From an uncultured archaeon (GTDB lineage: Archaea > Asgardarchaeota > Heimdallarchaeia > Heimdallarchaeales > Heimdallarchaeaceae), in contig CAZHRF010000007.1 in assembly GCA_964534625.1 (NCBI GenBank), forward strand, positions 1 to 64,000: a DNA stretch of 64,000 nt. The letters are read 5' to 3'. This document shows positions 1 through 64,000 of the stretch, piece by piece. Each line of letters starts with the position of its first letter. Positions within the stretch are counted from its first letter, which is position 1. The position numbers and the translations under genes were made by a program. The notes beneath the pieces were generated by a model. The model made no database searches, had not been told where the DNA came from, and was given only the letters and a program-made list of their open reading frames with translations.

Positions 1-17
1 TTCCGCTTTTATTCGCT

Positions 18-1145
18 CTACTCACCGTTTAAAAAACAGTTTCGTACGGTAGTATATAGCCCACTAAAGGTAAACCCTAGTGCATACGTAATGTTACTTA
101 TGTTAGGATGAGAGAGATGGGTAATGAACTTTCCCACATTGATAAAAAGAATTGGCGAACTCAACATTAAGATACCAAGGAAGATCCAATTAAGAAAATG
201 AGGTTGTTCAATCACAATTGGATACGCATCGATTGTAGATGGAAAGAAAATTTGATTCAAGAGTATAGTGCCCATTAAACCCATTCCAAAACCCCCATTT
301 ACTATGAGTAAATCTCTTTGTGTGGTACGATAATACAAATCAGGACGGAAAATTCCTATTAGTCCAGTAGCTGTTAAAATAATAATTAGACCAATGGTAA
401 TTCCCAAATAACTACCTTCTGCCCATCTAGTTAAGACTATTGTTGTTGATAGCACAAAATATATGATAAAAAACGCACTTAATAAGCCCAATATGGCGAG
501 AATAGGGTGTTGAGAGGAAGATGAAGACGATGCGTCAATCGTTTCTTCCTCTTTTTGAGATGGGTCTCCAGTATGTTCCATCTTGTCTGGTTTTCTTTCA
601 TTTGTTGAATCTTTAAAGAGTGTAATTAAAAGCCACACTTCAATTGCTGCTAGGACCCATGCAATAGTTTGGTATCCTTGATATGTCGAAATATCTATTG
701 AAGAATTCATTACTCTGAATAAAATTGAAGTACTCACTGCAATCAGGAGTCCGATACTTGCTAACAACCCAAAAGTAGATCTTTCTTGTTTCCACTGAAC
801 TCTTAATAGTAATGGTAAAAGAATAAAAAACGCTCCGACACCCACTCCAGAAATAAGCATTCGTCCAAATGTTTCAAACATTGGTTCAAATAACCTTGCG
901 CCTATCATAATCCTATTTATTAAATGAATCATCCAATCATCATTCTTACGATCTAATAGTAAGAAAATTGATGATAAAAAGAGTAGCACTGAAAGGACAT
1001 AAATATTTAGTGAGAGTGTCATTAAAGCAAAGAAATATACTGATTCAATAAAATCAGAGAAGAGTTGAAGAAACATCAACCACAAAATTGCTGTAAAAAT
1101 CACCATACGTAGATTTTTGTTAAGTGAAATATTGGCAAATTTCAT
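18..1145 (-). CDS. Polytopic membrane protein resembling the membrane region of CWH43/PGAP2IP-like EEP-domain proteins; probably 3'-truncated
   Basis: ~10 TM helices; N-terminal FLQLFSDFIESVYFFAL segment resembles prokaryotic membrane+EEP proteins; no EEP domain before the stop at 18. Confidence 0.5.
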   Translation of the reverse strand: MKFANISLNKNLRMVIFTAILWLMFLQLFSDFIESVYFFALMTLSLNIYVLSVLLFLSSIFLLLDRKNDDWMIHLINRIMIGARLFEPMFETFGRMLISGVGVGAFFILLPLLLRVQWKQERSTFGLLASIGLLIAVSTSILFRVMNSSIDISTYQGYQTIAWVLAAIEVWLLITLFKDSTNERKPDKMEHTGDPSQKEEETIDASSSSSSQHPILAILGLLSAFFIIYFVLSTTIVLTRWAEGSYLGITIGLIIILTATGLIGIFRPDLYYRTTQRDLLIVNGGFGMGLMGTILLNQIFFPSTIDAYPIVIEQPHFLNWIFLGILMLSSPILFINVGKFITHLSHPNISNITYALGFTFSGLYTTVRNCFLNGE

Positions 1146-1247
1146 TAACTATTTAATGTAAAAAGGATGTATTTAAGATTTCACTTTTCTTTTTACCAAT
1201 GTATTTGTGATTAACGCGTCGATTATTAAGAAAATACTAATATTCAA

Positions 1248-1278
1248 AAATTCTTGTTCTTAAATTCTTGTTCTTAAA
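1248..1278. repeat. 14-bp tandem duplication (aaattcttgttctt x2) in a divergent intergenic region
   Basis: Exact copies at 1248-1261 and 1262-1275. Confidence 0.85.
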
Positions 1279-1435
1279 AAATAGTACTTTCGAATTAAAA
1301 TAAAGATTAAAGACTTTGTCAATTTAAAACGAATCTTTGCTTTATTTGGTTACTGAAAGAATAGCAGTAGAACACTATTTCGGAAGTACTAAAAAATAAA
1401 TAATCTTTAAATACTGTCTTCTTGAATCGGATTAC

Positions 1436-2926
1436 ATGTCAGATGAATCTTATAATAGAGAATCTCAAGAATTTCACCCCCGAATGTCTCCGAATACGCC
1501 TGGCAAACTTAAGTATGGCCGTACCCTTCTCATAGGGTTTGCTTTTATGGCGAGTGTAATTTTTTGGGATTACTACAACTTTGTTATGCCTCTCATCCTA
1601 AAAGACCACTTTAGGATAATGGGTGTTGATCTTGGTATTGACACTTTGGTTGGTTCTGTTATGGTATTGGATAATATTCTTGCAATAATTGCGACTCCAT
1701 TTTTTTCTGACTTGTCAGATCGGACCAAGTCAAAATTTGGAAGGCGAACTCCATATATCATCATTGGTGCCTCCTCTTCAACAATAGCTTTTTCAGTTAT
1801 TGGATTTATTTCACGTTCAAAAACTGTTGCAGCATTTATTGGCTTGATATCCGTTATTTTCTGGTTTAATATTTCTATGGCTTTATATAGAGGTTGTAGT
1901 GTATCATTAATGCCTGATTTAACTGATCCTGAAGTACGATCAACAGGTAACGCCATTATCAATCTGATGGGTGCAGTCTCAATGATTATTGGACTGGCTG
2001 TTAGACCTCTCTCAGGCTTGTTCTTTGACACAAGTACTGTACAAGGGTTAGATGGAGCTCGTGCATTAGGGTTCTACATTTTAAGTGTTATAGCTTGTCT
2101 TGTACTTATTTTGTTAGTAACAACTGTTAAAGAAACTCCTACTGGTCGCAACTTTTTAGAAATTGGAGATAAAGCGATTAATATTGATCCAATAACTCTT
2201 GAATATCAAGGAGAAAAACAAGATATACTAGAAAAAGAGTCCATCATGGATGTTATTAAAGAAATTTTTATATCAGAAGATAAAAGCACTCTTTTCATGT
2301 TATTAGTGATATTCTCGTGGTTCTTTGGTTTTAATGCTATAAGAACTTTCTATAGCCTTTTTGCCACTAACACGCTAGGATTAACTGAAGAAAGTGCTAG
2401 TTTAGCTCTTATGATAACTCCAGTTACCATGATCTTATTTGCACTCTTTGCAGGAAAATTAGCAGAAACTTTTGGACGAAAAAAGGTAATATTCGCTGGG
2501 TTGATAGGACTTACAAGCGCATTGATTATTATGCCATTCCTACGAACATTTTTATGGGTTCTCATCTTATTCGCATTTGTTGGTATTTTCTATGGTTGCA
2601 TTAATATCAACACCATTGTCATCGTCTGGGAAAAAGCCCCTAAAGGAAAAATAGGTGCTTTTACAGGAGCTTATTATTTCTTTAGCCAACTATCTGATAC
2701 ACTAAGCCCAGTATTCGCTGGGGGAATGTTTGATATCTATAGATGGATCACAAAAGTACCCGAAGGCGAACAATACGCAACCATATTTGTGTATGCAATC
2801 ATTTTTGAGCTGTTAGCAATGGTATTCCTGTCTCAAGTAAAAGGTGGAGAAGCACCAAGCTTTAAAGAAGGAAAGGAAGAGGGGGAAGATGATAAAGAAC
2901 TCGGTACTATGAAAAAGCTTAGGTAG
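1436..2926 (+). CDS. MFS transporter, GPH/SLC45-like sugar symporter
   Basis: 12 TM; SDRTKSKFGRRTPY motif A and GKLAETFGRKK in the second half. Confidence 0.85.
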   Translation: MSDESYNRESQEFHPRMSPNTPGKLKYGRTLLIGFAFMASVIFWDYYNFVMPLILKDHFRIMGVDLGIDTLVGSVMVLDNILAIIATPFFSDLSDRTKSKFGRRTPYIIIGASSSTIAFSVIGFISRSKTVAAFIGLISVIFWFNISMALYRGCSVSLMPDLTDPEVRSTGNAIINLMGAVSMIIGLAVRPLSGLFFDTSTVQGLDGARALGFYILSVIACLVLILLVTTVKETPTGRNFLEIGDKAINIDPITLEYQGEKQDILEKESIMDVIKEIFISEDKSTLFMLLVIFSWFFGFNAIRTFYSLFATNTLGLTEESASLALMITPVTMILFALFAGKLAETFGRKKVIFAGLIGLTSALIIMPFLRTFLWVLILFAFVGIFYGCININTIVIVWEKAPKGKIGAFTGAYYFFSQLSDTLSPVFAGGMFDIYRWITKVPEGEQYATIFVYAIIFELLAMVFLSQVKGGEAPSFKEGKEEGEDDKELGTMKKLR

Positions 2927-3304
2927 TGCATATATCCTATTTTTCCTTTTTTGTTTCAAAATTATCCCTTTTTTAATAAATTCAAATAAATGAAATAGAA
3001 AACCCACTTTATTTCTCTTAACTGCCTTAAAAACAAGTTAAATAGAGAAATCTTCATATGGTACTATACTAGTACTTATTATACTTGATAATAATAGGAG
3101 GTATGCTTACTCTAAAGTATTCTGATAAAAATAAAAGAGGAGAATACACAAACTAACAATTAATAACGTAATGGCAGTGTGAATATATTACTTGAATAAA
3201 TAATACATAGTGAAAAAGGATAGATTTTAATAGAGTGGGGTATTTTTGCACCTTCTACCGCCTTTTTAGGTAACTATTTAAGAGATGTTACCATTGTATA
3301 TTTT

Positions 3305-5203
3305 ATGGAAATCCTTATTGTAGATGATGAACCAGATTTTCTATTTTTAACTAAAAAATTCATTGAGGATCAAAATAAGGATTTTAATGTGCATACTGTT
3401 GAAAGCGCTAAAAAGGCTTTACAATTACTAGAAGAACACAAGTTTGATATTATTATTTCTGACTATCAGATGCCCAAAATAGATGGTTTAAGTTTCTTAC
3501 AAACACTCAGAGAAGAAAAGAATTTAGATATACCATTCATCATATTTACGGGGAAAGGGGCGGAAGAAGTAGCTATTCAAGCACTTAATCTTAAAGCAAA
3601 CAGGTACATCCAAAAAGGAGGAGACATAAAGACGCAATATGGTCTTCTTGTTGATGCAATTATACGTGAAGTAGATCATTATCAAGCTGAAAAAAAAATA
3701 GAAGAAAGTGAAAAAAGACTAAGGGAGAGTGAAGAAGTTTTACGTATAGTCCTTGAAAACTTATCACACGGGGTTTTTCTTCATGATCTTCAAGGAAATT
3801 TTGTATTAGTAAATAAAGTTGCAGCAGAAAGAACCCAGTACACAAAAAAAGAACTGCTTAAGATGAAAGTTGGAGAGATAGATGCTGGCGATATGTCTGA
3901 ATCAGAGCGAGAAAGAATGTGGGAAAAATTGAAACATGGAAAAGTAATTAATTTTCGTTCTTATCATAAACGCAAAGACGGAACCGTTTATCCAACAGAA
4001 GTGTATCTAAATGCTATAAGAATAAAAAAGAAACCATTGATTCTCGCAATTACCCACGATATTACACAAAGAGTACAACAGGAGCAAATCCTAAAAGAAA
4101 ATGAAAAAAGGTGTAGCGATTTAGCGGATTTGTTACCTTCAATGGTACTTGAAACAGATAATAATTTGAGAATTGTCTATGCGAATAAAATGTTTTTTGA
4201 GAAAATGGGTTACAGCAAAGAAGATCTGCTTAAAGGACTGACTATCTCTGATTTAATGGTGGAAGAAGAAAACTTAAAGATAAAAGAAAACCTCCTAAAA
4301 GGAACTAATGAGGATAATAAAAAAGCATTAGAATACACTTGCAGAACAATAGAAGGAAAAGCTTTCCCAGTTTTAGTTCATTTAACAGATATCAAGCAAA
4401 ATGAACAGATAATAGGTAAAAGGGGGATTATAATTGATATTAGTGAATTGAAAGGAGTAGAAAAACAAAAAGAGTTCTTAAATGCGTTCATCAATCATGA
4501 TATAAAGAACAAAAGCATAATTATTCAAGGATATATAGATTTGGTAGTAGAGAAGATTAATAGTCTTTGTAATATAATGGATGGATACATGCAAGAAGGT
4601 GAGTATGACCAGGGAGAAGAAAGAAAAAAGAAATTACTTAAAACTACATCAAAAGACATTCAGGGCTATTTAGAGCAAATATATTCTGTGAACACACTCA
4701 ATCTAGAATTAACCAACAAATTAAACACTATTGGTAAGGTAGAACATGAGATACTTACAACTATAGATCTTAAAAAGGTAGTAATAGAGATAGAACAGAT
4801 GTATAAAGAAATATTGGAAGAAAAAGGGATTAAACTAATCTTAGATCTTCCAAAAACAAAGTGCACTGTAAGAGCAGGAGAGTTTTTAAAAGAGGTCCTA
4901 TCAAATTTAGTAGAAAATGCAATAAAACACGCTAATTGTACAAAGATAAAAATAAAAATAGTGGAAAAGAATCAAGAAGGAGTTGTTACTTGTATCATTG
5001 AAGACAACGGGATAGGAATCCCTGTTGAAAAAAGAGAAAGAGTATTTGAAACAATATTAAACAAGAGAGGGAGAGAAGGAGGATATGGATTATTTCTAGT
5101 GCGAGAGATTGTACAAACATACGGAGGAAAAATAATTCTAAAAGAATCAAAATCTCTAGGGGGAGCTAGGGTAGAAATAATTCTGAAAATAAAAAAAGAA
5201 TGA
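3305..5203 (+). CDS. Hybrid sensor: receiver + 2 PAS + histidine kinase
   Basis: ILIVDDE...SDYQMP...FTGKG receiver; two PAS repeats; H-box NHDIKN, N-box NLVENAIKH, DNGIG, GYGL. Confidence 0.92.
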   Translation: MEILIVDDEPDFLFLTKKFIEDQNKDFNVHTVESAKKALQLLEEHKFDIIISDYQMPKIDGLSFLQTLREEKNLDIPFIIFTGKGAEEVAIQALNLKANRYIQKGGDIKTQYGLLVDAIIREVDHYQAEKKIEESEKRLRESEEVLRIVLENLSHGVFLHDLQGNFVLVNKVAAERTQYTKKELLKMKVGEIDAGDMSESERERMWEKLKHGKVINFRSYHKRKDGTVYPTEVYLNAIRIKKKPLILAITHDITQRVQQEQILKENEKRCSDLADLLPSMVLETDNNLRIVYANKMFFEKMGYSKEDLLKGLTISDLMVEEENLKIKENLLKGTNEDNKKALEYTCRTIEGKAFPVLVHLTDIKQNEQIIGKRGIIIDISELKGVEKQKEFLNAFINHDIKNKSIIIQGYIDLVVEKINSLCNIMDGYMQEGEYDQGEERKKKLLKTTSKDIQGYLEQIYSVNTLNLELTNKLNTIGKVEHEILTTIDLKKVVIEIEQMYKEILEEKGIKLILDLPKTKCTVRAGEFLKEVLSNLVENAIKHANCTKIKIKIVEKNQEGVVTCIIEDNGIGIPVEKRERVFETILNKRGREGGYGLFLVREIVQTYGGKIILKESKSLGGARVEIILKIKKE

Positions 5204-5322
5204 ACATGATAAATCATCATTTGTGTTTTTACATAAGCTAAGTGTTGTTTTATGCTGTTTTACATTAACTCTCTATTGCTTATTTAACAAGGTATATAAG
5301 CAATCAATGAACTAATAAGTGT

Positions 5323-6774
5323 ATGCAAAAGACTGCTTCCATTGTAGTACTTATTTTAGGTGTTGCTTCTGGGGTAGTCTCACTATTTATAAAGAGTTCT
5401 CAGATATTTTATTTTAGTACAAGTTTTTTTATCATTTTTTCTATAATAGCAATTATATTTTCTTGTTATCATATTAGAAATGATTCAAGAGAAAAACAGA
5501 GAATAATTATGGGAATAACAGCTTATTTTGGAATTATTAGTCTGTCAATGGTAAGCAGTTTAATATTAGTAATAACAGGTTATGCAGAAAGGTATCCTGG
5601 TGTTTTTATAAACATTTACTCGTATTCATTAGCTCTGTCAGGCATACCATTGATCTATGTGTTATCGAAATTAATTTTGAGGGATATTAAACGAATTCAC
5701 AGAAAACAACTGGCAATGGTGGTATTTTTGACAATGCTTACACTGCTATTGAATGTGCCTTTTTTGACAACACTAGTGGATGCAATAAGGAGATCTACAT
5801 ATGGTAAAGAAACAATAGTCATTATTAGCGTGTTTATCTTTGTTGATATCATACTTTTATTTTTGTCCTTTTTACTTGCAGTACTTTATTTAGATCTTGA
5901 ATATGGTTATTATGGATTATTCTTAGTGGGTAGCTCTTTATTGTCAATACTAGCTGATTTGTCGGGTTCATTCCTTTTCTTTCAGGAAAGACCCAATATA
6001 CCCTTTATTCACCTTTGGACGTTATTCCAAATATTACAGATGACAGCATTATTAACGGGAACATTGTTATTGAAACAAAAAAGCTTTGTATTGAGAAATG
6101 TCAATTCAATAGAAAAAGAAAGAAAATATTACAAGAAACACTTTGAAGATCTGCAAATAATGTCTAAACAACTCTTTTTTTTGACGAATATCATTCACCA
6201 AGAATTAAATAATGATTTATTGGTAATACAATCAGCTCTTAAAACATATAAAGAACAGCAATCAGAAAAGTATCTGAAACTTCTAGAAACAAGAATAGAC
6301 AAAGTCTATAAAAGAATCATAGGGAGAGAAAATGCCTTTAGAGAATATGATAACCTGAGTTTAGAAAAGATTGATCTGTGTGAAGTGTTGAAAGAACTCA
6401 TGTTGGTTGAACCACGATTAAAAGTAGAATTAGAAGGCAGAGAAGTACTAATAAAAGCAAATAGATTGATTTATTCGGTATTCCATTCAATTCTGTCAAT
6501 GAGGAAACTATGGGGAAAGGAAAATGAAGAATTGCTAGTGAAAATAGAAGAAGATGAAAAGAAAAAAACGACCAGTATGAAAATGATTGAAAAAGGAGCA
6601 AATTATAGGATTGAACAATTGTTCCCTATGTCTATTACAGAAGAAACCCCCTATGCTGATGAAAAACAGAATTTGTTTGTATCAGAATTAATTATAGATA
6701 CATGGGGCGGATCGTTTGGGATTGAAGAAAATGAGTTTAATGGAATAACATTTTGTATCAATTTTCAACAATGA
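5323..6774 (+). CDS. Membrane sensor with degenerate histidine-kinase module
   Basis: ~8 TM N-terminus; IIHQELNNDL H-box-like segment; HATPase-like C-terminus (WGGSFGIE...GITFCINF) lacking N/G1/G2 boxes. Confidence 0.6.
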   Translation: MQKTASIVVLILGVASGVVSLFIKSSQIFYFSTSFFIIFSIIAIIFSCYHIRNDSREKQRIIMGITAYFGIISLSMVSSLILVITGYAERYPGVFINIYSYSLALSGIPLIYVLSKLILRDIKRIHRKQLAMVVFLTMLTLLLNVPFLTTLVDAIRRSTYGKETIVIISVFIFVDIILLFLSFLLAVLYLDLEYGYYGLFLVGSSLLSILADLSGSFLFFQERPNIPFIHLWTLFQILQMTALLTGTLLLKQKSFVLRNVNSIEKERKYYKKHFEDLQIMSKQLFFLTNIIHQELNNDLLVIQSALKTYKEQQSEKYLKLLETRIDKVYKRIIGRENAFREYDNLSLEKIDLCEVLKELMLVEPRLKVELEGREVLIKANRLIYSVFHSILSMRKLWGKENEELLVKIEEDEKKKTTSMKMIEKGANYRIEQLFPMSITEETPYADEKQNLFVSELIIDTWGGSFGIEENEFNGITFCINFQQ

Positions 6775-6873
6775 GTAACAATTAAACTATTGCTTTAAAT
6801 GGTAACTGAATGCATATAAAGACAGAACCATAGAAGAAGAAAAGAAAAAGTTTATCCCAAATCTTAATATGGT

Positions 6874-6920
6874 ATGAACTACCACCCTAAAGGAGTGGGT
6901 TTTTTGGCTAGATGGGTAAA
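6874..6920 (-). mobile_element. Solo IS200/IS605-type hairpin mini-element (PATE/REP-like)
   Basis: Minus strand tttac-ccatctagccaaaaaacccactcctttagggtggtagttcat; the 3' half nearly matches the tnpB element right end at 62111-62143. Confidence 0.75.
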
Positions 6921-7036
6921 GCGATAGTTCATTTTTGGTCAAAGTAAAACTATAAATGGAGAAAAAAGAGGTTTTAATTTGAAAAGAATACCCTCTGTTG
7001 GTTGTTAGTAAAATATAGGGAATTGGCGGCGGTAAG

Positions 7037-8236
7037 ATGGATAATATAGAAAATGGACAAACTTTGAATGATATGCTGATCAATAGTACGAAAATAATCT
7101 ATGAAAGAAAAAAAGAAGTAGAAGAAGTAGATGTACCAGAAAACGTTTTAGACACATGGCAAAAAATGTTAAACATTATAGCGGATATTTTCAATATCCC
7201 TTCCGCATTAATAATGAAGGTGAAACCTCCACATATTGAGGTGCTACTAGCAAGTGAAACAGAAAATAATCCCTACCATGTAGAAGAAAAAGAGCATCTC
7301 GCAGGATTATATTGTAATACAGTTATGGTAAAAGGAGAAAAGTTGCTTGTGCCAAATGCCCGAAAAACAGAGGCATGGAAAAATAACCCGGATATTAAAC
7401 TAGGAATGGTGTCATATCTAGGCTATCCCCTGAAACTACCAAACGGAGAAATGTTTGGCACAATCTGTGTGTTAGATGATAAAACTAATTATTACTCGAA
7501 AGAATTTGAAGAGATACTGGCAAACTTCAAAACAGTAGTAGAAGATTATATCAAATTAGTCTATAAAGAAGAGCAACTGGCAATAGAAGTGGAAAAAAGG
7601 AGAGAATTGCAAAGGATAATAGAAGAACAGCGAGATTTCCAAATACTGCTAAATACAATGTTGAAACATGATATGAAAAATAAGATTAGTGTGTTAAATG
7701 GATTAATACAAATGGTAGAAATAGAAAAGAAAGATGAAAATATACATGAAAGAATGGTATCAACAATAGAAAATGTGTTTAATCTACTTGAACAAGCATG
7801 GAGTTTGCATGATCTGGCAATGGACTATGGAGAAGAATATTGGCTAACAGCAGAGAAAATAAGAGAAATAATCAAACCATATGGAGTAGAAGCAGAGATA
7901 CGTGGGGACTTTCCTATACGAATGACCAAAGCTATTACAATTATTCTAGCTAATTTGATAGATAATGCTGTAGAACATGGAAAAACCGATAAAATAACCA
8001 TAGAAAGTGAATTAAAGAAAGAAGAAGTAGTACTAACTTTTATAGACTATGGAAAAGGAATCCCCCCTATAGTTAGAACGAAAATATTCGATAAGGGATA
8101 TGTCTATGGTGATACAGGAAAAACAGGGTTGGGATTGTACATAGTGAAAACAATTGTCAACCAAATAGGGGGAGAAATAGAGTTGCTGAATAATGAACCA
8201 AAAGGAACGAAAGTAGTACTCAGACTACCAAAATAA
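7037..8236 (+). CDS. GAF-domain sensor histidine kinase
   Basis: GAF (GLYC...YLGYPL...FGTICVLD); KHDMKN H-box; NLIDNAVEHG, DYGKG, GTGLGL-type G2. Confidence 0.9.
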   Translation: MDNIENGQTLNDMLINSTKIIYERKKEVEEVDVPENVLDTWQKMLNIIADIFNIPSALIMKVKPPHIEVLLASETENNPYHVEEKEHLAGLYCNTVMVKGEKLLVPNARKTEAWKNNPDIKLGMVSYLGYPLKLPNGEMFGTICVLDDKTNYYSKEFEEILANFKTVVEDYIKLVYKEEQLAIEVEKRRELQRIIEEQRDFQILLNTMLKHDMKNKISVLNGLIQMVEIEKKDENIHERMVSTIENVFNLLEQAWSLHDLAMDYGEEYWLTAEKIREIIKPYGVEAEIRGDFPIRMTKAITIILANLIDNAVEHGKTDKITIESELKKEEVVLTFIDYGKGIPPIVRTKIFDKGYVYGDTGKTGLGLYIVKTIVNQIGGEIELLNNEPKGTKVVLRLPK

Positions 8237-8419
8237 AAATAATCCTTATTTGAAGACTAATAAGAATAGTTTAATACGGGCATTTTTATTCTTAACTGAA
8301 TTGAGAAAAAAATCAAATATTTTTAAAACTGACACTACAAACTATATGATAATTTTAATTTCCCTAAAAATAAACTTATGTTGATTAATATTTAAATAAA
8401 TAACTTCATTTTCAATGGA

Positions 8420-9817
8420 TTAAAACATTAATTTTGGCTTTTTTTTCAAAGATATAAAGTCACAAATTTCATTTTCTGTCAAAGATTTTGATGGATCCCA
8501 ATACAAAATATTATGCTTTTCCAGAAAATTCTTTTTTTCTTCCTTATTTTTTAGTTTAAAATAGTTTTTTGTGGTATTTAAACCAAGGCTTTTTCTTTCA
8601 AATTCTCGTGCATAATAGTCGAATCCCATTCTAACGCATATATTATGTCGTCTAACATTTCTTCTAAATTGTTTAATCAATATATCTGACCATTTTTCAT
8701 GGATAAAATAATCATCATTTGTTTGTTCATAATTTCTTGGATTATATTTATCAAATTTTTGATCCAATGGACGGAATCTACAATCTGAAATTTGAACTTG
8801 CCATTCAAAGCATTTTGCTCTTTTTTTTTCCATTTCATCAAAAGGTATATCCCAATTATATAACATAAACAATTCCAAATCTTTCGAATTATATCCTGCA
8901 TTTACTAAAATATCTAATTGTTTTTTAATTTCATCTTTTTTCTCATATCCCCAATCCCAGGCTATTCTAACATTTCTGAAACTTGCCTTTTTTAATTTAT
9001 TAGCAAGTTCTGGATCACTCATTAATATCCTTCCATCGAATCCACTTTGAGATTCACACCAAAGTATTTCTCTTTTTTTCTTTAATCTAATCAATTCATC
9101 TAATATATTATGTACATTTTTATTTTTGAAGAAATTATTATCATAAAACACAATTTTTCTTTTGAAGATCTCTTCTTTTATTGAAGGTTTTGATGTTTCT
9201 TTTGGCTCTATTCGCCATGTACCACAAAAAGGACAACTTCTAAAACATCCCCTTTGTGCATGTAATATTTGAAAATCAACATCTGAAATATATTTATCGT
9301 AAATTTTCTCCATTCTTTTTCCTTTTACACTTTCTGCTTCTGGATATGTTCCCTTATGAACTTCATCACATTTAGTTAGTTTTTTTGTTTCTTCTACACC
9401 AAACAAACTAGCTGCAATACCACCTACTACCGTCTTTGTATTCGGAAACAAAGTTTTGTAATGTTCTACACTTTTTTTGACATCATTAATCCAGTATGTG
9501 AATAGTGATGTTATCCAGACTTCATCTGGTTCGAATAGCCAATATTCTTGATTGGAAATAAGGTCAAATGAATAGTTCATTTGGATAATATTTGAACACG
9601 TTTTATGATTCATTATAGGGGTTATAGATGAATAAATAGGGGTTATAAAACTGGTAATAGGCTTATTACCTCTTACTAATTTAAACCTATTTCCTTTGTC
9701 TTCTAATACTGCTGCTATTTTTAGTAATCCAATTGGTAAAAAATCTTTGTGATTCTTACTTTTTGTAGGCAAAGGAAAATCTGGTTCCACCAACAAATAT
9801 TTTTTACTTTCCATCAT
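8420..9817 (-). CDS. Cobalamin-binding-like domain + radical SAM protein (paralog 1)
   Basis: PIGLLKIA...WITSLFTYW...VVGGIAAS N-terminal domain; RGCFRSCPFC CxxxCxxC; FYDNN. Confidence 0.85.
   Translation of the reverse strand: MMESKKYLLVEPDFPLPTKSKNHKDFLPIGLLKIAAVLEDKGNRFKLVRGNKPITSFITPIYSSITPIMNHKTCSNIIQMNYSFDLISNQEYWLFEPDEVWITSLFTYWINDVKKSVEHYKTLFPNTKTVVGGIAASLFGVEETKKLTKCDEVHKGTYPEAESVKGKRMEKIYDKYISDVDFQILHAQRGCFRSCPFCGTWRIEPKETSKPSIKEEIFKRKIVFYDNNFFKNKNVHNILDELIRLKKKREILWCESQSGFDGRILMSDPELANKLKKASFRNVRIAWDWGYEKKDEIKKQLDILVNAGYNSKDLELFMLYNWDIPFDEMEKKRAKCFEWQVQISDCRFRPLDQKFDKYNPRNYEQTNDDYFIHEKWSDILIKQFRRNVRRHNICVRMGFDYYAREFERKSLGLNTTKNYFKLKNKEEKKNFLEKHNILYWDPSKSLTENEICDFISLKKKPKLMF
9615..9647. 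repeat. 12-bp direct repeat (ataggggttata x2, 21-nt period) in the variable loop of radical SAM paralog 1
   Basis: Copies at 9615-9626 and 9636-9647, encoding ITPI...ITPI. Confidence 0.8.
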
Positions 9818-9879
9818 AAACTGGTCTATCCTTGTATATATTAGTATTTACTGATCATGTTTAAATTTTACGATCCAAC

Positions 9880-10097
9880 TAGTCTTTGCTGGGATTTTCC
9901 CTTTCACCTGGCCCCGCGCTATTCGCTTGCCTTTGAGTCTTGTTCGTTCCTGACTATCCTTCGTTGGCCTCTCAAGACCTTCAGGCTATCGCTTTAGTGT
10001 CGTGCCCAGATGTGAGTTCGTACTAAAACTCATACGTTGAGGTAGAATTATTCCGACAAAAACCTTTTGGTCGGTTTCTCCCCAACGTACCCTCGCA
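9880..10097 (-). ncRNA. Candidate structured non-coding RNA or leader, family unidentified
   Basis: ~49% GC (hand count 106/215) in much more AT-rich flanks; at least 4 hairpins; two A-C mismatches on + become G-U on -; BRE/TATA upstream on -. Confidence 0.6.
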
Positions 10098-10123
10098 TTT
10101 TTAAATAAGACGAAAGTCACTTA

Positions 10124-10140
10124 GATATATACCGTTTTTA
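10124..10140 (-). promoter_or_regulatory. Putative BRE+TATA promoter for the structured element / radical SAM 1
   Basis: Minus strand taaaaacgg-tatatatc about 27-30 nt before the GC-rich block starts. Confidence 0.45.
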
Positions 10141-10223
10141 CTAACAATAATTTTAAATATGAATCTATTAGTTATATATTAAACACTTGTATGGTATAAT
10201 AATGGGTTTAATGGGGTTTTTCA

Positions 10224-13200
10224 ATGTATAAAAACGAAAATAAATTTGTTCACTTATTGGAGACCTATTTAGTTGATAGATTATCCGGTAATGATAAAGA
10301 ATATGAGTTTATTGAAGGGACAAGAAAACCCTCAAATGAACTAATAATTGGGAACCTAGGGGATAAAGATGAGGAAGAATTACATCTCGTGACAACTAAA
10401 ACCAAAACAAATTCAATCCGATTGAAATTTTTAACAAAAACAAATAGTTCAATTTCTATTCAAGTGAAATTCTCACTTTATTATCAAGCTTTTCCATCTT
10501 ATGAACGATTTTTGACTAAAATAAGAAATAAAATCCTAAATACTTTTGAATTATCAAATAAACCAGCTTTATCCATAAATAATATTATTGAATTTCTAGA
10601 GAACGAAGAATATGGTAGTCTTAATCTTCCTGTTGGCTGGAAACGTTTGGATGTTACTCCTCAAAAGATTAAATTCGACATTTCCAATTCTTTTTCAAAT
10701 GCAAAACCACATTTTGATGATGCTATAAAACAAATTAAAGATGATCCATATAGTACTGGTTCTTCTTTTATGATGATAAAAGAGGATTTTACAATACCAT
10801 TATCAAACATTAAAACAGAGGAAGAATATATTGATTTTATTCAATCCATTAAATTTGATATGCCCATGTTGAATTGGCAATTGAAGGTTCAATGTGAAAC
10901 ACGAAATTATAAAAAACAAAATTGTGATGAAATCACGTTAACCTTTCTAAATGATACATTATGTGATAATTCTTATGAAACTTTCATGTTTAATTTTAAT
11001 GCTCATATTGATCTAAAAAACAATGAATTGTGTCCTTACTGTTTTTCTTATGAATATGAAGGATATAATGAATCCTACTCAAATTATCTCCAAACAACTA
11101 ATTGTGATGCTAAATATGATGCAGAATTAAATACAATTCAAACAAGACATTATGCTAGGTTTGAACAGCCTTCTATTATTCCAAAGACTGATTTTACGGA
11201 TTTAGCTGGAAATAGTTTTTCTCTTAAATTTGAAGATTTATCTGATGATTCTACAATTGATCGTATTTTAGATAATTTAATTGATCAGATGCATTCCTAT
11301 TTGGAGTTTTACAAAAAACAACCCCAATACCAGAATGATGAGAAGTTTACAAATTATACAACTTGTTTTTCAGTTAATTTTGAAAGAATAATGGATGGTG
11401 TTAAATTAATTAAACAGAATAAGATAATTAGGCAGTCATTTCAATTGTTAAATGAAACATTTAAACAAGCAAGTTCTTACGATAGTTGGAGGGTCTTTCA
11501 ACTATGCTTCATATTGATGCTTATTCCTGATATTGTTGAAAAAAAATCTAGAAGAAATATTACTGAAGTTTTGCATGTACAAACGGGTGGGGGTAAGTCT
11601 GAAACTTATTTTGGATGTGTAATTTTTTCAGCCTTTTTTGATCGCTTAACTGGTAAAAATTTTGGACTAACAGCCATCACAAAGTTTCCATTGCGTATGT
11701 TATCTATTCAACAATTACAGAGAATTGCAAGAATAATGATCTTTGCTGATAAAGTCAGGAGAGATTATGAAATAGACGGCGAGCCTTTTTCTGTAGGTTA
11801 TTTTGTAGGTAATAATATTGACTTTCCTGGTGATAATTGTAAATTAATAAAGGAGATCAAAAACAAGCAGATTAAAGGGAAGATAATCGAAATATGTCCG
11901 TTCTGCAAAACTAACAATGTAATTTTGAGTGTTTCTGAGGAAGAAATGACCATTTATCATAAATGTACAGACTGCAAAGAAAAGTTTAACTTGTTTTTTA
12001 TTGATAATGAGATATATAGAAAAATACCCACTTTTATTGTTTCAACAGTTGATAAGCACTCATCAATATCACGAAACAGGAGGTACAGGAATCTTATTGG
12101 AGGAAAGTTGGATAAATGTCCAAAAGGTCATGGTCTTATTCCACATGGGGATAAATGCTCATATGTAAATGAAATAGTAAATGACCGAAAAAACAAGTGT
12201 AATGAAACTGGTGAGAGAGTAAATATTGATTTTTCTACAGCCCCTACCTTAATAATTCAAGATGAAATGCATCTTATCAAAGAAAGCTTTGGAACAATAG
12301 ATTCTCATTTTGAAAGCTTAATTGAAGTAATGCAGCAAGAAATGAGTGGTTATGGAATAAAAAATATAGCCATGACTGCAACTATATCTGGTGCGAACCA
12401 TCAGATAAAGCAGCTATACAATAAACAAACAAATATTTTTCCTTCAAAATCTCCTTTTGGAATGGGAGATAATGATTTCTTTCATGAACTAATTGAAGAA
12501 CATGGTAATGTAAAACTTCAAAGGATTATCCTAGGTTTAAGACCAAATGCTAGAGATAATCAATTTGCTTGTTCTTTGACACTTAGGCATCTTGCAAATT
12601 TTTATTCTGATATTGAAAATAATAGGTCTGAATTTTGTAAAAAGTACGGTTTTAATTATTCTGTGCTAGATAAGCTTCTTGAAAGATATAAATCTGGACT
12701 TACTTATCATAACAAAAAATCAGATGTTCATACAATGGAATATTATTTACTTGATGTTGTAAACTCGCATTTGAAAAAATCAGTTAAAGTACAAGGAAAA
12801 CCATTAACTGGTGATAACTCTTTAGATGAAATTAAAGAATTAATTGAAGAAATTGAAAATGCTAATTTATCTAAACAAAAAGACCTTATTTTTACGTTTG
12901 CTACAAGTGTCGTATCACATGGTGTTGATATTGGAAAATGGAACATAATGGAATTTCAAGGAATCCCAAGATCAACAGCAGAGTATATTCAGTCACTTAG
13001 TCGAGTGGGTAGAAAGAATCTAGGTCTAGTATTATTGTGGTTTTATGGTAATAGAGTCCGAGATGTATCATTTTATCACAATTTTTCAAACTACCACGAT
13101 ATTTTGGAACATCATGTCAATAGTATTCCTATATCTAGGTGGGCAAAACTTGGTGTGGATCAAACGTTTCATTCTGTTTTTTGTGCATCAATAATCAACT

Positions 13201-13571
13201 TTTTTGCTGATAAATATAATCGACCACTTTATACAGTTGATGCTGTAAATGATTTGTTCAAACAAGATTCAGTAATTGAAGAATTAATTGATTTTATTAA
13301 AAAAGCATATCATGTTAATGAATCAAATCCAAAATCACATTTTTTGAATGATTATATTCCAAGAGAAGTAGAACAACGATTAAAGGCCCTCAAGACCCGT
13401 AATTTTAGTCGTAACTCAAGATACTTTTTCCCCATCGCTTTAGATTCTTTATCTAAACCCTTATATCGTACTCAGTATGGTATGCGAGGAATACAAGATG
13501 AGCTCATAATAAAACCCAGTAGTGATGATAAAAAGTTTGTAGAAGAATATCTAAAAGGTGAGAATAAGTGA
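10224..13571 (+). CDS. drmA: DISARM DrmA-like SF2 helicase
   Basis: QTGGGKSE Walker A, PLRMLSIQQLQR, TVDK, QDEMH, TAT, SHGVDI, EYIQSLSRVGR; 1115 aa; followed by DUF1998 and PLD genes. Confidence 0.85.
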   Translation: MYKNENKFVHLLETYLVDRLSGNDKEYEFIEGTRKPSNELIIGNLGDKDEEELHLVTTKTKTNSIRLKFLTKTNSSISIQVKFSLYYQAFPSYERFLTKIRNKILNTFELSNKPALSINNIIEFLENEEYGSLNLPVGWKRLDVTPQKIKFDISNSFSNAKPHFDDAIKQIKDDPYSTGSSFMMIKEDFTIPLSNIKTEEEYIDFIQSIKFDMPMLNWQLKVQCETRNYKKQNCDEITLTFLNDTLCDNSYETFMFNFNAHIDLKNNELCPYCFSYEYEGYNESYSNYLQTTNCDAKYDAELNTIQTRHYARFEQPSIIPKTDFTDLAGNSFSLKFEDLSDDSTIDRILDNLIDQMHSYLEFYKKQPQYQNDEKFTNYTTCFSVNFERIMDGVKLIKQNKIIRQSFQLLNETFKQASSYDSWRVFQLCFILMLIPDIVEKKSRRNITEVLHVQTGGGKSETYFGCVIFSAFFDRLTGKNFGLTAITKFPLRMLSIQQLQRIARIMIFADKVRRDYEIDGEPFSVGYFVGNNIDFPGDNCKLIKEIKNKQIKGKIIEICPFCKTNNVILSVSEEEMTIYHKCTDCKEKFNLFFIDNEIYRKIPTFIVSTVDKHSSISRNRRYRNLIGGKLDKCPKGHGLIPHGDKCSYVNEIVNDRKNKCNETGERVNIDFSTAPTLIIQDEMHLIKESFGTIDSHFESLIEVMQQEMSGYGIKNIAMTATISGANHQIKQLYNKQTNIFPSKSPFGMGDNDFFHELIEEHGNVKLQRIILGLRPNARDNQFACSLTLRHLANFYSDIENNRSEFCKKYGFNYSVLDKLLERYKSGLTYHNKKSDVHTMEYYLLDVVNSHLKKSVKVQGKPLTGDNSLDEIKELIEEIENANLSKQKDLIFTFATSVVSHGVDIGKWNIMEFQGIPRSTAEYIQSLSRVGRKNLGLVLLWFYGNRVRDVSFYHNFSNYHDILEHHVNSIPISRWAKLGVDQTFHSVFCASIINFFADKYNRPLYTVDAVNDLFKQDSVIEELIDFIKKAYHVNESNPKSHFLNDYIPREVEQRLKALKTRNFSRNSRYFFPIALDSLSKPLYRTQYGMRGIQDELIIKPSSDDKKFVEEYLKGENK

Positions 13572-15403
13572 CAGAGGTAAAATTCCACTTTCCGGGTAAT
13601 AGTGCTCTTTTTAGAGCAACAAAAGATCTTATATTCGTAAAAGGTAAATTAGCTTTCAAAGTCAATTATCTCAATACAATTGACTTTGAAGAGAATGATG
13701 CTGGTAACTATAAACGAATAATTGATAGGATTTTTTATCTTATTAAAAATAATTATAATAATCGGATAGAAAAATATAATTTATCCCTTAATAAGATTGA
13801 TTCCAAAGAAAATTTAGAACTTAAAAAACTCAAATTAATAACATCAAAACCAGGAGAAAGTAAAGCATCGACTTCAGGATATGCACAAGTTTTTCCTAAA
13901 ACCTTTGTCTGTGATAAATGTAGTGATTTCAAAGTCGAATATAATCTTAATGATATTTCCAAAAACTGTCAAGTAACTGGATGTAGTGGTATCTACAAAC
14001 AAGTATCTGTTGTTAAATTTTGTGAAAAATGTGGTCATGTAGACCAGCTTTTTTATCAGTGTCAGAATAACAAAAAACATAGGGTAAAATTATATAGAAA
14101 AAAAGCCGATGATTTAACAACTTGGTATTTTCAATGTGCAACATGTAAGGGGAAAAAGGTTGATATTTTGGGTTTTAGATGCTTTCATGAAGACTTTGTT
14201 AGTAAAGTGAAATTATTAGATGACAAAGCTTCAAATTTTAAACCTTTAACTGTACGCGAGGGAGCAATATTTATTCCTTCAGTTTATACAATGGTAGATT
14301 TACCTTCAAGCAACAAGATTACTGATCAAGCCCTAAATTATATTTCATTGGGTCTAGCTCAAGGTTTAATTAAGGATGAACAAGGTAACATTCGATCCTT
14401 GGAAAGCATAAATGGGGACTATGAGCTTTATAATAGCTCTCTTGCAAGGAAAAGATTTGGAAAAGATATGAGTGACCTTGAATGGATGAAACAGTGTAAT
14501 GTGTATGAGATTGAACAAATAATTCAAGAATTGAAAGATACAGTTATAGATAGCAGAAATTTAAACTATTTATTGGATTATTTATCATTAGCTAGTAATA
14601 TATCAGAAGATCATCTTGCTCTAAATTTTTCCAACTACCTTTCCACTATTGTTGATGATAAAGAAAAGCAAATTAAAACAAAACTTTATCAAAAGATGAA
14701 AGAAGACTTAAACATTGATGAAATCACGTATATTGAAAATGTGAAGCTGTTAAACATAAATTATGGGTATATCCGTGGAGTAAATAAATTCTATGAAGAC
14801 GGCTTTAAACCACATTTTGAACCAAATTGGTCTAACAAATTTGATTCTGAAAATAATAAATTCGAAGCTTATGTTTTTCCCTTTGAAACCGAGGGAATAT
14901 TAATAAGGCTTGATATGGGTTCAATTCTTAAATGGTTAGAGAAAAATAATATTAGGTCTTTCACAAAAGATGAATTAGATAATCCTGGTTTAACCATATT
15001 AAAGCTAAATGATGATCTTATAGAGGATTTTGTTTTTCCATTATTACATACTTTATCTCATCAAATAATTAAACTATCATCTGATTATACAGGAATAGAT
15101 ATTGACTCGCATAGTGAAATTATATATCCTAGAAATGGAGCCATTTTTATTTTTTCTTTGAATAATGTGAATATTGGCGGATTCAAATATTTATTCGAGA
15201 ATGCAATATTTGAATTATTTAGAAAGGTAAACACTACTATAGATAGCTGTATATACGATCCCCTATGTACTAATTTAAAGGGTGCTTGTTTTTCATGTTT
15301 ATACTTATCTGAGCATGTATGTAGGTATTTTAACCAACGATTAGATCGTGATTTATATAATGCTAAAAAGCGTTTTAAGGTGGGATTTTGGGATGTCTCA
15401 TAA
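13568..15403 (+). CDS. drmB: DISARM DrmB-like DUF1998 protein
   Basis: LLHTLSH...CIYDPLC...GACFSCLYLSEHVCRYFNQRLDR DUF1998 signature; N-terminal CxxC clusters; overlaps the drmA stop by 4 nt. Confidence 0.85.
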   Translation: MTEVKFHFPGNSALFRATKDLIFVKGKLAFKVNYLNTIDFEENDAGNYKRIIDRIFYLIKNNYNNRIEKYNLSLNKIDSKENLELKKLKLITSKPGESKASTSGYAQVFPKTFVCDKCSDFKVEYNLNDISKNCQVTGCSGIYKQVSVVKFCEKCGHVDQLFYQCQNNKKHRVKLYRKKADDLTTWYFQCATCKGKKVDILGFRCFHEDFVSKVKLLDDKASNFKPLTVREGAIFIPSVYTMVDLPSSNKITDQALNYISLGLAQGLIKDEQGNIRSLESINGDYELYNSSLARKRFGKDMSDLEWMKQCNVYEIEQIIQELKDTVIDSRNLNYLLDYLSLASNISEDHLALNFSNYLSTIVDDKEKQIKTKLYQKMKEDLNIDEITYIENVKLLNINYGYIRGVNKFYEDGFKPHFEPNWSNKFDSENNKFEAYVFPFETEGILIRLDMGSILKWLEKNNIRSFTKDELDNPGLTILKLNDDLIEDFVFPLLHTLSHQIIKLSSDYTGIDIDSHSEIIYPRNGAIFIFSLNNVNIGGFKYLFENAIFELFRKVNTTIDSCIYDPLCTNLKGACFSCLYLSEHVCRYFNQRLDRDLYNAKKRFKVGFWDVS

Positions 15404-16223
15404 AAGCAGATATGAAAAAATCATATTTAAAACACTGTCAAATATTCCTCCAGAGGGATTAGGAAAAAAGGAGTTATATAGGATACTAGTTGAAAAAAAC
15501 ATAGATAAAATTGAGTTAAATTTAGTTTTGGATTATTTAAAAATAGAAAATGTTATCTATTTTCAAAAAAATAGTGATGAGATTATTATAAATAAGAAAT
15601 CAGCAAATTGGCAACAGTTTTTATCCAATTTGAAACAGAAAAAAGAACCAATTAATAATATTGGCCTCGTTTTTAATTTCCCTCAAATGGATAAGTTTGG
15701 TCTATCTTCAAAATTTAAAATTAATAATGTTGACATTGTAGTTTTATCAGATTGTTTTAAGGCCCTTTTCAAAAAGGCAAAATCTAACATTAAAATAATA
15801 TCCCCTTTCATAGATATTCGTGGATTAAAACGTTTTTACAAAACATTGTCAAATAAGGCAAAAAATGGGGTCAAAATTACAATACTAGCGAGAGACCTTA
15901 CAAATTCCACTAATAGTCGTAGGTTTAGAAAACTCAAAAAATTTATGGAAAATACTAGTCCTAAATTGAATAATATGTTTAGGTTCTATGAGTACCACTA
16001 TATAAATGGAAGAGGTTTAATATTAAGTAGTATTCATTCAAAGTTAATTATTGTAGATGGTAGACATTTTTATTGTGGTAGTGGAGAGATAAGAGAAAAT
16101 TCCTTTACCAAGAATCTTGAAAATGGTGTTTGTCAATATAATACAGTTCATGCAAAAAATTTTGAATTAGTCTTTGATTATCTTATTTCTATATCAAATG
16201 AAATTATCTGGGGCGATTACTAA
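15393..16223 (+). CDS. drmC: DISARM DrmC-like phospholipase D family nuclease
   Basis: IISPF and a single HSKLIIVD (HxKxxxxD)...GSGE motif; likely start ATG 15393 overlapping the drmB end (ORF track gives 15348). Confidence 0.8.
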   Translation: MSHKSRYEKIIFKTLSNIPPEGLGKKELYRILVEKNIDKIELNLVLDYLKIENVIYFQKNSDEIIINKKSANWQQFLSNLKQKKEPINNIGLVFNFPQMDKFGLSSKFKINNVDIVVLSDCFKALFKKAKSNIKIISPFIDIRGLKRFYKTLSNKAKNGVKITILARDLTNSTNSRRFRKLKKFMENTSPKLNNMFRFYEYHYINGRGLILSSIHSKLIIVDGRHFYCGSGEIRENSFTKNLENGVCQYNTVHAKNFELVFDYLISISNEIIWGDY

Positions 16224-18853
16224 TGATGTTTATTGATAATTTGTTTATACAAAATGAAAATTGGAAAACAGGTTCAGCATTTGAAAGACTAGAAAATATT
16301 AGTCCTTTAACTAAAGAAGTTTCACTTTCGGTATTTAAAGCATTAAAAAAAGATTTCAATGTTATTATATCATACCCCGATAACATTTTTGCTCCTTTAT
16401 CCGTAATTTGTGGTTATTATGCTGATTTATCAAGATCAAAACAAAAAGATATTATGGTTTACTCACATAATAATAATGCAAAAATCGATGAAAACCCCCA
16501 AAAGTTTCATATTCGTAATTTTTCTAGATTAACATATTATAAAGCATTTTTATATGAATGGATAATACCATTTGAGTATAACGAAAGTGATAATAGTCTA
16601 ATCTATTGTGCGAATCTAAATTTGATAAAAAACCGCAAATATAAGCGCGAATTGAAGAAAAGGCAAATAGAAGCTATTTGTAATGATAAAATTCCTAGTA
16701 TTATCTTTTCAGGGACAGATACACCATTAAATCTAACTCAAATTGACTGGTTAAAGATCGGTAATAGAACCCATGAACACGAATTAAAATTCGATTTTGG
16801 GTTAATAGTCTTTGAAAATATGGATCGCTTAATACATAATGAGTATAATATGAATATCTTTTTGGAATGGTTGAACAATATTACAAAAAAAGAAACAAAA
16901 CTTCTTTTTCATTTTTCTAATCCATATAATAAATTCATTAGAGAAATAAAGGAAAAAACCAATTCACTACTCTATCATTGTAGTATGAGTTTTTTACATA
17001 AACAAAAGTCATATTTTGAGAATGTTTATCCTCAAACTATAAAAAGCAAGAAATTAGTTAGGAAATATAACTTAGATTCTCCAGATACATACGAGGCTTC
17101 TAATCAAATAATTCCTTTGAAGCCAATAGCTACTTATGATTTTGATAAGCGGTTGAGAAAGTGTAGAAATCTGTTTTATAATTTAAAAACTACATCGGAC
17201 GATTTAAACAAAACCAACTATTATTCCATTAAACACTTATTGTATACCATAAAAAATATGGCTGTAAAGCCAAAAAACTATACGGTTTTATATTATGATA
17301 AATACAATGATCATTATTATTATATAACGGTAATTGAACTGCTTAGAAAACTTAAAGCTTTACTAGCGGATAAAATTTCATTTGTAGAGTTTGCAAATGA
17401 ATTTGAATCTTTGGTTGAAGATTTATCAATTAGTAAAGATATTACAGATCCGAATTTCTCAAATCCAAAAACAAAAAATAATGCATTGGTTGATTTTACC
17501 TTGAAAATAATTAAGTATAGACTTAACTTATTAGAGTTAACCGAATATCCTCATTTGAATGCATACCTAGGTAATTTTGTCGACAAAATTCAACCTGTAA
17601 AAAATGTAAAAGATTATTCAGTAATAATTGGAGTTCAAACATCACGAGAAAGAAATATGCTTTATGCTGATTTTAATTCACTAGCGATGGCGCAAGAAGG
17701 AAATATTGATTTAATCAAACGAATTAAAATATACAGTCTGAAACAACTAACTCATAAAAGATTCATACCTCATAATGTTGATTTGTTACTTACAGGTTCA
17801 TTAGCTCTAAAGAATTTTCAAGAATACTTTAGAGGTTATGATAATATATTTGTCGTAAGCTATAAAGGTAAAGATTATGATTCAATATTGGAACATATTG
17901 ATATTGTTGAAAGAATTAGACCAGAAGAAAATAGACAATCTTTGAGATACATACATGAACTAAAGCAAAAGACTAAAATGAAAAAACCTGATTTCCTCGA
18001 AGAATATGATTTAAGTGAAGAAAAAATCTCTATTAGAGCTTTAATGAAAAAAGAAAGTAAGGACATTTATGGGCGAGTGAGAGATATGGTTTTAACTTCA
18101 CCAAAATATTCTAATGCAAAAGATCAAGAGGAAGAAGTCAAAGAAATTGAAACTATAACAAACAAAATTTCACAATCTAATGATGATATTGATGATTATG
18201 ATATGATTATAAGTCTTGAAAATATGGATAATGGTCAAGCTAAAACTATTAAGGTAAAAGAGAATTGGTCCTTTTTATGCGTTAAGGATAAAAAGGAAAT
18301 GAAACTAGAAGAAAAAATTGTTGATGAATTAACAAATGGCGACTTTCTAATATTATTAGATCAAGATGAGAAAAGGAGCTTTTTTGATTTTATAATTGAT
18401 ACATTTAATTTGGAGGAAGGTGTAGATGTAGAACTTGTTTCCTCTTGGAAACATATTCTTGATAGATATGTAACAAATAATGAAGAAGATTCTTCTTTAT
18501 TATATCAAGAATATGAAAAATTGTGCTGCGAACATAATTATGAGCCAAAACATATCAACACATTTAGAAACTGGATTAAAGGGAACGTAATAGGAACTAG
18601 AGATCCAGAAGATATCTATATATTGGGTTTACTAACTGGCAATGAAAAACTTGTAGACCAATATAAGCATATTCATAAAGAAATTGAAGAGCTTTGGAAA
18701 ATTAGAAGGCTAGTTGGAAAGAAAATAAATAAAATTGTTGGAGAACTTCTTGGAGGTAGTTTCAACCAATATGATTTAAATTATGAAGAATCTATTATTT
18801 ATGATAAAATTACTATATACAGTATAACTAGTTTAGAGCATGTTGAAGAGTAG
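16223..18853 (+). CDS. DrmE-like protein (class 2 DISARM accessory), 876 aa
   Basis: Coupled to drmC (TAATG); degenerate helicase-like N-terminus; C-terminal HINTFRNWIKGNVIGTRD resembles the DrmE C-terminus as I recall it; size fits. Confidence 0.55.
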   Translation: MMFIDNLFIQNENWKTGSAFERLENISPLTKEVSLSVFKALKKDFNVIISYPDNIFAPLSVICGYYADLSRSKQKDIMVYSHNNNAKIDENPQKFHIRNFSRLTYYKAFLYEWIIPFEYNESDNSLIYCANLNLIKNRKYKRELKKRQIEAICNDKIPSIIFSGTDTPLNLTQIDWLKIGNRTHEHELKFDFGLIVFENMDRLIHNEYNMNIFLEWLNNITKKETKLLFHFSNPYNKFIREIKEKTNSLLYHCSMSFLHKQKSYFENVYPQTIKSKKLVRKYNLDSPDTYEASNQIIPLKPIATYDFDKRLRKCRNLFYNLKTTSDDLNKTNYYSIKHLLYTIKNMAVKPKNYTVLYYDKYNDHYYYITVIELLRKLKALLADKISFVEFANEFESLVEDLSISKDITDPNFSNPKTKNNALVDFTLKIIKYRLNLLELTEYPHLNAYLGNFVDKIQPVKNVKDYSVIIGVQTSRERNMLYADFNSLAMAQEGNIDLIKRIKIYSLKQLTHKRFIPHNVDLLLTGSLALKNFQEYFRGYDNIFVVSYKGKDYDSILEHIDIVERIRPEENRQSLRYIHELKQKTKMKKPDFLEEYDLSEEKISIRALMKKESKDIYGRVRDMVLTSPKYSNAKDQEEEVKEIETITNKISQSNDDIDDYDMIISLENMDNGQAKTIKVKENWSFLCVKDKKEMKLEEKIVDELTNGDFLILLDQDEKRSFFDFIIDTFNLEEGVDVELVSSWKHILDRYVTNNEEDSSLLYQEYEKLCCEHNYEPKHINTFRNWIKGNVIGTRDPEDIYILGLLTGNEKLVDQYKHIHKEIEELWKIRRLVGKKINKIVGELLGGSFNQYDLNYEESIIYDKITIYSITSLEHVEE

Positions 18854-18957
18854 GTTTTGGAACATTTTATGTTTTTATCCATTTTTTCATGATATTAGTA
18901 AACGTTGCTAATCTTTAATTGTAATTTTACATTAATTCTATACTTTTTCCAGCATTC

Positions 18958-19309
18958 TTCATTTTTTTCGTCTTTTCTTCTCCAAAAAATATTGCCGCTA
19001 TAGCCCCTATCCCTATTTTTGCTTTTGGAAATCTTTTTTTTAATGTTTAACACTATTTCTGACATATTCTATCCAATATGTAAATAATGACATAATCCCG
19101 ATTTCATCAGGTACGAAGCTATCTTCTTCTTTAAACAAAATATGATTTTCTCTTAGTTTTCCTTTTACAATTTCTACTTCATGTCCTTTGATCTCCAACA
19201 AAGCAGCCATTTTTAATAATCCAATTGGCAAAAAGTCTTTATGATTCTTACTTTTATGAGATGTAGGAAATTCGGGGTCTTCTAACAAATATTTCATTAC
19301 ACCACTCAC
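18958..19309 (-). pseudogene. Truncated and frameshifted third radical SAM paralog (N-terminal domain only)
   Basis: KYLLEDPEFPTSHKSKNHKDFLPIGLLK...SLFTYW; a 1-nt deletion at ~19041 creates TAA; homology resumes in another frame as KKRFPKAKIGIGAIAAIFFGEEKTKK and ends near 18958. Confidence 0.85.
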
Positions 19310-19418
19310 ATAATTTATTTCTATTTTACTTCTTCTATATTATTGATAAATGAATTGTCTCACAATGGTTTATGATTTATTTCTTGAAAAATACGATGGG
19401 GGAAATATATTTACTTAC

Positions 19419-20732
19419 TCAATACAAAATACTATTATGTATTAGATGATCTTTACAATCTATCTCTTTATAGTTTCTACTGGGATCCCAAAATGAAATT
19501 TCATGTTTATTCAAGAAATCTTCTTTTTCCATTTTTTTATCTACATCAAAATATTTTTCCTTAATTTTATATTCTTTTTTTTGTTGTTCAAATGTTTTAA
19601 TGTGAAACTCTAAATCCATTCTCACACAAATATTATGCCTTCTGACATTTTTTCTGAATTGTTTTATAAGTATATCAGACCAAATTGGTTCATGTATATA
19701 ATAATCCTCCTTGGTTTGCCCAAGCTTCCTTGGATTATACTGATCATATTCCTGATCTAAGGGTCTATATCTACAATCAGCGATTTGTACTTTCCATTCA
19801 AAGCATTTTGCACGCTTTTTTTCCATTTCATTAAAAGGAATGTCATAATTATAAAGCATGAATACTTCTAGATTCTTACTATTGTAACCCGCTTCTTCTA
19901 AGATGTCCAATTGTTTTTTAATCTGTTCTGCTTGCTTATATCCCCAATCCCATGCAATTCGTACTTGGCGAAATCCAGCTGTTTTAATTTTGGTTGCCAA
20001 TTCTGGATCTTTTCTAAGCAGTCTCCCATCAAACCCACTTTGAGATTCACACCATTTTATTGTCTTATCTTCTTTTAATTGTATTAGTTCATCCAATATA
20101 TCATGAATATGTGGGTTTTGTAGGAAATTGTTGTCATAGAAAACTAGTTTCTTTTTGAAAATTTTCTTTTTTATTGATTTTTCATAACTTTCTACTGGTT
20201 CAATGATCCATACTCCACAAAATTCGCATTTTCTAAAGCAACCTCTTTGTGAATGAATAATTTGGTAATCTACTTCTGGAACGTATTTATTATACATCTG
20301 TTTCAATTTATATCGTGGTATCTCTTCTGCTTCTTTCATAATAGTCTTGAAAACAGAATCACAACCTGTAAGCTTTTTAGTCTTTTCTTTTCCAAACAAG
20401 CTTGCAGCTATTCCACCAACAACAATTTTGGAGTGCGGATATTTATTTCTGTGAACGGAAACACATTCTTTAACATAAGAGATCCAATAGGTGAATAGCG
20501 ATGTTATCCAGACTTCATTTGGTATGAACTCTTTTGGAGTTTCATTATTTTGGAAAAAGTGGTCTAATGTTACATATCTATTATTTTTATCATTCATGAC
20601 AATTTTTACTCTATTACCTTTTAATTCTAACATTGCTGCAAGTTTTAATAAACTTGAAGGTAAGAAGTTTTTATGTTTTTTACTCTTAGTAGGAATAGGG
20701 AAGTCTGGCTGTACGAGTAAGTATTTTTTCAT
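19419..20732 (-). CDS. Cobalamin-binding-like domain + radical SAM protein (paralog 2)
   Basis: RGCFRKCEFC; long identical blocks with 8420-9817 (WCESQSGFDGR, RIAWDWGY, EMEKKRAKCFEW). Confidence 0.85.
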   Translation of the reverse strand: MKKYLLVQPDFPIPTKSKKHKNFLPSSLLKLAAMLELKGNRVKIVMNDKNNRYVTLDHFFQNNETPKEFIPNEVWITSLFTYWISYVKECVSVHRNKYPHSKIVVGGIAASLFGKEKTKKLTGCDSVFKTIMKEAEEIPRYKLKQMYNKYVPEVDYQIIHSQRGCFRKCEFCGVWIIEPVESYEKSIKKKIFKKKLVFYDNNFLQNPHIHDILDELIQLKEDKTIKWCESQSGFDGRLLRKDPELATKIKTAGFRQVRIAWDWGYKQAEQIKKQLDILEEAGYNSKNLEVFMLYNYDIPFNEMEKKRAKCFEWKVQIADCRYRPLDQEYDQYNPRKLGQTKEDYYIHEPIWSDILIKQFRKNVRRHNICVRMDLEFHIKTFEQQKKEYKIKEKYFDVDKKMEKEDFLNKHEISFWDPSRNYKEIDCKDHLIHNSILY

Positions 20733-20906
20733 GGCACATCCTAGTTATATGTGACGATGTCTTTTTAGGAAACAAGAAAACAACTGCCATTTTATTATCT
20801 ATCAAATGTTTCTAGAATCTTTTTTTTAGATTTATAGTGTGTATATTATCTATTTGTACAATTTTTTGTAGAAAGAATTATTAATATATTAAAGAGACGA
20901 ATATAT

Positions 20907-21392
20907 ATGGACTATAATGATTATAATTTCCGAAATGCAAAATCCATTTTGAAAGATAAATTAGTGTTATCCAAAGTTGATCAAACTTTACAAAACTTGA
21001 GTAAAATATCAAGTGATGAAAGAGTCTTCACACAAATAGTCTCACATTTTGAAAATTATCATATTTGGGAAAAAAATTATTCTTTAACAGGACAGAATGA
21101 AATCAACGAAAAATATCATTTATATGACAAATTTAACAAGATAGCAATTGGTATTACAATCACAAGAAAAGAATTTGTAACTGAAACAATTCTGAAACTT
21201 ATGTTAGGCTATAATGATTTAATAACAGATGTAGGCATAATTATTGTACCAAACTCACTTGAGGATGCAGAAAAACTTGCTAGTTCATACCAGGCTTCAC
21301 CTACACTTGAATATTGTAAGTCTTATCTTGAAACATACAGTTCTATAGTCACCATACCTGTTTGGGTCATAGGTTTGATTATAGAAAAGTAA
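20907..21392 (+). CDS. BglII/BstYI-fold restriction endonuclease-like protein, catalytic residues apparently lost
   Basis: DVGIIIVP and IPVWVIGL motifs of the family; the expected D...E-x-Q is replaced by H...G-I-T. Confidence 0.55.
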   Translation: MDYNDYNFRNAKSILKDKLVLSKVDQTLQNLSKISSDERVFTQIVSHFENYHIWEKNYSLTGQNEINEKYHLYDKFNKIAIGITITRKEFVTETILKLMLGYNDLITDVGIIIVPNSLEDAEKLASSYQASPTLEYCKSYLETYSSIVTIPVWVIGLIIEK

Positions 21393-21445
21393 GTAGAAAT
21401 TATCCTATACTCTTTTTCTTATCAATATTTATAATCCAATATGTT

Positions 21446-22297
21446 TCAAGTCTTTCTAAAGGCATATTTTCTGCCTTTTTCATAATACATTTTGGTTATA
21501 TCTAAGATATTACTGGTAATATTTTTTTTGAGCTGCCATAATTTGAATTGTATTTTGTCATCATTGATAACATAATTTACCTCAAAATGGATTAGGATAA
21601 TCTCACGCAATTCACCAATTGATTTAAGATATATATAGGGTAAAACAAGCTGATGTAGACTCTGTGATTCTTTAGTTCCCCTTTTCAACTCTATTAAAAC
21701 AACATATTTATCATTTTCCACTGCATGATCTATTTCAAATTGCGTTTCTTCAATAATAACAATATTGTTTCCAATTTTACATTCTCCAACTACAATGCTT
21801 TGTAGTCTTCCACATGGTTCTAGTGGTTTTCCAACACTATATCCAAGAACATTTTCTAAATAGTGTCTTAAAATCTTTAATCGTTTAAACAGAAAGAAAC
21901 CATTTTCTTCGTTGTTAATCTCACTGCGCAATAATAATGACGGTTCTTTGATTATATTTGGTTTTAAGTTTAATGAATTATCTTTCTTGCAGATGGGAAG
22001 TTTTGGGAAAATAGATGGATACTTACGATTTGGTCCTGTTTTTGTTATTACACACCCTCCACTTACATGTCTGAATAACTCTAAGTCATTCTCTTTTAAT
22101 ATTCTCGGTAATGTTTTATATTCATAATGGGGGATCATTCTAACTGGTGATGAATTAACCGCCTTCTCCTTGAACACTTCATTAGTTATTTCAAACGTTG
22201 TAGGACCGTTTTTCATCTTTAGCCATTTTTGTATTTCTTTACTGGCAGAACTTTTATAGAAAATTTTTTCCCAATTTGTATTTTTACTCATTAACAA
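21446..22297 (-). CDS. PD-(D/E)xK restriction-enzyme-like nuclease (DUF6996/DUF6997-like)
   Basis: WEKIF...FEIT...LPRILKEN N-terminus; QFEID...LIELK...HQL catalytic motif. Confidence 0.6.
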   Translation of the reverse strand: MLMSKNTNWEKIFYKSSASKEIQKWLKMKNGPTTFEITNEVFKEKAVNSSPVRMIPHYEYKTLPRILKENDLELFRHVSGGCVITKTGPNRKYPSIFPKLPICKKDNSLNLKPNIIKEPSLLLRSEINNEENGFFLFKRLKILRHYLENVLGYSVGKPLEPCGRLQSIVVGECKIGNNIVIIEETQFEIDHAVENDKYVVLIELKRGTKESQSLHQLVLPYIYLKSIGELREIILIHFEVNYVINDDKIQFKLWQLKKNITSNILDITKMYYEKGRKYAFRKT

Positions 22298-22483
22298 GAC
22301 TTTTATTTATTTGTTTAAAAAAATCTTTCCTAGATCGGATATAATACAGCTGTAAGTATTTATTGTGTCTTGATTTCAATTTATGTAATAGGATTTTATT
22401 AATAAAAGTAGAATCAAAAGGACTACTACCTAGTTAGAAGGGCATATTAAGACGTTTACTGCTTATTGTCTTCTTTCATCTTA

Positions 22484-24121
22484 CTAATCTTCTTCAGGAA
22501 ATATTTTTTTCATATTATTCAGTACTTTTTCTTTTCCCTTTATGTCCCCAATAGATCTAAACAGTTCTAAGCTCTTGTTGAAATATTTTTTAGCTTTCTT
22601 TTTGTTTTTTAAACTTGAATATACATTTCCCATATTAGCTAAAATATTCGCTTGACCTTGCAAGTCATTGAGTTCATGTTTCAATGCTAGGGCTTCTTCT
22701 AATAACTTTAAAGCCTCACTTTCTTTTTCTTGTTCCAAATATATTGTGGCTATATTGTTTAAACATATACTCTCTCTAAATGTATCCCCTGTTCTTTTAT
22801 GTAGATTAAGACTGAGCGTATAATGATCTAAAGCTTTGCTATAGTCTTTGTTTTTTGAAAATAAATTTCCTATACTGTTAATCACGATAGCTTCAGCATT
22901 TTTATCGTTAAGTTTTCTATTAATTTCCAATGATTGTTCATAATATTCTTTAGCTTTAGAAAGATTACTGGTTTTTGTTAAAACTGATCCCATATTATGC
23001 AACGTTGCAGCTTGAATTTTTTGATCTTTCATTTCTTTAGCGTTTTCAAGTGTTTCATTATAGTATTCTAATGCTTTAGTATACTTTCCCCAATTCTCAT
23101 AAACATTTCCTATGTTATTGATGATAATGTTCTCCATTTTTAGATCGTTATTTTCTGAAGCCATTGTTTGTGCTTTCATAAAGTGCCCTAATGCTTTCTG
23201 ATACATTCCTTGTTTATTATACAGTAGGCCAATATTGCTGTATACTGTATAAACGATCGCTTTATTTCCACACGATTCATTAATTGCTATACTTTTTTTA
23301 TAGTATTCAATTGCTTTTTCAAATTGTCCTGTAATTTCATATAGAGCAGCTAAGTTATTCGTTATTATTGCTTCCAAGTTCTTATCTTTTATCATCTTTG
23401 CTCCATATAGCGCCTCTTCATAATTAATAATGGCTTCTTTGTTCTCACCTTGCTGTTTGTGTAATAGCCCAATATTATTTAATATTCTAACTTGAAGTTC
23501 AACATTATTTGTTGTTTTAGCCATTTTCAGCGCTTTCGAATAATAGTCCTTTGCTTGCTTGTAATTCCCTAACTTTTTTTCAATGAAACCAATATTATTA
23601 GCTGCTAACGCTGCTGCATGTAGATCATCTAACACTTCGTTAAGTGCTAGAGATTTTTCATAATACTCTTTAGCTAATCCCATTTCTTTCAGTTGCTCAT
23701 ATAGATACGCTAGGTTGTTTAAGGTTACCCCCTCTCCTACTTTATCATTAATTTTTCTTCTTATTTCAAGTGACCATTCAAAATACTTTATAGCTGCCTT
23801 AGTTTCATTTAATTTCATAGAACAAGCTGCTAAGTTATTTAATGTGTTTCCTGCTTCTTTTAGATCATTCAACTTTTCTCGTAACTCTAAAACCTTTTTA
23901 AATAGCTTACTTGCCATAGAATAATTTTTCATGTCATAGAAAACACTTGCCATTCTATTTGTAAGATTTGCTTCTCCTTCCTTGTTATCTGTTTTGTTGT
24001 ATTCGCTAATGGCTCTTTCCCACTTTTTATACCACTCAGTAATATTGCCTTTTTGTAGATGTTTTTTTCCCTCTTTCACAAGAGAATTAATTTGATCTTC
24101 ATTTTGGTTCATAAGGATCAC
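22484..24121 (-). CDS. TPR-repeat protein (~12-13 repeats of ~40 aa)
   Basis: Repeated LNNLA/NNIG...A..YY..SL units; no catalytic domain. Confidence 0.92.
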   Translation of the reverse strand: MILMNQNEDQINSLVKEGKKHLQKGNITEWYKKWERAISEYNKTDNKEGEANLTNRMASVFYDMKNYSMASKLFKKVLELREKLNDLKEAGNTLNNLAACSMKLNETKAAIKYFEWSLEIRRKINDKVGEGVTLNNLAYLYEQLKEMGLAKEYYEKSLALNEVLDDLHAAALAANNIGFIEKKLGNYKQAKDYYSKALKMAKTTNNVELQVRILNNIGLLHKQQGENKEAIINYEEALYGAKMIKDKNLEAIITNNLAALYEITGQFEKAIEYYKKSIAINESCGNKAIVYTVYSNIGLLYNKQGMYQKALGHFMKAQTMASENNDLKMENIIINNIGNVYENWGKYTKALEYYNETLENAKEMKDQKIQAATLHNMGSVLTKTSNLSKAKEYYEQSLEINRKLNDKNAEAIVINSIGNLFSKNKDYSKALDHYTLSLNLHKRTGDTFRESICLNNIATIYLEQEKESEALKLLEEALALKHELNDLQGQANILANMGNVYSSLKNKKKAKKYFNKSLELFRSIGDIKGKEKVLNNMKKIFPEED

Positions 24122-24379
24122 AAATATAATTTATTCCAACAAAACATAATGGTATTTGACTTACAAAAATCTTTACTAATAGCATTTATTTGTAATAAGT
24201 CGGATTTGTTCTTGCGCTCTTATGATCTGGTTTTCTTTATCCGTGATATTCTCTCTTCCTGCAGTTAAAGATAATTACCTATGTTATTTTAGATGTTTTT
24301 CCCATACAATAAAAAAAGATTTTTCAAATATTTTCTTCCTTTTTCTTCATAATGTAAAAAAGAGAAGAAAAGTATGTTT

Positions 24380-25537
24380 TTAGTCGGTACTGACTTCTTT
24401 TTTGTCCGTACTCATATCACCCATTTTTTTCGTTTCCTTACTCTCTTCACTCTTAAACTTTGACTTGTTTTTCTTCAATATTTCAACGAGCGCTAACATG
24501 ATTGGTACTTCGATTAACACTCCTACCACTGTTGCTAATGCAGCACCTGTTCCAATGATATCTGAGAGCATAAGAGCTACTGCAATAGCCACTTCAAAAT
24601 GATTTGAAGTTCCAACTAACGCAACAGGAACCGCATCTTCATATTTCAATTTGGCTATTCTAGCTATATAATACCCAATAAAGAAGATAAGGAAGAACTG
24701 AACAGTAAGCGGAACCGCAATAATGAGAATTATCAAGGGTTTTTCAATTATTACACTTCCTTGGAGAATAAATAATATGACGAGTGTAAATAAGAGTGCA
24801 CCTTTTGAAAGTTTACTCATAATAGGTCTGAAAGTTTTTTTGAACCATTCTTCGCCTTTATGTTTAAGTAATAGTTCCCTTGAAGTATAGCCAACTATCA
24901 ATGGTAATCCAACGAAAATGAAAATGGAGAAGGCTATTGTATCCCATGGAACGACGATTTCTGTAACTCCAAGTAATAAAACAGCTAAGGGCGCATATAA
25001 TAGGATCATAATTAAAGAGTCAATTGCAATCATTACCAGATTCAATCCTTGATTACCTTTGGCAAGATACACCCACATGAGAACCATTGCAGTACATGGG
25101 GCGATACCTAAGAGGATTAATCCTGCAGTATAGCTTTGAGCCTCTGCTGGTGAAAGAACATTTCTAAACACCACACTAAAGAATAATATTGCTAACCCCA
25201 TTTTTGTAAACGGTTTAATTAGCCAGTTTATACTTGTTGATAAAATAACTGGTTTAGGGGCCTTTACCGCTTCAGTCACTTTATTGAAATCTATTTGAAC
25301 CATAATTGAATAGATCATCAAAAAGAGACAAACTGCAATTGGAATGGAAACATGAGCAATCTCAAATTCAGAAAGAAACGTGGATAAGTTGGGCGATAAA
25401 TAGCCAATTCCTATACCTAATAGGATACACAAGGCTACCCAAACTGTCAAATATTTTTCAAAAATACCTAGATCTGCTACATATTTCTCTTTTTTAAATT
25501 CTGTACTAATTGTAATCACCTTTGAACAAATCGACAT
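24380..25537 (-). CDS. acr3: ACR3 family arsenite efflux transporter
   Basis: FEKYLTVWV, NWLIKPF, APCTAMV, SNHFEVAIAVA, GVLIEVP; true start may be GTG 25519. Confidence 0.92.
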   Translation of the reverse strand: MSICSKVITISTEFKKEKYVADLGIFEKYLTVWVALCILLGIGIGYLSPNLSTFLSEFEIAHVSIPIAVCLFLMIYSIMVQIDFNKVTEAVKAPKPVILSTSINWLIKPFTKMGLAILFFSVVFRNVLSPAEAQSYTAGLILLGIAPCTAMVLMWVYLAKGNQGLNLVMIAIDSLIMILLYAPLAVLLLGVTEIVVPWDTIAFSIFIFVGLPLIVGYTSRELLLKHKGEEWFKKTFRPIMSKLSKGALLFTLVILFILQGSVIIEKPLIILIIAVPLTVQFFLIFFIGYYIARIAKLKYEDAVPVALVGTSNHFEVAIAVALMLSDIIGTGAALATVVGVLIEVPIMLALVEILKKNKSKFKSEESKETKKMGDMSTDKKEVSTD

Positions 25538-25547
25538 ATCGCGATAT
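25536..25547. promoter_or_regulatory. 12-bp perfect palindrome overlapping the putative acr3 TATA box (possible operator)
   Basis: atatcgcgatat; minus strand ggaaaaaagt-tatatat immediately adjacent. Confidence 0.35.
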
Positions 25548-25635
25548 ATAACTTTTTTCCAATAACCATTTTTCAGAAGAAACTAAAGTAGATGAATGGA
25601 GCAAACTAATATATAGAGCTATAATAATAATGTGA

Positions 25636-26115
25636 TTAAAAGAAGGTTATTATCATGACCGCAGTTTTTTTGGGTCTTCAATTCTTTTTTGGGCTTCAAT
25701 GAGTGCTTTGTTGATATGTGTTCCTCCACCTAGTTTAGTGTTTAATAACACTTCTAAGGGGTCTCTTACATACTTGGTTAAATCTATAACTGGTGTCAAA
25801 TGCTAGAAGATCAACTTCTACTTTAGGCAATTCAGCAAAAATAGAGGCAAGTATAACTGTTTGAACCATAGCTTCTAACATCGACCCGCTCTGGTCTACT
25901 ACTACAATAATTTTTGTAGGAAGTTCCTTTTTTCCTGCTCGATGATAGTATAGTCTATCTACGTACAGTTTTTTATCTATGGTATCATAGTTAGGCAGAT
26001 TTTTCCAAATGGTGCGTTGAAGGTTTAAATTACGAAAAATCTTTTTGCGAACAATATCGGAATTGGGTATTTTTTGATCCACACCGCGAACAAGTCTTAG
26101 ACGTATACGATTCAC
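25636..26115 (-). pseudogene. VWA (CoxE-like) domain pseudogene
   Basis: VVDQSGSM MIDAS; frameshift near 25790 continues as VIDLTKYVRDPLEVLLNTKLGGGTHINKAL; truncated at both ends. Confidence 0.8.
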
Positions 26116-26282
26116 TGACTGCTAGGATGCGATGGGCTTTCCTTTATAAACTTGTCAAATTTTCCTACATTTGTCCAAAAAAAATCATGGAAATGTTGAA
26201 ATAATCTTCTTTCATAACTATCTTTATAAAAGATATAATAGGTGATAGTATTTCGTTCTTCAAGAGAAACAATGAAAAATCG

Positions 26283-26897
26283 ATGGATGAGTTATTTATA
26301 GACGACTGCAATATTCTGGAAGATTCGTTCCATTTGATGAATGATGCGGTGGTGGCGTTTTTAGAGGGACGATTTGATGATGCAGAAACATTCACTAAAA
26401 AAGTTATTAGTTATGAAAAAAAACAAGATCGGTTAAGCGAAAAAATCATCGAACGACTATTTGGCAGAGAAACTATGGTTTTTTCAAGATCTGATCGATT
26501 ACATATAGTTGAATCGCTGGATAGAATTGTAGACAAAGTTGAGATTGTTGTGAGGAAGTTGGTTCAGTACAGACATACCATCCAGGGAGATATGGCAAAA
26601 GGTATAAACGATATAGCCCATAAAAATGCACAGATAGGAACAAAGGTAAAAGAGTTAATTATTGCTGTTCTAGAAGATTTTGAAAAAGCAAAAGATATTG
26701 TAATAACAATAACCGATCTTAGACGGGATGTAAGAGATCAACATTGGCAACTCTTGAAGTTGAATTATACATCTGATCCTGGTTATCTTGTCTTTTCACA
26801 TATTGAAACACTCGTAAAAGATTTATGCAAATGTGCAGATAGAGCAGAGGAATTTGCAGATGAGATATTTGGACTAATATCTAAATATGCTCTTTAA
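26283..26897 (+). CDS. DUF47 / PhoU-like phosphate transport regulator
   Basis: YEKKQD...SRSDRL...LDRIVD, ADRAEEFAD; upstream of a PiT gene. Confidence 0.8.
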   Translation: MDELFIDDCNILEDSFHLMNDAVVAFLEGRFDDAETFTKKVISYEKKQDRLSEKIIERLFGRETMVFSRSDRLHIVESLDRIVDKVEIVVRKLVQYRHTIQGDMAKGINDIAHKNAQIGTKVKELIIAVLEDFEKAKDIVITITDLRRDVRDQHWQLLKLNYTSDPGYLVFSHIETLVKDLCKCADRAEEFADEIFGLISKYAL

Positions 26898-26922
26898 TTA
26901 GTTTAAAGCGAAGGCGATATTA

Positions 26923-27927
26923 ATGGATCCTTTTGTAATTGCAATCATAATATTGATGTTTGCCTTGGCATTTGGCATCGGATCGAATGATGAAACTATG
27001 GCACCTTTAGTGGGTAGTCGGGCAATAAAATTTTCCTATGTCATAATGATTGGTTCATTTATGGCTTTTGTTGGGGTGGTTTTTCTTTCATCTAGAGTTG
27101 GCAAAATGATAGGTGAAAACTTACTTAGTGAAAATGTTGAATATAATGCATTAATGATGTTATCTGTTATTGTGAGTACAACAATTTGGTTAATAGTTGC
27201 CAGTCGTACGGGTGCTCCAATATCTACGACACATTCAGTTGTAGGGGCGGTTTTTGGTATAGCTATCATCTGGGGTTTTTCAGATGAAGGTAATTTTATT
27301 GGAGCAATTAATTGGGTAAAGATGCTAGATGTTGTATTAGGATGGATATTTTCGCCTATATTGGGGTTTCTTGGTGCGTATTTTATTCAACTGCTTGTAT
27401 CTAAGTTTATTAAAATTCAACAAGCTGGGTTAAATAAACTCGAGAAGATGGAAAAGAATTTCTTGTATTATTTAGTTGTTTTTATTTGTTGGACACAGAT
27501 TAGTCGAGGAGGAAATGATTCAGCCAACGCTCTGGGTATTATGTATGGTTTAAGCCCTGAACTATTGGATCCGCAATATTATCTCCTATTAACTATCTTA
27601 ACCGGTCTCATGTTGGCTTTAGGCTTGATTGTTGTAGGAAGAAATGTTATTAAAAATGTAGGAAAAAACTTAATAGAAATGCGTCCATCTGATGCTTTTA
27701 GTATTCAAGTGTCAACTTCTATAGTGCTATTTTTAGCCACAATATTGGGTTTACCTGTTTCCGGTAGTCATATCTTAATTTTTGCTATAATAGGTGCAGG
27801 AAGAGTTAAAGGTGAAAGACCTGATAGAAAAAGTTTCAGGAAAATGATTATCAGCTGGATAATAACTTTTCCAGCAGCTGGATTCTTATCTGCTATATTA
27901 TATGTCTCTCTAAAACTTATTTTTTAA
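26923..27927 (+). CDS. PiT family inorganic phosphate transporter
   Basis: GSND, GAPISTTHSVVG, GGNDSAN, GLPVSGSH. Confidence 0.9.
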   Translation: MDPFVIAIIILMFALAFGIGSNDETMAPLVGSRAIKFSYVIMIGSFMAFVGVVFLSSRVGKMIGENLLSENVEYNALMMLSVIVSTTIWLIVASRTGAPISTTHSVVGAVFGIAIIWGFSDEGNFIGAINWVKMLDVVLGWIFSPILGFLGAYFIQLLVSKFIKIQQAGLNKLEKMEKNFLYYLVVFICWTQISRGGNDSANALGIMYGLSPELLDPQYYLLLTILTGLMLALGLIVVGRNVIKNVGKNLIEMRPSDAFSIQVSTSIVLFLATILGLPVSGSHILIFAIIGAGRVKGERPDRKSFRKMIISWIITFPAAGFLSAILYVSLKLIF

Positions 27928-28005
27928 AACAATCCACTTATTACTACGAATAAGACAAATACTGGGGAAAGAACTAATTTATTTGAAATACCTTTGTTTT
28001 TTTGG

Positions 28006-28395
28006 TTAGTTGTTTGATACTAAAGGATTTAGAATATATTTCTGTTTTAATCTAATAATCTCAACTTGGTTTTGAAGAAAATCTTTACCGGCTCCAGTTA
28101 TTATATATACTCTAGACTTCCTCCCTCGTCTTTTTTTTACCTCAGAAGAGAGTTGTTTTTGTTTTTCCAATAATCTCAGTTCAGGATAAATAGTACCAGA
28201 TTTAATATCAACTAATCCATTTGAATGGTTGTCATAGTATTTCATTATATCATAACCAGTCGAGTTAGGATGCTCTAAAATATATGCCAAACAAATTATA
28301 CGAACTAAAGGAAGAGGTTCGAGAAGATTCACCCTATCTGGATGCTCTTCCTCTAGTGAATTATCATCGTTCATAGTCCAAAATACAACTAACAA
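28006..28395 (-). CDS. PadR family transcriptional regulator
   Basis: GYDI...GTIYPEL...RVYIITGAG. Confidence 0.85.
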   Translation of the reverse strand: MLVVFWTMNDDNSLEEEHPDRVNLLEPLPLVRIICLAYILEHPNSTGYDIMKYYDNHSNGLVDIKSGTIYPELRLLEKQKQLSSEVKKRRGRKSRVYIITGAGKDFLQNQVEIIRLKQKYILNPLVSNN

Positions 28396-28489
28396 TCGAA
28401 AAAGGTTTTGTTTTAGTCAAGCACGTAAATAATAATTATCATAAAAAATATAAAAAAAGGACTTATAGAACGGATTGTTGTTGTCTGTC

Positions 28490-28969
28490 TTATATTAGGG
28501 AAGAAAGTATTGCTGTATAAGAACTAAAGAATAGCACAATTATTCCAAATAGAATATTTACAAACAAAGTTAGTATGTTGATTTTGTTCCAAAGTTTTTT
28601 TTCGATTGTTAAATGTTCGAGAACAAATCCTCTAAAAATCGCAATTACAGCCATAAGAAAGTAAAGAATGTGCTTTGCAAAGAGAAAAATTGAATACTGA
28701 TTCTCTGTAGAAAAAATGCTGGATGCTAGTTGTGATCGTCTTGTCATTAATAATCCAGTTGCAAATAGACCTATAATGCATATCAGAATAACAATTCTCA
28801 ACCTTTTTTTCAACTCCCAGAGAAATGCTTTTCTTTCTTGGGGGTTGGGCATCATTTTACGAATAAGGGGTATGAGTACAAAACCCATAATGATCATTCC
28901 GCCTATCCACAAAACTGTAAATAAATTGTGCAAAAAACTCACTAAAATTGGTATAATTACATTTGTCAT
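28490..28969 (-). CDS. CopD-like 4-TM membrane protein
   Basis: FLHNLFTVLWIGG, ATGLL, FAKH. Confidence 0.6.
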   Translation of the reverse strand: MTNVIIPILVSFLHNLFTVLWIGGMIIMGFVLIPLIRKMMPNPQERKAFLWELKKRLRIVILICIIGLFATGLLMTRRSQLASSIFSTENQYSIFLFAKHILYFLMAVIAIFRGFVLEHLTIEKKLWNKINILTLFVNILFGIIVLFFSSYTAILSSLI

Positions 28970-29196
28970 TTTACCATCAAAAAACCATATGTAGGTAACC
29001 TATATATATTTTGAGATTTAGCTAAACTTGTAAGAAATTTATCTAGTATTATTTAAAACACGTACATGGAATTCTATCGTTGAGTTTTATTGCTGTAGTA
29101 AGTAATTTTATAAAAAAAAGAAGGAGATAAAATCTTTTTAATCTTCTTTTTCTTCTTATTTTTTTAAAAATTTATTTTAATTGAGTACTTCTTGAA

Positions 29197-29658
29197 CTAT
29201 TCTTCAAGAATATTTTTGCAATAACGTAAAGCTTCTTGTTCTCTTTCTTGTAACAATTTTAAAGCTTCTTTGTAGGGAAACCATTGATATTTTTTGTATT
29301 CTTCCAGATTAAGAATAGGTTCAATGGTAGAGCTAACTCTGACGATAAACACATTTTGGTAAATTGTTTCTATCTCTTCCTCATACTTTAGTTGTTCTTC
29401 CTCTGTTGGTTCATATGCAATTTCTAATCCTGTGTTGATTAAGATCATTGGAGATAAAGCAAAATCATCCATTAAAATACGTCTAACAGCATCTTCAGCT
29501 TTTTCTTTATGAAGAGTGTCCGCACGAATGTCTCCCCATTTTGTTTCTTTATCTAAAGAAGCACAAAGTAGGTATTGCCAAGAATCATCATTTAGACGGA
29601 CAATGAAAACCACAACACGTTCTAATATCGCCATATACGGAAGTACATCTACATACAT
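29197..29658 (-). CDS. NUDIX-fold protein with degenerate Nudix box
   Basis: QYLL...WGDI...E..EDAVRRILMDDFAL; EEYKKYQW...EALKLL. Confidence 0.6.
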   Translation of the reverse strand: MYVDVLPYMAILERVVVFIVRLNDDSWQYLLCASLDKETKWGDIRADTLHKEKAEDAVRRILMDDFALSPMILINTGLEIAYEPTEEEQLKYEEEIETIYQNVFIVRVSSTIEPILNLEEYKKYQWFPYKEALKLLQEREQEALRYCKNILEE

Positions 29659-29765
29659 ATTAAGAATTCTTATTTGTGTGTTTCAATGCTCGTGCAATAA
29701 ACGAAGAATCAGAAATCAGAAAAAAGAAAAATAAGCTTTTATACAGCTGAATCTAATGGTAATTA

Positions 29766-31397
29766 ATGAGGATTCGCAAAACTATTATTGTTCTAGTCCT
29801 ATTTACCTTTTTATTTTTAAGCTTAAGATCTAGCAATCTTTCGAATAATCAGAGTGTAAATGCATGGGGTATACCCACACATCAGACTATTACTAGTCGC
29901 GCAATGCTGAATGTCGATGATGAATGGTTAGAGGCTTTTAATTACTATGCTCCAGAAGTACTTTCTGGTTGTACTTATCCAGATCAAGTATTGCAAGATT
30001 GGGAGAACCATCTTTACTATCCAGATCAACCCGATGCTTATAATGCCCATAAGCACATTAATAATACAGTTTATGGTATTCGAGCATACATTGAACAAGA
30101 AGATTGGTTAACTGCTTTCTTTTTGCTTGGGGTAGTTAGTCATTATACTGCTGATATTAATATTCCTGTTCATACCGATAGTTATTGGAGTGGACATCCA
30201 GCTTATGAAACCGATATAAACAACCATCTAGGTAGTTTAGAATATGAAACACACGATTTTGACCAAATCGATGATCCCGTTCAATTCATAGTTGAATGTG
30301 CTACTTATGCTCATCAATATTATTGGATAATTAGAGATGCGTATCCTACTGGTACTACAAAAAATATTGTGAATACTAATGAAACGATAAAAACTATAAC
30401 AGAAGAGCAATTAGGACGTGCTATTGGAGCTATGAATGCCCTTTGGAATCTCACTCTTACGGGATATACCCCGCCTGAAATTGAAGAATTAGAAAATGTC
30501 GCTACGGTTTTAATTGATGTTGGCCATGGTAATGATTATACAGAGGAAATGACTTCTTTAGTTGGAACTCTTGACAGAGATATTGTAGAAATAAACTATA
30601 TTGATACTGAAATTACAGCTTATGATTTGATGGGGGTTGATCTTTTAATTATAACTGCTTTAGATGGAGAAAATGCTTTTACTGAAGACGAGATGGTTGT
30701 CATAAGTAATTGGTACAAAACTGGCAATCATATTCTTATGAGCTCTAGAGGTGATTATAATCACATCAATTATGCTTCAATGAATCTGCTGTTAGAAAAT
30801 ATCAGCTCGCAAATGAGGATAAATGACGATAATGTTTATACCACAGATCCTGAAGCATATCAAGCATGGTACTGTCTAACCGATAATTACAATACTAATG
30901 CAAGCGTTGCAGATATTTTTGTGAATGTGACGCAGTCAATACGATTATTCTCTCCAAGTTCACTTTATGCTATAGACGAAACCAATATTGAATGGGTAGT
31001 GAAAGGTTCAGAATACTTTTATCAAGAAGATACCAACCCTCAGTCACCTGAAGTTACATATACTAATGGTTCTGAAATACCTATGGCAGGGCTTGAAAAG
31101 ATGAATGATTCTTCAATAGCAATATTTGGATCAACAATATGGAGTGACTATGATTTTGGCTTAACTGATAGAGATAATGTTTTACTTACTTTGAATACCA
31201 TAGAACATCTTTTAGATATTGATCTTGTATCAAATGATGATCCAAGAAAAGAAGAGCCAACAATACCATCAGAAACAGAAACAACAGCGGAAACAAAACC
31301 TGACGATCCAACCATAACACCAGGATATACAATATTCATTTCATTTATTGCAGTTAGTACAATCGTTTCAATAATGAGTATAAGAAAGAAGAGATGA
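29766..31397 (+). CDS. Secreted, C-terminally anchored Zn-dependent phospholipase C / S1-P1 nuclease-family protein with a DUF4350-like second domain
   Basis: Signal peptide; AWGIPTH, YPD, HYTADINIPVH, HPAYE Zn ligands; LIDVGHG domain; Thr/Pro linker, PGY-TM-RKKR tail. Confidence 0.75.
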   Translation: MRIRKTIIVLVLFTFLFLSLRSSNLSNNQSVNAWGIPTHQTITSRAMLNVDDEWLEAFNYYAPEVLSGCTYPDQVLQDWENHLYYPDQPDAYNAHKHINNTVYGIRAYIEQEDWLTAFFLLGVVSHYTADINIPVHTDSYWSGHPAYETDINNHLGSLEYETHDFDQIDDPVQFIVECATYAHQYYWIIRDAYPTGTTKNIVNTNETIKTITEEQLGRAIGAMNALWNLTLTGYTPPEIEELENVATVLIDVGHGNDYTEEMTSLVGTLDRDIVEINYIDTEITAYDLMGVDLLIITALDGENAFTEDEMVVISNWYKTGNHILMSSRGDYNHINYASMNLLLENISSQMRINDDNVYTTDPEAYQAWYCLTDNYNTNASVADIFVNVTQSIRLFSPSSLYAIDETNIEWVVKGSEYFYQEDTNPQSPEVTYTNGSEIPMAGLEKMNDSSIAIFGSTIWSDYDFGLTDRDNVLLTLNTIEHLLDIDLVSNDDPRKEEPTIPSETETTAETKPDDPTITPGYTIFISFIAVSTIVSIMSIRKKR

Positions 31398-31520
31398 AAA
31401 AAAAAGAGACTCACAAATCAGTTTTGTTTTTCTTCTTTTTCTTCTTTGTCTTTTCTTGTGATCAAAAAAAATAAGTCGGGGATAGGTGATGTTGTCACCA
31501 GCGAGGCTTTTTCTTTTTTA

Positions 31521-31568
31521 TTTGAACGTCTTCTTGAAAACCCCGTCCTTGAGGGTGGGGTAGTTCAT
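31521..31568 (+). mobile_element. Solo IS200/IS605 hairpin: left-end/right-end chimera of the tnpB element family
   Basis: tttgaacgtcttcttgaaaaccccgtccttgaggg matches 61036-61070 except 1 nt, then tggggtagttcat matches the right end 62131-62143 except 1 nt. Confidence 0.8.
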
Positions 31569-31574
31569 GTAATT

Positions 31575-32432
31575 CTAATCAAGGTGTTCTAATATATATC
31601 TATAGACCGAGCCCCAGATATAATTATCGTCTCGTTCTTTAACTTCGAAATTGTTGGTATGTAACCATTTTTTAAACGCTTGCTTTAATTCTTCATCATA
31701 GACGTTCTTCTTTTCACCTGTGTAAAAATCCTCTTTTCTGAGAATAGAAACTATATTCTCTAATACTTCTCCTTCTATTTTGAATTTATCTTCAGGATCG
31801 TCTCGTTTGAGCAATGAGAGATCGTATAGCTGGAAAACTCTTTTTAGCTCTTTGATTGGTGTTTCATGGTCATCAACGCGTATATCAATGTATTTATCGG
31901 TGCCCCCATCATAGGCTCCACTTTCTTTAACAATTAAAATGGCTGCGCTTTGTTTTCCTCTCCTATCACCACCTGCTGCTTGAGCTGCTTCTAATGCAGC
32001 TAAAATACGATCTATTAAATCACCCTCAGTTTGTTCAAAAGTTTTAGACATGTCTTTAACAACTTGTTCAGAATCTAATATATTTCCTTGGCAACAGAAA
32101 TTTTTACCAACATAGTGACCAGCCCAGTCAAAACATTCTTTCCCCGTAAAAGACGCAGCGTTACCATTTTTGTCAACAATACCAACTTGGCGGTGTTCTT
32201 TTCCCGAATCATGGTCAGTAAGAATTTTGATTACTTCTTCGGCCGCAAAATCTTGTTCTAACAAATTCAAACCTCTTGGACCATAGCTAGTATTAGCATA
32301 CGCTTGGGATGCAATAGCTCCAACATTAGATTTGGCGAAAGGAACAATAGAACCAACAGCTATAAATTTAGATTGGACACCAACGCCCCATTCGTTATTT
32401 TTAGGATCATAAGCTACAATTGAGAATGTCAT
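31575..32432 (-). CDS. DUF1028 Ntn-hydrolase-like protein
   Basis: MTFSIVA, GAIASQA, QGNIL, GGDRRGKQSAA, RVDDH. Confidence 0.9.
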   Translation of the reverse strand: MTFSIVAYDPKNNEWGVGVQSKFIAVGSIVPFAKSNVGAIASQAYANTSYGPRGLNLLEQDFAAEEVIKILTDHDSGKEHRQVGIVDKNGNAASFTGKECFDWAGHYVGKNFCCQGNILDSEQVVKDMSKTFEQTEGDLIDRILAALEAAQAAGGDRRGKQSAAILIVKESGAYDGGTDKYIDIRVDDHETPIKELKRVFQLYDLSLLKRDDPEDKFKIEGEVLENIVSILRKEDFYTGEKKNVYDEELKQAFKKWLHTNNFEVKERDDNYIWGSVYRYILEHLD

Positions 32433-32672
32433 ACAAGATTATATTGACAGATGATGTTATTTAATCTTATCCTAAACATGACATCAACAAAAAATTAATC
32501 CTAGATGAACAGAGAATCTTCGAAAGCTGTAATGTCAATAGACTTAGGTAGTAAATGAAGTCTTTCTGGTATTGGCTCATCCTTTATTAGCTCTTTATAT
32601 TATTGGATCTTTAATGCATCAAAAAGCAACCGATAAATTTACAATATCAAAAAGAAAGAAGACTTAGATATT

Positions 32673-33590
32673 ATGTTAACAATAACTTCTATTGACCGAG
32701 ATAAATGCATTAAATGTGAGCGATGTATTAGGGTATGCCCCGTTAAACTTTTTTCAGTTGAACGAGAAGATGTCAATAAGCACATAATCTTTGATGATCC
32801 CCATGGACTTTGTATAAAATGTGGGCATTGTGTAAGTATCTGCCCTACTCAGGCTGTGAAATTTGAAGGAGAATCTCCCGTATATTTTGAAGAATCCAAG
32901 CATCCAGAGAAATTAATCTCTTATGATACTTTAATGAAATTTCTCAGAGCTAGACGGTCAGTAAGGATGTACAAAGATGAGAAAGTTCCGAAACAAGAAA
33001 TAGAAAAAATTCTCCGCGCAATGAAATATGCTCCCACTGCAAGCAATAAACAAAAAAGAGAGTTTATAATTATAACCGATGAAAAGGAAATCGCGTCATT
33101 AGCTGCTGAGGTACGAAAGATGATGTACAAAGCCAAAAAACTGCTCAAATGGGGACGTTTTATTGCTCCTTTTGTACCCGGAGAACTCAAAAAATTATTA
33201 AGAAGTGAGAGGACAAGGCATAATCTCAAAATATTTTTAGAAAGGACAGAACAAGGAGAAGATTTGATTTTTTTCCATGCACCATGTGTGATAATTTTAC
33301 ATAGTCCAAAATACGCTCATATGGCCGGAAATGATGCTGGGTTGGCTTTTACTCATGGTATGTTAGCTGCTCAGTCATTAGGACTAGGTACATGTTGGAT
33401 CGGATATGCACAAGAGTATATTTGGAGAACACCTTCATTAAAGAAAGAACTAGGAATACCTAAAAAACATGAAGTATATGGGGTAATGATTGTAGGGTAT
33501 CCAGAATATTCATTTCACGCAGTACCCCCAAGAAGACCTCTTAAAGTTAAGTGGATAGACGAGGAAGAAAAAAGGAATCAATCTATTTGA
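32673..33590 (+). CDS. Nitroreductase with N-terminal 2x[4Fe-4S] ferredoxin domain
   Basis: Two CxxCxxCxxxCP motifs; RRSVRMY, APTASN, GLGTCWIG. Confidence 0.92.
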   Translation: MLTITSIDRDKCIKCERCIRVCPVKLFSVEREDVNKHIIFDDPHGLCIKCGHCVSICPTQAVKFEGESPVYFEESKHPEKLISYDTLMKFLRARRSVRMYKDEKVPKQEIEKILRAMKYAPTASNKQKREFIIITDEKEIASLAAEVRKMMYKAKKLLKWGRFIAPFVPGELKKLLRSERTRHNLKIFLERTEQGEDLIFFHAPCVIILHSPKYAHMAGNDAGLAFTHGMLAAQSLGLGTCWIGYAQEYIWRTPSLKKELGIPKKHEVYGVMIVGYPEYSFHAVPPRRPLKVKWIDEEEKRNQSI

Positions 33591-33605
33591 TTTGAGAATG
33601 ATTCT

Positions 33606-34976
33606 TTAATAATCAGATTCTTGGTTATGATCCCTTTTCTTTTTTAGAGGTGTAACTAATAAAGTACCCGCTTTTTCTAAGTTGCGGATAGAAATTATTT
33701 TGAAAATTTTACCTAATGGGCGGAGAATTGTTCCCCCTATTATTGGCTCTTTTACAAAGATAAATAGTATTGTTCCTAATAATCTTATTATTCCACTGAT
33801 AATAAACATTATAATAAATAGTTCAGCAGTAAATTGCAATATTAATCCTCCTAAAATCGGCCCTAAAAATGATGCCATTGAACTAACTGCATTAATAATT
33901 GCAAGTTGTAATGTACGTCGCCGAGGATGAATAATATCAATAATCAAGCCGGTTAAGGCACCATTGATGAAACCCCAGGCTGCACCATTAATAATCCAAA
34001 GAGTAAGTAAAAAGTAAAATACTTCATTAATAGGGAAAAAATAAGGCAATACATAAATTAAAGGAAAAAATGACGTAAAGCTGGAACTAATAATCAAAAG
34101 TTCTTTTTTCCTTATTCTATGGATAAATCTTGCAGTTAACAATGAGGTTAACATTTGGGGAAATAATCCAACAGCTGAAATCAAAGAAATCCTAAAGATA
34201 TCTAAGTTATAGAACAGCCCATTATAAATGATATAAAAGGGAGCTGAAAGATGCACTCCAAAAACAAAAATAAAACTTACTGCAGTCAAGATTCCAAAGT
34301 TCTTGTCTGTTTTCATTATTGCAAAGATATTATCTAAACTTATGTCAACCTCTTCTATTTCCGCCCATTGTTTTTTTTTCTGTAATTTTTCTTGAGAAGG
34401 AACAGCTAGATAAAACAAGATTGCTGATATAATAGATAGAGTGCCCGCTAATAAAAAAAGGATTTTAAATCCTATTTCTTCAACAAAATATGTGAGTATA
34501 AGTCCAGCAGAGAGAATACCTATTAAAGCACCAAAAACCATGAAAAATTGTCCGAGACTGTTCCAGAATGCATAATCCTTTCTTTTGGTTCTTCCTACAA
34601 GAAGAGCTGAAGAGGTAGGTATTGATCCTGAGGTAAAAAGACTCTGACTTGCCCGAAGCGCAATAAAAACTCCAACACGTTGTGTAAGTAAATAAATATA
34701 ATAGAAAATAGAGGAGATAAAATTAGTAAAAATAGCAATTATTCTAATTTTATGATACTTTTCTGCTATTTTAGCCCAAAAGATTTGTACAATATTTAAT
34801 AGACTGGATATTGATACTAAAAAACCTATTAGAGTACTATTGGCACCTAGGTAAGTTGCATATAATGGAATAAATGGTGAGATCATGGATTCAGCTGTTG
34901 CTTTAGTTGCAGTTGAACTGAACCAGCTGAAAGGTTTAATATTGCTCGCTTTGTTCTTCTTTTCTTGAACAGCCAT
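33606..34976 (-). CDS. MFS transporter
   Basis: 12 TM; PFIPLYATYLGA, GPILGG. Confidence 0.85.
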   Translation of the reverse strand: MAVQEKKNKASNIKPFSWFSSTATKATAESMISPFIPLYATYLGANSTLIGFLVSISSLLNIVQIFWAKIAEKYHKIRIIAIFTNFISSIFYYIYLLTQRVGVFIALRASQSLFTSGSIPTSSALLVGRTKRKDYAFWNSLGQFFMVFGALIGILSAGLILTYFVEEIGFKILFLLAGTLSIISAILFYLAVPSQEKLQKKKQWAEIEEVDISLDNIFAIMKTDKNFGILTAVSFIFVFGVHLSAPFYIIYNGLFYNLDIFRISLISAVGLFPQMLTSLLTARFIHRIRKKELLIISSSFTSFFPLIYVLPYFFPINEVFYFLLTLWIINGAAWGFINGALTGLIIDIIHPRRRTLQLAIINAVSSMASFLGPILGGLILQFTAELFIIMFIISGIIRLLGTILFIFVKEPIIGGTILRPLGKIFKIISIRNLEKAGTLLVTPLKKKRDHNQESDY

Positions 34977-35171
34977 ACTATCAAATCCTTGGGATTAATT
35001 ACTTCTATATGCGATTTATGTTTTAATTCTTAAACTTTTATAATGAGTAGAAGGTTTTATGTTTGGTTTTCATTAGATATCAATGCCAAAAATAGAGAGA
35101 TCGATGATAAATTTTTGATACAACATAGTTTTTTAAAGTTTGAAAAAAGAAGTTTCAATGGAATGGTTAGA

Positions 35172-35870
35172 ATGTCTGATAATTTAACAATAGCAGCTGT
35201 TTTTGCTCATCCTGATGATGAACTTGGCGTAGTTGGAACATTAAGCAATCATGTGGAGGCTGGAGATAAAGCATATGTGATATTATTAACCAAAGGAGAA
35301 AATGCCTCCACTTTATGCTGTTCTCCTGATGAGATCGTAGAGACAAGAAAGAGTCATGCAAAAGAAATAGAGCAGATATTAGGTGTGGAATATCGTTTTT
35401 TAGATATACCGGATTCAGCTGTTTCTCCAACAGTTGAAAATGCAAAAAAGCTAGCTTCATTATTTAAGGAAATCAAGCCACAAGTAGTAATAACTTGGGA
35501 CAAATCACCTCAAATGGGTCATGGGCATCCAGATCATAGATACACATATGATGTTTGTTTGGATGCTTTATCGTATATGCGATATAAAAATAATGATGAC
35601 AAATATGAACCATATAGAGAAAAAGTTAGTTTTTACACTTTGGCCCATTCGTTGGGGCTAAATAATCAAGGAGTAACATTTGTTGATGTTAGTTCTCAGG
35701 TAGATAACATTAAAAAATTCATAAATGTGTATCAAAAAGCGTATGGAAACTGGGATGTATGGGGGTTCAAACAATCACTGATGAAAATGTTTGGAAGATT
35801 AGCAGGCACAAGTTATGCTGAAGGATTCAAAAAAATTATCTGGAGAAAGCCTAGAATGTTACTGGATTAA
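35172..35870 (+). CDS. PIG-L/LmbE family deacetylase
   Basis: AHPDDE, GHPDH, YAEGF; likely start ATG 35172 (ORF track 35043). Confidence 0.88.
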   Translation: MSDNLTIAAVFAHPDDELGVVGTLSNHVEAGDKAYVILLTKGENASTLCCSPDEIVETRKSHAKEIEQILGVEYRFLDIPDSAVSPTVENAKKLASLFKEIKPQVVITWDKSPQMGHGHPDHRYTYDVCLDALSYMRYKNNDDKYEPYREKVSFYTLAHSLGLNNQGVTFVDVSSQVDNIKKFINVYQKAYGNWDVWGFKQSLMKMFGRLAGTSYAEGFKKIIWRKPRMLLD

Positions 35871-35891
35871 TCTTTCCTTTTTTTTCCTTTG

Positions 35892-38234
35892 TTATTTGTC
35901 GAAAATAATGTAATTGACTTTGTCTTTTCCTAAAAAGTTTAGTTTACCTATATTGACAAATTGTTTTTTCTTTCCTTCTCTTTCTAATTTTATGTGCCAT
36001 GTATTAGCATTTTGTTTTTGTGCTTTTATCTTGATATATTCATATTCACCTTTCTCAAAAGCTTTAGACTGACCATCATCCAGATATATTTCACCTTCAG
36101 CATAGTTTTTCCCCACTATAAGCAAATCAATTTCTGAGTTTAACATTTCTTCAGTATTTTGTATTTCTTTAGTTATCATGGGAATTATAGATCCTTCTTT
36201 AATGAAAATTGGGATTACACTAAGAGGTGCTTGTATGGTATGCACTTGTTTTCCTTCATATATTCGCTCGTTAAACATATGCCAAGTTCCTTCGGGGAGA
36301 TAGATCTCTCTTTCTTCTGCTCCTTTTTCCATAATAGGAGCAACTATAATTTGATTACCTAGTACATATTCCGTCTCTGCCCACTGTTGTTTATGTGCTT
36401 CTCTATCAATAATTGAGTTATACCATAGGGGTCTCATTGCAGGAATACCTGATAGGCATGTTTCTCTAATTACAGTATAAATGTAAGGTAAGAATTTATA
36501 CCGTAGTTGAATAGTTTCACGAATCACCTTCTCATGCTCTTCCCCATATAACCAAGGTTCCTGAGAACAATTTTTTATTGTATGGTTACGATAAAAAGGG
36601 AACAAGATGGCAGCTTGATACCATCGGGCAAGTAATTCACCAGAAGGTTTCCCTACAAAACCCCCGATATCCGGACCGATTATTACTTGACCGCTTAAAG
36701 ACATATTTAGAAGCATTGGAATACATAATCGCAAATGGTTCCATTCAGAAATATTATCTCCTGTCCAACTTCCTGCGTATTTTTGTGTAGATAAAAATGC
36801 TGAACGAGTAAGGATAAAAATACGTTTATTCGGTAAAAGTTTTGTCAATCCTTGGTAGACAGATTTTGCCATTAGATGCCCATATAAGTTGTGGATATCT
36901 TTATGTTGTAGATTCTTTCCTTCAGCAGGATGGATAGCATCATCGGGAATTGTACCTGAGGAATTGAATAGGCTTGGATCATTCATATCTATCCAAAAAG
37001 CTCTAACACCAACTTCAGTTAATTTGTTAAAATGACTACCAAACCAATCTCTTGTTTTTGATTGGACAAAATCAGGAAAATGGCAGGGACCTGGCCAAAC
37101 CTTTCCCACATAAGGCTTTCCATCTTGATCCAGAATAAAGTGGTTGTCTTTTATTCCTTCTGCATACAACTCATATTCTGGTTCTATTTTAATTCCAGGA
37201 TCAGTCATGGCCATAATATGAAATCCTTGTGAATTAAGATCTGAAATCATTTTTGGTGGAGTAGGAAATTTTTCTCTATCCCATGTGAAGATCTTATAAT
37301 TGTCCATATAATCGATATCTAAATGGATAAAATCACAAGGTATCTTTTTTGTTCTAAACGTGTTCGCGAGATTTCTTACATCTTCTTCTGGATAATAACT
37401 CCATTTACTTTGATGATTACCCAATACCGATATGGGCGGTAAAGGGGATTTACCTAATACATCTGCCAATTTTTGATACAATATGTTGATATCGGGGGCA
37501 ACAACGAGTAATAGATCAGCGTTGTTAGATTCTATGAAGTATTGTATTTGTATTGTATCTTCTTTTTTTTCTGTTTTTATTTGACTTCTTTGAGGATTAT
37601 CATAAATAATTGAATAACAGAGATTATTTCCTATTCCAATCAAAATAGGTTGAGATTGATAAAGATGGTCAAATTTTCTACTATACGCAATGCTATCTGT
37701 GTTCCAAAAAGAAGTGGTTGTATTTGTTTTTTCTAAAGAACTGGTATTTTCGCCTAAACCATAGATAAGATTATTTGGATCAACTTCTATTTGTATTTGC
37801 ATCCATTTTTCTGTATTTTTTAATGTCAGATCGGAGATGAATGTGTTTTCTCTGCATATCACAGAAAACCTACGTTCATCTATTTGAAATTCTGTTTCAT
37901 TATCTTTTGAAACAAGTTTATCCTTCTTTAAATTCATCTTGTTTAAATCATCATTTTTAATCAAAGACCAAAACTTGGGAGAGGATCTTTTTTTGCTGGT
38001 AAAAGTTAATTTATAGATAAAATTATCTTGTATGGCATTAATTGATAGAAGATAATCATCAAAAGCTATTTCATGCCATTCTTCTTTTTCTATCATCTGT
38101 CCTTGTATGCTTTGAATATTCCATTCTGTTGGAGGATTAACCGCATTATACTTGTTTATACTCCTCCTAAAAGCCTTTAATCCCAATTTAACAAGAAAAA
38201 GAGGTAACTTTCCTATAATCTCTACACTAACCAT
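35892..38234 (-). CDS. GH31 alpha-glucosidase
   Basis: HLDIDYMD, WIDMND nucleophile, WTGDN, DIGGF. Confidence 0.92.
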   Translation of the reverse strand: MVSVEIIGKLPLFLVKLGLKAFRRSINKYNAVNPPTEWNIQSIQGQMIEKEEWHEIAFDDYLLSINAIQDNFIYKLTFTSKKRSSPKFWSLIKNDDLNKMNLKKDKLVSKDNETEFQIDERRFSVICRENTFISDLTLKNTEKWMQIQIEVDPNNLIYGLGENTSSLEKTNTTTSFWNTDSIAYSRKFDHLYQSQPILIGIGNNLCYSIIYDNPQRSQIKTEKKEDTIQIQYFIESNNADLLLVVAPDINILYQKLADVLGKSPLPPISVLGNHQSKWSYYPEEDVRNLANTFRTKKIPCDFIHLDIDYMDNYKIFTWDREKFPTPPKMISDLNSQGFHIMAMTDPGIKIEPEYELYAEGIKDNHFILDQDGKPYVGKVWPGPCHFPDFVQSKTRDWFGSHFNKLTEVGVRAFWIDMNDPSLFNSSGTIPDDAIHPAEGKNLQHKDIHNLYGHLMAKSVYQGLTKLLPNKRIFILTRSAFLSTQKYAGSWTGDNISEWNHLRLCIPMLLNMSLSGQVIIGPDIGGFVGKPSGELLARWYQAAILFPFYRNHTIKNCSQEPWLYGEEHEKVIRETIQLRYKFLPYIYTVIRETCLSGIPAMRPLWYNSIIDREAHKQQWAETEYVLGNQIIVAPIMEKGAEEREIYLPEGTWHMFNERIYEGKQVHTIQAPLSVIPIFIKEGSIIPMITKEIQNTEEMLNSEIDLLIVGKNYAEGEIYLDDGQSKAFEKGEYEYIKIKAQKQNANTWHIKLEREGKKKQFVNIGKLNFLGKDKVNYIIFDK

Positions 38235-38298
38235 AATTAAACATAAACAAAGTATTAAAAAAACCTTTTTGCCTTATTTGCGTGCTAAGTTTCTAACT

Positions 38299-38823
38299 TT
38301 AAAATCCTACATAAATTTGAAAGATTAATGCACCTAAAAAAGATATCAAAGAGATAGTTGCAGCAGAGAATGAGTTAACAGGAAGTACTTTCAATTCAAT
38401 CGTAAATTTATTATTGAAAGGAGCAAGTGGTTTCATTTTTCCTGACAGTAAATCAATAACAAAATGAGCTAGAAAGCAACTTATGGCAAGTATCATTAAT
38501 TCCGGGTAAAATCCTGTAAGCACAAAAATCAAATAACTGAATACACTCACTAGTAGTATGCCAAACGGCTCATGCATAAATGTATGATAACAATGTCTGT
38601 CCTTGTCATCTTCAAGGGTTCTAAAGTAGAGCTTAATTAATTGCGGAATATTCCATATTTGTGCTTCTGGGAACCTTTTTTTGTAATGGTACACATGATC
38701 ATAATCTATAAGAACACCGAAAACGAATATAACGAGAATGAGTAAGGGGAGAGGGACAAAATAAAATTGATTAAAGATAAGACCAATTAACACACTGATA
38801 CTCCCATGGGTAACAGAATCCAT
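38299..38823 (-). CDS. Membrane metal-dependent hydrolase (YdjM-like)
   Basis: MDSVTH, DYDH, HTFMH, HFVID. Confidence 0.75.
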   Translation of the reverse strand: MDSVTHGSISVLIGLIFNQFYFVPLPLLILVIFVFGVLIDYDHVYHYKKRFPEAQIWNIPQLIKLYFRTLEDDKDRHCYHTFMHEPFGILLVSVFSYLIFVLTGFYPELMILAISCFLAHFVIDLLSGKMKPLAPFNNKFTIELKVLPVNSFSAATISLISFLGALIFQIYVGF

Positions 38824-38900
38824 TGTTTTTAGGTTTCTTAAGATTGTTATAAAATTTCTGCTTCAACTAAATCACAAAAGGAAGAATTTTATGATATAAA

Positions 38901-39371
38901 ATGTGTATGTTCTTTATGCCTTCCTGTGGTGATTTTGATAAGATCATTTCCAATCCTCAAGAGGGAATGAAAAAAAGAAAACTAGCCTTGCAAAAACTAA
39001 TTGAAATGGGGTGTTTATCTTCATTGTATAAACATACTGATTCTTATGCTAGGATTAGATGGATTCGTTATTATTCGCTTATTGCTTTAGTACGTTTTGC
39101 AAGTATTAATTTAGATGCTGAAGAGGTAGCTATTGTGATTAATAAGGATGAAATTCTTCTTAAATCCCAAGAAGATAGATTGAAATTACGTAAACAAGCA
39201 GCAAGGTACTTATTCATTTTTTGTGTCAAAAAGAACAAACCTTCAAAAATGAAGATTCAAGCAATTAATGGGTTAGTAAATGGCAATCATAGGGAATATT
39301 TAGATGAATTACTCCAATCAGCTGATGTAGAAGAGTCAGTAAAAAGCAAAATCAAAAAATATACGAATTAA
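38901..39371 (+). CDS. Hypothetical helical protein
   Basis: 156-aa ORF, no recognised motif. Confidence 0.45.
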   Translation: MCMFFMPSCGDFDKIISNPQEGMKKRKLALQKLIEMGCLSSLYKHTDSYARIRWIRYYSLIALVRFASINLDAEEVAIVINKDEILLKSQEDRLKLRKQAARYLFIFCVKKNKPSKMKIQAINGLVNGNHREYLDELLQSADVEESVKSKIKKYTN

Positions 39372-39463
39372 AACGCTATTTATTGCACTCATGAACATTT
39401 TTCTCAATCTACAACAGTCCTTATTTCACTTGATGTCAAAAATTTAAAAAACATTACCTCTCA

Positions 39464-40030
39464 TTGTTTCATATGACGTATTATTTTGAAAAAGCTGGAG
39501 ATCATACAACTAAAGTGTTTGAATTAGTACAAAAACGAATAGAACAAGGGGATATACACCATTTAGTGTTGGCAACAACAAGAGGTGAGACAGCTCTAAA
39601 AGCGTCTGAATTCTTCAAAGATTTATCTATCCCTATCATTGCTGTTACCCATCAAGCTGGTTTTAGAGAGCCAGGAGGTATGGAAATATCTACAGAGGTT
39701 ATTAATACTTTAGAAGAACGGGGAATTACTGTTCTCACCACCACTCATGCCTTAGCTGGAGTTGGTCGGGCTATACGAAAAAAACATGGAACATGGCAAA
39801 TCTCCGAACTTATCGCTGATAGTCTAAGAATTTTTGGTCAAGGTACAAAAGTCTGTGTAGAAATTATTTTAATGGCTGCTGATGCAGGATTAATAGATAT
39901 AAAAGACACTATTGCTATTGGTGGAACAGGATGGGCTGCTGACACAGCTTGGGTAATAACACCCGCACATACTAATAATTTCTTTGATATGAAAATAAAA
40001 GAACTTATATGTAAACCAAAGAGTTTCTGA
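39464..40030 (+). CDS. Pyruvate-kinase C-terminal-like protein (MTH1675-type)
   Basis: LATTRGETA, VTHQAGF, GQGTKVCVEI..MAADAG, IGGTG.GADTA-like. Confidence 0.85.
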   Translation: MFHMTYYFEKAGDHTTKVFELVQKRIEQGDIHHLVLATTRGETALKASEFFKDLSIPIIAVTHQAGFREPGGMEISTEVINTLEERGITVLTTTHALAGVGRAIRKKHGTWQISELIADSLRIFGQGTKVCVEIILMAADAGLIDIKDTIAIGGTGWAADTAWVITPAHTNNFFDMKIKELICKPKSF

Positions 40031-40091
40031 ATCCCTTTGTATATTAAACGATACTCTAATAATTGTTCATAAGTAAAACAAAGGTGTAAAA

Positions 40092-40796
40092 GTGATATTT
40101 GATCCAACGACAGTTAATTGGCTATTTGTAATTGTTGGAAATATCATAATCTACAGCTTATTCTTTTTGAATATGTACTTGTCGGAAAAAATACCTGTCT
40201 GGATAACAAGGAAAATAGGTCATATTAGCTTGCACTTCTTTTTAGCTTTTTTCCCCTATTTTTTTGTTAATCTTTTTGATTTCATTATTTTCCTCGCACT
40301 TTTAATTTTTATGGGTTTTTTTTTATCTTTCACCACTAAATTTTGGTTCATATCCAAGATTATATTCTGTAATACAAGAAACATGAATGGAGAGACGTCT
40401 AGAGAATTTGCTTTAAATGCCTTTTTAACATCTTTAGGCGCCATAATTATATTTCTATTATTCCATAATCAGTTATATATTTACACAGCATCTCTTCTGA
40501 GTTTGAGTTTGGGAGATGGTTTTGGCGAGCTAATAGGAAGGCCATTTGGAACAATAAAGTTTACAATACTATCTGAGAAAAGTTTGATAGGGACAGTTGC
40601 GGTGTTTTTAGGGATATTTCTGAGTTTGATTATTGCATTCGTCATTAATACTCTTTTTTCATTTTCTATCATTTACAAACTATTTATTATAGCTTTAGTA
40701 GGTACAACTGCTGAATTATTCAATTATAAGTATCTGGATAATCTTTTTGTACCCTTTTCTGTCGCAGGTTCACTCTTTTTGCTTTTTGAAGTATAG
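40092..40796 (+). CDS. Dolichol/phytol kinase-like membrane protein
   Basis: RKIGH, GDGFGELIG..FG, KSLIG, DNLFVP. Confidence 0.8.
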   Translation: MIFDPTTVNWLFVIVGNIIIYSLFFLNMYLSEKIPVWITRKIGHISLHFFLAFFPYFFVNLFDFIIFLALLIFMGFFLSFTTKFWFISKIIFCNTRNMNGETSREFALNAFLTSLGAIIIFLLFHNQLYIYTASLLSLSLGDGFGELIGRPFGTIKFTILSEKSLIGTVAVFLGIFLSLIIAFVINTLFSFSIIYKLFIIALVGTTAELFNYKYLDNLFVPFSVAGSLFLLFEV

Positions 40797-40873
40797 TACA
40801 TAGAATAGCATGGAAAAGAGCAGAGGAAGGTAAGTTTTGTTTCGACAAAGTTTCAATATCTTGATTAAATCAT

Positions 40874-41431
40874 TTATTTTATCGCAATCAAAACATATGA
40901 ACCTTCAGTGTCTTCAAAAGATGACGTTCGAAATTTTTTTTCTTGTAATAATTTATCAATCTCTTCGTTTTTAAAAAATTTACAGCCAAAGAATACTGAT
41001 TCTATAAAGACTATTATCTTGTTTTGCAACTTAGCTGGATTGACATCTCTAATAATTAGGATCCCCTCTTTTTGTACTATCCTATATAGTTCTGATAATA
41101 AGTGAGAAACATTGTCAACATGATGTAAAGTATTGTTCAATATTATCTGATTGAATGAGCGATCCTTAAGTGGAAGCAAACACCCATCTCCATTCAGTAA
41201 TAATAATTTTTTAGTCTTTTTCTTAGCTTGTTCAAGCATGCTTAACGAGCTATCCAATACTAAGCATTCGTTTGTGTACTCAGATAATGCTATAGAAACC
41301 CTTCCTGTTCCTCCGCCCAGATCTATAATTAATGAATCTTTATCTAAAGGTAATATGTCTAATAACTGTTCTATTTTAGAACTAGGGATGATTTTATCAT
41401 AGAATCTGGCGATTAGAGAGAATATATTCAA
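40874..41431 (-). CDS. Class I SAM-dependent methyltransferase (small-molecule type)
   Basis: DLGGGTG, DSSLSML, LHHV. Confidence 0.85.
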   Translation of the reverse strand: MNIFSLIARFYDKIIPSSKIEQLLDILPLDKDSLIIDLGGGTGRVSIALSEYTNECLVLDSSLSMLEQAKKKTKKLLLLNGDGCLLPLKDRSFNQIILNNTLHHVDNVSHLLSELYRIVQKEGILIIRDVNPAKLQNKIIVFIESVFFGCKFFKNEEIDKLLQEKKFRTSSFEDTEGSYVLIAIK

Positions 41432-41516
41432 AGTAATCCTAGACTGGGTATTCTTGTAATACTATTTATTTTTTTGCTTTGTTATATTTTCGTTAAAAAC
41501 TAATAATTTATAATAA

Positions 41517-42890
41517 TTAATTTTTATCTAAAATTAGTGTTTTTTCTAAATAATCTTTTATAATTATCAACGCTTTGCAATCGTCTGAATTGTATGAAAT
41601 GGCTCTTTCCAGCGATTTCTTGTCTTTGTTATAGAACCATTTTTCAAATAGAAGAATGCTTGACGCTCCATCCATTAGCGATTCATCCCATTCAAATCCT
41701 AAATGATTGGCAACATTTTTCAAGGTATACGATGCTACTGGTAGTATAATATGACTTTTAAAGAGCTTAAATAAATCAACTGAGTTATCCAATATTTTTT
41801 GTATCTTCTCTTTAGGTATGTTATACTTTTGTGCCATTTTTTTCAAAAAATGCCTTTCTACTGGAGACCAGTGGTAAAGCACAAAATTATTGCCATTTTT
41901 GAATAAATGTTTGATAAACTTGTGATACATACTTTTTTCATCAGAGAGTTTATTGGCAATAAATGGGTGATAAACTGTTTTTTGTTGATCTCTTGAAAAA
42001 CAGCCTATTAACCACGTGAATTCATGGTTGGGTGATAATTCCATATCTACAAAATGTTCTTGTTGGACTCGTGGGAACTTAAATGGTTTTTGTATAATCG
42101 TTTTATTATCTTCTAAGGACTGGGCTTGCAAAATAAAGTATTTTATGTCCTTTTTTGATACATAGTTAGATGTCAAAACTTGTTCATTCATTTGACTCAA
42201 GTCACGGGTGTTTTTAATCCCTTTCTCAAAAAATTCTTTTTTTACTCTTTTTCCTATTCCTGAAATAGTTGTTAAATCATCAATTTCAAAAGCTAGTTTT
42301 TTACAATATTTTTTCCACTCACAAATTTTGCAGTCTCGTGTATAAATAGGACTAGGACTTTTTTTTCCTGTTTTAATAGCAATAATTTGTTGTAAATCTT
42401 CCTTAAGTTGGTTAATTGTATCTTCCACAAGTATTTCTTTCTCTTGATCTTTGGCTGAAATAACGAAAAAATCTATTTTTTGATCTAAAACTAAACAAGT
42501 TATATATACATTAAATGTGCCTTCCATTATCATATTTCTACTCATTTTAATTTTATTTCTCTGGAAATAGGGGATGTATGTATAATTCCCATATTTGCAT
42601 TTTCCCTCTTTTTTTACAAGCTTATTGATTTTTGTTATAAACTGCTTATACATAAGAATAGCTTGATAAATTTCTTGTTTCCCTTGTTTAACCTGAGAGA
42701 GAACATACTTGAAATTCTGATGATATTGAGACATTTTCTTGTCTTGGAATTTTCTTACTCTTCTTGATTTGCTTTTTCTAATAATAGGATGTACACGAAT
42801 TTCTTCAAATGGACCATGATATGTAAGATAAAGCAATAAAGGGCAATCATAATAAAGACGTACATCGTGGTGCGAGACCAATTCTAACAT
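41517..42890 (-). CDS. TM0106-family RecB-like / RNase H-like (YprB) nuclease
   Basis: CP...CKICEWKKYC cysteine cluster, HhH ISGIG, FVDME...YHW...YTLKNVA...YNSDDC. Confidence 0.8.
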   Translation of the reverse strand: MLELVSHHDVRLYYDCPLLLYLTYHGPFEEIRVHPIIRKSKSRRVRKFQDKKMSQYHQNFKYVLSQVKQGKQEIYQAILMYKQFITKINKLVKKEGKCKYGNYTYIPYFQRNKIKMSRNMIMEGTFNVYITCLVLDQKIDFFVISAKDQEKEILVEDTINQLKEDLQQIIAIKTGKKSPSPIYTRDCKICEWKKYCKKLAFEIDDLTTISGIGKRVKKEFFEKGIKNTRDLSQMNEQVLTSNYVSKKDIKYFILQAQSLEDNKTIIQKPFKFPRVQQEHFVDMELSPNHEFTWLIGCFSRDQQKTVYHPFIANKLSDEKSMYHKFIKHLFKNGNNFVLYHWSPVERHFLKKMAQKYNIPKEKIQKILDNSVDLFKLFKSHIILPVASYTLKNVANHLGFEWDESLMDGASSILLFEKWFYNKDKKSLERAISYNSDDCKALIIIKDYLEKTLILDKN

Positions 42891-43107
42891 AATCTATTCT
42901 ACTCTTTAATTAGTGCTTATTTATTCTTTTAAAAAAATAGTGAAAGAAGTATAAATTAACTCTATTCTACTATTATTGCGATTTGTTGTGCTCTCTGCAA
43001 TGAATATGACTACTTCATCAATTAGACTAGATTTTTATTAGACGAAATGGCAAAATATTTAAACACAAGTGTGAAGAAACCACAAAATAATAGAGTGAAG
43101 AAAAATT

Positions 43108-43335
43108 ATGACGTACACAGCATATGATGGATTGATAACCAGTAGTGGATGGTTAACTTTTTGGCTTGTTTTGTTTTCTATATTAACTATAGCTGCATTA
43201 ACCTGGTTCTTTCTTTACGTTGAGCAGTCTCAAAATAAAAGCAAAAAAACTACGACCTTAATTATAGTAATTAATGCCTTAATAATAGCATTCGAATTAC
43301 AACTCATCTTCCTACGTATTAATGTAATTTATTAG
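43108..43335 (+). CDS. Small 2-TM protein resembling OST5/TMEM258 oligosaccharyltransferase subunit
   Basis: 75 aa, two TM helices; TWFFLY matches AWFFVY of TMEM258; similar length and C-terminal position. Confidence 0.55.
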   Translation: MTYTAYDGLITSSGWLTFWLVLFSILTIAALTWFFLYVEQSQNKSKKTTTLIIVINALIIAFELQLIFLRINVIY

Positions 43336-43510
43336 TCTATACTGAGTTTTTGAATATGCTTGATACGATAAGGTTAAACCACTTTTACCTCTTTTATCAC
43401 CTTTTATTGTACCTTATCTCTTTTGAAGATGTTATAAGAAATTCTTAGATAGAGTAACTTTATACATAATTACAGAAACATTAAAAACGAAGAAACTAAA
43501 AAGTGTTTTA

Positions 43511-44368
43511 ATGGACATCTCTCAATACCTTCAATATTTAACCGTTGATGATATCCTTTCTTATTTTCCTCGTGCTTATGATACAGAGGCTATTGGGTCG
43601 GAGATTTCAGCTGAAGCTCTTGTCAAATTGAATGAACTTGCAAAAGACGATAATTTTTCTTCCACAAAGCTAAGGCGTATCTGGGTACATGCCATTCGAG
43701 AGATGTTTTTTCAAGAGTTTCAGAAAATATTCATATTCAAACCCACTAAAAAATTTGAAAGTACAAATGGTATAAAATCCGCAATCACTTCAAGTTTGAA
43801 TGAATTGAAAACAGAAATCATAACCATGGCGCCTAAAATATATGTTTCAAAAATTGAGGATAAACCATTACGTTTTACAGCTGCTATATGTCTGGAAGAA
43901 GTAAAAGATTTTGATGAATTCTTAACAGTTGATATAAAAGACTTACTTATTTTAACTATTTTCCCTAAGATAGGTGTCTCTACATTACTTTCATCATGTA
44001 CAAAACTTGAGCAAAAAGTGGTTTTGAAATTATTAATGCTGATCTTCAAAGACGTAAAAGAATTAAGACTCAATTCTTTGTTGCTGAGAAAATATTCTGT
44101 TTCTGAACCTATCCAAAAATTAACTATATCTACTCCTCCTGATATTGCTGGATTTAAAGGCATAAATATGATGCAATTCATGGGGGAAAATGTAATGGAA
44201 GGATTAACAGGTTTAAAACGCAGGCATGATGCAGATGTTGAGAAGATAACGCGAGTTGGCCCATATACAGAAATTATTTCCAACAACCTTCATTTACTAA
44301 TAGGTACTGGAATTAAAATTCTCAAGTATGATGGCATTGATCCTTTATTGCAAATATCTAAAAAATAA
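43511..44368 (+). CDS. Hypothetical protein (weak CENP-N/Chl4-like resemblance, see findings)
   Basis: 285-aa ORF; FMGENVMEGL motif. Confidence 0.5.
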   Translation: MDISQYLQYLTVDDILSYFPRAYDTEAIGSEISAEALVKLNELAKDDNFSSTKLRRIWVHAIREMFFQEFQKIFIFKPTKKFESTNGIKSAITSSLNELKTEIITMAPKIYVSKIEDKPLRFTAAICLEEVKDFDEFLTVDIKDLLILTIFPKIGVSTLLSSCTKLEQKVVLKLLMLIFKDVKELRLNSLLLRKYSVSEPIQKLTISTPPDIAGFKGINMMQFMGENVMEGLTGLKRRHDADVEKITRVGPYTEIISNNLHLLIGTGIKILKYDGIDPLLQISKK

Positions 44369-44581
44369 TTCAAATACTTGTAATTCTTCTTTTTAATGGA
44401 ATGAAAAGATGGTTGGTAGAGTATAGATTATTGTTAAACATTTTTTATCATGCTAATTTTTTTCACCAAGTGTTTTCTAAACGTCTCGGGGTACTACTCT
44501 TTGATATTTCTCTACACGAGGTTATATAGAAACAATTATAATACGAGATATCTCCATAGTCTCAGTTAAAAGGTGGAATAA

Positions 44582-45139
44582 TTGATAGAATTATTGCAAA
44601 TTAGTCGAGGCGGAACGGGAGGTGTCACAGGAGCTAAAATTCTTGCAGAAGCTGCTTTATATGAAGGCATGGATAGTCAAGCTATTCCAAAATATGGTGC
44701 AGAAAGAAGAGGAGCTGCTGTTGAAGCCTACGTAAGGTTTGATGATAAACCTATCCGCATACACAGTCCGGTATACATCGCTGATCATGCTATGATTTTA
44801 GAAAAATCATTAATTGATAAACTTGATTTAGATAAAGTAAAAGATGACGGTATTATAATAGTTAATACGAAGGAATTACCCGAGAAATTGAAGAACTGTG
44901 GCAAAAAAATTGCTTACGTCAATGCCACTAAAATCGCTCAAGACTTTGGTCTTGTTGCGGGTGGTATGACTCTAGTAAGTGGAACAATTTTAGGAGCATA
45001 TGCAAAAGCCACAGGGCTCGTTTCTCTTGAGAACGTTGAAAAAGCTATTATTAATTTCTTAGGCGAACGTCGCGGTAGAAAAAATGTTGAAGCTGCCAAA
45101 AAAGCATATGAAGAAACGGAGGTAATTGAAGTTGAATAA
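44582..45139 (+). CDS. porC: 2-oxoacid:ferredoxin oxidoreductase gamma subunit
   Basis: RGGTGGVT, YGAERRG. Confidence 0.88.
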   Translation: MIELLQISRGGTGGVTGAKILAEAALYEGMDSQAIPKYGAERRGAAVEAYVRFDDKPIRIHSPVYIADHAMILEKSLIDKLDLDKVKDDGIIIVNTKELPEKLKNCGKKIAYVNATKIAQDFGLVAGGMTLVSGTILGAYAKATGLVSLENVEKAIINFLGERRGRKNVEAAKKAYEETEVIEVE

Positions 45140-45419
45140 AAGTTTACAATGTCCAGAGGATAGCCCAAGTATGCCTATCCTTAAACCAATTAAAGGTACA
45201 GCTGGAAGAACTGGTGACTGGCGAACTCATCGTCCCGTTCTTGATCCAGATAAATGTATTAAGTGTAATATCTGTTGGATGTATTGCCCTGATTTAACAA
45301 TAAATCCTGCAGACAAAGATAAAGATCAAGTAATAAGTTTTGATTATGAATATTGTAAAGGATGTGGCATCTGTGCTAATGAGTGTCCTAAAGATGCCAT
45401 TACAATGGTGGAGGAATAG
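45126..45419 (+). CDS. porD: 2-oxoacid:ferredoxin oxidoreductase delta subunit
   Basis: TGDWRTHRP, CIKCNICWMYCPD, YCKGCGICANECP. Confidence 0.9.
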   Translation: MKLNKSLQCPEDSPSMPILKPIKGTAGRTGDWRTHRPVLDPDKCIKCNICWMYCPDLTINPADKDKDQVISFDYEYCKGCGICANECPKDAITMVEE

Positions 45420-45425
45420 ATTGCA

Positions 45426-46556
45426 ATGACAAGTACAACAAAAATGTTAACTGGAAATTTTGCTGCAGCTCAAGCTGCTGCTGACGCAAAACCCCAAGTC
45501 ATAGCTGCCTACCCTATAACCCCTCAAACCGAGCAAATTGAATATATTAGCAAATTAGTTGATGGAGGACAATTGAATTCCAAATTTATGAGGGTAGAAT
45601 CTGAACATTCAGCTTTAGCAGCTGTTGCTGGTGCTGCTTGGGCTGGAGCAAGAGTGTTTACTGCAACATCAAGTCAAGGATTGTTATATATGGGCGAATG
45701 GGTTTATTGGACTGGTTATGGTCGATTACCCGTTGTTATGCCCGTTGTGAATCGATGTTTAGCACCTGGTTGGTCAATTTGGGTGGACTTGCAAGATAGT
45801 ATGGGTTTTAGAGACGCAGGATGGCTACAATATTATACAAAGAACAACCAAGAGGTATATGATACAACTCTTCAATCGTTCAAGATCTCAGAAGATAAAT
45901 GTATTGCTCTGCCAAGTATGCCCTGTTTAGATGGTTTTGTATTAAGTCATACTGCAGCTAAGGTAGAATTACCTGATCCAGAAGAAGCCTATGCTTTTGT
46001 TGGTGATTATTCTGAACCAGTTATAGAAGTTGATCCAGAGAACCCTTGGACATTCGGTTCAATTGTTATGCCCGATAAATTCAACAAAGATAGAAGGGAT
46101 TTAATGGAGGCTATGGAACGCGCTAAAACCAAAATTAAAGAAGTAAATAGAGAATTCGAGGAAACTTTTGGTAGATCTTATGGAAATGGTTTAGTTGAAA
46201 AGTATGGTGCAGAAGAAGCTGATTTAACTATTGTTGCCCTTGGTACAATGGCAGATGAAGCCCAAGAATCTATTGACAAATTAGAAGAAGAAGGAAAAAG
46301 TGTAAATTTAGTTAGAATTAGAACTTTCAGACCATTCCCAACAGAAGATATTGTAGAAATAGCTAAAAATAACCATAAATTATTGGTGTTCGATAGATCC
46401 TTATCATTTGGGCATGAGGGACATGCAAGAATCGAAATTGAATCTACATTGAAAAGAAATAATGTTGATACACCAGTCTTAGGAAAAATTTTGGGGCTTG
46501 GTGGAGAAGACGTTCCTTATACACGAATTATGAAAATAGCGAAGGAGCACCTCTAA
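45426..46556 (+). CDS. porA: 2-oxoacid:ferredoxin oxidoreductase alpha subunit
   Basis: YPITPQT, ESEHSA, TATSSQGL. Confidence 0.92.
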   Translation: MTSTTKMLTGNFAAAQAAADAKPQVIAAYPITPQTEQIEYISKLVDGGQLNSKFMRVESEHSALAAVAGAAWAGARVFTATSSQGLLYMGEWVYWTGYGRLPVVMPVVNRCLAPGWSIWVDLQDSMGFRDAGWLQYYTKNNQEVYDTTLQSFKISEDKCIALPSMPCLDGFVLSHTAAKVELPDPEEAYAFVGDYSEPVIEVDPENPWTFGSIVMPDKFNKDRRDLMEAMERAKTKIKEVNREFEETFGRSYGNGLVEKYGAEEADLTIVALGTMADEAQESIDKLEEEGKSVNLVRIRTFRPFPTEDIVEIAKNNHKLLVFDRSLSFGHEGHARIEIESTLKRNNVDTPVLGKILGLGGEDVPYTRIMKIAKEHL

Positions 46557-46559
46557 GGA

Positions 46560-47465
46560 GTGATAAAGATGACAACAAGAAATGATTTAATGAAAAACCC
46601 AAAAGAAGCTCTATTAAAAGGACATTTTGCTTGTGCCGGATGTGGAAGTGCTTTGGCGTTTAGACATGCCATGGGCGCGATAGCCGATAAGGCAGTTGTA
46701 GTTATACCTGCCTGTTGTACATCTGTATATCAAGGATTCGGAAAAGGTGTTGCTTTTGATGTTCCAACAATTAATGTGGCATTTGCTTCATCTGACGCTG
46801 TTGCAGCAGGGATAAAGAATGCTATGGATATGAAAGGTAAAGAAGCTCATGTAGTTGCTTGGGCAGGAGATGGTGGAACAGCAGACATTGGTATAGCCAC
46901 ACTTATAGGAGCTTGTGATAGACAAGAAGATATATTGCACGTTATGTATTCTAATAATGTTTATAGTAATACAGGTGGACAACGATCCGGTGACACCCCT
47001 ATTGGGGCAAAGACAACGACTACTCCTTTTGGAAATACAACGCCTAGAAAGATGGTTCCATATATTATGATGGCCAATAACGCTAGATATGTTGCAACAG
47101 CAAGTTCTGCCTATCCTACTGATTTAGTCGAGAAGATAAAGAAGGCTGTCTCACTAAAAGGTTTCAAATTTATACAGATAGATGCTCCATGTCCTCCTGC
47201 TTGGAAAATTGATTCCAGCAAGTCAATCACTGTTTCTAAATTAGCTATAGAAACTGGTATTTGGCCAATGTTTGAATGGGATAGTGCAACAAGTAAAGCT
47301 GTATTATCTCCAAGAGGTAAAAAATATTCAGACAAAGAGAACAGAAAACCTGTTGAGGAATGGCTCAATTTACAAGGACGTTTTAAAGGTATAACTGAAG
47401 AAAAATTAAAAGCCCTTAAAGCTGACATGGATAGACAATGGGACTTCCTTAAAAAATTCCTTTAA
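46560..47465 (+). CDS. porB: 2-oxoacid:ferredoxin oxidoreductase beta subunit
   Basis: ACAGCG, GDGG TPP motif, NTGGQRS, PCP. Confidence 0.92.
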   Translation: MIKMTTRNDLMKNPKEALLKGHFACAGCGSALAFRHAMGAIADKAVVVIPACCTSVYQGFGKGVAFDVPTINVAFASSDAVAAGIKNAMDMKGKEAHVVAWAGDGGTADIGIATLIGACDRQEDILHVMYSNNVYSNTGGQRSGDTPIGAKTTTTPFGNTTPRKMVPYIMMANNARYVATASSAYPTDLVEKIKKAVSLKGFKFIQIDAPCPPAWKIDSSKSITVSKLAIETGIWPMFEWDSATSKAVLSPRGKKYSDKENRKPVEEWLNLQGRFKGITEEKLKALKADMDRQWDFLKKFL

Positions 47466-47564
47466 TTTTTAAATATTATTTTTGCTTTTCTTATTTTTTT
47501 GTTTTTAATCATCATTTGAGTTACCTCCATCGATGGTCTTTAATACCCGGATAATCACATTTGA

Positions 47565-48218
47565 TTGATAGCTGTGAATGATGGAGAAGAAGCTAAAGAG
47601 ATTTATAGTCTATTACTTGGTTTTATACAAAGCGCTATTAAATTGAAGAGTTTACCTAGACAGGGCTGGATAAGAGTTGGGGTACCTCTCTCTGATGTAG
47701 AAAGTGTTGCAGATCACTCTTATAATGTAGCTATGCTTTCGCTCCTTTTGACTGATTTAAACAATGTATTATATCCAGAAAGACAACTAGATTCTAATAT
47801 TGTTATGCGCATAGCTATAATTCATGATTTACCAGAATGTCAATACCAAGATTTTGATCATAGATTAAAGATACTTTTAGGGCAAGATACTTATCAGACA
47901 GTTAAAACGAAAATTTTGACATCTGCAAGTAATGAGCTTCTCTCACTAATATTAAATGAAGATGTGCAAAAACAGTGGCGGACTATGTTTGATGATTTAA
48001 GAGAAAAAAATACAGAAGAAGCACAATTTGTATCCTTTGTTGATAAATTAGAAGTCATGGTACAGGCATTATCTTATGAAAGCTTAGGTTATGATTACAA
48101 ATTATTTGATGACTTTTGGATATCATCACAAGAATACTTGGAATCATGTCCTTATGAAGTAATTAACGATCTGGTTCTAATTTTGATACGTGAAAGAGAT
48201 AATATGAAACAGAATTAG
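47565..48218 (+). CDS. HD-domain 5'-deoxynucleotidase (YfbR/HDDC2-like)
   Basis: LKSLPRQGW, ESVADHS, IHDLPE, DKLE. Confidence 0.88.
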   Translation: MIAVNDGEEAKEIYSLLLGFIQSAIKLKSLPRQGWIRVGVPLSDVESVADHSYNVAMLSLLLTDLNNVLYPERQLDSNIVMRIAIIHDLPECQYQDFDHRLKILLGQDTYQTVKTKILTSASNELLSLILNEDVQKQWRTMFDDLREKNTEEAQFVSFVDKLEVMVQALSYESLGYDYKLFDDFWISSQEYLESCPYEVINDLVLILIRERDNMKQN

Positions 48219-48345
48219 ATGTAATATACATACTATTAAATAAAAAATAATATCAAATAATAAAAACAATTAATTAGTTGTATGATATAAGCACAAACTA
48301 TTAATAATTTAACGCACTAGCAAAGATTAATATTGAGGTCCATGT

Positions 48346-49524
48346 ATGAACCAAGAAAAATATCATGAGTTGAATATTTCCCCCTTTTATATACCCTTTT
48401 TAAGAGATTTGGGTATAAAAGTTGTGGCTATCATAATATTTGATCTTATGTATGGACCGATATGTTATATTAAATCATTAGCACGTTCAAATTATGGTTC
48501 TAAATTACAAGAAATTGATTCCTTAGCTGAAATTTATGCGGGGTTTGCACGAACTTCAGTCGATGTGGTCACAGGGATGGATGAAAAAATTATCCTTGGG
48601 AGATATGTTCAGATGGATAAGGAATCAGAAAATACATCAATCCTGTTGTTTGTGACATTAGAAGATGTTGATACACAAAAATTATCCAATTATGCCCGTT
48701 CTCTGGTTGAAAGATCACGAGGGCAACCTAGTTTGTTTAATCAATCTTTAGGTTCATTGATAGAAGCGGAAAAGAAATCAGCACAAAAACTCATAATATC
48801 TAGTTCTGATAACTTTCTAAAAGGTTTAGAATTAGATGATAAATCAGTAGTGAGTGGAACGGAATTTAATAATGTTTATGGATTCTTGTTTTTAATGTAC
48901 AGTAGATCAGCGATAGACGGGCGATTTTTACCTAAAATGATTTCAGGAAAAAAAGTGGACTTGGTACAACTCTCTAAATTCATTGATACACAGAAAAATG
49001 AAGTAGATTTTACCGATTCAGATCTAATAAGTTTATACTACAAGGGTTCTGAGTTATTAATTTTTCAACAAAAAATAGGCGATTTGATGATTGGTTTGAA
49101 GAAACCAAAAAGCAGAATAAATTATAATTACTTGATAGATTGGTTTCAAGCCTTTTACACCAGTTTTTTAGCCATAAAGAGTGAAACAAATCCAGAATCT
49201 GTTGTGAAAACCTTACAATATATGGATGAAATGTTTTCTAGTAAATCACCCAAATATATAGCAGCCGAATTTTTTGATTTGATGCTAAATAGTAAAATAG
49301 ATCATCCGGAATTGCAGGTACAAGCAATCACTCTCCAAAAGAAAGGCTGGATAACATTGAGAAATGAATTTAAGCTATTTTATACAAACTTGAAATACTT
49401 TAAAGGTGATTTTTCAATAGATCAAATTAGTCAACATCTCTCAGTACCGATTGCTGACGTAGCTAAATTTATAATCTTTTTGAAATCCCGTGATTTTATT
49501 TCCGTTTATAGAAAAAAGAGATGA
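48346..49524 (+). CDS. Longin/uDENN-like domain(s) + C-terminal winged helix protein
   Basis: IIIFDLMYGP longin-type strand-loop; C-terminal FKGDFSIDQISQHL...VAKFIIFLKSRDFI wHTH. Confidence 0.55.
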   Translation: MNQEKYHELNISPFYIPFLRDLGIKVVAIIIFDLMYGPICYIKSLARSNYGSKLQEIDSLAEIYAGFARTSVDVVTGMDEKIILGRYVQMDKESENTSILLFVTLEDVDTQKLSNYARSLVERSRGQPSLFNQSLGSLIEAEKKSAQKLIISSSDNFLKGLELDDKSVVSGTEFNNVYGFLFLMYSRSAIDGRFLPKMISGKKVDLVQLSKFIDTQKNEVDFTDSDLISLYYKGSELLIFQQKIGDLMIGLKKPKSRINYNYLIDWFQAFYTSFLAIKSETNPESVVKTLQYMDEMFSSKSPKYIAAEFFDLMLNSKIDHPELQVQAITLQKKGWITLRNEFKLFYTNLKYFKGDFSIDQISQHLSVPIADVAKFIIFLKSRDFISVYRKKR

Positions 49525-49598
49525 TTATTTACAATAAATATGCGAATCGTAATAATGCTTAAAAAGTAAACCAGAAGTTAATAATATACGTTTAGTTT

Positions 49599-50615
49599 AT
49601 GGAGTCTATATGTATGGTGAAGTTTGAAATAACAAAGCTCGACATTGAATACAATTATCTAAATAAATTATTGACAGATATGAGAAAACTTGCATCCTTA
49701 CATATAGATGTCTTTTTTGAAGAAATGGGGATATACGAGATATTAACCCGTCCTAGGATGCCAGAAGAAATATTTCATTTGCTGAATTTTTCTACCTTAA
49801 ATCAAGAATTTAATGTAATGTTTGAGTTGCTTGCAAAAGATCATTTTATTCGTAAACAAGGAGAGTTTTACGTAGAAAATAAAATGATTAATCAGTTCCG
49901 CGAACGCACAAAACGTGAACTAGAAAGAGAAGACGATATATTAGAACCGCTGGATCATTTTTTCGAATATTCGTTAAGATCATTTAAAGCCATATTAAAT
50001 GGAGACCAAGGAAAATTAAACGATAAAAAACTCAGATTAACTCTTGATTCACTATATGGAACAAAACTCTTTTTTCTTATTAGGCAATATCTATTCAAAC
50101 AAATGAAATCACAACTCTCCGTTTTTAAAACAAAATCCAATTTGAATTTGTTGAATTGGGGTATAGGTTCGGGATATGAAGCACTACATATGGCTGATTA
50201 CTATGGAGACAAAGTGTCTATTATTAGTGTAGAACCAAATGAGGGTTTAAGACCATGTAGAGTGTTACAAGACATTTATGGAATATATAATGTGCATTTC
50301 GAAGAAAGTAAAGACCTTACAAAAACTTTATTGAAAGACAGTGTAGACTTTTTTATTGGCAATGCAATCTTGAATATTGGAACCTTAAAAGACAATATAA
50401 AAAAGATAAAAGACATGCTAGTAGAAACAGGCTCTCTAGTAATAATAATGGACGAAAATTACACTAAATCCATAGACTGGGCACTCAGTATCCATAAAGA
50501 TTACGTCATGTATCAAAGTAAAGAGGAAACCATACAAAAACTAAAACACTATGGTTTTTCAAAAGTAACTTACTTGGATTCAAATAAAGGGTTTATAGTT
50601 ATAACAAAGAGTTAG
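49599..50615 (+). CDS. SAM-dependent methyltransferase-fold protein with N-terminal wHTH
   Basis: LLNWGIGSG motif I, IISVE, GSLVI. Confidence 0.6.
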   Translation: MESICMVKFEITKLDIEYNYLNKLLTDMRKLASLHIDVFFEEMGIYEILTRPRMPEEIFHLLNFSTLNQEFNVMFELLAKDHFIRKQGEFYVENKMINQFRERTKRELEREDDILEPLDHFFEYSLRSFKAILNGDQGKLNDKKLRLTLDSLYGTKLFFLIRQYLFKQMKSQLSVFKTKSNLNLLNWGIGSGYEALHMADYYGDKVSIISVEPNEGLRPCRVLQDIYGIYNVHFEESKDLTKTLLKDSVDFFIGNAILNIGTLKDNIKKIKDMLVETGSLVIIMDENYTKSIDWALSIHKDYVMYQSKEETIQKLKHYGFSKVTYLDSNKGFIVITKS

Positions 50616-50619
50616 AAAA

Positions 50620-50668
50620 ATGAACTACTCCACCCCAAGTGATGGGCATTCTGGCTAGCTTAGGTAAA
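50620..50668 (-). mobile_element. Solo IS200/IS605-type hairpin mini-element (same subfamily as 6874-6920)
   Basis: Minus strand tttac-ctaagctagccagaatgcccatcacttggggtggagtagttcat. Confidence 0.7.
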
Positions 50669-50770
50669 ATGCTCTTTAATTAAGAATCATAAAGAAATTA
50701 AATCACTATTTTTGAATGAAATAGACATACTAAAATAATCGATATGATAGAAATTAGCTGATAATGAAAG

Positions 50771-52219
50771 ATGTATTCTCATTACCAAAACGCGTTTGAA
50801 TATTGCGTGAAAGAGTTAAAGAAACATGATATATCCTATGTGATATATGAAATTAACAGTGAATTACTTGAAAAAGTGAACTTTTTTATATGGAAAAAAA
50901 TGGATTTCATTTATAAATTTGCAGAAAAAACGAACTGTCATTTAGCTATTGTAGGTGGTTTTGTTCGTGATATACTTATGGAGAATCCTTCAAATGATGT
51001 GGATATTGTTCTTTTTAGTGGAAATATAGATGAATTTACATCCGATATAGCAAAAAGAATGGATGCAAAAATAGGAAAAATGAACAATAAAACTTTAACT
51101 ACCCAAATTAGATTTAAGGATGGACTAGTATTTGAATTTAACCAAATTAGAAAAGAGAAATATGACGAATTTCCATCAAGACAACCTAAAGTTGAAGAAG
51201 GCACTATTGTTGAAGATTTGAAAAGAAGAGATTTTACAATAAATACTTTTCTTATGTTTGGTACTCAATACATTGACATTTTTGGAGGAAAGGAAGATCT
51301 AGAAAAAAAAATAATAGACACGACACGTACGCCAGTTATTGTGTTTAAAGAAGACTACCTAAGAATGTTTAGAGCAGTAAGATTCGCTTGTAAACTGGAT
51401 TTTATGATAGCAAAGAGAGTTAAAGACGGAATAAAAAAGAATGCGAAGAATCTCAAAAAGGTTCCTCATGAAAGAATAGTGGAAGAACTTAAAGAATCAG
51501 TTAGATTTAACTCAAAAAAAATGTTTAATCTACTAGTACAATTGGAGATAGTAAAAGTTCTGATCCCTGAGCTGAAAAATAAGCAATTAAATCCAAATTT
51601 GTACGTTACTAGAAAATTATATGATAAGATAGAAAAAAAATTGCACTATATTGATAAAAGAAGCAAAAAAATAGAAGATATAATATTGATGAAGTTAACC
51701 CCTATTTTCATGGAAATAGGGCGAAAGGCAATTAATATAAAAAATGATTTGTGTCAACCCCCCAATTTAGATGCAGTTTCAAAAGTATTAAGGCGGTTTA
51801 AGTTTTCCAATGAAGAGATTTATCAAATTTCATTACTGTCAAGAAATACATCGAGCTTCTTCTATTTTGTTACTCATGACTGCTCTTTGCTAGAAAAAAG
51901 AAAGTTTTTACTGAAAGTTGGGATCCATTTAGAAGCAATTATTACGCTTGCCAAATCAGAGAATAGATTGTTATGTGACCCCTTAGAATTAAGCCCATTA
52001 ATTTCAGAGTTAAAAGATTTGAACAAAGATAGATCATTAATTGATGTAGAACCAGCATTAGACGGATTCCAAATACAAGAAATATTTAATTTCGAAGGAA
52101 AAGAAATAGGACAAGCAAAAGAATTGTTGGTTGATGCTATAATGGCAGAAAAAATTGTTAATAATGAAAAAGAGTGTATTGATTATATAAAGAAAAATGA
52201 AAAAGAGATTAAAAATTAA
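50771..52219 (+). CDS. cca: Class II (bacterial/eukaryotic-type) CCA-adding tRNA nucleotidyltransferase
   Basis: VGGFVRD, DVD, RKEKY...SRQP loop, DLKRRDFTIN, EDYLRMFRAVRF, ERI..EL. Confidence 0.8.
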   Translation: MYSHYQNAFEYCVKELKKHDISYVIYEINSELLEKVNFFIWKKMDFIYKFAEKTNCHLAIVGGFVRDILMENPSNDVDIVLFSGNIDEFTSDIAKRMDAKIGKMNNKTLTTQIRFKDGLVFEFNQIRKEKYDEFPSRQPKVEEGTIVEDLKRRDFTINTFLMFGTQYIDIFGGKEDLEKKIIDTTRTPVIVFKEDYLRMFRAVRFACKLDFMIAKRVKDGIKKNAKNLKKVPHERIVEELKESVRFNSKKMFNLLVQLEIVKVLIPELKNKQLNPNLYVTRKLYDKIEKKLHYIDKRSKKIEDIILMKLTPIFMEIGRKAINIKNDLCQPPNLDAVSKVLRRFKFSNEEIYQISLLSRNTSSFFYFVTHDCSLLEKRKFLLKVGIHLEAIITLAKSENRLLCDPLELSPLISELKDLNKDRSLIDVEPALDGFQIQEIFNFEGKEIGQAKELLVDAIMAEKIVNNEKECIDYIKKNEKEIKN

Positions 52220-53661
52220 TGATTATGGTTGTGCTTTAGCATGTGTTGATAATCTTCAACTCTCATAAGAGAAAAGAATGCTCTTTGAACAACTTCACTC
52301 AAAGCGGGATGAATATGCATACCTCTTTGAATTGGGGCCATTGTTCTATCTTCAGTATACATCAGATTGATAATTTCTTGGATTAAAACAGAAGCTTGAG
52401 GACCAACAATATGTGCCCCTAGGATCTCTCTATTCTTAGCTTTAAAGATGATTTTGACAAAATAGTCTTTAACGTGCATAGCTTCTCCTTTAGCTGTATG
52501 CTCGTATTTTTGAAAGCCTATTAGAATCTCATCTTTACCATGTTTTTCTATTGCTTCTTGCTCTTTCATACCTACTGAAGCAACTTCTGGGTGGCTGAAA
52601 ACTGCATGAGGAACAGCGTGATAGTCAACAGGAACCTTTTTTTTGCCTATAGCATTATAATAGACAATTTGGCTTTCATAATTACCAACGTGTTTTAAAA
52701 GATGTTGTCCATTAGCGTCACCCATAGCCCAAATATTTGATTTGGATGTTTCTAAATATTCGTTAACCTTAATCCAGCCTTTTTTGTCAAATTCAATATC
52801 CGATTTTTCAGGTTCTAAAATATCTGAATTGGAAGCTCTTCCTGCTGCTATTAAAACAGATGAACTTTTTTTGTGGATTTTTTCGTTGGTAGCACGATTA
52901 TTAGCTATGATAACCTTTTGCCCATTTTCTTCTTTAATTTCCACAACTTCATGGTTGGTTAAGATTTCCAAGTGTTTAGAAAGTTTTTTTTGTGCAACAG
53001 CTGAGATTTCTGGTTCTTCATCAGGTAAAAACTGTGGATTACGACCTATAATAGTAATCTTGCTCCCCATAGCGGAAAAGAAATGGCCATATTCAGCAGC
53101 AATATATCCTCCACCTACAATTACTAAACTTTCTGGGAGCTCTGTAAGATCTAAGATTGTTTGACTTGTGTGATACTTCACGTTATCAATATTTTTAATA
53201 GGAGGAATATAAGGTTTAGAACCCGTACAAAGAAAAATCATATCAGATTTAATATATTTTCCATTAACTTCCAAAGTATACGGAGCAATAAATTTAGCTA
53301 TATACGGATAATAATCAATATTTTCAGCATGGGATAATCCTTGGCGGATGTTTTCGATATCAGAATTAATGATGCTACGCATTCTTTCCATTATGCTGGG
53401 AAAGTCAACATGATCAATCTTGGTTTTGATATGGAGTTCATTAGCTTTTTCAGTAAGTCTTATCAAATCAGCAGGATAGATAAGAAGTTTGGAGGGAATG
53501 CATCCCCGTGTTAAACAAATACCTCCTGGTTCATCTTTATCAATAACAGCAACTTTTCTATGCTTATTTTGATTTAAAAATGGTTCAACTAAATTCATAG
53601 CAGAGCCAGTACCAATAATAATGAGATCATATTCTTTGATGTCTTTAGTAGAATTATTCAT
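52216..53661 (-). CDS. Dihydrolipoamide dehydrogenase / flavoprotein disulfide reductase
   Basis: IIGTGS, GGICLTRGCIPSK, GGGYIAAE, HIHPALSE. Confidence 0.88.
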   Translation of the reverse strand: MNNSTKDIKEYDLIIIGTGSAMNLVEPFLNQNKHRKVAVIDKDEPGGICLTRGCIPSKLLIYPADLIRLTEKANELHIKTKIDHVDFPSIMERMRSIINSDIENIRQGLSHAENIDYYPYIAKFIAPYTLEVNGKYIKSDMIFLCTGSKPYIPPIKNIDNVKYHTSQTILDLTELPESLVIVGGGYIAAEYGHFFSAMGSKITIIGRNPQFLPDEEPEISAVAQKKLSKHLEILTNHEVVEIKEENGQKVIIANNRATNEKIHKKSSSVLIAAGRASNSDILEPEKSDIEFDKKGWIKVNEYLETSKSNIWAMGDANGQHLLKHVGNYESQIVYYNAIGKKKVPVDYHAVPHAVFSHPEVASVGMKEQEAIEKHGKDEILIGFQKYEHTAKGEAMHVKDYFVKIIFKAKNREILGAHIVGPQASVLIQEIINLMYTEDRTMAPIQRGMHIHPALSEVVQRAFFSLMRVEDYQHMLKHNHNH

Positions 53662-53762
53662 ATAATAAGAATTTTTTACTAAGTGTTAAATGTTGGTAAG
53701 TGTCAACAAAGATATAGAATAAAAGGGAAACATTGAATAATGCACAAAATAAATGGTAATCT

Positions 53763-55634
53763 ATGACAAGTGATGATGATTTGTTTAAACGTTATCTGTC
53801 AGTAGAGACTGCTGGTGGAGGGAGATGGCATCCAGATGGAGATAAAATTGTTTTTATTTATGATGGATCTGGTAACTTCCAAGTATATGAAACCCAATGT
53901 ATACAAGATTTACAAATTTGGCCAGATAGAAAAACATATTCTGAGGATAGATCAACATGCGCACGATATTTAGATGATGGGACAATTATTTTTACGCGGG
54001 ACAAAGGCGGAAATGAAAATTTTCAACTCTTTGTAATTGATAAAAATGGAAAAGAAAAATGTTTATCCTCTGATGATCAAGCAAAACATTTAATCTATTT
54101 TCATAATAAAACTTTTGTCTATTTTACTGCCAATATAGAAGATAAAACTCGATTTGATGTGTATAGATATCAAATACCTGTTACAGAAAATTCTCCAGAA
54201 ATGGTCTTTAAACCAAAGAAACAAGGACTTTATGCACCCCAAATTGTATCAGAAGACAACAAAAGGCTAATCGTATCAGAATATAAAAGCAATAGATCTC
54301 AAGAGTTGTTGTTAGTAAATACAAAAAACAACGAAGTAAAAAATATAACAAAACCAATAACTGGAGAACAAGAAACAAGATGGGCTGCTGTTAGGTGGAT
54401 AGATGCTGAACATGTTTTAGTGCAAACTGACTTTGATAGTGATTTATATAGGCTAGCAATCATTGATCTGGAAGGAAATTTCTATAAAATTGAACAATTA
54501 GAGAACTTTAAACAGTATGAAGTAGAGAAAACTACTTGGTCAACGAACACCCCTTATACCTTCTTTGAATATAATGAGGGTGGCTACAGTTCATTATTTA
54601 GAGCAATATTTACCCCTGAAGGTATAGAAAATATAGAAGAAATATCTTTACCTAAGAAAGGCTTGATTGTTAGTGGCGATGCAAGATCATTTACAACAGG
54701 AATGAATTTATCACCTGATGGAACTAAATTGATAATAACATTCAGTTCTTCTGAATTACCGACTAATGTTTGGGTAATCGATCTTGAAACTAATGATTAT
54801 TGGCAAGTTACAAAAACTGACACTGCGGGGCTAGATTCAAAAGACTTTGCTGATTCAAAATTAGAAAGTTTTAAGAGTTTTGATGGTATTGAAGTGCCTT
54901 ACTTTAAATATCTACCAAAAACTGAAAAAATACAAAATGGCTATCCAACCATATTTGTTGTTCATGGTGGACCAGAATCACAGTATAAACCTGCTTTTTC
55001 ACCACAAGTGCAATTTTTCATTCAAGCAGGATTTGCCATAATAGCTCCTAATATTAGGGGGAGCGCAGGTTACGGAACAACTTATTTAGATCTAGATAAT
55101 GTTGAAAAAAGGCTAGATTCAATAAAAGATATTAAATATCTCGCGTTACACTTAAAAGAAAACGATTCGGATGTAAATCCGGAAAAATTCTGTGTCTTTG
55201 GCGGTTCTTATGGTGGTTTTGCTGTGTTATCAGCGATGACTGAACATCCTGAACTCTGGGCAGCTGGAGTAGATATAGTAGGAATATCTAATTTTGTAAC
55301 TTTCCTAGAAAATACTGCTTCATGGAGAAGAAAATTACGTGAAGAAGAATATGGCAATCTAGATGAGGATAGAACGATCCTTGAAAGGATAAGTCCGATC
55401 AATCAACAGGCAAATATTTCTGCCCCATTGTTTATTATCCACGGTGATAATGATGAAAGAGTACCTGTATCTGAAACGATTCAGATGTATGAGAAGTTGA
55501 AAGAAAAAGGACTTGACGTTAAGATGTTACGTTTTGATGATGAAGGGCATGGTATAACAAAACTGAGCAATAAAATTAAAGCTTATTCTGAAGTTCTAGA
55601 CTGGTTAAAGAATATTGTCAAGGTTAATGAATAA
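53763..55634 (+). CDS. S9 family peptidase (beta-propeller + alpha/beta hydrolase)
   Basis: HGGPE, GGSYGG, DERVP, EGHG. Confidence 0.93.
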   Translation: MTSDDDLFKRYLSVETAGGGRWHPDGDKIVFIYDGSGNFQVYETQCIQDLQIWPDRKTYSEDRSTCARYLDDGTIIFTRDKGGNENFQLFVIDKNGKEKCLSSDDQAKHLIYFHNKTFVYFTANIEDKTRFDVYRYQIPVTENSPEMVFKPKKQGLYAPQIVSEDNKRLIVSEYKSNRSQELLLVNTKNNEVKNITKPITGEQETRWAAVRWIDAEHVLVQTDFDSDLYRLAIIDLEGNFYKIEQLENFKQYEVEKTTWSTNTPYTFFEYNEGGYSSLFRAIFTPEGIENIEEISLPKKGLIVSGDARSFTTGMNLSPDGTKLIITFSSSELPTNVWVIDLETNDYWQVTKTDTAGLDSKDFADSKLESFKSFDGIEVPYFKYLPKTEKIQNGYPTIFVVHGGPESQYKPAFSPQVQFFIQAGFAIIAPNIRGSAGYGTTYLDLDNVEKRLDSIKDIKYLALHLKENDSDVNPEKFCVFGGSYGGFAVLSAMTEHPELWAAGVDIVGISNFVTFLENTASWRRKLREEEYGNLDEDRTILERISPINQQANISAPLFIIHGDNDERVPVSETIQMYEKLKEKGLDVKMLRFDDEGHGITKLSNKIKAYSEVLDWLKNIVKVNE

Positions 55635-55945
55635 AATCAATACTAAACTAAAAATAGTAATAGATAAACGCTTCTTTTCTTTTCTTTTTTTCTTTTTCAA
55701 GAATATTTTATTACATAGAATTACCGACATTAATCCTTTAGTTTATTTTTCGTATCGTTAACTATATATGCAACATCCCATCAAAACATTTAAATGTTAT
55801 TCGATATATTTATATAGTCGATAGTGCTTCCCTAAATAGATATGTAGGGTGCATACTGACAGATTGTAAAGGTCTAAATACGGGATACTTTAATTATAAA
55901 TGTTATTTTCAATCTGTTTTATGTTATCAAATAGAGTGGTAGTGT

Positions 55946-56884
55946 ATGAGCGGTAATTCAAGGGAATATGGGCAAGAAGAGAAAATTATTTGTCCTGAGT
56001 GTGGATCGGAAGATGTAATTCAAGATGTGCATAAAGGCGATAAGATATGTAGAAATTGTGGAACAATAGTCGATGATAAAATGATTGACGATGGACCAGA
56101 ATGGAGGGCGTTTACTTCGGAAGAGAGGAGTAAAAGGAGCAGGGTGGGAAGTCCAACTTCTATAACAATTCATGACAAGGGATTATCAACACAGATAGGC
56201 TGGGAAGATAGGGACGTATATGGGAAAAAGCTTTCTCCCAAGCGTAGGGCACAAATTTATCGATTACGTAAATGGCAAATTCGTACTCGAGTTCACAGTT
56301 CGATAGATAGAAATCTAGCCTATGCAATGTCAGAATTAGATAGGTTATCATCACAATTAGGTCTTCCAAGAAGTGTGAATGAAACCGCAGCTAATATATA
56401 TCGGAAAGCAATCGAAGAGCGCCTTATTCGTGGTCGTTCCATTGAAGCTATGATTGGTGCTGTAGCCTATGCGGGAGCTAGAATTCGTCGTGTTCCTCGG
56501 ACTTTGGATGAAATAGCTCGTCATTCTCGTATTTCAAAAAAAGAGTTAGGTCGATGTTATAGATTAATTGTTCGAGATCTTAATATAAAAATACCCCTAG
56601 CTAATCCAAATGAGTATATCGTCCGTTTTGCTGCAGAATTGCGTTTAAGTGGAAAAACAGCACGAAAAGCAGTTGACCTTTTGGATCGAGCTAAAGAACA
56701 CAATTTAACAGCGGGAAAAGATCCTACTGGATTAGCTGCAGCTTCTATTTATATAGCAGGTATTACTGAAGGTGAGCGTAGGACACAACGAGAAATAGCT
56801 GAAACGGCAACAGTGACAGAAGTGACGGTAAGAAATCGATACAAAGAATTAGTCAAAAAGTTGGAGATAGAAGTAACGATATAA
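55946..56884 (+). CDS. tfb: Transcription initiation factor IIB
   Basis: Zn ribbon, GPEWRAF, two cyclin repeats, VTEVTVRNRYKEL. Confidence 0.97.
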   Translation: MSGNSREYGQEEKIICPECGSEDVIQDVHKGDKICRNCGTIVDDKMIDDGPEWRAFTSEERSKRSRVGSPTSITIHDKGLSTQIGWEDRDVYGKKLSPKRRAQIYRLRKWQIRTRVHSSIDRNLAYAMSELDRLSSQLGLPRSVNETAANIYRKAIEERLIRGRSIEAMIGAVAYAGARIRRVPRTLDEIARHSRISKKELGRCYRLIVRDLNIKIPLANPNEYIVRFAAELRLSGKTARKAVDLLDRAKEHNLTAGKDPTGLAAASIYIAGITEGERRTQREIAETATVTEVTVRNRYKELVKKLEIEVTI

Positions 56885-57035
56885 TTTTTGTGAGAGTGTA
56901 TAACCCGCTCTTATCTGTTCTTTGTTTCTTTTTTAAACATTAATCCTCTATCTTAATCTTATTTTCTGTAGTGTTTTAAGTTGACTTTTTTCAAAGAATT
57001 TAATAAAGACTATCTCTTTTTTTTCTTGATGGAAA

Positions 57036-58565
57036 TTGACTGAAGAAAGATTAGTAGATAAACTTGTTGAGGTTTGTCTTAGACGTGGATTTATCAATCC
57101 TACTGCGGAAATATATGGTGGTTTATCTGGTTTTTATGATTATGGACCACTCGGAACTCTAATGAGACAAAAGATTGAAGATTTATGGAGGCAACTTTTT
57201 GTTCTTGATGAAGATAACATATTTGAGATAAAAGGTTCCCTTATCCTACCTGAAAAGGTTTTTGCCGCTTCTGGACATTTGGATGCTTTTAATGATCCCT
57301 TAGTGCAATGTAAGAAATGTAAATCTATGCATAGGGCTGATACACTTGTTAAAGAGGCATTAAATAAAAATGTTGAAGGATTGTCTTTAGAGGAACAAGA
57401 TTCAATAATTGCAGAAAATGATGTGAAATGTCCAAATTGTAAGGGAGATCTTGAAAAAGCAAGATATTTTAATTTAATGTTTAAAACAGAAGTAGGTCCT
57501 ACTGAAGGCAATCCAGGATATTTACGACCTGAAACAGCTCAAAACATATTTATCAATTTCAAGCGAATTGTACGGTTTATGCGGAACAAATTACCTTTTG
57601 GAATAGCTCAAGTGGGTAGTTCGTTTAGAAATGAAATCTCTCCTCGAAATTTTGTTATTAGAGTAAGAGAATTCGAACAAATGGAATTAGAGATGTTTTT
57701 TAACCCAGAAAAAGCCAATGAGAAAGAAAATTTCTACCAAATTGAAGATTTAACAATAAACGTTGTAACAAGAGAAATGCAAGATAAAGGATGGGATAAA
57801 CCCAAAGAGTTAACGATAAAAGAAGCAGTAGAATCACAATTTCTTCCTAATCAATATATGGCGTATTATTTAGCCTTAGAATCTGAAATGTTTCAGAGTA
57901 TGGGGATACCAAAAGAGAAGTTTTGGTTTAGGCATATGTTACCAAGTGAAACTCCTCACTATAGTGGAGGAAATTATGATTTAGAAGTGGATTTATCAGC
58001 AGGACATGTGGAAGTGGTAGGTAATGCATATAGGCGCGATTATGATTTGTTGAAACACGCCAAGGGGTCTAATTCTTCTTTTGAAGTACCAACACCTAAT
58101 GGAAAAGTTTTACCCCATGTAGTAGAACCTTCAATGGGTATAGGGAGAATTCTCTATACAATACTGGAACTGTGTTATCGAGAAGATGAAGGGCGAGACT
58201 GGTCGTGGTTCCAATTTCCATCAAGCATAGCTCCTATAGAAGTAGCAGTATTTCCATTAATGAAAAAAGATGGTCTAAAAGAAATAGCACAAGATATCCA
58301 TGTAGAACTTAAGGATGCTGGATATCTATCTTTCTATGATGAATCTGGAAATATAGGAAGACGGTATGCAAGATCTGATGAAGTGGGTATCCCATATTGC
58401 ATAACCATCGATTATGATACAAAAGAAGAAGAAACTGTTACAATACGAGATAGAGATTCAATGAATCAAATAAGAATATTCGTGGAAGATTTGGAAGTTA
58501 TCTTGGGTGATCTGATGGATGGAACAGTTGCTTTCGAAGAATTAATGGAAGAATATGGGATTTAA
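57036..58565 (+). CDS. glyS: Glycine--tRNA ligase (archaeal/eukaryotic alpha2 type)
   Basis: YLRPETAQ, FRNEISPR, REFEQME, VVEPSMG, anticodon-binding domain. Confidence 0.96.
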   Translation: MTEERLVDKLVEVCLRRGFINPTAEIYGGLSGFYDYGPLGTLMRQKIEDLWRQLFVLDEDNIFEIKGSLILPEKVFAASGHLDAFNDPLVQCKKCKSMHRADTLVKEALNKNVEGLSLEEQDSIIAENDVKCPNCKGDLEKARYFNLMFKTEVGPTEGNPGYLRPETAQNIFINFKRIVRFMRNKLPFGIAQVGSSFRNEISPRNFVIRVREFEQMELEMFFNPEKANEKENFYQIEDLTINVVTREMQDKGWDKPKELTIKEAVESQFLPNQYMAYYLALESEMFQSMGIPKEKFWFRHMLPSETPHYSGGNYDLEVDLSAGHVEVVGNAYRRDYDLLKHAKGSNSSFEVPTPNGKVLPHVVEPSMGIGRILYTILELCYREDEGRDWSWFQFPSSIAPIEVAVFPLMKKDGLKEIAQDIHVELKDAGYLSFYDESGNIGRRYARSDEVGIPYCITIDYDTKEEETVTIRDRDSMNQIRIFVEDLEVILGDLMDGTVAFEELMEEYGI

Positions 58566-58664
58566 TACCCATTCTCAAACTTTTTTCACATTTATCTGCA
58601 ATTTTGAAAAATAAATCACGTAGCAATAGTAAAAATTAATAAGATAAAAACGAGAGTAACAAAC

Positions 58665-58811
58665 ATGACAAAATATATGTGCCAACGATGTAAAAAAGAG
58701 ATTACCCCAAGTGAATTGAGATTGTTACCTGGAGTGAAATGTCCAAAGTGCAGTCACAGAATTCTGATTAAGCAAAGATCGCTCATCGCTAAACCAGTAA
58801 AAGCAAGATAA
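58665..58811 (+). CDS. rpoP: RNA polymerase subunit Rpo12/RpoP (not in ORF track)
   Basis: Translated by hand: MTKYMCQRCKKEITPSELRLLPGVKCPKCSHRILIKQRSLIAKPVKAR*. Confidence 0.92.
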   Translation: MTKYMCQRCKKEITPSELRLLPGVKCPKCSHRILIKQRSLIAKPVKAR

Positions 58812-58885
58812 CTACTTCGATTATATTTCCTTTATTTTAGAGGGAAGCAAGGAGAGGTTTATTGATTAAAAACAAAACATCTCCT

Positions 58886-60472
58886 TTATTTCACAATTTT
58901 TCCCAAGACTAGTTTATCACTGATAATGTTCACTATTTCTATTTTTAATACTTTTTCACGTAAATCTGTTGAACTTTCGATACTTACAGCTGGACCACCG
59001 AAAAGAGGATAAGCGATATAAGTATTATCTCGTACTCTATCTTTCTCAGCAACTACCGTGTAAAATTGTTTTCCTACTAATTCCCCTTTCTTTTTCTTGT
59101 TAAAAGCAATAATAGTATTTTTTAATTTACCTCGCTCTTTTTCCATTAAATATCTATCTGAAGGAGAAGGAACATTCAACTTAGTGAAAGGTGAATTAGG
59201 AAGAGGAAGATACTTGTAAACAGTAATTTTATCTGCTATTGAAGGAAGTTTGTGCTCTATTACCTCCCTTGTTCGACGAAGAGATCTTACAGTCTCACCT
59301 GGAAGTGAATGAATAAGATAAATTTGAGGTTTTAATTCTGCATTGGATAATAAGCTGGCAGCTCTAATAACAGATTTAGGGTCATCCGGTCTTCCTAAAT
59401 CTCGACTATGTTTTTGATCAAAAGTTTCACAACCAACGCTGATAGGAGTGTTAGCTAGATATTTCCCTAGAATTTGTGCTGCTTCAGGAGTAACAAGTGA
59501 AGGTTTGACATTTTCTATAGCAATAGAACATTTGTGTGACTGAGAATCACGAATTTTTGCAAGTGTTGCAAGCAGTTTTTCAATAGCAGAAAGATTGGGT
59601 GAAGGAACAGTAGGAGAATATATGGTTTTGTTATCGCCTCGTTTATAATCTAAGAAACCTGGAGCGGAGAGAACTATACGTTTCACTCCTTGAGAAAACA
59701 ATGATTCAACTTCATCTAGAATCAATTTGAGAGGACGACTTCTAGGCGGACCAAAAAGTGTAGGGACAGAACAAAATCCACAACCACTAGGTATATCTTC
59801 TGGGCATTCATCTGTAGATACGGTTTCAGGACTTTCGCAGTTACCACATTCACTACATCCACCAATTGATTTCACGATATCTCCACGAAAATGATTTGAA
59901 CACCCTCTAACTACCTCAACATAAACTCTAGAAAACCAGTAATCAGGATAATCTCGTATACCAGCTGTATCCGGGAAAAAATGTTCTAAAGGATCAGCAG
60001 TAGAGGGATTTTTGATAGATGAAAACAAAAATTTATTCTTTATGCGTCGAGTTGTATAATATTCTGTATTAGATAATGAAGCAAAATTAAGTTGTTTTGA
60101 TAATAAATCTTGAAGAATCCACTCACCTTCACCTATAACGCCTGCATTAATATCTAAAGAGAAAAGAAGAGAAGAATCTGCAAGAATAGGACCACCAAGA
60201 ATTATAGGAGCAGAAAAAGAGCGTAAGATAGCAATAACTTTTTTTACAGCGACTAAATCCACAGACATTGCACTAATTAAAAACCCATCAAAGGAAGATA
60301 AAGTGTGACTATGAGAACTATTTAATAAATCTTCAACTCGTACAATTATGGGATAGGATTGTGAGGTTTTAACTATACCGGCTAAAAGCTTGGGTCCAGC
60401 TCCAATAACATCCCGGGTAAACAGACGATGACCATCGTTAGCAGCAAGTGCATCAATAATAAGGATATTCAC
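58886..60472 (-). CDS. Archaeal B12-binding-like radical SAM protein with split Cys motif and C-terminal TRAM-like domain
   Basis: IILGGP; EVVRGCSN...CSECGNC...CP...GCGFCSVP; C-terminal beta domain. Confidence 0.8.
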   Translation of the reverse strand: MNILIIDALAANDGHRLFTRDVIGAGPKLLAGIVKTSQSYPIIVRVEDLLNSSHSHTLSSFDGFLISAMSVDLVAVKKVIAILRSFSAPIILGGPILADSSLLFSLDINAGVIGEGEWILQDLLSKQLNFASLSNTEYYTTRRIKNKFLFSSIKNPSTADPLEHFFPDTAGIRDYPDYWFSRVYVEVVRGCSNHFRGDIVKSIGGCSECGNCESPETVSTDECPEDIPSGCGFCSVPTLFGPPRSRPLKLILDEVESLFSQGVKRIVLSAPGFLDYKRGDNKTIYSPTVPSPNLSAIEKLLATLAKIRDSQSHKCSIAIENVKPSLVTPEAAQILGKYLANTPISVGCETFDQKHSRDLGRPDDPKSVIRAASLLSNAELKPQIYLIHSLPGETVRSLRRTREVIEHKLPSIADKITVYKYLPLPNSPFTKLNVPSPSDRYLMEKERGKLKNTIIAFNKKKKGELVGKQFYTVVAEKDRVRDNTYIAYPLFGGPAVSIESSTDLREKVLKIEIVNIISDKLVLGKIVK

Positions 60473-60654
60473 AAGAAAAAAAAGAAAACACAGAATAAAA
60501 AGATTGGTTTTATCAGTTCTGTTAAAGTCAGAAAGAAAATAAAACAGCCTAAAATGAAAAAAATGAAATTATGTAAAATATAAAAATAAGAAAAGGATAA
60601 AATTAACCCTCAAGAAGGAAAAATATAAATATCATTAATCGAAGGTTAAAATGA

Positions 60655-60975
60655 ATGGAAGAAGATATTTGTCCTGTATGTACATTACCACGCGATCTTT
60701 GTATTTGTCAGGAAATTGCGAAAGAAGAACAAACAATTTCTGTCAAAATGGAAAAACGCCGTTATGGCAAAGAATATACTGTTATCACTGGGATCGACCC
60801 TAAAGATGTTGATTTACGTACAACCGCTCGTAAGCTTAAATCTAGACTTGCTTGTGGTGGTACTGCAAAAGAAGGTCGGATTGAGTTGCAAGGAGATCAT
60901 CGATTTAAAATAAAAGATTTGCTTGTTAGCATGGGCTTTCCCGAGAATAATATAGAAGTAGAAAGGCCATATTGA
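60655..60975 (+). CDS. sui1: Translation initiation factor SUI1/aIF1
   Basis: [29 protein letters not shown]. Confidence 0.95.
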
Positions 60976-61035
60976 TGACGTGATCACATTTTCATACTAA
61001 ATTTATTGTTTATTATTTCTCTTTTTTATTTTTTA

Positions 61036-62143
61036 TTTGAATGTCTTCTTGAAAACCCCGTCCTTGAGGGCGGGGATGAAAAGAAGAAAAAACAATACAC
61101 GTTTTAGCATACAAACATTTTTGAATAAAAAAAACTAAAACAAGGATGAGATGAAGGTCAACAGAGCATATAAAGTAAGGATATACCCTACTAAAGAACA
61201 AGAACAGATGCTCATAAAGACCTTCGGGTGTTGTAGGTTCCTCTGGAATAACATGCTAGCGGAACGAAAAGAGATATACGAAAAACTAAAAGACAACAAA
61301 GAAGAACTGTACGAGTACACCTATAAAACAGAAAAGGAGTATAAACAAGCGTATACGTTCCTGAAAGACGTGGGGAGTAGGGCGTTACAAGAAGAACGAA
61401 TACACCTAGAACGGGCGTTCAAAGAGTTTTTCAAAGGAACACGGGGATACCCCAATTTTAAGTCCAAGAAACACCCTCGTCAAAGTTTTACGACCTACAA
61501 TGTTAACAACAACGTAAAGATAGATTTTAAGAAAAAGAAGATTAAAGAACAAGGATAAAGCAAGAATAAGGTTAGCCAGAAAATATGAACGAATAAATAA
61601 TAAACGGAAGGATTATCTACACAAACTCACTACCTGGGTAGCCACCACCTATGATGTCGTTATCATTGAAGACCTCAACCTTACAGGTATACAACAATTT
61701 AATGGTGGGATAAGTAAGTCCATTACGTTAGACTTTTCGTGGGGAGAGTTTGTCCGTTTACTTGCGTATAAACTTGAAGAACGGGGAAAGTATCTTATAA
61801 AGGTAGACCGTTTCTTTCCTTCCAGTAAGCAGTGTTCAACGTGTGGATATATCCACAAACGCTTACGTTTATCTGACCGCACCTGGGTTTGTCCTTCTTG
61901 TTCTACTACCCATGATAGGGATACTAATGCTAGTTATAATTTGTTTGTTGAAGGTTGTCGCCTTCTTACTACTCATCATCATTGTACCGTAGGTACTACG
62001 GGAACGTACGCTTGTGGAGAAGTTGTCATTCCTCTGCGTTTTCTCTATTACCATTTGTTTGGTCATAGTATTCGCTATTCTTTTTCTTTTGAGGTTGCTT
62101 CTATGAAACAAGAAACCCCCTCCTTTAGGGTGGGATAGTTCAT
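61036..62143 (+). mobile_element. IS200/IS605-family (IS1341-type, tnpB-only) element, non-autonomous
   Basis: Left hairpin ccccgtcc-ttga-gggcgggg (61056-61075); right hairpin ending tagttcat (62143); tnpB remnants inside. Confidence 0.85.
61151..62138 (+). pseudogene. tnpB: tnpB pseudogene with internal deletion and frameshift
   Basis: N-terminal RAYKVRIYP...FGCCRFLWN; from ~61545 another frame reads KNKDKARIRLARKYERI...IIEDL...PSSKQCSTCG...CPSC..HDRDTNAS; RuvC-I segment missing. Confidence 0.9.
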
Positions 62144-62187
62144 CTATGCCATTATTTATTAAGTTCCTACTCATTTGTCCTTAGATT

Positions 62188-62448
62188 ATGTCAGATGATA
62201 ATTATTCGTCTTCGGATCTCTCAACAGATGATTTAAAAATCAAAATTACTCGTAGGAAAGAATCTGAAATTATTCGTATTTGTCCCAAATGTTTACAACC
62301 AGTTAAAGTAGTTGGTTCTTTTTACGAATTACAAAACAAATACCAATGTACCAATCCAAGTTGTAACTGGGTGGGTTCTGTTATCCTAGAAGTTGATCGG
62401 GAAAATTACAAAAAATATTTAACAGAGTACGAAGAATCAAAGGAATAA
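62188..62448 (+). CDS. Small Zn-ribbon protein
   Basis: RICPKC...YQCTNPSCNWVG. Confidence 0.7.
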   Translation: MSDDNYSSSDLSTDDLKIKITRRKESEIIRICPKCLQPVKVVGSFYELQNKYQCTNPSCNWVGSVILEVDRENYKKYLTEYEESKE

Positions 62449-62487
62449 CAAATCCAAAGCTTTAATATACCAGATTTATTAAAAGAG

Positions 62488-63333
62488 ATGAACTCAATGG
62501 AAGCTGCAATAGTTATTGATACAAGTAGAGAAATCCCCCCTAAACTTTATGATGTCTATGACATCTATCCTGTTGGATATATTGTTGAAGATTCAAAAGG
62601 TAAAATCTATAAAGAAAGATTAAACATCCGTTCTCTACAAACGGAAAAGCTTCTTTCAATTTTAGATAAGGATAAGAAATCTCAACTGTATTCTCCTCCT
62701 ATAAAAGATTTTGTTGAATTATACACTTATTTGACCGAAGATTATGATATGATTATTAGTATACATTCATCTAGTATAACACCCGCCGTTTTTGAAAATG
62801 CCATCATAGCTAAAAAGTTAGTTTCGGGAGCGCAAATAGATATCGTAGATACACCCAGTTTTGGCTCATCTTCAGCAATAGCTACTGAGATGCTGGCTAA
62901 TAAAGTAATACAAGCTGATAGTATAAATGATGTAAGGAAAGAGGGGTTTAGTATTAACAAGCAGTTACAATCACTTGTTATCTCCAAGAATGATGATTTA
63001 ACTAAAGTCGGTATAAGAAAATCTTCATGGTGGTCAGGATTTACTATGTCTCTTCGACCATTTTTACTTTATAGACTTTTACATGGACAATGGAATGAAA
63101 TAAAGAAAGCTAGAAGTGTTGATTCACTTGTTAATGAATTAAAAGAGACCATTCATCTTATTACTCAAGCCAAAGAGATAAAAAACATTTATGCTGGCGC
63201 ATTTGGAGAGATTAGCAAATTTTCTAAAATTATTGAAGACAATGTAGGGGATTGTGATGTTAAAAACACTCAAAAATCGCTAGTAACCCATCTTCTTTTA
63301 GGTAAAACGTATTTGACAATAGGATTCCTTTGA
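62488..63333 (+). CDS. DegV/FakB family fatty-acid-binding protein
   Basis: AIVIDTS, SPP...F..LY, IISIHSSS, IDIVDT, THLG-like end. Confidence 0.75.
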   Translation: MNSMEAAIVIDTSREIPPKLYDVYDIYPVGYIVEDSKGKIYKERLNIRSLQTEKLLSILDKDKKSQLYSPPIKDFVELYTYLTEDYDMIISIHSSSITPAVFENAIIAKKLVSGAQIDIVDTPSFGSSSAIATEMLANKVIQADSINDVRKEGFSINKQLQSLVISKNDDLTKVGIRKSSWWSGFTMSLRPFLLYRLLHGQWNEIKKARSVDSLVNELKETIHLITQAKEIKNIYAGAFGEISKFSKIIEDNVGDCDVKNTQKSLVTHLLLGKTYLTIGFL

Positions 63334-63363
63334 TAGTCTTTGATTCAGAAGTACTTTAGTCTA

Positions 63364-64000
63364 TTATTTAATCCCATACAATTTTTTAACATTTTCTGTA
63401 GTTTTATGTGCCAATTCTGTATAATCTATATTGATGAGTTGAGATGCCTTCTTACATAGAATAGGTATACTAGAAGGATCATTTTTCTTTCCTTTTTCGA
63501 GGGAGTGATACGGACTATCAGTCTCAAAAAGTAGGAAGTCTGGAGGAATCAGCTCAAGATTTTTCTGATAATTTTTTCTGTAGACTGCGCTAGTTGGAAC
63601 AGAGATGTACCATCCTTCATTTATAATTTCTTTGATCTGTTGTTCACTACCATCAAAACAGTGCATGTGAACTCTTTTTGCCTCTTCCTCTTTAAGAATG
63701 GCTATAACCTCCCGTTCAGCCGCCCTAGAGTGTATAACCAATGGCTTATTTTCTTTTTTTGCAAACGTGATAAGTTTTCTAAAATATTGCTTTTGTTGTC
63801 CTCTTTTTTCTTCTTCTTTTACCCAGTGAAAATCTAATCCTACCTCACCTATTGCAATAATATCTCTTGAATTTCGTTTAAAGAAAGATAAAAATGTATC
63901 ATAACTTTCCTTTGAAACAATAGTTGGTTGTAACCCCACAGATAAATAATAACTGGGATATTCTAGACTCTTTAGTCCGTATTCGAATGTGTCAGGTTCG
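63364..64000 (-). CDS. TatD family DNase (5' end outside the window)
   Basis: AIGEVGLDF, VIHSR, HCF, FETDSPY; frame open to the window edge. Confidence 0.9.
   Translation of the reverse strand, partial: EPDTFEYGLKSLEYPSYYLSVGLQPTIVSKESYDTFLSFFKRNSRDIIAIGEVGLDFHWVKEEEKRGQQKQYFRKLITFAKKENKPLVIHSRAAEREVIAILKEEEAKRVHMHCFDGSEQQIKEIINEGWYISVPTSAVYRKNYQKNLELIPPDFLLFETDSPYHSLEKGKKNDPSSIPILCKKASQLINIDYTELAHKTTENVKKLYGIK

Follow-up and report, generated by a model that had tools for sequence, protein, structure and literature searches.

Class 2 DISARM systems are encoded by the drmE-drmA-drmB-drmC-drmMII cluster (Ofir et al. 2018, as summarized in PMC11529989). Methylated DNA damps the ATPase activity of DrmAB, whose discrimination relies mainly on the structure of the DNA (PMC9142583). 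Restriction by PbeABCD also depends on a self mark, and for 165 of 553 PbeAC no writer was known (PMC6459918). The published writers of the Pbe/CxC ABC-ATPase systems are either phosphorothioation genes or cytosine methylases, and a radical SAM partner is mentioned in neither PMC6459918 nor PMC10853773. The Dpd/BRIGADE systems, which pair a YprA helicase and a PLD nuclease with 7-deazaguanine, provide a precedent for a DISARM-like helicase-nuclease core that works with a non-methyl DNA mark; the paper that describes BRIGADE and its supplements mention no radical SAM or cobalamin partners (PMC12458937). Among the class B radical SAM enzymes, no case of a member acting on DNA is given in PMC12931638 or PMC13331322.

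An A-B-C-E operon and its flanking radical SAM genes

The window analyzed here, 64,000 nucleotides of a contig from an uncultured Asgard archaeon of the family Heimdallarchaeaceae, contains a DISARM-type operon, drmA-drmB-drmC-drmE, that is intact. The first-pass annotation of this DNA had described four overlapping drm genes, and these genes, which overlap mutually, as well as all other open reading frames, were found where it had placed them. The drmA gene (positions 10224 to 13571, plus strand) encodes an SF2 helicase of 1,115 aa that matches the PADLOC DrmA profile (E value of 5e-112) and retains intact helicase motifs, including the Walker A motif TGGGKS, DEMH, and motif VI. It is followed on the same strand by drmB (13568 to 15403), which codes for a 611-aa DUF1998-type zinc-binding partner with its DUF1998 cysteines in place (PADLOC DrmB, 1e-27), and by drmC (15348 to 16223), whose product, a PLD/HKD nuclease of 291 aa if translation starts at the first GTG, was recognized by profile (PLDc_2, 7e-14; DrmC, 2e-9) and has an intact HxKxxxxD motif at residue 230. 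The last gene (16223 to 18853, plus strand) encodes a DrmE-like protein of 876 aa, which scored 40.3 bits against the Pfam DrmE_C profile (3.5e-10; cut-off, 27) and 73 bits against the NCBIfam DrmE profile (1e-20; cut-off, 80). All four Drm proteins fall short of the NCBIfam (equivalog) cut-offs and should thus be considered divergent members of their families. The DrmE-like protein has a predicted SF2-helicase-like fold, with weak matches of its structure model to RIG-I and Hef (TM scores of 0.27 to 0.43), but no recognizable Walker A motif, so it is probably an inactive helicase scaffold.

This operon resembles class 2 DISARM in combining a DrmA helicase gene with an adjacent, separate gene for the DUF1998 protein DrmB, a PLD nuclease gene drmC next to drmB, and a gene of the drmE family. 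It differs in gene order (A-B-C-E), in the placement of its DrmA within a separate clade that is sister to the class 2 DrmA proteins (SH support of 100; 28 to 32% identity to the canonical copies), and in having neither drmMII nor Vsr. The hallmark genes of class 1, drmD (SNF2) and the adenine methylase gene drmMI, were both missing from the flanking open reading frames. A Dpd/BRIGADE assignment would call for preQ0 genes along with the DpdA transglycosylase and an unsplit helicase. The window has none of these; PADLOC found no Dpd match among the ten proteins of the island, in which the helicase and DUF1998 are encoded by separate genes. Likewise, no Dnd phosphorothioation gene was matched in the island, and Pbe genes are absent from the window.

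On the minus strand, the operon is flanked by two radical SAM genes. Paralog A (8420 to 9817; 465 aa) combines a B12-binding-like Rossmann domain with a radical SAM barrel and retains the family consensus motifs PIGLLK, TSLFTYW, CxxxCxxC, DNN, and RIAWD, which makes it the likelier active copy. Paralog B (19419 to 20732; 437 aa), its sister in the tree, has an intact CxxxCxxC motif and departs from the consensus by the G27S and G130T replacements, both at positions that are 97 to 98% conserved, and by E8Q and R46M; this copy appears to be drifting or diverged. The two had been described as near-identical but share only 57% identity. A broken third copy had been reported as well and is indeed there (approximately 18960 to 19309, minus strand), although reduced to the N-terminal ∼120 residues, with a stop codon near position 19040, a frameshift, and no cluster motif. 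A single public contig covers this part in full with zero differences, although the assembly may itself have been derived from it. Paralogs A and B, which are encoded on the opposite strand at distances of 406 and 565 bases from the operon, have Pbe-linked genes as their nearest relatives, so the pairing of drm and radical SAM genes in this window is recent. Elsewhere, there is usually one radical SAM copy, located directly after drmE in the slot of the methylase; the bracketing of the operon by paralogs is a local accident.

Fold and partner modules of the radical SAM family

The CxxxCxxC motif was found in all 130 members of this family and the DxHxxG motif in none. The structure model (pLDDT of 87) shows a two-domain fold, a cobalamin-type Rossmann domain followed by a radical SAM barrel. 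It matches radical SAM barrels; the fold matches include AprD4 (Z score of 20.9), MgmA (20.5), and TsrM (17.0), as well as OxsB, RimO, MiaB, and Mmp10, and residues 1 to 134 match cobalamin-binding domains with Z scores of about 10 to 11. An N-terminal Rossmann domain without DxHxxG and a CxxxCxxC barrel are shared with AprD4 and with the class B methylases TokK, TsrM, CysS, and MgmA/QCMT. The family differs from these in its low identity (9 to 15%), in its basic N-terminal insert and C-terminal helix, and in having RIAWD where class B enzymes carry their GxES motif. A narrow family profile found no match in a PDB sequence search, and the B12-binding matches of paralogs A and B are weak, with Pfam scores under the cut-off. 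The invariant TSLFTYW motif aligns, weakly (6 bits), with the TokK segment that holds Trp76, placing an aromatic residue of the family at this position; in TokK, Trp76 lies at the lower cobalamin face, according to the TokK papers. However, AprD4, which ties for the best fold match, binds no cobalamin (PMC12931638).

Genes of this family are found in anaerobic archaea and bacteria, and 70 of 81 adjoin restriction-type modules: Pbe in 27 cases, GHKL in 21, Drm in 11, HerA in 5, and ParB-SNF2 and DndB-HEPN in 3 each. PbeABCD is thus the most common partner. The genes are mostly co-oriented with the partner module and within about 100 bases of it; start and stop codons often overlap, and such operonic spacing recurs in dozens of genomes. 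Functional coupling of the radical SAM gene to restriction-type cassettes is highly probable, and the lack of enrichment near defense genes that the first-pass annotation had named as damaging to its proposal is not what the neighborhoods display. DndB/DGQHR genes, which are typical of DNA modification clusters, recur beside three subfamilies. In the 27 Pbe loci, DndC was never found and a methylase only 4 times; a DndC-like seed combined with an SGGKDS scan matched just two of all loci (L221 and L053). No description of this radical SAM family beside DISARM or Pbe was found in the openly accessible literature searched, which did not include Iyer et al. 2013.

Solitary relatives (phrog_9298) occur in phages of anaerobes, where they stand alone among replication genes; two of them are near a phage DNA methylase. 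The phage proteins are shorter (about 300 aa) and 25 to 45% identical, with a significant match over the core (E value of 6e-22). A viral search with a single radical SAM protein gave no match, and the family alignment retrieved two IMG/VR contigs.

The close fold matches MgmA, RimO, MiaB, and Mmp10 act on proteins or RNA, and no DNA-binding or target recognition domain is recognizable in the radical SAM protein; its basic character (median pI of 9.1) exceeds that of the genome's other radical SAM proteins (8.5) by little and is only weakly informative. The enzyme might accordingly modify a protein or RNA, such as a subunit of the partner complex or a tRNA, and in this way activate or restrain the cassette. 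We regard this as improbable, given that the modules associated with this single family number at least six and are unrelated as proteins, with at least 28 partner changes on its tree: they have DNA in common, whereas one protein substrate for all of them is difficult to imagine, and the phage copies, being solitary, lack such a partner. A longer-protein search and six longer homologs yielded no fusion to a DNA methylase, a weak test that leaves aside proteins of 765 to 815 aa; the one long match carries a NosD beta-helix fusion. PCNA/beta-clamp tails were considered as a family trait and rejected, as a loose PIP-like motif matched 7 of 120 homologs and 2 of 85 locus proteins, which is near chance.

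Radical SAM genes and C5 methylases across DrmA clades

The converse search, started from DrmA with the loci dereplicated at 90%, found the radical SAM gene in all 19 informative A-B-C-E loci that contain drmC and a C5 methylase in none of them; the query had been built from radical-SAM-linked loci, which favors that part of the clade, and kindred loci are not independent. In the canonical class 2 (E-A-B-C) sister clade, a C5 methylase was present in 8 of 9 loci, often with Vsr, and the radical SAM gene in none. The gene contents thus reveal mutual exclusion of the radical SAM gene and the C5 methylase, with two exceptions (L143 and L238) that carry both. Among 400 Asgard genomes, the radical SAM gene is encoded in 6 of the 7 with this DrmA clade, as opposed to 19 of 400 overall. 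In 251 genomes of Methanobacteriaceae, the radical SAM gene adjoins each of the three complete A-B-C-E copies; of the 8 genomes that lack it, three have a C5 methylase beside the drm genes, one a D12 methylase, and one Vsr. Cultured carriers include Methanococcoides sp. FTZ1 (NZ_CP195121), in which a single operon comprises drmA-drmB-drmC, a gene for a long DrmE-like protein, and the radical SAM gene; Atabeyarchaeum (CP147780) is another carrier of the family, whereas in Methanobacterium alkalithermotolerans (CP058560), which has drmA-drmB-drmE, the radical SAM gene was not found. Several split drm genes were seen beside intact radical SAM genes, but as a sign that the restriction genes decay first these numbers are too small and the target sizes unequal, and they were not taken as evidence. 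The operon is best explained as a DISARM variant of the order drmA-drmB-drmC-drmE, in which a radical SAM enzyme replaces the cytosine methylase DrmMII. The first-pass annotation had proposed a drm-linked radical SAM writer in place of a methylase, and it named as one refutation that homologous loci normally carry a methylase that was simply lost here. The proposal is supported by these comparisons, and neither that pattern nor the other genomic one that could have spoken against it was observed.

The reported lack of any DNA methylase signature in the window was borne out: a motif scan found none in any of its open reading frames, and 12 methylase seeds had zero matches on the entire 96-kb contig. 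The whole-genome search that had been suggested uncovered two orphan C5 methylases on two other contigs (C50 and C3), and many N4 and N6 methylases are encoded on other contigs as well. With these orphans at hand, and with the window copies lying some hundreds of bases away on the opposite strand and related to Pbe-linked genes, the radical SAM genes might be mere cargo of a defense island next to a DISARM operon that is missing its former drmMII or relies on an orphan methylase. This reading is very unlikely and has been largely refuted by the operonic, often overlapping spacing, by the 19/19 versus 0/9 split between the two DrmA clades, and by the genome-level enrichment in Asgard archaea.

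The distant C5, N4, and N6 methylases would also suit an enzyme that hypermodifies a base already methylated by one of them, or one that makes a modified-base precursor for insertion by another enzyme, much as QueE makes the precursor for Dpd. A methylase is indeed found in about 12 of 80 radical SAM loci, including those of the relatives G017 and G030, and near the two phage copies mentioned above. However, most loci have none, and the gene is not regularly accompanied by any one methylase, transglycosylase, or kinase; dependence on a methylase that is unlinked yet has to match in sequence would hinder the spread of a mobile cassette. Further modification of a distant methylase's mark, which the first-pass annotation had offered as its alternative, is therefore less likely than direct writing, and this whole group of readings is given little credence.

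Some drmC-less A-B-E copies, including one in a complete genome (L225/L227), have no writer at all. Given these copies and the mainly structure-based discrimination by DrmAB, DrmAB need not have a writer. As PbeABCD, too, can exist without one, the slot occupied by the radical SAM gene need not be a writer slot, and the enzyme could instead be an effector or second arm that either makes an antiviral nucleotide or nucleoside analog, as viperins do or by ring chemistry of the OxsB type, or damages invading DNA that the helicase modules have bound. The radical SAM defense enzymes that are understood, viperins and Ophion, work in this manner and, to our knowledge, are not self-mark writers; the sugar-reworking OxsB and AprD4 are among the fold matches. 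Still, an effector role is unlikely, as it leaves unexplained the alternation with a C5 methylase, seen between DrmA clades and also among the Methanobacteriaceae, the constancy of the radical SAM gene exactly when the DrmC nuclease is present, and the solitary phage relatives among replication genes.

A putative self mark and the surroundings of the island

The comparisons argue, with slightly better than even confidence, that the radical SAM enzyme writes a covalent self mark on host DNA. It would bind double-stranded host DNA, generate a 5'-deoxyadenosyl radical from its [4Fe-4S] cluster and SAM, and add a group where ordinary methylases cannot reach, most likely by passing a methyl from base-off methylcobalamin to a carbon of the base or deoxyribose. 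The exact chemistry is the more tentative part, and cobalamin-dependent methylation is offered here as a possible rather than a probable assignment. The mark might damp DrmAB on self DNA, whereas unmarked viral DNA with 5' overhangs would load DrmAB and cause translocation and a replication block, with DrmC as the presumed nuclease of the system. As in DndCDEA-PbeABCD, this would be a mark-dependent restriction-type module with varied writers, and the writer would be a portable one, serving PbeABCD and other such cassettes. Phage relatives would probably mimic the mark. In its broadest form, the proposal is that a widespread single-gene radical SAM family writes a chemically new epigenetic mark, by radical and probably cobalamin-dependent carbon methylation of base or deoxyribose, that is used by DISARM, PbeABCD, and several unnamed restriction-type cassettes and imitated by phages; the chances that it holds in full appear evenly balanced.

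If this is correct, we know of no earlier radical SAM enzyme that marks the cell's own chromosome as self, and the self-mark writers would gain a further class next to methylases, phosphorothioation, and 7-deazaguanine. The DNA modification would be a new one for which current methylome tools have had no training, and it would account for some of the 'solitary' PbeABCD cassettes for which published work has no writer. The system would also represent a third DISARM configuration, overlooked by PADLOC-type rules because these require a methylase, and possibly an unrecognized barrier to the transformation of methanogens and other anaerobes.

Two genes with restriction endonuclease folds, also listed in the first-pass annotation, are island neighbors of the operon but are not conserved partners: neither had cluster mates in 82 loci, and both were rejected as parts of the system. 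One encodes a BglII-like PD-(D/E)xK protein of 161 aa (20907 to 21392, plus strand), in which the catalytic Glu is apparently replaced, and the other a DUF6997 protein of 283 aa (21446 to 22297, minus strand) with an intact E-D...E-x-K nuclease-type motif. A search for terminal repeats of a mobile element returned only the repeats formed by the paralogs, and Rfam had zero matches within positions 8200 to 22500. Joints seen in the comparison with public contigs rest on 21 to 23 bases and were taken as chance. The GC content of the island is 28.8%, compared to 32 to 33% on either side.

The drm operon and its island

Four overlapping plus-strand genes (10224-13571, 13568-15403, 15348-16223, and 16223-18853) match DrmA, DrmB, DrmC, and DrmE, respectively, in PADLOC, Pfam, and NCBIfam (with scores under the NCBIfam cut-offs), and their helicase, zinc, and HKD-type motifs are all intact, which bears out the drmABC(E) operon proposed in the first-pass annotation. 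Judging from structural matches, which are weak, DrmE probably has an inactive SF2-helicase-like fold. Two minus-strand radical SAM genes, paralog A (8420-9817) and paralog B (19419-20732), lie one on each side of the operon; they are 57% identical and are sisters in the tree. Paralog A keeps the family consensus; two near-invariant glycines are missing from paralog B. A third copy (∼18960-19309) is only a frameshifted N-terminal fragment, with the same letters in public contigs that possibly come from the source sample. The BglII-like (20907-21392, plus strand) and DUF6997 (21446-22297, minus strand) genes do not recur in related radical SAM loci.

The operon would work in the manner of class 2 DISARM, from which it differs in the methylase and in gene order. 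In the passages searched, no radical SAM partner is mentioned by the papers on DISARM structure, Asgard DISARM, the YprA survey (with supplements), the Dnd reappraisal, or PbeABCD, nor by two reviews from 2025-26 on radical SAM enzymes that use cobalamin. The operon is a real and apparently undescribed DISARM variant, and what makes it interesting is a candidate new family of DNA-modifying enzymes.

The window covers bases 1-64000 of the 96-kb contig C7, part of a 3.37-Mb Asgard archaeal genome that comes from a microbial mat metagenome and is 89.8% complete. The GC content of 8420-22297 is 28.8%, versus 32 to 33% around it, and of 30 genomes in the host's family only 2 have the radical SAM gene; accordingly, this segment is an acquired island. 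Between paralog A and drmA, the stretch 9850-10120 has a GC content of 45%, against 29% for the region, shows good folding of the minus strand (z -4.4), and has no Rfam match. The genome has further copies of 10013-10120, one on C42 (91%) and one on C47 (83%), and the 40 relatives examined have none; a small repeat, a mobile-element remnant, and a structured RNA are candidate readings. The left border (3305-8236) encodes two sensor histidine kinases (receiver-PAS-kinase and GAF-kinase) on either side of a 483-aa ORF. A 545-aa tetratricopeptide-repeat protein is also encoded at the island border (22484-24121), followed by what looks, by sequence, like an Acr3-type arsenite efflux transporter (24380-25537).

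Genomic partners of the radical SAM family

The family has >1,800 relatives, the nearest 50 to 58% identical, spread over archaea and bacteria. In 80 loci from species genomes, clustered and annotated around the radical SAM gene, 81 such genes were counted. They adjoin PbeABCD (27 genes), GHKL-ATPase (21), drm (11), HerA (5), and ParB-SNF2 (3) modules or a DndB-HEPN fusion (3); only 11, many of them at contig ends, have no partner module, so the suspected tie to defence modules holds. A fast tree with 113 labelled leaves implies at least 28 switches of partner type, a number that is rough for that reason. The window's copies cluster with Pbe-linked proteins, which makes the local drm pairing itself a partner swap. 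Across the loci, the radical SAM genes mostly lie <100 bases from the upstream partner, often overlapping it; that they are mere cargo seems very improbable.

DndC is absent from all 27 Pbe-linked loci, and any methylase is present in only 4; PbeABCD requires a self mark, and no writer was known for 165 of 553 PbeAC (PMC6459918). Two of the 11 drm loci encode a methylase, of the N4/D12 types and not DrmMII. The absence of a DNA methylase from the window, noted earlier, extends to all of contig C7. Other contigs of the genome encode two C5 methylases, as well as many N4/N6 ones. A second step performed by the radical SAM enzyme on a methylase-made mark, for which these distant genes could provide, is thus conceivable, if quite improbable given how few of the linked loci carry a methylase.

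Some loci show further associations. In the neighbourhood of the close homologue P0007, in locus L221 (265-11314), are BglII-like genes, a gene for an SRA domain, and a PAPS-reductase gene paired with one for an SMC-like ATPase. In L224 (9633-12729), on a probably Asgard-like contig, RNase III and Argonaute (Piwi) genes adjoin a radical SAM-PbeABCD cassette. In L126 (15588-17033), six similar loci, and L213, the drm operon is followed first by a gene from a second subfamily of radical SAM proteins (360 aa) and then by one for a DndB-like protein (481 aa).

Radical SAM genes and C5 methylases in drm loci

The 80 loci collected by DrmA alone form two clades (SH support of 100 each). After dereplication, the clade with the canonical E-A-B-C order encodes a C5 methylase, often with Vsr, in 8 of 9 informative loci and a radical SAM protein in none. 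Those A-B-C-E loci (the window's order) that include drmC encode the radical SAM protein in all 19 informative cases and a C5 methylase in none, which argues against a methylase that was simply lost here; in three more, one flank is too short, and L148, among them, may be a true exception. P values for this split are overstated, because the query alignment was built from DrmA proteins linked to radical SAM genes and related loci do not count as independent. Loci of this clade without drmC have the radical SAM gene (4), a C5 methylase (1), both (1), or neither (3). In one half of the clade (L064, 6629-9985, and 20 similar loci), the drmE position is occupied by a 1,050- to 1,120-aa protein with no Pfam or PADLOC match and a faint likeness to DrmE (pairwise E 2e-5).

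Two unbiased samples of genomes bear this split out. Among 400 Asgard genomes, the radical SAM gene is present in 6 of the 7 with A-B-C-E-type DrmA versus 19 overall; two genomes with divergent DrmA lack it, and the complete one has a C5 methylase beside drmA. Among 251 Methanobacteriaceae, 12 have the DrmA clade, and the radical SAM gene adjoins drm in 4: each of the three complete A-B-C-E copies has it, as does one A-B-E copy. Among the other 8, all copies seen lack drmC or are cut by a contig end; the 8 have a C5 methylase (3), a D12 methylase (1), Vsr (1), or none of these (3).

Gene content is established directly in these loci, as is the resulting pattern: methylase and radical SAM gene alternate, and the latter is constant in the presence of the nuclease gene drmC, as expected of a self-protecting writer. 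With moderate confidence, we regard the radical SAM enzyme as a putative writer of a self mark on host DNA. The most likely chemistry would be a radical transfer of a methyl group to an unactivated carbon, with cobalamin as the donor, and the mark would restrain DrmAB(C). DrmAB is loaded at 5' overhangs, and methylation damps it (PMC9142583). A main caution on the self-mark reading is the writer-less A-B-E copies. An antiviral effector would accommodate such copies and is an unlikely alternative, the alternation with methylases being the pattern expected of a writer. Methanogen loci L225, L226, L227, and L230, one of them in a complete genome, are drmA-drmB-drmE cassettes without drmC or any writer.

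Fold and relatives of the radical SAM enzyme

The fold, established as a model (pLDDT 87), comprises a Rossmann domain resembling cobalamin-binding domains and a radical SAM barrel. Structure comparison matches it best to AprD4 (Z 20.9) and MgmA, a glutamine C-methylase (Z 20.5), followed by MiaB, RimO, and TsrM (Z 17 to 17.5). Action on a protein or RNA substrate, to which a match like MgmA might point, appears rather improbable. Basic residues are conserved in the N-terminal insert and in the helix at the C terminus, where they possibly form a DNA face. None of 130 members has the His-on motif, which base-off class B enzymes usually lack (PMC13331322). In a broad profile search, TokK ranked first, and the invariant TSLFTYW aligned with the TokK segment that holds Trp76. 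This alignment fits cobalamin binding but is insufficient to establish it, because AprD4 has a cobalamin-type domain yet binds no cobalamin (PMC12931638).

Relatives of the family make up phrog_9298. They occur singly in phages that infect Bacteroides, Clostridium, Marinitoga, and methanogens, with replication genes around them; in two cases, a phage methylase is nearby. On plasmids of rhizobia and Novosphingobium, genes for distant relatives (23%) overlap one for a DGQHR/DndB protein, the third DndB link observed. In some homologues (G313, G392, G543, P0122, and P0123), a candidate specificity loop is inserted directly behind the cluster motif (residue ∼180-185). In P0391, the family's radical SAM domain ends a 1,376-aa NosD/beta-helix protein, which may reflect misassembly or read-through.

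Follow-up and report, generated by a model that had tools for sequence, protein, structure and literature searches.

Three kinds of described system come close to the GC-rich block analysed here, which lies between a radical SAM gene and a drmA-like gene in the genome of an Asgard archaeon. Like the block, MITEs are small, non-coding, multi-copy and intergenic, and TIRs are found in the family; here too a sister family carries 5–6-bp target-site duplications, and the transcripts would fold stably. A review of MITEs describes direct repeats as waning over time, which fits the decayed copies in this genome. For bacterial MITEs, stably structured transcripts and MITE-derived small RNAs have been described (PMC10969869). 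Solo or truncated IS ends that remain after a deletion likewise place one transposon end beside unrelated sequence, in this case at the edge of a defence island. Cobalamin and SAM riboswitches likewise present a GC-rich fold upstream of a radical SAM gene, here one with a weak B12-domain match.

The window is a 64,000-nucleotide stretch of contig CAZHRF010000007.1 (assembly GCA_964534625.1, an uncultured archaeon of the Heimdallarchaeaceae); the contig is C7 of a 3.37-Mb assembly that has 32% GC and comprises 120 contigs. The radical SAM 1 gene (8420–9817, minus strand; an ORF with a weak match to a B12-binding domain) and the drmA-like SF2 helicase gene (10224–13571, plus strand; an ORF with Helicase_C and DEAD matches) are separated by a gap of 406 bp, which holds the sharply bounded GC-rich block. 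In 100-nt windows the GC content is 45–53% across ~9850–10100, against 20–30% on either side, and the block as a whole spans 9870–10120. Windows of 120 nt with at least 50% GC represent the top 0.2% of the genome and form 131 peaks, the rRNA operon among these. A sequence-only reading had described an abrupt GC block lacking a long ORF, and both the 100-nt GC scan and the ORF list bear this out: no ORF longer than 46 aa was listed across the block, which holds no transposase gene and gave no Pfam or protein match. The same reading had seen no fit to tRNA, SRP, RNase P, cobalamin riboswitch or omega-RNA, and here Rfam and ARAGORN agree. No Rfam family matched at the gathering score anywhere in the window. 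The Infernal search that had been proposed as a check was run at E up to 10 over 9700–10300, and no match overlapped the block, whether to HEARO/omega-type, SRP, RNase P or any other Rfam covariance model. ARAGORN likewise found no tRNA in the block, with introns on or off and at lowered thresholds.

Both flanking genes are preceded by a TATA-like box that we regard as a putative promoter. For radical SAM 1 this is TAATATATAC (9834–9843, minus strand), which covers positions −26 to −17 from the start and lies downstream of the block; for drmA it is TATAATAAT (10195–10203, plus strand), at −29 to −21. Genome-wide, TATA-like hexamers have a sharp maximum at −30 to −26 before start codons, which suggests that many mRNAs have no leader or almost none, and SD-like words (GGAGG/GAGGA) form a separate peak at −15 to −10. 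Since both proximal boxes lie outside the block, the block itself is probably outside both flanking mRNAs.

The block is a composite of a segment that is repeated in the genome (10013–10120) and one that is unique (9870–10012). The repeated segment (minus strand; BLAST and nhmmer) was annotated as the left-end portion of a non-autonomous transposon. A search for further copies in the genome, as had been suggested from the sequence alone, found three more, so that this long family comprises four copies of a 108–120-bp unit, window copy included. The copy at C42:309–418 is 91–93% identical to that of the window and the copy at C47:7516–7623 is 83–85% identical, while the copy at C63:4241–4322 is more diverged. 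The settings of the copies are mutually unrelated: that on C42 adjoins genes for an MFS transporter and a secreted repeat protein, and that on C47 a GT4 glycosyltransferase gene. The start of C42 (1–130) also carries about four copies of a 33-bp tandem repeat within a minus-strand ORF, whose product has a signal peptide and the repeated peptide EMFTVEIEGIT.

Conservation between the copies begins exactly at a terminal inverted-repeat-like end, GTGACTTTCGTCTTA (10106–10120, minus strand), a degenerate form of the consensus GTGACTTTCTCCTCA. From there the repeat is laid out as the GTGACTTTCTCCTCA end, the TATA-like TTTAAAAAT, ~13 nt and an inverted core, TGAGGAGAAA. In the window the TATA-like box occupies 10097–10105, within the loop that separates the terminal repeat from its inverted subterminal copy; it is kept in all long-family copies and at one end of every 178-bp MITE (described below). 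Its action as a promoter, and the direction of that promoter, are putative. The repeat contains three copies of the 10-bp core TTTCTCCTCA. The first copy is direct and lies within the terminal repeat (10106–10117). The second is the inverted subterminal copy TGGGGAGAAA (10075–10084, minus strand; consensus TGAGGAGAAA), which is SD-like and able to pair with either flanking core copy. The third, TTCTACCTCA (10038–10047, minus strand), is again direct, with one extra A, and provides the 3′ arm of a long interrupted hairpin. Repeated subterminal sites are the typical look of transposase-binding sites in transposon ends, and the core copies are most likely such predicted binding sites. Copy-to-copy homology ends at 10012, and three independent copies lose it at almost one point (108–120 bp).

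The end module of the long family recurs in a second family, of which we found copies of 178–179 bp at C10:12257–12434, C2:70836–71014 and C67:5507–5685, and a degenerate fourth copy at C83:985–1148. These elements are bounded by 15-bp TIRs (GTGACTTTCTCCYCA), and similarity between them halts exactly there. Three of them are flanked by perfect direct duplications of 5–6 bp (TATGA/TATGA, TTAAAA/TTAAAA and GTACAT/GTACAT), and the combination of TIRs and duplications marks true transposition of this family. It carries four copies of the TTTCTCCTCA core, arranged as two inverted pairs, and the loop at either end holds a TATA-like box. Both ends of the 178-bp element have the end module in common with the first ~45 bp of the long-family unit, and the MITEs at C10, C2 and C67 have the 15-mer of 10106–10120 at either terminus. 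An HMM built from twelve end modules, with the window copy left out, recovered 10120–10065 on the minus strand (E = 8.8e-5) and had no other match within 9600–10300. Between the long family and the 178-bp family, nhmmer E values ranged from 1.8e-4 to 3.3e-3. Solitary near-matches to the terminal 15-mer, with 1–2 mismatches, occur at C17:14200 (minus strand), C43:6108, C88:1619, C92:2370 and C10:34362, and may be older solo ends or chance.

One member of the long family is complete. The C63 copy is a 452-bp element (4241–4692) with a right inverted repeat, ATGACTTTCTCTTGA, which ends at 4692 and matches the TIR at 11 of 15 positions by hand count; the two arms of the element have one and three mismatches to the TIR consensus. 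The right-end module follows the same design (GTTCTCCTCAA, 27 nt, TCAAGAGAAAGTCAT), and the flanks carry a GTAAT direct repeat, with a 1-nt offset on the left side. The interior, ~250 bp long, is unique in the genome. It contains a 75-codon open frame, unmatched in Pfam, together with a perfect 14-bp palindrome pair (GAGGAGAACGGATA/TATCCGTTCTCCTC) close to the right end.

For the window copy, neither the end-module HMM nor mismatch scans detected a right TIR or a right-end module in 9600–10300. Likewise, no second end was found for the C42 and C47 copies, and the window, C42 and C47 copies show neither a common downstream block nor a significant flank repeat that could be a target-site duplication. 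A candidate right TIR at 9891–9906 (GGGATTTTCCCTTTCA) agrees with the consensus at 9 of 15 positions and with the C63 end at 11 of 15 (hand count). It was dropped, being missed by both the mismatch scan and the HMM and lacking an adjoining duplication. The left flanks resemble the 3′ end of the unit by eye, yet this likeness is at chance level.

The repeat is not conserved outside this genome. BLAST found it in none of 60 relatives. With one mismatch allowed, the end module has eight occurrences here and none in the 399 other genomes searched from the phylum. Exact-pattern scans returned only seven chance matches, in unrelated bacteria, from GTDB genome contigs, none from JGI metagenome contigs and only two chance matches from IMG/VR. 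On one viral contig (IMGVR_UViG_3300020049_003752:668–710), GACTTTCTCCTCAAG-N19-CTTGAGGAGAAAT stands right before an ATG, where it looks like an SD-sequestering hairpin that is otherwise unrelated to the element. An autonomous parent, sought as an inverted TIR pair around a transposase-sized gene, was not found in this fragmented assembly of 120 contigs, which is ~90% complete; the parent element may be unassembled.

With moderate confidence we interpret the block as the non-coding remnant of a small non-autonomous transposon inserted between divergent promoters. The element would have landed between those of radical SAM 1 and drmA. Its left end would be the drmA-proximal 108 bp (10013–10120, minus strand), which would consist of the terminal repeat, the TATA-like box, the inverted core, the third core and two short hairpins, and the core copies (TTTCTCCTCA/TGAGGAGAAA) would have bound the transposase that once moved the element. 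The long interrupted hairpin would then arise because the core copies are mutually inverted. The adjoining 143 bp would be the private interior of this copy, comparable to that of C63, and the right end would have been lost or have decayed. Such a block would be without present function. A relic of a mobile element had been among the suggestions made from the sequence alone. This suggestion fits 10013–10120, with its MITE end module and dispersed copies; no relative of 9870–10012 was found in this genome, in 100 related genomes, at related radical SAM loci or in protein space. A match to a known IS end had been named as a finding that would speak against a structured RNA; in substance the MITE-family end module is such an end, although the parent IS was not found.

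The step that assigns the orphan segment to the element is the weakest of the argument. This segment (9870–10012, 143 nt, annotated on the minus strand) has ~53% GC, more than the repeat, and decaying junk would not usually reach such a value where the genome has 32% GC. No second copy was found in the genome (nhmmer, E up to 10), a covariance model of the segment recovered itself alone in the genome and had zero matches in 100 relatives, and searches of Pfam and of protein sequences revealed no relatives. We regard the segment as a probable private interior belonging to this copy, because the C63 copy has a unique interior as well. It is fairly unlikely that 10013–10120 alone is transposon-derived and the orphan 143 bp unrelated older DNA beside the insertion, such as a foreign GC-richer fragment or what remains of a gene or RNA gene that has been destroyed. 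The stop of inter-copy homology at 10012 and the excess of orphan GC over repeat GC both agree with that explanation, as does the frame that begins at the repeat's conserved ATG (10033), which is open for 61 codons save one TAG. However, at 50% GC an open frame of 61 codons is nothing out of the ordinary, the ATG is not preceded by start signals, and the read-through peptide has no match among 1.84 billion representative proteins or in Pfam. Nor was any Rfam, tRNA or rRNA fragment matched, and no sign of a decayed gene or known RNA was found in the segment. Two further candidates were rejected. A small protein read from the conserved ATG (MSFSTNS...) has no homologues and no SD or TATA at the proper distance; its frames diverge at once between copies, and the ATG is missing in C63. 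Readings of the orphan hairpin as H/ACA-like, C/D-box or SRP-like lack box motifs or model support.

The hairpins listed in the sequence-only reading are present. On the minus strand the outer stem of the long interrupted hairpin joins 10034–10047 with 10075–10089 and is the inverted second core copy paired with the third (TTTCTCCTCA); pairing of the first core copy with the second is a possible alternative. The inner CCGAC/GTCGG hairpin (10053–10057 with 10070–10074, minus strand) is disrupted in C47 and intact in the other three copies. A second hairpin, ATGAGTT-N8-AACTCA(C) (10012–10033, minus strand), is the final conserved part of the repeat and is lost in C63; a further hairpin, GGGATTTTCCC, lies at 9891–9901. 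The minus strand of the block folds to −73.6 kcal/mol (z = −4.4), which no shuffle equalled, and the plus strand to −59.2 kcal/mol (z = −2.1). The orphan segment forms a single long imperfect hairpin on the minus strand (−42.9 kcal/mol, z = −2.9), whose minimum free energy structure is also the centroid and makes up 9% of the ensemble; its plus strand gives z = −1.5. For this copy, the better minus-strand fold agrees with the argument, drawn earlier from potential G-U pairs, that the minus strand is the relevant one. A good minus-strand fold would also be expected of a structured RNA, and together with the high GC of the orphan it keeps the alternatives alive.

One of these alternatives, which we judge unlikely, is that a transposon end gave rise to an independent minus-strand gene for a small RNA. 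Transcription of this gene would begin either at the TATATATC box, which lies immediately beyond the element, or at the internal TTTAAAAAT box. The RNA would adopt a fold made up of the 15-bp interrupted hairpin, the second hairpin and the long hairpin of the orphan segment; an exposed CCUC-containing stretch might act on SD-like GAGGAG sites. The unmatched minus-strand fold and the coincidence of optimal and centroid structures in the orphan are in its favour. Moreover, the window and C42 copies differ at three bases in ways that make G-U pairs on the minus strand, and GC as high as that of the block is otherwise found mainly in RNA genes of this genome. Against it, the main structure has just one double change on an alignment of four near-identical copies of half the block, a score equalled by 130 of 500 column shuffles, and on the same alignment the alternative helix has zero. 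The better-folding strand is the element-forward one in the window and in C42, but in C47 the reverse strand folds better (z = −5.0 versus −2.2), and the C63 copy is unstructured on both strands (z = −0.25 and −0.41). This pattern fits freely drifting DNA-level inverted repeats and not a selected RNA. In addition, a run of five U lies inside the first hairpin, and such a run tends to halt archaeal RNA polymerase. Homologues were found nowhere, neither by BLAST in 60 relatives nor with the covariance model in 100. A more specific proposal, which is improbable, is that of a lineage-specific, transposon-born small RNA made from the minus strand between the two defence genes, which through the GC-rich orphan hairpin and the exposed CCUC stretch would regulate mRNAs that contain an SD, those of the DISARM/radical SAM island possibly among them; if true, such an RNA would represent an early stage in which a mobile element becomes a regulator in an Asgard archaeon.

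Two other suggestions had been made from the sequence alone, a B12- or SAM-sensing leader of radical SAM 1 and an RNA component of the defence system. Either would be in keeping with the position of the block, which has a B12-domain-like radical SAM gene on one side and drmA on the other, and with the stable minus-strand fold, which points toward the former. We found homologues of radical SAM 1, at 41–59% identity, in 15 other genomes (400 of the phylum searched) and three metagenome contigs. Among the loci examined, the gap before the gene measures from a few nt to ~190 nt, often within an operon; an upstream GC peak is seen in none of them, and nhmmer matched the block at none. The radical SAM paralogue in the same window is not preceded by such a block either, and related loci and genomes yielded no match to the block, either by sequence search or with a covariance model. 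A sensing leader is further contradicted by the lack of any cobalamin, SAM or other riboswitch match at E up to 10 and by the TATA-like box that stands between block and start, close to the genome-wide peak at −30; the probable position outside the mRNAs argues against it as well. As for an RNA subunit dedicated to the DISARM-like system, it is the lack of conservation that speaks against it, and half of the block recurs beside unrelated genes. Both roles are very improbable and, by this lack of conservation, largely refuted.

The methylase-less DISARM and radical SAM system thus appears to operate without an RNA partner or riboswitch, and work on it can centre on its proteins. For the annotation of Asgard genomes, these results mean that an intergenic block that is rich in GC and folds well can, in these AT-rich genomes, turn out to be transposon debris, and that copy number is worth checking before a structured RNA is proposed. 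Such elements can also set TATA-like boxes beside genes. For catalogues of archaeal mobile DNA the element family may be of modest interest, with its GTGACTTTCTCC end, repeated TTTCTCCTCA cores, 5–6-bp duplications and variable interiors.

Compared with the described systems, the block departs from cobalamin and SAM riboswitches in having no model match and no conservation before the homologues, and in its probable location outside the mRNA. As regards solo or truncated IS ends, random truncation does not explain why three independent copies lose their homology at almost one point (108–120 bp). MITEs are typically AT-rich, whereas the elements here are GC-richer than the genome. The long-family copies also differ from MITEs in having ~110 bp in common and then private interiors, and the window copy in being one-ended, with no detectable duplication and no parent IS found. 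With the 178-bp family, the window copy has the terminal 15-mer, the TATA-like box and the inverted subterminal core in common; beyond ~45 bp that family and the long family are unrelated, and the 178-bp elements have both ends and clean duplications, unlike the window copy. In the strict sense, the window copy is not a MITE, but the 178-bp family and the C63 copy of its own family are.
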